Positions 1-32,664 of a stretch of 32,664 bases of DNA are shown here, one piece after another. The notes under the pieces are model-generated. The model searched no databases and was not told where the DNA came from. It saw only the letters and a list, made by a program, of their open reading frames with translations. Both the position numbers and the translations under genes were made by a program. Source of the stretch: an uncultured Clostridia bacterium (lineage in GTDB: Bacteria > Bacillota > JAAYKD01 > CAYOCI01); NCBI GenBank assembly GCA_964540595.1, contig CAZINL010000004.1, forward strand, positions 3,758 through 36,421. Reading direction: 5' to 3'. Positions within the stretch are counted from its first letter, which is position 1; every line of letters begins with the position of its first letter.

Positions 1-2
1 TG

Positions 3-881
3 GAGCACTTTCACTCCCTTCAATGGCAGCATCGGTGCATTGATGCTATCTATGGACTGGCTAATATCCACCTGCGTAGAGGTAATCTCAGTCAAGCAGA
101 TCACTATTTCCGTGATGCTTTAGCGATCGACGATGACACACGGAGCGGAAGCCCGAAGACACTATACCGCCTGCGCATTGATTACGCTAACTGCCTGTTA
201 CGCCTTGGCAAACCGAAAGAAGCGCATCGTCTCCTTAATGAGCTATCTGGGTCTACCGCTGACTACAGTGAGCGACTTCATTTCATGCTCAATCTTAGTC
301 GTGCCTGTCAGAATATAGGAGACTGGCAGAAAGCCTCTGAGTATGCTCATGAAGCAAGCCGGCTAGCTCTAGAGCGCGACGATCTCGTTCTTAGGGCAGC
401 GGCACAGGAGTTGGCGGCTAATATTCTCACCGATATGACTGACTATGAAAACGCTGAGTTGGCTCTCGCAGAGGCAGAGATTGCCTATCGGCGATTAGGA
501 CAAAGGCGTGAGTGCAGCCGGGTTGTTGTCCAGAGGGCAAGGCTGGCCATTTGCGCTGGACGTATGGATTATGCGGACACGCTGCTCGCATCGCTTGGCA
601 CGAATCTAGAGCCAGAGGTGTATGCGGATGCGTGCAGGGTGAAGGCAGAGAAGCATCAGAAATTGGGAGAAAACCAATGGGCAATCGAGCGCTTTGACAG
701 TGCTGCCAAGAGCTTTGTAGAGGCAGAGCGCTTTGGCTCGGCAATCGATAGTTGGGGTCAAGCCGCTGAGATTGCTCGCGCGTCTGGGAATATCGCCCTG
801 GCCGCTAACCTTCTGTTTAGGGTCCTGGATACTTACCATATATCAAGAAAGGGGTTGTCATCAGATGAAGTCAGTCCGTAA
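3..881 (+). CDS. Tetratricopeptide (TPR) repeat protein, 5'-partial (N-terminus outside window)
   Basis: Frame 3 is open from the window edge (EHFHSLQWQHRCIDAIYGLANIHLRRGNLSQADHYFRDALAID...) to the stop at 879-881. It shows repeated helical Ala/Leu/Tyr-rich units of about 34 aa (e.g. GDWQKASEYAHEASRLAL, DYENAELALAEAEIAYRRLG). The ATG at 285 in the ORF track is internal. Confidence 0.75.
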   Translation, partial: EHFHSLQWQHRCIDAIYGLANIHLRRGNLSQADHYFRDALAIDDDTRSGSPKTLYRLRIDYANCLLRLGKPKEAHRLLNELSGSTADYSERLHFMLNLSRACQNIGDWQKASEYAHEASRLALERDDLVLRAAAQELAANILTDMTDYENAELALAEAEIAYRRLGQRRECSRVVVQRARLAICAGRMDYADTLLASLGTNLEPEVYADACRVKAEKHQKLGENQWAIERFDSAAKSFVEAERFGSAIDSWGQAAEIARASGNIALAANLLFRVLDTYHISRKGLSSDEVSP

Positions 882-1062
882 ATTCCTCGCCGTTCTCTTA
901 GTCTCCACCGTTGTTATTTCGGGGTGGGCATCTACGACCAGTCTGGCCACACGACCAAGCCATGGCTCATCCATCATCTACCTTGCCGATGGCCTATATG
1001 ATCCCCCGATCCTGCCACCACCAGGTGGCGATACCAACTCCATTCCGAACACTGGCGTATAA
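865..1062 (+). CDS. Small secreted peptide (65 aa), candidate signalling pro-peptide
   Basis: ATG at 865 preceded by AAAGGGG (848-854). It overlaps the TPR gene 3' end by 17 nt. The N-terminus MKSVRK + FLAVLLVSTVVISGWA looks like a Sec signal peptide; the C-terminal part is Pro/Gly-rich. A 22-bp perfect hairpin follows directly. No homology recognised. Confidence 0.45.
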   Translation: MKSVRKFLAVLLVSTVVISGWASTTSLATRPSHGSSIIYLADGLYDPPILPPPGGDTNSIPNTGV

Positions 1063-1116
1063 GCGACAAACGGCCTCCATCTGGCTCAATCACGCCAGAT
1101 GGAGGCCGTTTGTCGC
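1063..1116. terminator. Perfect 22-bp stem hairpin between convergent genes (bidirectional terminator candidate)
   Basis: GCGACAAACGGCCTCCATCTGG (1063-1084), loop CTCAATCACG, CCAGATGGAGGCCGTTTGTCGC (1095-1116), an exact reverse complement. It sits between the + small ORF (stop 1062) and the - adaA gene (stop 1228). No clear U-tract on either side. Confidence 0.65.
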
Positions 1117-1227
1117 TTGCAGATGACTATGCGGAGCAGCAGGCCAGCCTGCTGCTCCGCTCTGTTTCTGATCATTGGGGAGTGGTGCGAGAAACACCTG
1201 AAAGACTCCCCCGCGGCCTGCTGCAGC

Positions 1228-1788
1228 CTAGGTGCCCTGCTGCCGTTGCTGTCTATACTCAGTCGGGGTGGCTCCGAGTTGCTTCTTAAAGCACTCATAG
1301 AAGGTAGATAGACTCCCGAAACCACATGCCAGAGAGATACTCAATGTGCTGGCATCAGTCTCCTCTAGGAGCTGAGTGGCCCTAGCTAAGCGCAGTCGAT
1401 GAAGGTACTCAGTCGGCGTCATATGCAGCTGTTGGCGGAAGAGACGGGTCAGGTGGTTGCGGCTAACCCCCAGTTGCTTGATCGCCAAGGCGAGCTTGCT
1501 GCTGTCGTCAAAGTGCATGTCATAGATCTGTTGCGCCCGATTGAGCAGCTCCATCATCGGTCGATAGTCAAGCAGGTCTGGTCTGCAGCGCTTGCAGGGG
1601 CGTAGCCCATGGGCGTACGCCTCTCCTATCGTCTCGAAGAACTCAGCGTTCTGCCGCAAGGGAGCCTTCGACTTACAGGATGGTCGGCAGAAGACACCCG
1701 TCGTCTTTACTCCATAATAGAATCGTCCGTCATAGGCGTCATCGCATTCGAGCACAGCCCGCCATTTTTCCTGATCGGTAAGCACCAT
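1228..1788 (-). CDS. adaA: Methylphosphotriester-DNA alkyltransferase / AraC-type transcriptional activator (Ada N-terminal half, AdaA-like)
   Basis: Ada zinc-binding cysteine pattern (FCRPSCKSKA ... PCKRCRP) followed by an AraC/XylS HTH (ISLACGFGSLSTFYECFKKQLGATPTEY). AGGAGG lies upstream of the start. Confidence 0.9.
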   Translation of the reverse strand: MVLTDQEKWRAVLECDDAYDGRFYYGVKTTGVFCRPSCKSKAPLRQNAEFFETIGEAYAHGLRPCKRCRPDLLDYRPMMELLNRAQQIYDMHFDDSSKLALAIKQLGVSRNHLTRLFRQQLHMTPTEYLHRLRLARATQLLEETDASTLSISLACGFGSLSTFYECFKKQLGATPTEYRQQRQQGT

Positions 1789-1817
1789 CTCTAGACCGCC
1801 TCCTTAGCTCCCAGCCA

Positions 1818-2420
1818 TCACTCTGTCGATAGTTTCCACAGGTAGATGGAAGCGACGGACCCGTAAGGAGAGTACCTTCGTCTATACTCATCAAACTGCT
1901 CTCTCGTCAGATCATCCAAGCTATACAGGTGCCTCATCCCACGGCGAATAGCCAAGTCGCCCCAACTCACGACATCAGGGCGCTGCAGCGAAGAGATCAG
2001 AAGCATCTCCGCTGTCCAGACGCCGATCCCACGCAAGGAAGAGAGGCGTCTGATCACCTCCGCGTCGGACAACTGATCGAGCTCGGCTAGATCCAGCTTG
2101 CCTTGGGCTACCACCTCGCTGGTTTCCTTAATGTAGCCCGCTTTGCGTGTGGACAGGCCACACTGCTGGATCTCCGCAACGGTGGCCGCAGCGATGGCCG
2201 AAGGGGTGATGGTGGGAAAACGTGCCTGTATTCTCTCCCAGATTGTCGCGGCAGCTTTGGCGGAGACCTGCTGAGCGACGATCGAGTGGATCAGGGCGGT
2301 AAACAGGTCGGGCTGGACCGCTCGCTCGACCCTGCCGATCCGCTCCATGGCAGCTCCGAGTACGCTATCTTGCCCGCGCAGATAATCTATCTCGACTTGT
2401 CCATACTTAAAGACAGCCAT
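1818..2420 (-). CDS. alkA: DNA-3-methyladenine glycosylase II (HhH-GPD superfamily, AlkA-like)
   Basis: HhH-GPD hallmark LRGIGVWTAEMLLI followed by the catalytic Asp context VVSWGDLAIRRG. Overlaps the ogt stop by 14 nt, consistent with one operon. Confidence 0.88.
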   Translation of the reverse strand: MAVFKYGQVEIDYLRGQDSVLGAAMERIGRVERAVQPDLFTALIHSIVAQQVSAKAAATIWERIQARFPTITPSAIAAATVAEIQQCGLSTRKAGYIKETSEVVAQGKLDLAELDQLSDAEVIRRLSSLRGIGVWTAEMLLISSLQRPDVVSWGDLAIRRGMRHLYSLDDLTREQFDEYRRRYSPYGSVASIYLWKLSTE

Positions 2421-2877
2421 GCTGCTTCTCCAGAGCTAGAAGGTGGCCTTTCATGGACAGTCCGCCACGATAGCCCACTAGGCTGCCATCAGCACCGATC
2501 ACTCGATGGCAGGGGATAAAGACCGGGATCGGGTTGCGATTGTTAGCCAGTCCGACCGCTCGGACCGCTTTGGCTCTGCCAATGCTCTGCGCGATCTCCT
2601 TGTAGCTTCTCGTCTCTCCATAGGGAATGGCGCGTAGAGCCTGCCAGACTGCGACCATGAACTCTGTACCCGCAGGTTCCAGGGGGAGTGCGAACTCTTG
2701 GCGCGCTCCTGCAAAGTACTCCTGCAGTTGCCGGTTCGCCTCTTTGAGCAACTGAGTCTCCTTGATGACAGCGCTGGCCGGAACGTCCTCTCTCCGCAGA
2801 TAGAGATGGGTGATTGCACCGCCGTGCTCAGCGATTCCTAGCTCGCCGATCACGGTTGGGTAGATGAACAGATTCAT
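2407..2877 (-). CDS. ogt: Methylated-DNA-[protein]-cysteine S-methyltransferase
   Basis: Active-site motif IPCHRVIG; GETRSYKEIAQSIG and NRNPIPVFIPCHRV are typical of the Ogt/AdaB family. Confidence 0.92.
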   Translation of the reverse strand: MNLFIYPTVIGELGIAEHGGAITHLYLRREDVPASAVIKETQLLKEANRQLQEYFAGARQEFALPLEPAGTEFMVAVWQALRAIPYGETRSYKEIAQSIGRAKAVRAVGLANNRNPIPVFIPCHRVIGADGSLVGYRGGLSMKGHLLALEKQHGCL

Positions 2878-2933
2878 GGTGGTCCTGACCTCCCTTGAGG
2901 GACGCTGATCTGATTCCTAGATACTGCATCCTC

Positions 2934-2963
2934 ATTGTAGCAAAGGGAGCTAATGATTGTCTT
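2934..2963 (-). promoter_or_regulatory. Putative sigma-70-type promoter for ogt-alkA-adaA
   Basis: On the minus strand: -10 TACAAT (2939-2934) and -35-like AAGACA (2963-2958) with an 18-nt spacer, about 55 nt upstream of the ogt ATG. Pattern match only. Confidence 0.25.
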
Positions 2964-3259
2964 TCGGTATTTCACTGTCTAATTTCCGGCACGAGAACGA
3001 ATGAAGCCTATCTCTAGCCCCACTGTGGGAGATCGGCCCCTCTTCCTCACCAGCCCAGGGGTAACAAATTGGCATCGTCGCCCCTAGGGTTTTACAGAAC
3101 GTCAGCGAATTGTGACTACATAGCGGCGTCCCAGATGGCACGTCATAGCTCACCAAATAGTGGGACGAGTCGCAAATGATCTCTCAGCAATGAGACGGCC
3201 TCAGCTGTGTCTGTTGTCCCGCTCGTGACCTCACGTTGGCATTCTCGCGCTAGGGAGGG

Positions 3260-4738
3260 ATGGCTTTGCATTTGGTCGACGAACAGAGCCGACTACAAAT
3301 GGCTCGCTCTTTGATCACGCGTTATGGTCAAGAACACCTGCTTGACCATTTCAATACGCTGAGCGAACATGAGCAAGTTGACCTCATTAAGCAGATCTTA
3401 AGTGTCGACTTTCCGCTAATGAGGCAGTTATATCGGGAGTTGGTGATCAATCGCACGTTAGAGACAGGGGAAAGCCAGATCCTGCCCATGCAGGCTACCT
3501 CCTGGCCTACGATGGCTCACGATCAGCAGGTGAAGCTGCAGGAGCTGGGCTGGCAGCAGCTCAAAGCAGGGAAGGTAGCTGCCTTGATGCTGGCCGGTGG
3601 GCAAGGCAGCCGTCTAGGACATTCGGGTCCAAAAGGGACTTTCAGTATTGGTCTGCCGTCAGCGAAGAGCTTATTTCAGCTGCATGCAGAGCGACTGTTA
3701 GCCCTATCTCGGCTAGTCGGACGATCCATCCCGTGGTACATCATGACTAGCCCGGAAAATCATGATGAAACCATCGCCTTCTTCTCGTCCCACCAGTGTT
3801 TCGGCTACCCGCAGGAAGAGGTCCATTTCTTTACTCAGGGCGAGCTGCCAGCACTTGATGAACAGGGCAAGGTCCTTCTCACCTCGCCAGGGCAGATAAG
3901 CACAGCTCCCGATGGCAACGGAGGCTGCTTCTTGGCCCTCGAGCAGTCAGGCGGAATGGAAAAGTTGCGGCGGCGCGGTGTGGAGTGGATCTATGTCTAT
4001 TACGTCGACAACATATTGGCCAAGGTGGCTGACCCAAGCTTCGTAGGCTTTGCCGAGCACTCACAGCTGCCCATCGCTTGCAAGGTCGTCCCGAAGGTGA
4101 ACGCCAGTGAGAAGGTCGGTGTACTCTGTTACCGCGACGGTAGACCGGATATCGTGGAATACTCGGATATCTCCACGGAGCTGAGTGAGGCGCGTGATCA
4201 GAATGGAGAGCTCCTCTACAATTGGGCCAACACCGGGATGTATCTTTTCCGGCGTTCTTTCTTGGAGCAGTGCGTGAGCATCGAACTGCCTTATCATGTA
4301 GCACACAAGCGTGTGCCCAGCCTCAATGCCAAGGGGCACCTGACGGAGCCGGCCGAACCCAATGCGTACAAGTTTGAGCTGTTTTTGTTCGATATCATGC
4401 GCTGCGCCGCGGACGTTGCCGCCCTTCAGGTGGTTCGTGAAGAGGAGTTTGCACCGGTCAAGAACCGTGAGGGGGACGACAGCCCGGCATCGGCACACCG
4501 ACTGATAATCGATCTGCACCGGAAATGGCTGCGAGACGCCGGTCTGCCCGAAGAGTGTCTCGCGGGTCAGGAGATCGAGATCTCGCCGCTGCTCTCCTAC
4601 GCAGGCGAGGGGCTCCAGGGGGTCATTCATGAGGTCCAGAACCGGACTGCCGGCTCTCACCATGAGAACAACATCTCTTCACACCCAATTGTCTGCTCGA
4701 GTAGTATGGCACAACTCCACTTCCGAAGAAATGGGTGA
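3260..4738 (+). CDS. UDP-N-acetylglucosamine / UDP-sugar pyrophosphorylase, eukaryotic UAP1-like UDPGP family
   Basis: Motifs LAGGQGSRLG, PKGTFSIGLP, IPWYIMTS, APDGNGG, YYVDNILAKVADP and EKVGVLC are characteristic of the UAP1/QRI1-type nucleotidyltransferase family. GGGAGGG RBS before the ATG at 3260. Confidence 0.85.
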   Translation: MALHLVDEQSRLQMARSLITRYGQEHLLDHFNTLSEHEQVDLIKQILSVDFPLMRQLYRELVINRTLETGESQILPMQATSWPTMAHDQQVKLQELGWQQLKAGKVAALMLAGGQGSRLGHSGPKGTFSIGLPSAKSLFQLHAERLLALSRLVGRSIPWYIMTSPENHDETIAFFSSHQCFGYPQEEVHFFTQGELPALDEQGKVLLTSPGQISTAPDGNGGCFLALEQSGGMEKLRRRGVEWIYVYYVDNILAKVADPSFVGFAEHSQLPIACKVVPKVNASEKVGVLCYRDGRPDIVEYSDISTELSEARDQNGELLYNWANTGMYLFRRSFLEQCVSIELPYHVAHKRVPSLNAKGHLTEPAEPNAYKFELFLFDIMRCAADVAALQVVREEEFAPVKNREGDDSPASAHRLIIDLHRKWLRDAGLPEECLAGQEIEISPLLSYAGEGLQGVIHEVQNRTAGSHHENNISSHPIVCSSSMAQLHFRRNG

Positions 4739-5187
4739 TGAACATCTCAGGATACGTCTCAGAGCTACGTCTGCTAGTCGGCCACCGCCCGCTGGTAGTG
4801 GTCGGGGCGACGGTGATCGTCCGCAACGAGCGCGGCGAGATACTCCTGCAGAAACGCTCCGATACCGGTACCTGGGGGCTCCCTGGTGGGGCTATGGAGC
4901 CAGGGGAGAGCTTGGAGCAGACCGCCCGCCGGGAGCTGTGGGAGGAGACGGGCTTAAGCGCGGATCCGTTCCGGCTGGTTGATGTCGTGTCTGGGCCAGA
5001 GCTCTTCTTCTCCTATCCCAATGGTGATCAGGTGCATACCGTGGTCGTGCTGTATGAAGCAATGGCAGTGACAGGTAGTCTCAAGATCAATGACGACGAG
5101 AGCCTCGATCTACGCTACTTCCTCATGGATGCGTTGCCTGAGTTGGAGAGCCGTGCTGCAGCGGTGTTGAGACGGTTGCGTAGTTGA
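4735..5187 (+). CDS. NUDIX hydrolase
   Basis: Nudix box GLPGGAMEPGESLEQTARRELWEETGL. The start overlaps the upstream stop as ATGA (4735-4738). Confidence 0.88.
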   Translation: MMNISGYVSELRLLVGHRPLVVVGATVIVRNERGEILLQKRSDTGTWGLPGGAMEPGESLEQTARRELWEETGLSADPFRLVDVVSGPELFFSYPNGDQVHTVVVLYEAMAVTGSLKINDDESLDLRYFLMDALPELESRAAAVLRRLRS

Positions 5188-5200
5188 GATCGCATTATGA

Positions 5201-5239
5201 ACGAAGGGCAGGGCGTCTTTTATACGCCCTGCCCTTTGT
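5201..5239. repeat. REP-like palindromic hairpin, copy 1 (likely bidirectional terminator)
   Basis: AAGGGCAGGGCGT (5204-5216), loop CTTTTAT, ACGCCCTGCCCTT (5224-5236). It shares the 16-nt arm ACGAAGGGCAGGGCGT with the copy at 21319-21334 and 15/16 nt with the copy at 12865-12880. Lies between convergent genes. Confidence 0.7.
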
Positions 5240-5261
5240 TGCTTTTACTGATCAATCCCCT

Positions 5262-6377
5262 TCATCGATCTTCGCCTTCCGCCAATTTACTATACAGTGC
5301 TTTCAGCGCAGCTCTCCCAATGCCCGGTTTATCGTTCAACACACAAAAGTTGCCGATCTGACTCATGGTCCCAAAGAGCGGTAGACGCTCCAGCACGGTG
5401 CCTTGCAAACACGTTTGCACACTTGCCGCGAAACGGTCAGCATAAATGACCTTGATATCGCGAGTAAAGTAGTCCGTGACCTCGAGCGACAAAGGTTCAG
5501 CAATGCCGCTTTCATTGTGTACACGACCGATCTCAACCTGAGCAGCTACGAGGTACTTTTCTCTTTCATAGATGCTGTCAGCGCGGGATGCGTCCGTGAT
5601 AGCAGCAATCAGCGCTTCGTTCGTGCAATATCGTTGGAGGGCTGTGCCAAACCACTTGCTATAGGGAGCGTACTGTCTGTTGTACAAGAACCACAAGCGC
5701 GCTATACGCTCCAGAATCCTCATGCATACAATCCGCGAACCGAGATCATCGTCACGCGAGGCGCAGCGTTTGACGAAAGCCTGCTCTTCGGCGATTAGGC
5801 TCGATTGAGACGCGATGAGGTACAACCGAACAGGCTCGGGATAATACTGCAATTGGGCACGCAAGTCCTTAACCCCCAGATGGTCGACAAACAACCTGCC
5901 CGATGTCAGGCAGAGCAGTCGGTTTTCCGAAAAGCTCAGCCAGTCAAAGAGATCATAGCCCGACGGAGGGTACGCACCGAGATAGTCTTTGACATAGCCC
6001 TCAACCGTGTGGACAAAAACAAGCGGATTGACCCGTCCACTCGCTATGGCAACAGGATGACGAACCCCGTGATCGTTCTTATCCGGCTCAGAAAAGTTGA
6101 CCGGGTATCCTTGATAGCTATATGGAAAGTTGTTACCGAACACCTCCATGATGTGGTCTTTCAGACGGTAATCATCATTTCTGAGGAACAGGTAAAACCT
6201 TGGCCCCCACATATGGTCGGTGGAAACCGCATCATCATAACCCAAGACATCAGACCCATATCCGATCAGTCCCGATGTATAGACGAGACCAGGGAAATGC
6301 TGATCGATCAGCGGTTTGGCGACATCATTCCAAAATCCCTCGCACAAGTCAAGACCCTTAATGAACTGTTTGTCCAT
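5262..6377 (-). CDS. Uncharacterised protein, DUF4037-like (nucleotidyltransferase-associated family)
   Basis: The N-terminal pattern GLIGYGSDVLGYDDAVSTDHMWGPRFYLFL resembles what I recall of DUF4037 proteins; not verified. ATG 6377 (MDKQF...) is preferred over the TTG at 6392 because AGGGTG lies 6 nt upstream. Confidence 0.55.
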   Translation of the reverse strand: MDKQFIKGLDLCEGFWNDVAKPLIDQHFPGLVYTSGLIGYGSDVLGYDDAVSTDHMWGPRFYLFLRNDDYRLKDHIMEVFGNNFPYSYQGYPVNFSEPDKNDHGVRHPVAIASGRVNPLVFVHTVEGYVKDYLGAYPPSGYDLFDWLSFSENRLLCLTSGRLFVDHLGVKDLRAQLQYYPEPVRLYLIASQSSLIAEEQAFVKRCASRDDDLGSRIVCMRILERIARLWFLYNRQYAPYSKWFGTALQRYCTNEALIAAITDASRADSIYEREKYLVAAQVEIGRVHNESGIAEPLSLEVTDYFTRDIKVIYADRFAASVQTCLQGTVLERLPLFGTMSQIGNFCVLNDKPGIGRAALKALYSKLAEGEDR

Positions 6378-6412
6378 AAACATCACCCTCAAAAACAGTA
6401 ATCAGCGTACCC

Positions 6413-7306
6413 TCATCTTTGCTCCCACCAAGTGGAAGTGGCATACGGCCTAAAGCCGATGCTGTAATAAAACTGCTGTGACGAGCCGACAAATGCCCGC
6501 TTTGCCCCGAGTTCTCCGCAACGCCGAATCGCCTCTAAAACCGCTGCCCGCCCAAGTCCCATCTTGCGGTACGCGGGGTCGGTGGCAACCGGCTCGACCA
6601 ATGCGCTATCGGAGGCATCATCCAGCCACATGCCGCAGTAGGAGACAAAATCTCCGTTTGGCGCCACGACGGCGACCTTCAGATCCAGATTCACGTTCGG
6701 GCGTTTAAACTGGATCTCCCGTTTTGACCGCTCCTCTTCCCTGAACACATAGGGGCCCTCGCCATTGAGCTCATGGTTAAAGCCTTTCCACAGTACTTTC
6801 CCATACTGATACAGATCAAATCGGTCCTTCATGCTGGTGATGCTGAACCCATCCGGCAGTGAGTATGAGATCTGATCCGGATCGATCGGGTAGATGGCAT
6901 CACACTCTCGCTCTTGGGTGGGGATGAGACCGTGCCGCGCTGCGATCTCCTGCAGCATCTCATCGCCATCCAAAATGAGGATGCGGCATCGGCCCTCTTT
7001 CGCCAGCGCCTCCTTGGCATACAAAAGCGCTTCCTCGGCCAAATGCCTATGCGCCTGGTCGAACAAAAGATAGGCACCGCCAAGGATTGTGTCGTAAGTA
7101 GCGGCTGCAACTATCTCACTGTCTTCTTTCCAGAGCCCTATCCTGTCTAGGCCGCTTGGATCAAGATTAATGTGCGTGATCATCCAATCCCAACGGCCAA
7201 AATGGTAGTTGTGGTCATCCAGACGGATGAGGAAAGCGCGGAGCTTATGGTAATCCTCGCCGAATAATGGTTCGGGGATGTAGTTGCGAAAAGCAGCAGT
7301 CATCAT
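6413..7306 (-). CDS. GNAT family N-acetyltransferase (C-terminal acetyltransferase domain, N-terminal uncharacterised domain)
   Basis: Acetyl-CoA-binding motif region VATDPAYRKMGLGRAAVLEAIRRCGELGAKRAFV (Q/RxxGxG/A type). GAGGA RBS upstream of ATGATG. Confidence 0.8.
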   Translation of the reverse strand: MMTAAFRNYIPEPLFGEDYHKLRAFLIRLDDHNYHFGRWDWMITHINLDPSGLDRIGLWKEDSEIVAAATYDTILGGAYLLFDQAHRHLAEEALLYAKEALAKEGRCRILILDGDEMLQEIAARHGLIPTQERECDAIYPIDPDQISYSLPDGFSITSMKDRFDLYQYGKVLWKGFNHELNGEGPYVFREEERSKREIQFKRPNVNLDLKVAVVAPNGDFVSYCGMWLDDASDSALVEPVATDPAYRKMGLGRAAVLEAIRRCGELGAKRAFVGSSQQFYYSIGFRPYATSTWWEQR

Positions 7307-7377
7307 AAATCCTCACTTTCTTGCGCCGACAACCTGTCTAATTCTAGCAAAAGGTATCGTTTTCCTTTACACAATAG

Positions 7378-7405
7378 CACCCACGCGGTTTTGCCCACGT
7401 GGGTG
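7378..7405 (-). terminator. Candidate terminator hairpin after the ABC exporter operon
   Basis: CACCCACG ... CGTGGGTG 8-bp stem with a 12-nt loop, 38 nt downstream of the minus-strand stop at 7443. Weak, with no clean U-tract. Confidence 0.35.
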
Positions 7406-7442
7406 TTATCGAGCGATGCTATGCCTTACTGACTTCGAGCAC

Positions 7443-9368
7443 CTAGCTTGTCGCCACTACGGGTTCGCGCAATGCCCCCGTCTCCATACGGTCATCCGCA
7501 TAGTACTGCGCCTGCGCAACCCACAGCTCACGATATTTGCCACTCTCGTCTGCCACGAGCTGATCGTGGCTACCCTGCTGCACCACTTGGCCCTGGTCGA
7601 AGACCAGGATCTCGTCGCAGAAGCGGCAGGAGGAGAGGCGATGACTGATGTAGATGGCAGTCTTGTCGCTGACGATCTCATTGAACTTGGCGTAGATCTC
7701 AGCCTCAGCCACCGGGTCCAGTGCGGCGGTGGGCTCGTCGAGAACGATGAAGGGGGCGTCTTTGTAGAGCGCACGGGCAATGGCGATCTTTTGCGCTTCG
7801 CCACCGGAGACCTCGACACCCTTCTCGTCAAAATCCTTGTATAGGCAGGTGGCGACACCAGCGGGCATCTCTCTTAGCCGATCACCGAAGCCAGCTTCCT
7901 TGAGGCACTCTTCCACTCGCGCCTGATCATAGTCCATAGTGGTCGCCACGTTCTGCCCCAGCGGGTAAGCGAACAGCTTGAAGTCTTGAAAGACCACAGA
8001 GAAGACCGACAGGTATTCGTTGTAGTCATACTTCTTGATGTTGATGCCATTGAGCAGGATCTCGCCTTCGGTCGGGTCGTAGAGGCGGCAGAGCAGCTTA
8101 ATGAAGGTGGTCTTGCCACTGCCGTTTTCGCCGACGACCGCGAGACGCGAGCCGATCTTGAACTTCATCGAGACATGACGCAGGGCGTAGATGTCAGACG
8201 TCGGATACTTGAACGATACATCGCGAAACTCGATCTCGTAGTGGCGGTCGGAGCGCTTTTCGACGGTGAGCGACCCCTGATACATATCATTGGGAGTATC
8301 CAAGAGCTCGAAAGTCTCACGCAGGAACGCGGCGTTGTTCTGCATATCGCCCAGCGTGGAGATTAGCGACGCCACCCCACCGGAAAACGAGGTGATCGCG
8401 CTGATATATTGCGTGACTGACCCTACACCGAAGGCGCCGCCCCATGCTTTGAGACAGACAAAGACGTAGACGATTCCGGTAAAGACATGTGATACGGCAG
8501 CGGACAAGGCGCTCAGCGCTCCCATCGGACCGCGCGCATAGCGAGCCAACTTGCCTCGGGGTCCAAAGACATGGTCCTGATGGAAGTTCTGTCGGCAAAG
8601 GATATCCTGCCGATACATGCGGATATCGAGCGCGCGGTCGTGGTCATAGGCCATGAAACCGTAGAAGCTGAAGCGACGGTTCGCTTCCCTGGCACCATCG
8701 GCGGATCTGGTCCAATAGCTATTGGCTTGGTTGGATAGGACGGGGGCCAGAAAGGTCACCGCGAACATAATGGCAATGATCAGCACGATGAAGATGGGAT
8801 GATTTAGCCGGCTGAGAGTTCCGGCGCTGGCGGGAACGCGCAGTGTAAACAACGAGATACTCAGGGCGGCAGCCCCAATAATCTTCATCAGCGCGGTCAG
8901 TAGACCCTCCGTGTATTCAAAGAGCTTGCCAAGCCCCCAACCGCCCCAACTGCTGTTCTGGCGTATCTGCGAACGCAGGTCATGGGTATGGGGATCATCG
9001 ACCGAACAGAAATCCATGGCCAAAAGCTTATCAGCAAAGATCTTCTCCTGCCGGTAATAGCGCCCGGCGTGCGCGGAGTTCTTCCAGCGCTCTAGGGCGG
9101 CTTTGAACAGTGTCAGCAGGGCGGTCGATGCCAGCGTGACCACCACCAACCGGGAAAGACGCTCAAGCTCTCGAGCCCCAGCCAGCTCATTGATGATCTG
9201 TGCGGACAGGTAGATGCCGACATAGGGTGTCAGCGCGTTGACCACAGCGTAGATCGCCGAGGAGACAAAGATCAGCGGATAATGCTGCCACCAGATCAGG
9301 AACGCCTTCGCATTAAGCTTCAGGGCCTCACGCACCGGTACCTTATCCGCAACGTTTTTGTTCGTCAT
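7443..9368 (-). CDS. ABC exporter half-transporter (TMD-NBD fusion)
   Basis: N-terminal TM-rich domain. Walker A GENGSGKTT, signature VSGGEAQKIAIARAL, Walker B FIVLDEPTAALD, H-loop ISHRL. Start taken at ATG 9368 (MTNKNVADK...), with GGGAGGG about 11 nt upstream; it overlaps the upstream ABC gene by 26 nt. Confidence 0.9.
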   Translation of the reverse strand: MTNKNVADKVPVREALKLNAKAFLIWWQHYPLIFVSSAIYAVVNALTPYVGIYLSAQIINELAGARELERLSRLVVVTLASTALLTLFKAALERWKNSAHAGRYYRQEKIFADKLLAMDFCSVDDPHTHDLRSQIRQNSSWGGWGLGKLFEYTEGLLTALMKIIGAAALSISLFTLRVPASAGTLSRLNHPIFIVLIIAIMFAVTFLAPVLSNQANSYWTRSADGAREANRRFSFYGFMAYDHDRALDIRMYRQDILCRQNFHQDHVFGPRGKLARYARGPMGALSALSAAVSHVFTGIVYVFVCLKAWGGAFGVGSVTQYISAITSFSGGVASLISTLGDMQNNAAFLRETFELLDTPNDMYQGSLTVEKRSDRHYEIEFRDVSFKYPTSDIYALRHVSMKFKIGSRLAVVGENGSGKTTFIKLLCRLYDPTEGEILLNGINIKKYDYNEYLSVFSVVFQDFKLFAYPLGQNVATTMDYDQARVEECLKEAGFGDRLREMPAGVATCLYKDFDEKGVEVSGGEAQKIAIARALYKDAPFIVLDEPTAALDPVAEAEIYAKFNEIVSDKTAIYISHRLSSCRFCDEILVFDQGQVVQQGSHDQLVADESGKYRELWVAQAQYYADDRMETGALREPVVATS

Positions 9369-11250
9369 TCTGCGCACGTCCCTCCCGATAATAGCGGCTC
9401 TGGATGGTAAACAGCTCCGCGTACCTTCCACCTTGAGCCAATAGATCATCATGGGTTCCTTCTTCGGCGATCACACCGTCTTCGATGAACAAGATGCGAT
9501 CGCAGAAGCGGGTGGAGGCTAGGCGGTGGGAGATGTAGATTGAGGTACGCCCTTCAGTCAGGTCGTTGTATCGCTGGTAAATATCGCTCTCCGCGATTGG
9601 GTCGAGGGCCGCGGTGGGCTCGTCGAGGACGATGATGGGCGCATCCTTGTACAGCGCTCGCGCCAGCATCAGTCGCTGCAACTCACCGCCCGAGAGCTCA
9701 GGGGCATCTTCAAAGACCTGCTTGCCAAGGCGTGTCTCATAACCATCGGCAAGGCTTTCCACCTTGCGTTTCAGCCCGGCCCTCTCGATGCAGGCGCGCA
9801 CCTCATCCATGTCGATCCCCTCATTAGTCTGGGCGACATTGCCGGCAATGGTCGCCGCCAACAGTGAAAACTGCTGAAAGACCGCGGCGAAGTGCCGGTA
9901 GTAATCGCGGCGGTTGTAGGCCTTGATATCTCGACCGTTGAGCAGCACCTCGCCGCTGGTGGGGTCGTAAAAGCCACAGATCAGCTTGATTAGCGTCGTC
10001 TTGCCTGCGCCGTTTAAGCCGACGACCGCTAGCTTCTCACCCGCCTTGATGGTGAGGTTAATGCCATGCAACGTATCCCGGTCAGCCCCCGGGTAACGAA
10101 ACGCCACGTCTTGCAGCTCGATCTCGTAAGCCTGGTCGAGGTCTGGTTCGAGTGGCTCGCCGTCCTCAAAACGGAAGCACTCCTCAGCCTCGAGAAATTC
10201 GCGCACCGTGGAGATGTCGAGGCTCTGCTTATGCAGGGTGGTCAGTCCGGATAGGATGCCACTAACCCAAGTCGTAAAGCCGCCAACCGCTGTGAAATGC
10301 AGTAGGAATTGCGCAGCACTTAGCCCGCTGCGCAGGGTGAAGGCGATCAGGTACGCATAGGCGATACCGTTACGTAACAGCGACAGCACCACATCGATCA
10401 CATTGGCCCAGATATAGACCTTTTCCCGGCGCACACAAAACGCCTGGTACAGGTTGAGGGTGCTGCCATAGACGCTCTCCAGCCAGTTCTGCATGCCGAA
10501 GATGCGGATATCCTTGGCAAAAGTATGATCACCGGCTTTGCTGCTGGCATAGTTCATCCGGTGCGAGTATCCCGCCGCCTCTTCACGGTGGCGATAGCCC
10601 CAGTTGTTGATCTCTTTGGTGATGAAGTAGCCTATCACTGTCGTCGCCAGTGTGATGATGACGATCAGCGGGTCCAGCGACGCCAGCAGCACCAGGTAGA
10701 TAACAAACCCGGCGCTATTTTGCACCAGCTCGGTCAGCGTCTTCCAGATAGCCTCGGTCGCCTCGTCGTTATTGTTAACCGCCATCCGCGCTTTTTCGAG
10801 CTGTTTGAGGAAGCCCTGATCCACAGTATTGGGAAAAGAGGTCTGCGAGAACTTATCATGGATTTGGGAAACCAGAGCTCCGCGCACCGCGACACGACCG
10901 AAAAGCGTGTTGGCACCGACATAGGCGCTCGCCGCACCGACCAGCATCAGGGCCAGCGCGAAGGCGGCGATGGTGCCGAGCAGCCTCGTGAGCGGAGCCG
11001 CGGCCTCGATGGTCCCCAGCACGGTCGGCACAATAAACAGACCGAGCAGGCTGCTGGCCACCGCCAGCGCAGCTTGGATCAGGCACAGCCAGAGAACGCT
11101 CCTCTCGGTCCGCCAGGCTAGGCTTATCATATAGACGGCATTGCTCCAGATGCCATGTTTTGGTTTGATCCGGTTCTCTCTTTGGGCAGCATCCACTTGC
11201 ATCATCCTCCTCGACACCGAGTTTACCACCGATTTCCTTATTGCTGCCAT
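9343..11250 (-). CDS. ABC exporter half-transporter (TMD-NBD fusion)
   Basis: Walker A GLNGAGKTT, signature LSGGELQRLMLARAL, Walker B IIVLDEPTAALD, H-loop ISHRL. The start is uncertain: ATG 11250 has no RBS, whereas GTG 11196 has AGGAGG 9 nt upstream. Confidence 0.88.
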   Translation of the reverse strand: MAAIRKSVVNSVSRRMMQVDAAQRENRIKPKHGIWSNAVYMISLAWRTERSVLWLCLIQAALAVASSLLGLFIVPTVLGTIEAAAPLTRLLGTIAAFALALMLVGAASAYVGANTLFGRVAVRGALVSQIHDKFSQTSFPNTVDQGFLKQLEKARMAVNNNDEATEAIWKTLTELVQNSAGFVIYLVLLASLDPLIVIITLATTVIGYFITKEINNWGYRHREEAAGYSHRMNYASSKAGDHTFAKDIRIFGMQNWLESVYGSTLNLYQAFCVRREKVYIWANVIDVVLSLLRNGIAYAYLIAFTLRSGLSAAQFLLHFTAVGGFTTWVSGILSGLTTLHKQSLDISTVREFLEAEECFRFEDGEPLEPDLDQAYEIELQDVAFRYPGADRDTLHGINLTIKAGEKLAVVGLNGAGKTTLIKLICGFYDPTSGEVLLNGRDIKAYNRRDYYRHFAAVFQQFSLLAATIAGNVAQTNEGIDMDEVRACIERAGLKRKVESLADGYETRLGKQVFEDAPELSGGELQRLMLARALYKDAPIIVLDEPTAALDPIAESDIYQRYNDLTEGRTSIYISHRLASTRFCDRILFIEDGVIAEEGTHDDLLAQGGRYAELFTIQSRYYREGRAQNDEQKRCG

Positions 11251-11295
11251 TTTGGGGATGAGATGCGCGTTGCGGGGGACGAAATGCTAAGCGGT

Positions 11296-11955
11296 CTACT
11301 GCGGCAGGAGTATCTCGGTGGTAAAGGCGCCATCCTCGCTGTTGCGGCTGATATAGCCACCATACCGCTCCACGATCTGGTCAATGTGTACGAGTCCATA
11401 GCCATGTCCTTCGCCCTTGGACGTAGCGAAGCGTCCGTTCTCCTTGCGCTGCTTGTTCGTCGCCGTCAGGTTGGTAAACGACATGTAGAGCTGCGTGTTC
11501 TTCATCTCCATGTAGACGCGGATCAGGCGCTGATCTACAGGCAGAGCTAGGCTGGCCTCGATGGCGTTGTCAAAGAGGTTGCCGATGATCACGCACAGGT
11601 CGAGCTCTGCGGTGGTCAGCGCCACCGGGATATGGGCGTCGGCCCTCACGGGGATTAGCTTGGACCGAGCGAGGGAGATCTTGCTGTTGAGGATCGCGTC
11701 AGTCATCCGGTTGCCCGTCTTGATGATCGTCTCCACCGCCGCTAGGTCTGTATCTAGCTCATCCAGATAGCGCTGGATGGCCGCCAGGTCGCCTGACGCA
11801 GCGTAGCTCTTCATCGTCTGGATATGATTGCGGTAATCGTGCCGCCAGCCACGCATTTCGTTGTACATATTCTCGACCTCGGCATAGTGGGTCTGGATCA
11901 GTTCGCTCTGGTAGGTGGCGATCCGCTTGTCGATCAGCTTTGAAATGAGCCACAT
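11296..11955 (-). CDS. GHKL histidine kinase of the LytTR-partner (AgrC/NatK-like, HPK10) type, lacking any membrane sensor domain
   Basis: H-box MRGWRHDYRNHIQTM, N-box IGNLFDNAIEAS, G-box GEGHGYGLVHI. Only 219 aa, with no TM segments. Sits 12 nt downstream of the LytTR regulator gene. Confidence 0.85.
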   Translation of the reverse strand: MWLISKLIDKRIATYQSELIQTHYAEVENMYNEMRGWRHDYRNHIQTMKSYAASGDLAAIQRYLDELDTDLAAVETIIKTGNRMTDAILNSKISLARSKLIPVRADAHIPVALTTAELDLCVIIGNLFDNAIEASLALPVDQRLIRVYMEMKNTQLYMSFTNLTATNKQRKENGRFATSKGEGHGYGLVHIDQIVERYGGYISRNSEDGAFTTEILLPQ

Positions 11956-11967
11956 GGCGGCACCTCC

Positions 11968-12672
11968 TTAGAAGTAACTAATCATCGCCCGGTTCAGAGG
12001 CTCGTACATCCCGCGCGACAGGGGGATGACCGCTCCGCTCTTGAGATGCACGTCTGTCTTGGTGATCTTGCGGATGTAGCGCAGATTGACAATGAATGAG
12101 CGGCCGACACGGAAGAAGCTCTCGTCCAGCTCCTTCTCAATCTCGCCAAGCGGCCTTTTGACGACATGCTCCTCGCGGGCGTGGATGGTGACATAGTTCT
12201 GCCGGACTTCGAGGTAATGGATCTCGTACAGTGGGATGCGGACCGCCTCGTCGCGAGAGTCTAGCAGCAGAGCCTGCTCATTGCGCTTGAGCTTGTCCGC
12301 CGCTCGGTTTAGCACGGCACACAGCTTCCCTTCATTGACCGGCTTCATTAGGTAGTGCAGCGCTTCCACGTCGTAGCCGTCGGCGATATACTCCATGTAG
12401 CCGGTGACAAAGACGATCTGCACTTCCTTGTTCGCCGCCCGGACGGCTTTGGCAAGGGCGACGCCGTTCATCTGCCCCATCTCAATGTCCAGCAGCAGAA
12501 TATCGTATGCTTTGTCCTCGGCATAGCGCAGCAGGAATGCTTCGGCCGACGGGAAGGTCGCGATCGCAGCGCTATGGCCGGTCGCATCGGCCCATCTAGC
12601 CACGAGTGTGGCGATGAACCTCAGGTCGGCGGGTTGGTCGTCGCAGATCGCAAAGCGGTAGTGCATGATCAT
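11968..12672 (-). CDS. LytTR/AlgR-family two-component response regulator (REC + LytTR DNA-binding domain)
   Basis: REC features (FAICDDQ, ILLLDIEMGQMNG, VFVTGY, YLMKP) and a C-terminal LytTR domain (YLEVRQNYVTIHAREE ... FFRVGRSFIVNLRYI). AGGAGG RBS. Confidence 0.92.
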   Translation of the reverse strand: MIMHYRFAICDDQPADLRFIATLVARWADATGHSAAIATFPSAEAFLLRYAEDKAYDILLLDIEMGQMNGVALAKAVRAANKEVQIVFVTGYMEYIADGYDVEALHYLMKPVNEGKLCAVLNRAADKLKRNEQALLLDSRDEAVRIPLYEIHYLEVRQNYVTIHAREEHVVKRPLGEIEKELDESFFRVGRSFIVNLRYIRKITKTDVHLKSGAVIPLSRGMYEPLNRAMISYF

Positions 12673-12855
12673 TCCTCCTGTGGCTGATCTGTCGTGATAT
12701 GGTTACGCCGCGGCACCCATCATGACCTTTGCCACGAGAGGGAAATGTGGGACGATCACGGAGACCCGCTCAAAGAGGCGTAGCCTAGCGCGATCTTCCG
12801 GGCTGGTAACCGCATGGGATCGTGGTGGTCGAGGAAGTCGCACGGGGGGTAGGGG

Positions 12856-12910
12856 AAGTCATAACGATGGGCAGGGCGTACCGTTTACGCCCTGCCCATC
12901 GTTATGACTT
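12856..12910. repeat. REP-like palindromic hairpin, copy 2 (25-bp perfect stem; terminator of the NUDIX gene)
   Basis: AAGTCATAACGATGGGCAGGGCGTA (12856-12880), loop CCGTT, TACGCCCTGCCCATCGTTATGACTT (12886-12910), an exact reverse complement. The core GGGCAGGGCGT is shared with copies 1 and 3. Confidence 0.75.
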
Positions 12911-12921
12911 GTTCATTTTTG

Positions 12922-13446
12922 CTAATCTCGCGTTGCTTCGCTCAGCATCTCCATCGAGAGCGGCAGATGACTGACCCTGTCAAGCACCCAGCCGCGGTAG
13001 TGACAATAGTGCCTACGCGGAGCGCCTTCGCCGTCTCTGGTGCTCAACATCTGCGGCAGGAAGTGAGGGATATTGTCTACTACCGTCTGATCGGGGTTGG
13101 TGCAGACATACTCGATGGAGAACCAGTCGAGTAGTCCTTCGTCGCTCTGCCGGCCGCGCGCGACTTCGGGCGAGAGCTCTTTAGGCCAGTCGGCAAAGTA
13201 GACATACATGCCTGCCTCACCCGTCTCCGCCGCTCCGCCCCACGTGACCACCCCGGCAAACTGCACGCGGCTGATACGGATGCCGACCTCTTCACGAATC
13301 TCACGGATGATGCACTGGCGAGGCGTTTCATCCGGCTCTAGCTTACCACCCACGCCGTTGAGTAGGTGCGCGTTGGGGGTCTTATTGCGGCGCAGCATTA
13401 GGACTCGATCGCTGCGAAAAATGAAAGCGAGCGTATACTTGAGCAA
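12922..13446 (-). CDS. NUDIX hydrolase
   Basis: Nudix box GVGGKLEPDETPRQCIIREIREEVGI. The first about 45 codons of the 13581 ORF look non-coding (Arg/Ser/Pro-rich). TTG at 13446 with GAGGGGA 9 nt upstream gives MLKYTLAFIFRSDRVLML..., a normal Nudix N-terminus. The start remains uncertain. Confidence 0.72.
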   Translation of the reverse strand: MLKYTLAFIFRSDRVLMLRRNKTPNAHLLNGVGGKLEPDETPRQCIIREIREEVGIRISRVQFAGVVTWGGAAETGEAGMYVYFADWPKELSPEVARGRQSDEGLLDWFSIEYVCTNPDQTVVDNIPHFLPQMLSTRDGEGAPRRHYCHYRGWVLDRVSHLPLSMEMLSEATRD

Positions 13447-13744
13447 CCTTCTACATCCCCTCTGCCGATCAGTGTTGTCTCGACCTTTGGGGTTGTATTC
13501 GCTTGGTGAAGACTCGTTCCTGCTTGGTGTCCGCCTAACTAATGGAACAGGGGACCTATGACAAGTGAAGCACGACCTCACGCCAGCGAGGGTACATCAA
13601 ACCACCGCAGCTGTGAGCAAAGAAAATAAGTCGAAAAAGATCAGATTATCACGAAAAAGAGGAAGGAAAAACCTGATCAAGGTAGTAATTAATAATCACT
13701 ATTGCTAGCAGTCAGATCTCATTACTGTGAAAGGAGTTGAGATA

Positions 13745-16495
13745 ATGCTGTATCGTCAATTTCAGCAGCTATCACGCCAATTTCTCTATGGGATTGGGGT
13801 GCAGTCGGCGCTGATACTGGGGCTGTTGCTGCTCACTCGTGGGCAGGGGGAGATGGTTCATGGCGTGCTGCCATGGCTGTTGTGTGGCGGATTGGTGATA
13901 TCCTCACTCCTGCTGTGGACGGCTCTGCGCGTCCAGAAGATGATGGATGCCAGCATCCTCACTCCGCTCAAACAAGCGTTAGCTGTTCTGACCAAGTCAG
14001 GAGTGATCGTCAAACCAGGCGAAGATGAAGTTCAGGCGATCTTGTCTTCAGTCATGCAAGTGGATTATATCGTCAGTGTTGATCGGATTCGTCAGAAGGT
14101 CTATGCCCTCTGGAACTCGGTCAATAGCGACTATGAGGCAATCAATGGTTCATTGGCTCTCTTTGGCGAGGCAGGGCACATTCTTAGCGGTGCCTACTAT
14201 CACTATGATAGCTTCACCGACGAGCTACGTTTGACCGCCTCCTATGCCTTTCCCGAGAGTGGCAAGACCGTTCTAAGGTATGGTTCCGGTCCCGTGGGTG
14301 AGGCTGCAGCGCACAATCGTACCGCGATAATCGAGGATCCCGACATGAGCATCTCGGTAGGCCTGGGGCAGATAAAGCCAGGTCTCTTGGGGTGTTTCCC
14401 GGTCCAGGGGCAGCGCTTGCATGGAGTCTTTGTCTTGGCTTTCCCCAGTCGTACGACCCCTGATCATCTTAAGATCATGCAAATGTATGCCAATCAGACA
14501 GGGGTTGTCCTGGATCGTATCCAGCAATACGATCAACTGAAGAAGGTCTCCCATGATCTGAGGGACAGAACCAGAGAGCTAAACAAGGAACTGAAGCATA
14601 GTGTCTCGATTCTCAATAGCTCTGCCGATGGGATCACCATTTTGACACCAGAAGGAGTGATCACCTCTTTTAGCCGTGGTGCCGAGATCATTACCGGGTA
14701 TACCACCGAAGAGGTCATGGGGAGGCCCTGCTGCGAGATCTTAAAGCATTCCTCACAAAACTACGAAGATCTCTGTGATACGCCGCTCTGCGCCCTCTGT
14801 CAGGCCACACTGACTGGGGAGCCTGCCACCGGCAAGGAGCTCTACTTGACGCATAAGGATGGCAGCCGTGTTCCCATTCTCCTGAGCGTCAGCCCCATCA
14901 AAGATGAGAACGGCAAGGTCATCGAGGTCTTGCAGATCTTCAAAGATATGACGGAGATCAAGAACAACCTGACGGCACTGGAGCAGGCCAGCCGTAGCAA
15001 GAGTGAATTCCTAGCGACCATGTCCCATGAACTGCGTACACCGCTCAATTCCGTGTTGGGTTTTGCGGAACTCCTGGATGCGCAAAGCTTTGGCGATCTC
15101 AATGACCGGCAAAAGCGCTACGTCAGCAACATCATGACGGCTGGCAAAGACCTCCTGACCCTAATCAACGATATCCTAGATCTCTCACGTATCGAGGCTG
15201 GCCGCATGGAATGGGAGAGGGAGATGGTGGATCTGCGCCAGTTGATCGGTGGTGCAGTCAATCTCCTGCGCGAAAAGGCGGCCAGCAATGGCCTCAAGAT
15301 GGCCATTCATGTGGACGATGCCGTGGACCGCTTCATCGGTGACGAGAGGAAGATCAAGCAAATTCTCTACAATCTACTCTCCAATGCGGTGAAATTCACC
15401 CCCAGTGGGGGGCAGGTGGGGGTCGACGCCACGATCCGTGATGGGGTGCTAGACCTGAGCGTGTGGGATACCGGGATTGGCATCCCCAAGGAAAAGTGGC
15501 AGACGATCTTTGAGCCCTTCTACCAAGTGGACAACTATCTGACCCGCAAACATCAAGGTTCCGGTCTAGGACTGGCCTTGGTGAAGAAGATGGTCAGTCT
15601 TCCCGGTGGCGAGATCTGGGTAGAGACACAAGAGGGGAGGAGCACTGTCTTCCGCCTGCGCATTCCGCAGGGGCCAACCATGCCCACAGCGAGTGTTGCG
15701 CCGGAGGAAACGATACCCATGGCCACCTTCTCCTTGCCAATGCAGGGCCCTAGTCGCCGCTGCCTGGTGATCGAGGATGACCGCCCAACGGCGGAACTGG
15801 TTGAAACCTATCTCCGCGGGCTGGGGTTGGAGACCACCATTGCTGCCTCCGGGGAAGAGGGACTGGCGGAGTTGGCCAAACAGGTTCCGGACCTGATCGT
15901 CTTGGATCTGCTTCTACCGGGGATGAGTGGATGGGACGTTTTGGCACAGATCCGACTCTCGCCGTTCCTCAGCCATGTCCCTGTCTTGATCACCTCCATT
16001 CTTGACGAGGCCAGGAAAGGGTTGGCTGTCGGCGCTTGGGACTACTTGATCAAGCCCATCGACCAGGCGCAGCTGTCCGAGTGTGTCCAGCGCATCTTAC
16101 GGATGCGCGGCCAAGGCTATCACGCTCTAGTGATCGATGACGATCCCCAAGCCCGAGAACTGATATCCACCCATCTTGGACTGCTGCATATGCAGGCCCA
16201 TACGGCGATGACCGTCGAAGAAGGGCTGCAAAAGGCCCGTGCGCTGCGGCCAGACATTATCTTTTTGGATCTCATGCTCCCCGAGGTCAATGGCTTCGAG
16301 TTCCTCCAACGCAAGGAAGAGTCCCACGAAATCTCTTCTATCCCTGTGGTCGTGGTTAGTTCCAAGACGTTGTCCTCTGAAGAGCGCCGTTTCCTCGAGT
16401 CTCGTGCACTGGTGGTGGCTCGTAAGAGCGAGTTTGGTAAGGAAGACTTCAATGTCAAGGTGTTAAGGTTGCTCAAAGAAGGGGGGACAGCATGA
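13745..16495 (+). CDS. Hybrid sensor histidine kinase: 2 TM - GAF - PAS (Cys-rich) - HisKA - HATPase_c - REC - REC
   Basis: TM segments at the N-terminus; a GAF-like region (GEAGHILSGAYYHY ... VFVLAFPS); a PAS domain (ADGITILTPEGVITSFSRGAEIITGYTTEEVMG). H-box MSHELRTPLNSV, N-box NLLSNAVKFT, G-boxes DTGIGIP and GSGLGLALV. Two receiver domains (LIVLDLLLPGMSG; IIFLDLMLPEVNG). ATG 13745 is preferred because AAGGAG (13731-13736) lies 8 nt upstream. Confidence 0.92.
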   Translation: MLYRQFQQLSRQFLYGIGVQSALILGLLLLTRGQGEMVHGVLPWLLCGGLVISSLLLWTALRVQKMMDASILTPLKQALAVLTKSGVIVKPGEDEVQAILSSVMQVDYIVSVDRIRQKVYALWNSVNSDYEAINGSLALFGEAGHILSGAYYHYDSFTDELRLTASYAFPESGKTVLRYGSGPVGEAAAHNRTAIIEDPDMSISVGLGQIKPGLLGCFPVQGQRLHGVFVLAFPSRTTPDHLKIMQMYANQTGVVLDRIQQYDQLKKVSHDLRDRTRELNKELKHSVSILNSSADGITILTPEGVITSFSRGAEIITGYTTEEVMGRPCCEILKHSSQNYEDLCDTPLCALCQATLTGEPATGKELYLTHKDGSRVPILLSVSPIKDENGKVIEVLQIFKDMTEIKNNLTALEQASRSKSEFLATMSHELRTPLNSVLGFAELLDAQSFGDLNDRQKRYVSNIMTAGKDLLTLINDILDLSRIEAGRMEWEREMVDLRQLIGGAVNLLREKAASNGLKMAIHVDDAVDRFIGDERKIKQILYNLLSNAVKFTPSGGQVGVDATIRDGVLDLSVWDTGIGIPKEKWQTIFEPFYQVDNYLTRKHQGSGLGLALVKKMVSLPGGEIWVETQEGRSTVFRLRIPQGPTMPTASVAPEETIPMATFSLPMQGPSRRCLVIEDDRPTAELVETYLRGLGLETTIAASGEEGLAELAKQVPDLIVLDLLLPGMSGWDVLAQIRLSPFLSHVPVLITSILDEARKGLAVGAWDYLIKPIDQAQLSECVQRILRMRGQGYHALVIDDDPQARELISTHLGLLHMQAHTAMTVEEGLQKARALRPDIIFLDLMLPEVNGFEFLQRKEESHEISSIPVVVVSSKTLSSEERRFLESRALVVARKSEFGKEDFNVKVLRLLKEGGTA

Positions 16496-16866
16496 GAGCG
16501 TTGGTTGTTGAGGACAATCCGTTGAACATGGAACTGATGGAGGCCATTCTCATCTCACAGGGCTGCGGTATTATCAAGGCGTCCACTGCTGAGGAAGCAG
16601 AGCTTTTCCTGGCCGGCGAGCACCCGGATATCATCTTCCTCGATATTCAGCTGCCGGGGATCGATGGGATGACCCTAGCCAGCCGCATTCGCAGCCGTGT
16701 CCAGTTTGCTCGTACCCCCTTGGTCGCTGTGACCGCTCATGTCATGCCGGGAGATGCCGAGAAGATCAGAGAAGTGGGCTTCGATTACTACCTACCAAAA
16801 CCAGTGCAGATCAGCGAGCTGGTTCGTTTACTTCGTAGGCAGGGAGGCGGCGGCACTGGGCAGTAG
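16492..16866 (+). CDS. Single-domain CheY-like response regulator receiver
   Basis: MRALVVEDNPLN, IIFLDIQLPGIDG, LVAVTAH, YLPKP. ATGA overlap with the stop of the hybrid kinase (16492-16495). Confidence 0.9.
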   Translation: MRALVVEDNPLNMELMEAILISQGCGIIKASTAEEAELFLAGEHPDIIFLDIQLPGIDGMTLASRIRSRVQFARTPLVAVTAHVMPGDAEKIREVGFDYYLPKPVQISELVRLLRRQGGGGTGQ

Positions 16867-17863
16867 GATATGGTCCATCGCTGTGGTGGAGGACAACTCG
16901 GCCAATGCGGAGCTCATGGAGGCTTTTCTGCGCATCAAAGGTTACGCTGTCTCGATCTACAGCAACGGTCAAGACTTTTGGGCGGCAGTACAGCAGAGAG
17001 GGTTTGATCTGATTATTCTCGATGTCATGCTCGGCGGGATCAATGGGTTTGAGATCTGCCGGCGCCTAAAGGCGGACTCGGTGACCAGGATGGTGCCAGT
17101 GATCCTTCTGACCGCGTTGGACACTCTGGAGCACAAACAGGTCGGCTATGCTGCCGGCGCCGATGATTATGTGGTCAAACCAGTGAACTGGCCGGAGTTT
17201 TACCTCAAAGTCGGCTCCCTGCTACGCAAAAAAGAGCTGCACGATGAATTTGAGGCCATGGATAACGTCCTTTCCACCTTGGTGAAGACCGTTGAAAGCC
17301 GTGATCGTTATACAGCTGGGCATTCGGAGCGTGTGGCAGCCATTGCCACTTGCCTGGCTAGGGAGATGGGGTTGCCGGTCGAGGACGTGGCTCTGCTGCA
17401 CCGTGCCGGGGTACTGCATGACCTGGGCAAGGTGGCCGTGGATAGTCATATTCTCAACAAACCGGGAGCGCTGTCTGCCCTAGAGTTCCGAGCTGTTCAG
17501 CAGCACCCCTCTGTTGGTGCGGAGATCCTCGTTCCCATGAGTCGGGCCCAGACGATCGTGCCGCTGGTACGTAACCATCACGAGAAGCTGGATGGGAGTG
17601 GCTACCCCGATGGCTTGAAGGGGGATGAGATTGGCTTGTTGACGAGGATTCTGACTGTGGCCGACATCTACGATGCACTGACCAGTCAACGGCCTTATCG
17701 CCGAGCCATGGTTCCCATCGAGGCGCTGCAGGTGATGTTTCGGGATGCCAACGCCAACAAGATTGACCCCGACATTACTCGGATATTGGCGGAAGTAGCA
17801 ACAGGGAGGAGATTTGCCGATGAAATTAGGATGGTTGCGGCAGAGGCTGTTGGGCGGGTTTAG
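16856..17863 (+). CDS. Response regulator with HD-GYP domain (predicted c-di-GMP phosphodiesterase)
   Basis: REC ([39 protein letters not shown]) plus HD-GYP ([26 protein letters not shown]). The start codon is problematic. The REC beta-1 strand requires a start at or before about 16877, and the only SD-supported codon is CTG 16856 (AGGGAGG 16841-16847, 8-nt spacer). The ATG at 16739 would overlap the upstream gene by 128 nt. Confidence 0.85.
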
Positions 17864-19502
17864 TCTCGTTTTGGTATTCATGTTGGTCATTGGTGGGGTC
17901 GCCTACTGGGGGTTTGACTCCCTACATCACATTGCGGAGGAGCTTGCCGGGGTGGCTCGGGTGGATACGGAGACGCTGAAGGCGGAGTCGGCCCATCTCG
18001 AATTCATGCAGCGCTTCTATCAGATGTTCCTGACGGAAAAGCTGATCGCGGAACCGGTGGGACCCCATGACTGCAATTTCGGCAAGTGGTATGATCGTTT
18101 CACTCCTGATGCCCAGGTCGCGACTACCTTCATAGCCATGGACAAGCCTCATCAGACGGTTCATGACGGTGGCAAACAGGTCTGGCAGCTGGCCTCGAGT
18201 GGCAACTTCGCCGAAGCCAAGCAACTCTTCAACAGCAAGGTCGCTCCAGCGGTGGACGAGCTGCGCTCCTACCTGGGGCAGATGCAGCAAGAGAATGCCC
18301 GCCATATGACCGCACAGGTCGATGACAGCGAGGCCATGGCGCAGCAGATGAACATGATCATCCTGGCGGTGGTCGCTGTCGCTTTCATTCTCGCCCTGCT
18401 TATGGCTTTGACCACCGCTCAGGCGATCGCCGAGCCGGTCTTGACGTTGACCAAGGGGGCGCAAGCGGCAGCCCACGGAGACCTCACCGTCGACCTCGAG
18501 GGGGTACGGGCCAAGGGTGAGCTTAAGGAACTGGTGCACTATTTTAGGGTGATGACTGAGAACCTCAAGACTCTCATCCATGAGGTACTAAACAAGGCCC
18601 ATGATGCCAGTGGTTCCAGTGAGATGCTGGCGCAGAACGCCAATGAGGCTGGTCGTGCAGCGGAACAGATCGCCGCATCCATTGCCGAGGTGGCGGAGCG
18701 AGGGGAGCATCTGACCGATGAGGCCGACAAACTGCGCCAACAGGGAGATCAGCTCAACAGCGCCGCTCTTACACTGCAAGAGAATGCGTCCACTAGCTTG
18801 GGCCTGATTCGTGATACCGAGAACTTGGCGACCAAAGGCAGCCAGGCGGTTAACCAGGCTACCCAACAGCTGCAGGTGGTCACGGAAACAGTGAATTTCG
18901 CTACCGGTGCCATCCAGAAGCTGGCCAAGCGTTCCGGCGAGGTGGGAAGCATCGTGCGGATCATCGATACCATCTCTTCTCAGACCAATCTCCTGGCGCT
19001 CAATGCGGCCATCGAGGCGGCCAGAGCCGGAGAAGCGGGGCGCGGGTTTGCCGTCGTGGCCGAAGAGGTGCGCAAGCTAGCAGAGGAATCGGCGGTGGCG
19101 GCCCGCAGGATTACCAGCCTGATCGAGGATATCCAGTCGGAAACCACGGTGACGGTCAACTCCATGGAGGTCAATGCCGAAGAGGTTGCCCGTCAACTAG
19201 GAATGATCAGCACCGCTGGCGAGACGCTGAACACCATCGTGGCGTCAGCACAGGAGAGCCGCCGTTCGTCCGAGAAGGTGATGGAGGTCAGCCGCTTGCT
19301 GCAGGCCAATCGAGAGCAGCTAGCTAGGATCATCCATGTTCTGGCTGAGTCGCTGGGCGGCAATGCCGCCAGTTCCGAAGAGGTGGCAGCGGCAGCGGAG
19401 CAGCAAAATGCCTCTACTCAGGAGGTGGCGGCAGCCGCAGATTACCTGCACGGCATTACCGAGCAACTGCAGGCTGCGGTCAGCAAGTTCAAACTGAGCT
19501 GA
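17820..19502 (+). CDS. Methyl-accepting chemotaxis protein: TM1 - CZB (zinc-binding) motif - TM2 - HAMP - MA signalling domain
   Basis: Conserved MCP hairpin tip [40 protein letters not shown]. Two TM helices ([23 protein letters not shown]; [21 protein letters not shown]). Full CZB pattern between them. ATG 17820 with GGGAGGAG (17804-17811) 8 nt upstream; it overlaps the HD-GYP gene by 44 nt. Confidence 0.92.
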
Positions 19503-19552
19503 TCAGCCCTTGAGCTAATCCTAAAACCACAAACCACGGACGGAGGTGAACC

Positions 19553-19873
19553 ATGCTTAACGTTGAACGCAAAAATGGTGCTCTCATTGTCCATCTCACG
19601 GGTGAGCTGACCTTTGCCAATTCGACCGCCATCAAGGAAGAGATCAAAAGCTTGATGGAGCCCGACGAACAGCGCTTGATCCTAGAAGCAGCTCAACTGC
19701 AACTGATCGATAGCTCAGGTGTCGGTGTGGTTGTCTCACTGCTCAAACGGATGAACGGTCAGGGGATAGCCTTAGCCGGGCTGCAACCTCGTGTACGGCG
19801 AGTCTTTGCTATTACCAAGATCGACCTGATTGTGCCCACCTATGAAACATTGGATGAGGCCCTGCAAGTATGA
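19553..19873 (+). CDS. STAS-domain anti-sigma-factor antagonist (SpoIIAA/RsbV-like)
   Basis: 106 aa with typical STAS layout (GALIVHLTGELTFANSTAIKEEI) and the phosphorylatable-serine motif LIDSSGVGVVVSL. GGAGG RBS. Confidence 0.9.
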   Translation: MLNVERKNGALIVHLTGELTFANSTAIKEEIKSLMEPDEQRLILEAAQLQLIDSSGVGVVVSLLKRMNGQGIALAGLQPRVRRVFAITKIDLIVPTYETLDEALQV

Positions 19874-20259
19874 AGTGGCGTGGCGTCTGCTACAGTGAAG
19901 CCGCTGCTCTGACCAGCCTGCGTGATCAAGCTATCGCCGCGGTCCAATCATGGCAGGTGGTCGATGACGATACCCTCTTTGATCTGCAGGTGATCTTATG
20001 TGAGTTGCTCTGCAATGCCGCGGAACACGGTAACCAGTGGGGCGCTGCGACCGAGGTACGACTGCAGATTCGTTTCCTGGTGCATAGGAGACTGATACTG
20101 ATCTTGGTCCGCGACCAGGGGTCTCAGCTCATCGCTGGCCCCGTCGAGGGTGGCAGCGATGACGAACGTGGGCGCGGCTTGCAGCTAGTCCAGGCTCTCT
20201 CCGACCAATGTCGACTGGGGCGTGGCATGGTCTGGATACGGAAGGGGGCCACAGTGTGA
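19870..20259 (+). CDS. Anti-sigma regulatory factor / serine protein kinase (SpoIIAB/RsbW-like GHKL)
   Basis: N-box-like CELLCNAAEHGN and G-box-like GRGLQLVQALS; 129 aa. ATGA overlap with the STAS gene stop (19870-19873). Confidence 0.8.
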   Translation: MKWRGVCYSEAAALTSLRDQAIAAVQSWQVVDDDTLFDLQVILCELLCNAAEHGNQWGAATEVRLQIRFLVHRRLILILVRDQGSQLIAGPVEGGSDDERGRGLQLVQALSDQCRLGRGMVWIRKGATV

Positions 20260-21299
20260 CACCCAAAATACTGATCGTCGATGATGAAGCACTCAACCGT
20301 GAACTGCTGCTCGGTTATCTCGAAGGCAAAGGGTATCACTTACTGGAGGCGGATTGTGCTGCGGCAGCTCGGGCAGCCATCGCCCAACATGACCCCGACC
20401 TCGTGCTGCTAGACGTGATCATGCCGATGGAGGATGGGTTCTCGCTATGTGAAGAGCTGAAGAAGAACATGATCGAGCCCTACCTGCCCGTCATCCTGGT
20501 CACTGCCCTGGCCGACAAAGAGAGCCGTGTTCACGGTCTGGCCTGTGGTGCCGATGACTTTCTCTCCAAGCCGGTGGATCGTTTGGAGCTGGTGGTCAAG
20601 GTGCGCAACATGTTGAAGATCCGCGCCCTGCATAAGAGTCTCTTCGATGAGCTGCTCTTTGCCCAACAGGTCCAACAGAACCTCTTCTTCGCCGATATCC
20701 AGCTACAGGATAGAGATCGGCTTTACTATGAACCCTGCCGTCGTGTGGGCGGCGACCTCATCGAGCTGTGGGAGCAGGACGGGGCGCGGTGGGCGCTGAT
20801 CGCCGACGCCTCCGGGCACGGGCCTTCGGCCGCGCTGATCGCCACCGCAGCCAAGGCGCTGATTGATCAACGCAGCGCTACACCGGCGGAACTGCTGGCC
20901 AAGATGAACTCTCGTCTACTGCAGTTGTTACCGGGCGAGACCCCCTATCATCTGACCGCTGCCTGCCTCTGCCACCGCGGGGGTCAGCTGCTCTTTTCCG
21001 GAGCGGGGCATCCACCGGGCTATCTCACTTCCGAGGATGTTCACGCTCTGGAGAGCCGATCCATACCTCTGGGAGTGTTGCCCCACCAGCGCTATAGCGA
21101 TCAGATACTCCCGGTGGCTCCCGGCGGCTGGGCCTTCCTCTATAGCGATGGGTTGCTGGATCTGATCAGCGAGGAAGAGCTCCACGCGCTGATCGACCAA
21201 AGCGCTAACGGCCAGCAGCTGGCTGACCGTCTTAAGGGGCTGATCGCTGGTCAGACCCTCAGCGATGACATCTCGTTCTTGACCATGGCGCTGGGGTAG
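20256..21299 (+). CDS. Response regulator with PP2C/SpoIIE-type serine phosphatase domain (RsbU-like)
   Basis: REC (KILIVDDEALNRELL, LVLLDVIMPMEDG, ILVTAL, FLSKP) plus PP2C (GGDLIELW, LIADASGHGPSAA, GAGHPPG, LYSDGLLD). GTG 20256 overlaps the upstream TGA (GTGA), with GGAAGGGGG 7 nt upstream. Confidence 0.9.
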   Translation: MTPKILIVDDEALNRELLLGYLEGKGYHLLEADCAAAARAAIAQHDPDLVLLDVIMPMEDGFSLCEELKKNMIEPYLPVILVTALADKESRVHGLACGADDFLSKPVDRLELVVKVRNMLKIRALHKSLFDELLFAQQVQQNLFFADIQLQDRDRLYYEPCRRVGGDLIELWEQDGARWALIADASGHGPSAALIATAAKALIDQRSATPAELLAKMNSRLLQLLPGETPYHLTAACLCHRGGQLLFSGAGHPPGYLTSEDVHALESRSIPLGVLPHQRYSDQILPVAPGGWAFLYSDGLLDLISEEELHALIDQSANGQQLADRLKGLIAGQTLSDDISFLTMALG

Positions 21300-21315
21300 C
21301 CAGTGACGGGTGCAC

Positions 21316-21360
21316 ATCACGAAGGGCAGGGCGTGTGGTACACGCCCTGCCCTTCGTGAT
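21316..21360. repeat. REP-like palindromic hairpin, copy 3 (20-bp perfect stem; bidirectional terminator)
   Basis: ATCACGAAGGGCAGGGCGTG (21316-21335), loop TGGTA, CACGCCCTGCCCTTCGTGAT (21341-21360). Lies between the convergent REC-PP2C and tnaA genes. Confidence 0.75.
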
Positions 21361-21388
21361 CATCCTGTGCGTTGTCAGTCATGGTATG

Positions 21389-22768
21389 TTACTTGAGCGG
21401 TCTCAGCTTGGCCGTGAAATGCCTGAGGACCTTCGGTTGCCAGACGATCTCATAGCCCGTCACCTGTTCAGCACGTTTCTGGATATTGATCAGCGCCTGC
21501 GCGACCACATCCAGATGCGCCTGGGTGTAGACACGGCGCGGCAGACATAGACGGGTGAACTCCATCTCGCTTTGTGGTTGCTCTCCCGTAACCGGATCGG
21601 GATCCAACATATACGAACCAATGTCGCAGCCACGGATGCCGGCTTCGAGGTAGAGTTCCAACGCCAGTGCCTGCGCCGGGAACTGATAATACGGAATATG
21701 CGGCAGCATCTTCTTGGCATCGATAAATACCGCGTGTCCGCCGACGGGATACTGGATCGGCACACCGCCTTCACGCAGCAGCTCACCGAGGTATTCGACC
21801 TGCCCGATACGGTAACGCAGGAAATCAGTATCAGTACCCTCATAAAGGCCAATGGCCAAGGCTTCGAGATCACGTCCAGCCAATCCGCCATAGGTAACAA
21901 AGCCCTCGTAAGGGACGGTGAGACCCTTTACCTTCTGGAAAAGCTCCTCGTCTTCCCTAACACCAATCAACCCGCCCATATTCACAATGGCGTCTTTCTT
22001 GGCCGACATGGTAAAGGCACAGGCATAGCTGAACGCCTCGCGGGTAATCTCGATGATCGACTTATCTGCGTAGCCTGGCTCTCTCGTCTTGATGAAGAAA
22101 GCATTCTCGGCAAACCGTGCCGCGTCAATAATCATCGGGATCCCATACTCTTCGGCGACCCGGGCAGTCTCACGAATGTTGGCCATCGAAACTGGCTGTC
22201 CGCCGGCGGTGTTATTGGTGATGGTCATGATGATCACGCCGATCTTCTCGACGCCGACCTTTTCGATGAAGGCACGCAGGGCCGGGATATCCATGTTGCC
22301 CTTAAAGGGTGCATAGCGGCTGGTATCGCGTGCTTCACTGACGACGACGTCGATCGGCACTGCTTGGCACAGACCCACATGACCACGGGTGGTATCGAAA
22401 TGCATGTTGGCAACCGAGTACTGGCCAGGTTTGAGTAAGCAGGGGAGCAGCACCTTTTCCGCGGCCCGCCCCTGGTGAACCGGCTGAGCGAAACGGTAGC
22501 CAAAGATGTCCTTGACTGCATCCATCAGACGATAGTAGCTGCGAGCACCGGCATAGCTCTCATCACCCTTGAGCATGCCTGCCCACTGGCTGTCACTCAT
22601 GGCACCGGTGCCACTGTCGGTGAGCATGTCAATATAGACATAATCGCTCCGCAGTGCGAACACGTTGTAGTCTGCTCCCCTGAGATACTGCTCTCGTTCC
22701 TCCCTAGTGGTCATCTTAAGCGGTTCCACCATCTTGATCTTGAAGGGTTCAGCGATATAGTTTGCCAT
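21389..22768 (-). CDS. tnaA: Tryptophanase (tryptophan indole-lyase; beta-eliminating lyase family)
   Basis: PLP-lysine motif [41 protein letters not shown] and VLRHFTAKL closely resemble my memory of E. coli TnaA ([35 protein letters not shown]) rather than tyrosine phenol-lyase. ATG 22768 with GGGGGAA upstream. Confidence 0.85.
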
Positions 22769-22820
22769 CCAAGATTCCCCCAATCTATCTCTAATCTAAC
22801 ATTAAAGTCCACTCGGCATG

Positions 22821-22849
22821 ATCATATCCCTTGTGTCATCGCCAAGCAA
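22821..22849 (-). promoter_or_regulatory. Putative sigma-70-type promoter of tnaA
   Basis: On the minus strand: -35 TTGCTT (22849-22844), a 17-nt spacer, and -10 TATGAT (22826-22821), about 50 nt upstream of the tnaA ATG. Pattern match only. Confidence 0.3.
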
Positions 22850-22864
22850 AAGACAGATGAAGAT

Positions 22865-22912
22865 AATGAATTAGTGAAGCCTGACCCCGGGGTCAGGCTT
22901 CACTAATTCATT
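22865..22912. terminator. Perfect 48-nt palindrome (24-bp stem) downstream of the cupin gene
   Basis: AATGAATTAGTGAAGCCTGACCCC / GGGGTCAGGCTTCACTAATTCATT, an exact reverse complement with no loop spacer. It lies 9 nt after the minus-strand stop at 22921. Confidence 0.65.
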
Positions 22913-22920
22913 AACTCTGA

Positions 22921-23253
22921 TTACATACTCTTCAGCATGTCGCGGGGGTTGGGGGCTTTGACGACGAAGAACTCCAGCACCTCGTCGTGGTGATTGCGCA
23001 CGTCCATCTGTGTAAGAAAGGGAACGTTGACGATCTGGCCGGTGGTGTACTCCTGCGCCTCTTGGTCGCCTAGCGTTATGGTCATGGTCCCGCTGACGAT
23101 GATCATGTGGACGTGGGAATTGGCTGGGTGCGGCGGCAAGGCGGTCCCTTTGGGCAGGATCATATGGTTGATAGCCACATTGGGATGGTCGATGACCTTT
23201 TCCATCAGGCGCTCAGGTGACGAACGGGCGAATTGATAGACGGTTTCGATCAT
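22921..23253 (-). CDS. Cupin domain protein
   Basis: Cupin_2-like His pattern (LPPHPANSHVHMIIVSGTMTITLGDQE). ATG 23253 with GGAGGGG 6 nt upstream is preferred over 23274. Confidence 0.72.
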   Translation of the reverse strand: MIETVYQFARSSPERLMEKVIDHPNVAINHMILPKGTALPPHPANSHVHMIIVSGTMTITLGDQEAQEYTTGQIVNVPFLTQMDVRNHHDEVLEFFVVKAPNPRDMLKSM

Positions 23254-23281
23254 GCTGTTCCCCTCCAATCTCATCCCGGCG

Positions 23282-23986
23282 CTACTTCTTCAGCACGCGA
23301 GGATGCAGGATGTTGTTCTCGAGGTGGATATGTTCGAAGAGATCGGCCTCCATCTCCTGCATCTGCTCATAGGCTTTGGCGTAGGTACCGCACGCGTCGG
23401 CAGGGACTTTGTAGTCGGCGGTGATGGCACGCAACTCCTTGAGGATGTCGCCCGCTCCCGTGTGCTCGGACTCCACCCGCTCGATCTCCGTCCTCAGTTT
23501 AGTCAAGACCGCTTGGTCGCCGTTCGCTTCGTATTCCTTAACCAATGGGAAGACCGTTTCTTCCTCAGAAATCAGATGCTGATCCAAATCCATCTTCAGG
23601 GTATGAAAGAGCTTGTGCACTTTGGTCAGTTCGCTGTGGTTGGCTCCATGGGCGCGCAGGACTGTAGTGGTCAGGCGGCTCAGTTCCGGCAGAGCGGTCT
23701 GTAGATAAGCGTGATGGGTATTAACGATATGGTCGACCAGCTTAGAGAGCGGCTCCTTCGTCCAATCGGTATTGGTGCTACGGGAGGCAAGGCTCTCTTG
23801 GTAGGCTTGGTTCAGTTCAGCCAGGAGTTGTTCAGCATCGGCCCCATGTGCCTTCGCCGCCTCGCTAATCGGGCGGTGGCCACCGCAGCAGAAGTCGACT
23901 TGGTGTTTGCGAAGGATCTCACTGGCTTTGGGGAAGCGTGCCACGATATCCCCGAGTTTGTCCTCGTGACAGAAGCTGTTAGTCAT
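23282..23986 (-). CDS. ric: Iron-sulfur cluster repair di-iron protein (RIC; ScdA/YtfE/DnrN family)
   Basis: ScdA_N motif KLGDIVARFPKASEILRKHQVDFCCGGHRPISEAA followed by hemerythrin-like His/Glu repeats (HHAYL, HSELTKVHKLFHTL, EEETVFP, HIHLENNILHP). Confidence 0.9.
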   Translation of the reverse strand: MTNSFCHEDKLGDIVARFPKASEILRKHQVDFCCGGHRPISEAAKAHGADAEQLLAELNQAYQESLASRSTNTDWTKEPLSKLVDHIVNTHHAYLQTALPELSRLTTTVLRAHGANHSELTKVHKLFHTLKMDLDQHLISEEETVFPLVKEYEANGDQAVLTKLRTEIERVESEHTGAGDILKELRAITADYKVPADACGTYAKAYEQMQEMEADLFEHIHLENNILHPRVLKK

Positions 23987-23990
23987 GTTC

Positions 23991-24188
23991 TTAGCCCTCC
24001 TTCGACACGCTGATGGCGCTGACGGGACATTGTCCTTCGGCCTCTTGGGCGCAGTCCATTAGCTCCGTGGTTAATGGATGGACCTTAACGCTAGCTTTCC
24101 CATCCCCATCCATGAAAAACACTCGTGGACAGATCGACTCGCAGATCCCGCAACCGATACAGAGTTCCTTGTCGACAGTAGCTTTCAT
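23991..24188 (-). CDS. Small [4Fe-4S] ferredoxin
   Basis: CIGCGICESICP ... CP cluster-binding pattern; 65 aa. ATG 24188 with AAGGAG 8 nt upstream. Lies 4 nt upstream of ric. Confidence 0.85.
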   Translation of the reverse strand: MKATVDKELCIGCGICESICPRVFFMDGDGKASVKVHPLTTELMDCAQEAEGQCPVSAISVSKEG

Positions 24189-24300
24189 AGCAGACACTCC
24201 TTTCCCATGTCCACTCAGGATGCCTTTGGACTGGTAAAGGAGTGAAATGCATCCGTATTGTGGATCTGACTAAAGTATACCTAACCAGTCGGGATCAGAA

Positions 24301-24316
24301 TGTGACCTGGATCACA
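24301..24316. promoter_or_regulatory. Perfect CRP/FNR-family-type operator TGTGA-N6-TCACA
   Basis: TGTGACCTGGATCACA at 24301-24316 in the divergent region between the ferredoxin-ric-cupin operon and the aminotransferase gene. A minus-strand -10 TATACT (24279-24274) places the box centre at about -41.5 from a predicted TSS near 24267. Confidence 0.5.
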
Positions 24317-24471
24317 TGGGTGTATGAAGTTTCTCACACCGCTGCGGATCATCGGCTGTATATGGTATTCGGTTGCTGTGTGAAGAATCAGCACTGCTTG
24401 TATGTTTCAAGAAGGAGAACCCCTCGCGTTCGACTAACAGAGTAGAAAACAATGAGGAGGGGGAGAGGACG

Positions 24472-25641
24472 ATGGAATGGCAGACACTACGTGCTGAGTT
24501 TCCGGCTCTGACCAGCGGCAACTACCTCAATACCGGTGGTGGTGGGCTGGTCCCAGCTTCAGTGGCACGGGCCGCTGGTGAGCGCTTGGCGCGCTACTAT
24601 AGCCAAGAGATGCCGGTTCACCAGCGTGACATGATGATGCGGCAGGAGTTTGAGGCCGCCCGAGCGACGATTGCCGGGGTAGCGGGAACCAGCCCTGAGC
24701 GGATAGCTTTCTCCGAGAGCACTGCCGATGCTACCAAAGCTGTGCTGTACAATATCGGCTGGCAGCCTGGCGACCAGGTCGCCTACCTCTCCAGTGAGCA
24801 CTTTGCGTTAACTATCCAACTGCGCTTCTTGGCCGGGCTGTACGGCCTGGAACTGATCGAGATCCCTAATGCGGTCGGGGCGGTCGATCCAGATGCGGTG
24901 GCAGCCTACCTATCGCCCAAGGTGCGCCTGCTCTGTGTTAGCCATGTGGCGTATGCCACGGGTGCGCTGCAGCCGATCGCTGATATCGCCGCCGTTGCCC
25001 ACCGCTTCGGAGTCCCGGTTCTGGTCGATGGGGCGCAGGGCGTCGGTGCGACAGCGTTCAATGTGGAGCAGTCCGGCTGTGACTTCTACACCTTCCCCGG
25101 GCAGAAGTGGCTACTCGGTCCCGAAGGGGTCGGCGGGATCTACCTCTCCGCCGCCGGTCAAGAGCTCCTGCAGCCGCGGGTGATCGGCATCCCGTCTTGC
25201 CGCAGCTTCAAGATGGATGGTCAATATGAGCTGCATACCGATGCTCGCCTGTTGGAGCTGAACAAGGTCAACCCGGTTTACTATACTGCCCTGGCCGATT
25301 CCATCCGCTGGGTGGATCAGGAGGTCGGCAGAGACTGGGCTTTGACGAGGATCACAGCGCTCTGTCAGCGCCTGCAGGATGGGCTGCGCGAGATTCCTGG
25401 GATCAATGTCATTACCCCGCCAACGCCTGACCAATCGGCTGGTCTCGTCTGCGCGCATCTCGACTGGTCGGAAGGTGCACAGATCTTATCATCCCTCTGG
25501 GAGCAGGAGCGGGTCGTGATTCGCCAGTACCGTACCCCGGTGGGCTTCCGTGTCTCGCCGCACTTCTACAACAACGAGGATGATGTGGATCACTTCCTGC
25601 AGGTGATGCGCCGTCTGGCGCCGAAGGGGAGCGGGCGATAG
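24472..25641 (+). CDS. Aminotransferase class V-fold PLP enzyme (cysteine desulfurase / epimerase-like)
   Basis: LNTGGGG near the N-terminus, SHVAYATGALQPI, VDGAQGVGA, and PLP-lysine context FPGQKWLLGPEGVGG. ATG 24472 with GAGGAGGGGGAG upstream. Confidence 0.85.
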   Translation: MEWQTLRAEFPALTSGNYLNTGGGGLVPASVARAAGERLARYYSQEMPVHQRDMMMRQEFEAARATIAGVAGTSPERIAFSESTADATKAVLYNIGWQPGDQVAYLSSEHFALTIQLRFLAGLYGLELIEIPNAVGAVDPDAVAAYLSPKVRLLCVSHVAYATGALQPIADIAAVAHRFGVPVLVDGAQGVGATAFNVEQSGCDFYTFPGQKWLLGPEGVGGIYLSAAGQELLQPRVIGIPSCRSFKMDGQYELHTDARLLELNKVNPVYYTALADSIRWVDQEVGRDWALTRITALCQRLQDGLREIPGINVITPPTPDQSAGLVCAHLDWSEGAQILSSLWEQERVVIRQYRTPVGFRVSPHFYNNEDDVDHFLQVMRRLAPKGSGR

Positions 25642-25677
25642 CGGGGCAGGCAGACAAGTAGGGTTAGGTACAGAGAA

Positions 25678-25724
25678 AGCGGTCACAGATGCCAGTTGGC
25701 ACCTGTGACCGCTCTTGTTTTGTC
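25678..25724 (+). terminator. Intrinsic terminator of the aminotransferase gene
   Basis: AGCGGTCACAGATGCC - AGTT - GGCACCTGTGACCGCT (one A/C mismatch) followed by the T-rich CTTGTTTTGTCTCTCTT. Confidence 0.75.
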
Positions 25725-25728
25725 TCTC

Positions 25729-26556
25729 TTATCTCGTTGCCGCAGCTTCGTAGAAGCCACGCTTGGCCTCGTACATCCTCTGGTCGGCGATGGAGATGGC
25801 AGCCTCGAGGCTAGGGGTCTGGGCTACGAGGCACGCGCCCACGCTTAGGCAGACATGCCCAGGGGTGCCAAACTGCGAGCAGTCGCCTCCCTGCTTGAGC
25901 CGCTCCATCACCCGGATCAGCGTCTCCTCGTGTCCGTCGTAGACCAGGATCAAGAACTCATCGCCGCCGATGCGGAAGACCAGATCGCTCTTTCTGACGG
26001 ACTGACGCAGCAACTGGGCGGTGGCGACGATCAGCTGATCGCCTGCCAGATGCCCATGCTGGTCATTGACCATCTTCAGCCCATTGAGGTCCGCCATGAT
26101 CACGCCGATTAAGCCTCTCGTCGCCTCAGGATCCGCAATGATGCTGTTGTAGTGCTGTCGGTTATACAGGCCTGTTAGGCCGTCGGTGATCGCCGCGGTG
26201 CGCAGTATGCTGGCTGTTGTCTCCCGTTCGGTGACATCACGGGTCACGATCACCATGCCGCGTTCGTTGCCCAGCTCCACCGGCAGATAGAGATTCTCGA
26301 TCATCCGGCCTTCCCGCTCCAATACCCGATGCCATTCTTTGACCTGGGTATGGGCGATGACCTGCCGTACCCTGGGGCGAGAGCCCTCGGAGTGGCAGCT
26401 CAGCACGGAGTTGACCGTGTCCTGACGCCAGCCGAGGAGTTCAGTGGCGCGGGAATTGGCCCATCTAACCTCACCATTGGCGCTTACGATCGTGACCCCC
26501 AAGCCTATCTCCTCAAATACTCGTGCAATGATCTCCGGGGGAAGTTCCTTGACCAT
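25729..26556 (-). CDS. PAS-GGDEF diguanylate cyclase
   Basis: N-terminal PAS domain (GVTIVSANGEVRWANSRATELLGW). GGDEF domain with GLTGLYNRQHY and an intact RIGGDEF active site. An RxxD I-site (RKSD) lies five residues upstream of GGDEF. GGAGGTG RBS. Confidence 0.9.
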   Translation of the reverse strand: MVKELPPEIIARVFEEIGLGVTIVSANGEVRWANSRATELLGWRQDTVNSVLSCHSEGSRPRVRQVIAHTQVKEWHRVLEREGRMIENLYLPVELGNERGMVIVTRDVTERETTASILRTAAITDGLTGLYNRQHYNSIIADPEATRGLIGVIMADLNGLKMVNDQHGHLAGDQLIVATAQLLRQSVRKSDLVFRIGGDEFLILVYDGHEETLIRVMERLKQGGDCSQFGTPGHVCLSVGACLVAQTPSLEAAISIADQRMYEAKRGFYEAAATR

Positions 26557-26632
26557 GGCCGCACCTCCGTAGTGGTTGGTGTAACCAATTCTACGCTAGG
26601 GGCGTTGGTCTGGCAACGGGAGAGTGCGGGGC

Positions 26633-27994
26633 CTATTCCTTCATGATCCGCCAGATGATGCCAGTGCCAGGCGAATAGTTCTCGCCCTCTTCAGCCGCCA
26701 TGCCGAAGTCGACAACGTAGAGCTTGCCATCGGGGCCAAAGACGGCATCGATCGGTCGCTCGAAACCCCCACCGTCGGTGGCCGATGCGGCCATACCGCT
26801 CTTGTTGATGGCAAAGGTCCGCACCGCTCCGGTCTGCATATCGATGATCGAGACACGATGGCCGACCGTTGGCGCTGGCAGGCCACCGGTGGTCTCAGGT
26901 GCCTCACTGCCAAATTCGGCGATGAAGACATCACCAGTGCGGCCGAAGGCGGGGTTGGGGTTGAAGTCCCAGCCCATGGTCGCCGAATGGTCGGGGAAGG
27001 TGGCAAAGGGGCGCGGCGGGGTCATCGGGTGGCACGCGAGCAGGAAGTGAGGCTGAGGATGGTTGGGCGCTCTAAACTGCGGCAAGGTCACCGGCTGCCC
27101 GCCAGTGTAGTCGGGCCATCCATACCACGCGCCTTGCGTGATCAGCTGGAACTCATCGGGTGAGTTATCGACCGGGCGGCTGCCGCGCACATCCATGCCG
27201 TGGTTGGCCGCGAAGAGGCGTCCCTCGCAGTCAAAGCGCATGCGGAAGGGATTGCGTAGGCCCCAGGCCACCAGTTCCAGTTGTGATCCATCGGGATTGG
27301 CCCGCAAGACGCTGCCGCTCGCCCGCTCACGCCCCTGGATCACCTCACCGGGGACGGTAGCGACACCGAACGGCGAGTAGGCGCCGGTGATGGCGGTGTC
27401 ATGGGGGGCTGCGGTGCGGAACTCCTCGGTTAGGAAGTTCTCTCCCATCAGCACCACTGCTGTACCCGGGGTATCGTGCATCTCGGGATGGGTCTCGACC
27501 CACTCGGCGTTGTCCATGCCGACTACGCCGGAATTGGTTGCGGTCCCTTGGCCAAAGTACATCTTGCCGTCCGGGCCAAAGACCACGCGGTTGTTGTGGT
27601 GGTCACCCCAGCTCGGTAGACCGGAGAGGATATCGGTCTTTTTGCCGCTGGGGTCCACGGCGGTGACGAACCCGCGATGGGAGACATAGATCAGGTCACC
27701 GTAGGTATTGATCCCGGTCAACGGCGGGTTGAAGCCGTCGGCGAGCAACTCCCAACCTACATCAGCTCGGCGGTAGACCTTGCCGTTGCCATCGGTGATA
27801 CCAGCATCGGCGATGAACATCGTTCCATCGTCGGCGAAGTGTAGGTTGATAGGCGTGGTCAAGCCGGTAGCATAGACCTCGATCTTGTAGCCTGGTGGTA
27901 GCGAGATATCTTCTGGGGCGACGCGACGGAAGATCTCCGTGGTAATGAACGGGGCTGGCATCTGTCCACCCATGAGAAAACACACCCTTCCCAT
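26633..27994 (-). CDS. PQQ-dependent sugar dehydrogenase-like beta-propeller (SGDH/YliI family)
   Basis: Family-typical motifs WGLRNPFRMRFD, GMDVRGSRPVDNSPDEFQLITQGAWYGWP, DVFIAEFGS and DGKLYVVD. Start ambiguous (ATGs at 27994, 27973, 27961). No signal peptide is visible. Confidence 0.78.
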   Translation of the reverse strand: MGRVCFLMGGQMPAPFITTEIFRRVAPEDISLPPGYKIEVYATGLTTPINLHFADDGTMFIADAGITDGNGKVYRRADVGWELLADGFNPPLTGINTYGDLIYVSHRGFVTAVDPSGKKTDILSGLPSWGDHHNNRVVFGPDGKMYFGQGTATNSGVVGMDNAEWVETHPEMHDTPGTAVVLMGENFLTEEFRTAAPHDTAITGAYSPFGVATVPGEVIQGRERASGSVLRANPDGSQLELVAWGLRNPFRMRFDCEGRLFAANHGMDVRGSRPVDNSPDEFQLITQGAWYGWPDYTGGQPVTLPQFRAPNHPQPHFLLACHPMTPPRPFATFPDHSATMGWDFNPNPAFGRTGDVFIAEFGSEAPETTGGLPAPTVGHRVSIIDMQTGAVRTFAINKSGMAASATDGGGFERPIDAVFGPDGKLYVVDFGMAAEEGENYSPGTGIIWRIMKE

Positions 27995-28136
27995 ATTGCT
28001 CCTACCTTACTCTATTCGGTGGGCAGTTTGGGGGTGTCACAAGGGGATGAAAAGGGTCTGCCACGATCGTCTAACCATGAAACTAATGCCGCCTCTAGGC
28101 GTATCAACAGGTGAGAGATGGAGGAGGTAAAGAGAG

Positions 28137-28505
28137 ATGGTAAGGATACCCTTTCCAGACCCCGGGTTTGGCTTCGCATCGGCGATGCTCACCATCATTC
28201 CGCTGATCGTCTTTGGCGGGTTCGCCTACGTCATCGGCAGCATGCTCTACCGTTGGTTTGTCAATGAGACTAGCCCTCGGGAAGAGCGTCATGCCACCGT
28301 GATGGCTAAGCGCACGCATGTATCAGGTGGTGGGCACCACCATCATCATGCATCGACCTCATATTACATCACCTTTCAATTCGAAGACGGTGGTCGTCTG
28401 GAGCTGCCCGTCAATGGCAGCGACTTTGGGGTGTTGTTTGAAGGCGATAGCGGCCTGTTGAACTACCAGGGGACCCGCTTCAACCATTTCCAGAGAGGCC
28501 AGTAG
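28137..28505 (+). CDS. DUF2500-like small membrane protein
   Basis: One N-terminal TM helix (MLTIIPLIVFGGFAYVIGSMLY), a His-rich linker, then YYITFQFEDGGRLELPVNGSDFGVLFEGDSGLLNYQGTRFNHF, which matches my recollection of the DUF2500 pattern. GGAGGAGG RBS. Confidence 0.68.
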   Translation: MVRIPFPDPGFGFASAMLTIIPLIVFGGFAYVIGSMLYRWFVNETSPREERHATVMAKRTHVSGGGHHHHHASTSYYITFQFEDGGRLELPVNGSDFGVLFEGDSGLLNYQGTRFNHFQRGQ

Positions 28506-28527
28506 ACGACGTAGTTGTCTCGATGGT

Positions 28528-28566
28528 AAAGATGACCCGCAGCCGATCTCGCTGCGGGTCATCTTT
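28528..28566 (+). terminator. Intrinsic terminator after the DUF2500 gene
   Basis: AAAGATGACCCGCAGC - CGATCTC - GCTGCGGGTCATCTTT, a 16-bp perfect stem ending in TTT. Confidence 0.75.
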
Positions 28567-28734
28567 CACAGTGGCGTCCTAACTTCTTCGTCGACGCCCC
28601 CCCGGTTGCATGGGGCATTTGGTCTCACTGTTGCGCCAAGCAGATTGCTGCAGGAGTCTAAGGGTGGGCTGCCGTATTCAGGCTAGAATAACTGTGGGGC
28701 TGCAGGGGCTGGCCATGAAAGGGGATGCCAGTGA

Positions 28735-30489
28735 TTGAGGAAGCCTTCGTTCTGGCGCTATATCGGTGAACAGTGGCACTGGCTGACCATTGGCTCGCTC
28801 ACAGGGATCGTGATGAATACCAGCGTTGTCTTGCCACCTATTCTGCTGGGCAGAGCTATCGACCACGCCCGAGCTCAAATGGAGGGCGGGTTAATCGGCG
28901 TCGCGGTCATCAGAAAGGATCTTGTGCTTTACCTCCTGGCCATCATGCTCTATGCCCTGGCACGGGTGGGCAAGCGCTATGGGCTACGCATCATGGCCAA
29001 CCGCATGAACTGCCGCCTACGCGCTGATCTTCTGGCCGCTTCGTTTGCTTGGCCGATGCCGCGCTATGATCAGGAGAAGGTCGGCGATATTATGTCCCGC
29101 GCCGTCGGCGATGTCCAGAGCTTCAGCGACGCGGTGCAGGTCGTGATCACCGAGGTCTTTGACACCGCCCTGATGATGGCCTCTTCGTTCGTCGCTCTGC
29201 TGGTGATCGATACACGTCTGACCCTAATCGCCGCCCTCCCCGTACCTGTGGCGGTGGGGATCGCACAATGGATGGGGCCGCGTATCTTCGCCCGTGCGAC
29301 CAAGGTGCGCGAGGCAGCCTCGGCGATGAATAACCACCTGCAGCAAGCGGTGGCAGGTGTCCGCGTCTTTCGTCTCCTCGGGCGTGAGGGGGAACAGGGC
29401 CAGCGTTTTGCCCTGCTCTCCGATCGTCAGCGTCAGACCAATCTCCACCTCGCCTTACTGCAGGGTGGGGTGATGCCGGTCTACTCGGTGGTTGCCTCGC
29501 TGGGCGTGGTGGTGATCATTGGCTGGGGTGGTATTGGTGTTCTGCAGGGGCAATGGAGCCTTGGCACCTTCACTAGCTACCTGACGATGTTTGTCGCTAT
29601 GGCGGCGCGCACGCTGGTGGCGGCCCAGGCGATCAACCGTGCCTACGTGGGTGCCGCCGCTTGGCGGAGGATCGAACCGAAGCTAACCGTCGCGACAGAG
29701 GATGGTCCGGCTGTAATGGAAGAGGGGCTGGTGACTGCCCAAGGTATCGATCTACAGATCCGTGACCTGTCCTTCAGTTTTCCCGGGGCCAATCGGCCTG
29801 TCTTGACCGAGCTCAACCTGCCCATCCCCGCCGGTTCCTGGGTGGGGATCACCGGGCCGATCGGCTCCGGCAAGACCGCCTTGGCTTTGGCTCTCTCGGG
29901 GCTCTACCCCTACCAAGGGAGCATCACCATCGGTGGCAAAGAGCTGAGCAGCTTTACCTCGGAGGAGAAGGTGAGGGGCATCGCCCATATGGGTCAGGAT
30001 TCTTTCCTCTTCTCCGCCACCATCGCCGAGAATGTGGCCTTTCGATCGACTGCCGAGGCTGATCGCGAACGCCTGGGGCGTGTCGCCCACTGGTCGGCGC
30101 TGGCTGACGATCTACCTCTTTTCCCTGCGGGCTATGATACGCCGGTGGGCGAGGTAGGGGTGAGGGTCTCGGGCGGCCAGCGGCAGCGGATCGCTCTTAG
30201 CCGCACCTTATATCCCGATACCCCGCTGATCATCCTCGACGATCCGTTCTCGGCGGTTGATCTGGCTACCGAGAGGCGGATGATCGAGCGGCTTCGTCAG
30301 GCCTTCGCGGGCTCTACCGTGATCATGTTCTCACATCGCCTGGCCAGTATTGGGCATACCGATCAGGTGCTGGTTCTCGACAAGGGACGTTTTGTAGAGC
30401 AGGGAACGCATCAGCGGTTACTCGAGCTAGGCGGTATCTATGCTCGGATCTACCGCGCTCAGCAATGGATGGAGGCGAACACCCAATGA
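28735..30489 (+). CDS. ABC exporter half-transporter, degenerate-site subunit of a heterodimer
   Basis: TMD plus NBD. Walker A GPIGSGKT, signature VSGGQRQRIALSR, Walker B LIILDDP with Asp in place of the catalytic Glu (codon 30241-30243), H-loop FSHRL. TTG start at 28735 (MRKPSFWRYIGEQW) with AAAGGGGA upstream; start uncertain. Confidence 0.85.
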   Translation: MRKPSFWRYIGEQWHWLTIGSLTGIVMNTSVVLPPILLGRAIDHARAQMEGGLIGVAVIRKDLVLYLLAIMLYALARVGKRYGLRIMANRMNCRLRADLLAASFAWPMPRYDQEKVGDIMSRAVGDVQSFSDAVQVVITEVFDTALMMASSFVALLVIDTRLTLIAALPVPVAVGIAQWMGPRIFARATKVREAASAMNNHLQQAVAGVRVFRLLGREGEQGQRFALLSDRQRQTNLHLALLQGGVMPVYSVVASLGVVVIIGWGGIGVLQGQWSLGTFTSYLTMFVAMAARTLVAAQAINRAYVGAAAWRRIEPKLTVATEDGPAVMEEGLVTAQGIDLQIRDLSFSFPGANRPVLTELNLPIPAGSWVGITGPIGSGKTALALALSGLYPYQGSITIGGKELSSFTSEEKVRGIAHMGQDSFLFSATIAENVAFRSTAEADRERLGRVAHWSALADDLPLFPAGYDTPVGEVGVRVSGGQRQRIALSRTLYPDTPLIILDDPFSAVDLATERRMIERLRQAFAGSTVIMFSHRLASIGHTDQVLVLDKGRFVEQGTHQRLLELGGIYARIYRAQQWMEANTQ

Positions 30490-32237
30490 AAGCTCTGAGC
30501 GTCGGTCGTGTGCTCAAGGAGTCATTACTCCGACAGTGGCGGATGCTGGGTGCGCTGCTGGCGGTGGTGGTCACCGCCATGGTACTCGAGGCGGTGCCGC
30601 CGCTGGTCCTACAACGTCTGATCGATCGACACCTAGCAGTCGGCCTGATCAGCGGCATCTGGTCGCTGGCGCTGGTCTACCTGTTGGCCATCTTTGCTCA
30701 GCGCGCGGTGATCTTTGCCCAGAACTACTGCACCACGGTGATCGGTCAGGATATCCTTCATCGCCTGCGTCTATCGCTCGCCCAGCATTTCCGTGACCTA
30801 CCGCTGCGCTACTTCGACGCCACGCCGGTCGGTGATATCATGAGCCGAGCAACCGCCGATGTCGAGGCGGTCAATACGCTCTTCACCTCGGGGGTCGTGA
30901 GCGTCTTAGCTGACACGTTGCGGGTCGTGGGGGTGCTGGCCGCGATGTTCAGCCTCAACGTGCGCCTGACCTGGGTCTCGATGCTGGTCATCCCGATCAT
31001 CCTGGTCATCACCGAGTATTTCCGGCGCCATATTCGTCGCGCCGAGCGGACCACCCGTCTGGCTGTCGGGCGGATCAACAGCACCTTTCAAGAGAGCCTG
31101 TCGGGAATGCGCGTCATTCATACCTTTGGTCAGGAGCAGCGCTTTCAGCAGGTGCTGGGGGGCGATCTGAGCCTTTTCCTGGGCGCTGTCTCCCAAGCTA
31201 GCCTCTACAACTCGTTTTTCCCGCCGGCCATGGATCTGCTGCGGGGTTCACTCACCGTGGCGCTGCTCTGGGTGGGGATCAGCTCCCAAGGGCAGGGCGC
31301 CATCTCCATCGGTGTGCTGGTGGCGTTTCTGCAGCTGGTCACGCGCCTGTTCAGCCCGCTAACCGCGCTCAGTGATGAGTACCAGACTATCCAACAGGCC
31401 TTGGCCGGTGTGGAGCGGATCAATGAGGTGCTGATGCAGCCTGCCGAAGAGCGCCCCAGCTGGACTAAACTGCCCGAGCAGATCGTCGGCGAGGTCGTAA
31501 TCGATCAGCTCCACTTCGGTTACAGCTCGGAACGGCCGATTTTGCACGATCTGAACCTGAGGGTCAGCCCTGGGGAACGAGTTGCCATCGTGGGCCGAAC
31601 CGGAGCCGGCAAGACCAGTCTGCTTAACCTACTGGCCGGAGTCTACGCGCCCTGGTCGGGGACGATCACCATTGACGGCGTCGATCCGCGCCGTATCCCC
31701 CCTGAGCAGCGGCGTAAGCTTTTGGGCGTGGTTCCCCAGACGATCCAGCTCTTTGATGGTTCGATCAGCGACAACATCACCCTCGGTGACGCCAGCATTA
31801 GCCGTGAGGCGGTGGTTCATACCGCCCAGATCGTTGGGCTGCATGAGTTTATCAGCTCACTACCTGAAAGGTATGATACCTATCTGGGATCGGGAGGTAC
31901 GAGGCTTTCCCATGGGCAGCAGCAGCTTCTCTCCCTGGCCCGGGCGCTGGTCCTCGATCCAGCGGTACTACTTCTGGATGAGCCTACCTCGGGGCTCGAT
32001 GCTGACACGGAGCAGCGACTCTACGCTGCCATCCGCGCCGAGAGCAGCAAACGAACCACCATCACCATCTCTCATCGCTTGAGTGGGGTGATGGATGCCG
32101 AGCGCGTGATCGTCATGGCGGGTGGCCAGATCGTCCAAGACGGCACCCCCGATCAGCTGGCGCAGGAAGATGGCTGGTATGCCATGATGCGGGCACTGGA
32201 GAGCCTCGGCTGGCAGAGCGAGGTCGTGGTCGGGTAG
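30486..32237 (+). CDS. ABC exporter half-transporter, consensus-NBD subunit with a deviant signature motif
   Basis: Walker A GRTGAGKTS, signature LSHGQQQ (31905-31919; deviates from LSGGQ), Walker B LLLDEPTSGLD, H-loop ISHRL. ATGA overlap with the upstream gene (30486-30489). Confidence 0.9.
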   Translation: MKALSVGRVLKESLLRQWRMLGALLAVVVTAMVLEAVPPLVLQRLIDRHLAVGLISGIWSLALVYLLAIFAQRAVIFAQNYCTTVIGQDILHRLRLSLAQHFRDLPLRYFDATPVGDIMSRATADVEAVNTLFTSGVVSVLADTLRVVGVLAAMFSLNVRLTWVSMLVIPIILVITEYFRRHIRRAERTTRLAVGRINSTFQESLSGMRVIHTFGQEQRFQQVLGGDLSLFLGAVSQASLYNSFFPPAMDLLRGSLTVALLWVGISSQGQGAISIGVLVAFLQLVTRLFSPLTALSDEYQTIQQALAGVERINEVLMQPAEERPSWTKLPEQIVGEVVIDQLHFGYSSERPILHDLNLRVSPGERVAIVGRTGAGKTSLLNLLAGVYAPWSGTITIDGVDPRRIPPEQRRKLLGVVPQTIQLFDGSISDNITLGDASISREAVVHTAQIVGLHEFISSLPERYDTYLGSGGTRLSHGQQQLLSLARALVLDPAVLLLDEPTSGLDADTEQRLYAAIRAESSKRTTITISHRLSGVMDAERVIVMAGGQIVQDGTPDQLAQEDGWYAMMRALESLGWQSEVVVG

Positions 32238-32340
32238 CGAGATCATGTCGCCCTCTCAACTAGCGGTAGAATCAACGGAACAACGCGATGCAACTACCGC
32301 TCGATTGTCGCCAGGGGTTTGTCATGCTAATCTGCAGGTG

Positions 32341-32354
32341 ACAGTGCGCACTGT
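32341..32354. promoter_or_regulatory. 14-bp perfect palindrome, candidate operator upstream of the XRE gene
   Basis: ACAGTGCGCACTGT at 32341-32354, 17 nt upstream of the AGGAG RBS of the XRE-family gene. Pattern only. Confidence 0.25.
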
Positions 32355-32378
32355 TCACGATTAGACAGTGAGGAGTTG

Positions 32379-32664
32379 ATGATCGTGCTGGACATGCGGA
32401 GAATTGGCGTGTTCATCTGTGACCGGCGTAAAGAAAAAGACCTAACCCAGGTCGAGCTCGCGGATCTGCTCAATGTTAGTCACCAGGCGGTCTCCAAATG
32501 GGAGCGAGGTGACTCCATTCCGGATGTGGGTACGCTGCCAAAACTGGCCGGGATCCTCGGTGCATCTGTGGATCTGCTGTTGAACGGCGGCGATCTGCCT
32601 GATCGGGGGATGGCTACATCAGGTGAGGGGATCATCGCGCGGGAGGTTGCGGCTGGAAACCAAG
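32379..32664 (+). CDS. XRE-family helix-turn-helix transcriptional regulator, 3'-partial (runs off window)
   Basis: Open frame to the window end, absent from the ORF track because it has no stop. HTH_3 signature LTQVELADLLNVSHQAVSKWERGDSIPDVGTLPKLAGILGASVDLLL. AGGAG at 32371-32375. In-frame start candidates are ATG 32379, GTG 32385 and ATG 32394. Confidence 0.8.
   Translation, partial: MIVLDMRRIGVFICDRRKEKDLTQVELADLLNVSHQAVSKWERGDSIPDVGTLPKLAGILGASVDLLLNGGDLPDRGMATSGEGIIAREVAAGNQ

Follow-up and report, generated by a model that had tools for sequence, protein, structure and literature searches.

A conserved chemoreceptor and partner-switching operon in Clostridia with a hybrid kinase and a predicted c-di-GMP-degrading enzyme

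What is a chemoreceptor gene doing in the middle of a partner-switching operon? The question is raised by seven closely packed genes on the + strand, between positions 13745 and 21299 of a 32,664-nt window (the whole stretch of DNA that was analysed) from an uncultured Clostridia bacterium. According to ORF and Pfam analysis and direct reading of the sequence, they form a predicted operon encoding, from 5' to 3', a hybrid kinase, a single REC domain, a REC-HD-GYP protein, a chemoreceptor (MCP), a STAS protein, a kinase of the RsbW/SpoIIAB fold and a REC-PP2C protein (Table 1). A first-pass annotation had described this set as a self-contained circuit with an orphan receptor.

The operon and its products

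The seven ORFs and domain calls of the first-pass annotation were borne out, as were the junctions it had placed at 16492, 17820, 19553, 19870 and 20256. Only the start of the REC-HD-GYP gene is uncertain: the CTG at 16856 chosen there has a GGGAGG Shine-Dalgarno sequence 9 nt upstream and retains REC strand beta-1, while the GTG at 16883, which would put 16 nt between the two genes, agrees with the automated gene call in L002, a relative with 89% identity. The junction is tight with either codon. The hairpin said to close the gene set was also found, between the predicted operon and a convergent beta-eliminating lyase gene, in an 86-nt region with a folding energy of -54 kcal/mol (z = -7.25 versus shuffles). 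It lacks a U tract and is not among the calls of a consensus terminator scan; it is a probable bidirectional transcript end. Pfam scans of 28 further ORFs in the window (24 with a Pfam match, 4 without) returned no sigma factor, CheA, CheW, CheR or CheB, in agreement with what had been claimed.

Table 1. Genes, junctions and other features of the locus.
Feature	Position	Strand	Details
Hybrid histidine kinase	13745..16495	+	Two TM segments, GAF, PAS, HisKA, HATPase_c, REC, REC (Pfam)
Hybrid kinase/REC junction	ATGA at 16492	+	Read directly from sequence
Single-domain REC	16492..16866	+	Pfam Response_reg 4e-24
REC-HD-GYP	16856 or 16883..17863	+	Pfam HD_5 8e-39, Response_reg 1e-24
REC-HD-GYP/MCP junction	44-nt overlap, MCP ATG 17820	+	Read directly from sequence
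MCP start	ATG 17820	+	Shine-Dalgarno GGAGGAG
MCP	17820..19502	+	Pfam MCPsignal 3e-37, CZB 8.5e-13, HAMP, 4HB_MCP_1
MCP/STAS junction	50-nt gap, STAS ATG 19553	+	Read directly from sequence
STAS protein, single-domain, anti-sigma-antagonist type	19553..19873	+	Pfam STAS 5e-22
STAS/kinase junction	ATGA at 19870	+	Read directly from sequence
RsbW/SpoIIAB-fold serine kinase/switch protein, 129 aa	19870..20259	+	Pfam HATPase_c_2 4.5e-14
RsbW-like kinase/REC-PP2C junction	GTGA at 20256	+	Read directly from sequence
REC-PP2C (SpoIIE-family) phosphoserine phosphatase response regulator	20256..21299	+	Pfam Response_reg 9e-27, SpoIIE 9e-25
Hairpin	21317-21359		Perfect 20-bp stem, 3-nt loop (sequence and RNA folding)

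The hybrid kinase is membrane-anchored, a detail absent from the first-pass annotation; its ATG at 13745 follows an AAAGGAG Shine-Dalgarno sequence, the product being 916 aa long and its L002 ortholog 915 aa (88% identical; 55% in L086, 57% in L089 and 39% in L099). It has no HPt domain, and a Cys4 motif in its PAS domain is conserved. A REC gene adjoins that of the hybrid kinase in L002, L086, L089 and L099 as well; the top NCBIfam matches of the single REC are the receiver regions of BarA and TorS, so that it most closely resembles receivers of hybrid kinases, and it may serve as a phosphate sink or shuttle. The translated REC-HD-GYP gene shows both the HD and the GYP motif; its product is a predicted c-di-GMP phosphodiesterase with orthologs only in L002 (94%) and L099 (46%), being missing from the four- and six-gene loci.

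The MCP consists of TM1, an extracytoplasmic four-helix bundle with the CZB domain, TM2 and HAMP, followed by a signalling domain some 308 aa long. A predicted 3His/1Cys zinc site in that bundle, likewise absent from the first-pass annotation, follows the motif H...GPH[DE]C.FG[KR]WYD...PHQ.[VI]H in the alignment. Membrane chemoreceptors with a periplasmic CZB domain are rare, their 384 sequences making up about 3.9% of CZB proteins (PMC8262984), and those described there and Salmonella McpA (bioRxiv 10.64898/2026.07.03.735341) share with this protein the zinc motif, the N-terminal extracytoplasmic region and the membrane MCP architecture, but the receptor here is joined to partner-switch genes; literature searches on CZB domains or chemoreceptors together with anti-sigma factors or partner switching found no description of a CZB receptor tied to a partner switch. 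The tip is of the canonical CheA/CheW-binding type and invariant in the alignment, methylation-type motifs (RAAEQI, SEEVAA.AEEQ.A) are conserved, and the cytoplasmic length fits the 44H class. To call the receptor orphan and the circuit self-contained was thus an overstatement; because of its tip and methylation motifs, the MCP most likely works with CheA/CheW encoded elsewhere in the genome.

The STAS protein, for which TM1442 and SpoIIAA are sequence matches in the PDB and the NCBIfam anti-sigma factor antagonist match exceeds the curated cut-off, carries an invariant phospho-serine motif (DSSGVG, with the DSSG core). In a profile search of the PDB the RsbW-like kinase matched RsbW (1.4e-4) and SpoIIAB (about 0.04), and its AF2 model (pLDDT 83) gave RsbW, SpoIIAB and UsfX as top Foldseek matches (TM 0.7-0.8), so that its fold is that of these anti-sigma factors. 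Its N-box and G2 box (GRGL) are conserved. Compared with the kinases of L093 and L091, the ATP lid is shortened by a deletion, and of the G1 box only D.G is left; since this box is incomplete, kinase activity is only predicted. In REC-PP2C, both the phospho-acceptor residues (D9, D10, D53, T83, K105) and the metal-binding residues (D167, D184, G187-G189, D298, D337, D338) are invariant among 18 orthologs. Its receiver is PleD/PhoB-like rather than CheY-like, with a helix alpha-1 kept alike in loci with and without a hybrid kinase.

Gene linkage in related loci

A neighbourhood comparison for the MCP, STAS, RsbW-like kinase and REC-PP2C genes revealed recurrent adjacency: the four are contiguous, with a CZB-type MCP, in each of the eight orthologous contigs read (L001, L002, L003/4, L005, L086/87, L088, L089), at identities of 41-57% in the diverged loci and 72-94% in L002, and a GC content of 39-57%. 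The MCP gene adjoins the STAS/kinase/PP2C trio in every related locus examined (GC range 35-57%). From this gene content, the four genes are the conserved core, extended in some related loci by the hybrid kinase and REC; the hybrid kinase, single REC and HD-GYP are accessory. Loci with only the core hold a REC-PP2C and no kinase to supply its receiver. L099/L100 again has all seven components, at only 28-46% identity (the L099 lineage is 41% identical), with the order of REC and REC-HD-GYP swapped. This supports the earlier view of the genes as one coherent signalling unit. The numbers of ortholog clusters are also similar, about 25 for the MCP and 19 for REC-PP2C, both families being rare.

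More distant loci are informative as well. In L093 and L094, with an MCP of the same subfamily (35-36% identical), the order is PP2C-STAS-kinase-MCP, with a second PP2C/HD-GYP/STAS/kinase set ahead of it; this upstream set is also found in L097, whose sequence stops before the MCP. These metagenome loci are probably from Halanaerobiales, as named MCP homologs there are 34-38% identical. The adjacency therefore outlived a permutation of gene order, which places the MCP where classical operons have their sigma gene (rsbV-rsbW-sigB; sigF). The PP2C adjoining the MCP-linked STAS in L093 and L094 has no recognisable REC domain, so that the MCP link is independent of phosphotransfer to a receiver. 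The nearest non-orthologous REC-PP2C (L091, with 35% identity across 95% of the query) is part of a same-strand run with HATPase_c_2, STAS, CheA-CheW-REC, MCP, CheW, CheB and CheR; that this closest relative sits inside a full chemotaxis cluster further weakens the notion of a self-contained circuit. No MCP neighbour was found in 25 distant REC-PP2C loci, and the kinase fusions of distant relatives have STAS, REC and PP2C as their only partners and never an MCP. A cis-linked sigma factor is absent in 11 of 12 related loci, the exception being L088, where a SigI/RsgI pair lies on the opposite strand some 2 kb upstream, and no CheA/CheW was detected in the window or within 10 kb of any orthologous locus.

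Comparison with known systems

The earlier statement that no characterised system has an MCP embedded in a partner-switching operon was too strong, as F7 che clusters hold such trios. In the che1 cluster of Shewanella oneidensis (McpA, CrsA, which is a STAS protein, and CrsR), CrsR/CrsA control RpoS, a sigma factor encoded elsewhere, and McpA signals to the main (F6) chemotaxis system (PMC9855816). Stage-1/2 F7 clusters of gamma-proteobacteria, including Vibrio cholerae and Pseudomonas aeruginosa relatives (PMC7184735, PMC9855816), resemble the present locus in that a transmembrane MCP adjoins a STAS anti-sigma antagonist and a REC-PP2C, no sigma gene lies in the cluster, and the functional link between MCP and switch is likewise unsettled. 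However, their trio is part of a full cheA/W/R/B/D/Y cluster, whereas here no che genes are linked; their kinase and phosphatase form a single fusion protein (REC-PP2C-HATPase_c_2), and here the kinase is a separate protein; their target is RpoS and their hosts are Proteobacteria instead of Bacillota; and they lack the periplasmic CZB sensor on the MCP and the attached hybrid kinase and HD-GYP. RpoS is not known from Bacillota.

Within Bacillota, the RsbK-RsbY-RsbV-RsbW-SigB module of Bacillus cereus is similar in that a GAF-HisKA-HATPase-REC hybrid kinase feeds a REC-PP2C that dephosphorylates the STAS antagonist of the RsbW kinase, and the CheR-like RsbM methylates RsbK, so that chemotaxis-style methylation touches the SigB pathway (PMC4574943, PMC9912610). 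Yet sigB is encoded there with rsbV-rsbW, whereas the present locus has no sigma gene; that module has neither MCP nor HD-GYP, and a CheR-like gene is absent here. STAS-only CheS of alpha-proteobacterial che operons (Sinorhizobium/Agrobacterium), also encoded next to an MCP, binds CheA and so acts on the chemotaxis machinery, but those operons have no cognate kinase or phosphatase gene beside it, so that a phosphorylation-driven switch is not apparent there (PMC12654446, citing Dogra 2012). Other REC- or sensor-linked PP2C/kinase/STAS switches are HptB-HsbR-HsbA (P. aeruginosa), SypE-SypA (Vibrio fischeri), SiaABCD and HenR/STAS of Anabaena, which acts on a glycosyltransferase (PMC13555669). 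Their outputs include non-sigma functions (diguanylate cyclase, biofilm functions, glycosyltransferase) and c-di-GMP, but they have no chemoreceptor gene, as also observed next to the HsbR-type locus L090, and their fusions differ, HsbR and SypE joining kinase and phosphatase. The target of HsbA is HsbD, and that of SiaB/SiaC is SiaD.

Possible wiring of the switch

Taking the observed domain content, catalytic motifs and conserved gene linkage together, our tentative preference, held at somewhat less than even confidence, is for a signalling operon with several inputs, conserved in anaerobic Bacillota, in which the partner switch acts on the receptor or its array. The membrane-anchored hybrid kinase would autophosphorylate and, as no HPt domain is present, pass phosphate straight to the receivers of the operon, switching on c-di-GMP hydrolysis by the HD-GYP protein and tuning the PP2C. 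The RsbW-like kinase would phosphorylate the STAS serine and the PP2C would reverse this; unphosphorylated STAS would bind the kinase and set free its alternative partner, namely the co-encoded MCP or its CheA/CheW array elsewhere and not a sigma factor. Signalling by one Zn/redox receptor would thus be gated or biased while c-di-GMP is adjusted in parallel. In favour of a sigma-independent partner, sigma factor genes are found neither in the window nor consistently near related loci; the binding of CheA by CheS and the non-sigma outputs of other STAS or partner-switch modules, such as HenR/STAS, serve as precedents. Against it, the kinase fold allows for a trans-encoded sigma target, Shewanella CrsR/CrsA act on a sigma factor of that kind, and the incomplete G1 box and the absence of the MCP from kinase fusions also count.

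The array could instead be the input and the switch its output, of a non-motility (ACF-like) kind: the CZB receptor would act through a CheA encoded elsewhere on the REC of the PP2C, perhaps also fed by the hybrid kinase, and the switch would release a trans-encoded sigma factor or other effector. This is possible but rather doubtful. The chemotaxis genes around the L091 REC-PP2C, the core loci with no kinase of their own, the constancy of helix alpha-1, the anti-sigma fold and the proposal that che1 with CrsR/CrsA feeds RpoS control (PMC9855816, PMC7184735) all speak for it, but the MCP linkage persists where the PP2C has no recognisable REC, neither CheA/CheW nor a sigma factor is linked, and the receiver is not CheY-like. 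We regard as unlikely that the genes are two modules with shared regulation and no shared wiring, both needed under the same redox/metal stress, the switch controlling a sigma factor or a c-di-GMP enzyme independently of the receptor. An ordinary, merely co-expressed MCP would fit the canonical tip and methylation motifs, the signalling of Shewanella McpA to a separate system and the lack of any fusion between MCP and switch components, observations that also weigh against our preferred reading; however, a linkage that persists across four or more operon architectures, a permutation and identities down to about 35%, with two rare families similar in number, is unusual for mere co-regulation. 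Coincidental juxtaposition of independent transcription units in this one genome, to which the 50-nt MCP-STAS gap might lend itself and which had been named as the refuting case, is very improbable: the gap holds no promoter- or terminator-like signal above shuffled background, and the adjacency repeated in relatives of widely different GC content effectively refutes it. Given this conserved linkage, the juxtaposition appears to be functional.

Since a similar linkage of chemoreceptor and partner switch has already been described in gamma-proteobacteria, this is not a new kind of system. What is new is a predicted Clostridia operon in which a zinc/redox-type chemoreceptor and a partner-switch trio are brought together with a hybrid kinase and a predicted c-di-GMP-degrading enzyme.

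Organization of the operon and its surroundings

Open reading frames and Pfam matches bear out the seven + strand genes placed at 13745-21299 by the first-pass annotation, together with the domains ascribed to them (see table). The junctions are as tight as had been described: ATGA at 16492, a 44-nt overlap of the MCP gene, whose ribosome-binding site is GGAGGAG, with the gene upstream, a gap of 50 nt between the MCP gene and the STAS start codon, ATGA at 19870 and GTGA at 20256. For the REC-HD-GYP gene, the proposed CTG start at 16856 is supported by a GGGAGG located 9 nt upstream and by the receiver strand beta-1, which is kept with this start; a rival GTG at 16883, used in the automated call of the closest relative (locus L002, 89% identical), stands beside it. 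The hairpin thought to close the operon lies 3' of the last gene, between convergent genes, and its 20-bp stem folds far better than shuffled sequences (z = -7.25), but it has no U tract. A scan for consensus promoters and terminators inside the operon gave nothing over the shuffled background.

Genes of the operon, with the domains assigned to their products
Product	Position	Strand	Domains or family (Pfam)
Hybrid kinase, 916 aa	First operon gene	+	GAF, PAS, HisKA, HATPase_c, two receivers
Single receiver, 124 aa	Second operon gene	+	Receiver
REC-HD-GYP	Third operon gene	+	Receiver fused to HD_5
MCP, 560 aa	ATG at 17820	+	Methyl-accepting chemotaxis protein
STAS protein, 106 aa	ATG at 19553	+	STAS
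Small kinase, 129 aa	Sixth operon gene	+	HATPase_c_2
REC-PP2C	Last operon gene	+	Receiver fused to SpoIIE-type PP2C

In the closest relative, about 5.7 kb of additional DNA (11041-16891 of that locus), encoding CotH, DUF4956, VTC and an OmpR-type response regulator/kinase pair, separates the operon from a beta-eliminating lyase gene, at the place occupied by 21300-21389 in the window. Given the presence of this DNA in so close a relative, the hairpin region is a boundary of indel or recombination events between close relatives. Directly upstream of the operon and divergent from it, a GHKL kinase (HATPase_c_5, with a SpoOB-like helix) and a LytTR response regulator are encoded at 11296-12672 (- strand), and the pair is found at the same place in L002. 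Just past the lyase gene, 22921-23986 (- strand) holds genes for an ScdA/hemerythrin protein (iron-sulfur cluster repair, di-iron) and a cupin, which suggest that this neighbourhood is connected with oxidative or nitrosative stress; the ScdA gene is kept in L002, where it adjoins a ferredoxin. At 1228-2877 (- strand) there is an adaptive-response-like alkylation repair cluster, with an Ada zinc-binding/AraC regulator, an HhH-GPD glycosylase and an O6-methylguanine methyltransferase.

Predicted functions of the encoded proteins

By sequence criteria all components of a partner switch (STAS protein, kinase and PP2C) are present. The STAS protein (Pfam, 5e-22) scores 69.9 bits against the NCBIfam anti-sigma factor antagonist model TIGR00377 (cut-off 53.45), and its DSSGVG motif, with the phosphorylatable serine (DSxG), is invariant in seven orthologs; it is of the SpoIIAA/RsbV type. 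In the REC-PP2C (SpoIIE, 9e-25) the metal-binding residues D167, D184, D298, D337 and D338 and all the receiver residues are invariant in 18 orthologs. The small kinase is very divergent in sequence (HATPase_c_2, 4.5e-14). The profile of its family nevertheless finds RsbW (E = 1.4e-4) and SpoIIAB, and its AlphaFold (AF2) model, with a pLDDT of 83, superposes on RsbW, SpoIIAB and UsfX with TM values of 0.7-0.8. The N-box and the G2 box (GRGL) are invariant, but of the G1 box only D.G remains and the lid has been shortened; we take the protein as a predicted serine kinase of the GHKL family and of the same type as RsbW and SpoIIAB. A stressosome-like module had been considered, given that the STAS-kinase-PP2C order and the size of the kinase resemble RsbS-RsbT-RsbU, and was discarded on the basis of the kinase profile and fold, which match RsbW, SpoIIAB and UsfX with no RsbT or stressosome chain among the matches listed, and of the MCP, which has no STAS domain. 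In a "Rosetta stone" search the only fusions of the kinase family were kinase-STAS, kinase-REC-kinase-STAS and REC-PP2C-kinase, none of them to an MCP or a sigma domain.

The MCP has every sequence feature of a canonical transmembrane receptor. Its signalling domain (MCPsignal, 3e-37) carries a 32-residue hairpin tip of the CheA/CheW-binding type, invariant from the window to loci that are 35% identical overall, and an extracytoplasmic four-helix-bundle sensor is flanked by two hydrophobic segments (~10-32 and 178-200) and followed by a HAMP domain (202-252). About 308 residues come after the HAMP, distributed symmetrically on the two sides of the tip (~153 and 155), which fits the 44-heptad (44H) class, an assignment made by length only. 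The candidate methylation motifs, RAAEQI in the N arm and SEEVAA.AEEQ.A in the C arm, are conserved among relatives. The sensor contains a chemoreceptor zinc-binding (CZB) domain (Pfam, 8.5e-13; 48.9 bits, cut-off 29.4), identified by a 3His/1Cys site that includes the Cx[LF]GxW[LY] motif; the predicted site, H...CNFGKWY...HQTVH, is kept in all orthologs and in two more distant loci (L093 and L094). Receptors with a CZB domain sense how much Zn2+ is available, as well as oxidants and redox state (PMC6715182; bioRxiv 10.64898/2026.07.03.735341). Few CZB proteins, about 3.9%, are membrane chemoreceptors that carry the domain on the extracytoplasmic side (PMC8262984). Exact-sequence look-ups of the MCP, made for each of two possible starts, returned no match.

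The hybrid kinase has two N-terminal membrane segments and no HPt domain. Its PAS domain contains a cysteine-rich insert, GRPCCEILKH...LCDTPLCALCQ (residues ~330-360, window 14730-14830), four of whose cysteines are kept in L002, in L086 and L089 and down to the 39%-identical ortholog of L099, a distant locus. Their conservation hints at a metal, Fe-S or redox-sensing site, which would be in keeping with the Zn/redox sensing expected of the CZB receptor. The kinases of L089 (~700-1150) and L099 (~4300-4800) carry at the N-terminus, between the membrane segments, a further extracytoplasmic domain of ~110-130 aa, which in L089 shows a CZB-like pattern (H...EC.LG.FL...H.KFH). Those of the window, L002 and L086 are devoid of it, so this sensor has apparently been lost in some lineages.

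The REC-HD-GYP protein is a predicted c-di-GMP phosphodiesterase of the RpfG type (HD_5, 8e-39), with a receiver bearing the phospho-acceptor Asp and with HD and GYP motifs, read in the translation as LHDLGK and an 11-residue stretch. A PAS-GGDEF diguanylate cyclase is encoded 4.4 kb downstream of the operon (25729-26556, - strand) and is a possible counterpart to this phosphodiesterase. Taken at the level of components, the definitions of a partner switch, a canonical MCP, a CZB domain and a REC-HD-GYP protein all apply to this operon.

Conservation of the chemoreceptor/partner-switch linkage

Orthologs of the REC-PP2C are rare and form a tight group: among 5.8 billion proteins there are 19 clusters, 49-92% identical, and the next matches are at most 39% identical (at most 37% if only full-length REC-PP2C proteins are counted). 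For the MCP there is a corresponding tier of ~25 clusters. The kinase has only five 50%-identity representatives below E = 1e-30 (among 1.84 billion), and a word-based homolog search with it as query retrieved only 5 proteins. Named members come from Clostridia MAGs, Zhaonellaceae among them.

MCP(CZB)-STAS-kinase-REC-PP2C are contiguous and in that order in all eight orthologous contigs read, with no che genes within 10 kb at these loci. This four-gene core stands alone in L003/4, L005 and L088, follows the genes for hybrid kinase and single REC in L086 and L089, and is part of a seven-gene unit with the REC-HD-GYP gene in the window and L002. All seven components are also present in the distant lineage of L099 and L100 (MCP 41% identical, other parts 28-46%), with the REC and REC-HD-GYP genes swapped and a separate MASE3 membrane protein encoded upstream, in L099 just 5' of the kinase. 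The first-pass view of a coherent circuit is upheld, and the feature is real and conserved, but the HD-GYP and the hybrid kinase are accessories of the four-gene core.

Scanning metagenome contigs with the kinase alignment yielded three further loci on low-GC contigs, L093, L094 and L097. In the first two the order is PAS-PAS-PP2C, tandem HD-GYP, STAS, kinase, second PP2C, STAS, kinase, MCP; the L097 contig stops before the MCP. The second PP2C in this arrangement has no recognisable receiver, and the MCP belongs to the CZB subfamily of the window MCP, with 35-36% identity and the same conserved cytoplasmic motifs. Named MCP homologs at this level of identity come from Halanaerobium, Halanaerobiales and Iocasia, and for this reason the three contigs probably belong to Halanaerobiales. 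L093 (3949-12105) and L094 (131-8269) can be described as two consecutive partner-switch sets that end in a CZB chemoreceptor and are followed by an M20 peptidase. In classical operons sigB and sigF follow rsbV-rsbW and spoIIAA-spoIIAB, respectively; in L093 and L094 the MCP gene, 3' of STAS-kinase, occupies exactly that slot, and the STAS copy adjoining it is the one that resembles the STAS protein of the window (E = 3e-18).

In a scan of genome contigs with the REC-PP2C alignment, the best among the matches listed was 30% identical and none of them was an ortholog. These matches provided a negative control: an MCP neighbour was found at 0 of the 25 distant REC-PP2C loci from that scan, nor does an MCP gene adjoin L090, a locus of the HsbR type. 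Since the linkage between MCP and partner switch is kept at 35-41% identity, across GC contents of 35-57%, in four architectures and through a permutation of gene order, these sequence comparisons indicate that it is not a product of chance.

A precedent does exist, contrary to the earlier remark that no characterised system has an MCP inside a partner-switch operon: in clusters of the F7 stage-1/2 type (Ortega et al.), an MCP adjoins STAS and REC-PP2C genes as in the window and the orthologous loci; in Shewanella oneidensis the three are McpA, CrsA and CrsR, of which CrsA and CrsR control RpoS (PMC9855816). The McpA-CrsA-CrsR type of cluster is embedded in cheY-cheA-cheW-cheR-cheD-cheB with an Aer2-like receptor and has a phosphatase-kinase fusion (REC-PP2C-HATPase_c_2), whereas our operon has no linked che genes and a separate 129-aa kinase, fused forms being present only among matches 30-35% identical. 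Compared with the S. oneidensis trio it also has a periplasmic CZB sensor on the receptor, the additional hybrid kinase, REC and HD-GYP, hosts in the Bacillota and no evident sigma factor. The RsbK/RsbY SigB pathway of Bacillus cereus likewise combines a hybrid kinase, a REC-PP2C, a STAS protein and a kinase, but also has sigB in its operon, and a methyltransferase, RsbM; no sigma gene or CheR-like gene is present here. The operon lacks two of the features that define the F7 cluster, and two that define the B. cereus module. No description of it turned up in the literature searched for chemoreceptors, CZB or MCPsignal together with partner switching, STAS or SpoIIE.

Possible targets of the switch

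The absence of sigma factor, CheA, CheW, CheR and CheB genes from the 32.6-kb window was corroborated with Pfam on 28 further ORFs, four of them unmatched, and a sigma factor, the classical target of such a switch, was not consistently found at related loci either. In the mechanism we propose, the hybrid kinase, having no HPt domain, would phosphorylate the receivers of the operon directly, as has been proposed for transfer from RsbK to RsbY in B. cereus (PMC9912610), while the single REC and the two receivers within the kinase may serve as sinks or modulators. The phosphate would control the PP2C and, through the HD-GYP protein, c-di-GMP hydrolysis; the serine phosphorylation of the STAS protein would be set by the small kinase against the PP2C, and the unphosphorylated STAS protein would bind the kinase and displace its other partner. 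As this partner we favour, albeit tentatively, the receptor encoded in the operon or the CheA/CheW array to which it would belong, because the MCP is the only protein invariably linked to the STAS-kinase pair, because it takes the sigma position in L093 and L094, and because the linkage holds where the PP2C has no receiver and is therefore not dependent on phosphotransfer. It also speaks for this partner that STAS proteins are known that act on CheA, as CheS does (PMC12654446), or on non-sigma targets (PMC13555669). A bolder and more doubtful version is that the chemoreceptor or CheA/CheW array replaces the sigma factor as target of the RsbW/STAS switch, and that STAS serine phosphorylation, set by a two-component-controlled PP2C, gates one Zn/redox receptor.

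Signals might flow in the opposite direction, from the receptor through CheA to the REC-PP2C, the switch then freeing a sigma factor encoded in trans or another effector. This main rival, which we hold possible but doubtful, draws on the anti-sigma fold modelled for the kinase, on the idea put forward for Shewanella Che1/CrsR, and on L091, the nearest non-orthologous REC-PP2C locus (35% identical). There a single-strand run (8001-17137) encodes REC-PP2C, kinase (HATPase_c_2), STAS, CheA-CheW-REC, a 4HB MCP, CheW, CheB and CheR, and looks like a Che pathway with a partner switch as output. The cluster comprises a complete chemosensory set, and its GC content is 63%. Mere co-regulation of MCP and switch is unlikely, less probable than either direction of signalling. 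It would be in line with an MCP that looks entirely canonical and with Shewanella McpA, which neighbours switch genes and signals to a separate chemotaxis system (PMC9855816). Given the canonical MCP and the che cluster of L091, the description of the locus as orphan and self-contained is not supported; the receptor most likely needs CheA and CheW encoded elsewhere in the genome.

Why some chemoreceptor genes adjoin partner-switch genes is a question already acknowledged for Shewanella, Vibrio and Pseudomonas with their F7/Che1 clusters. It is simplified in the operon family described here, with no che genes, one CZB receptor, a split kinase and phosphatase, and a variant with the receptor in the sigma slot. 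Close receptor homologs (34-38% identical) exist in cultured species, namely Halanaerobium salsuginis, H. saccharolyticum and Iocasia frigidifontis, making the link open to experiment if their loci are likewise arranged. If the array feeds the switch, the family would be a compact case of chemosensory signalling that ends in gene regulation or c-di-GMP, in strict anaerobes, which must avoid oxidants. If the switch acts instead on the receptor or array, it would constitute a new way of chemoreceptor regulation, a receptor-specific control layer driven by phosphorylation and distinct from methylation and from CheD/CheC/CheV.
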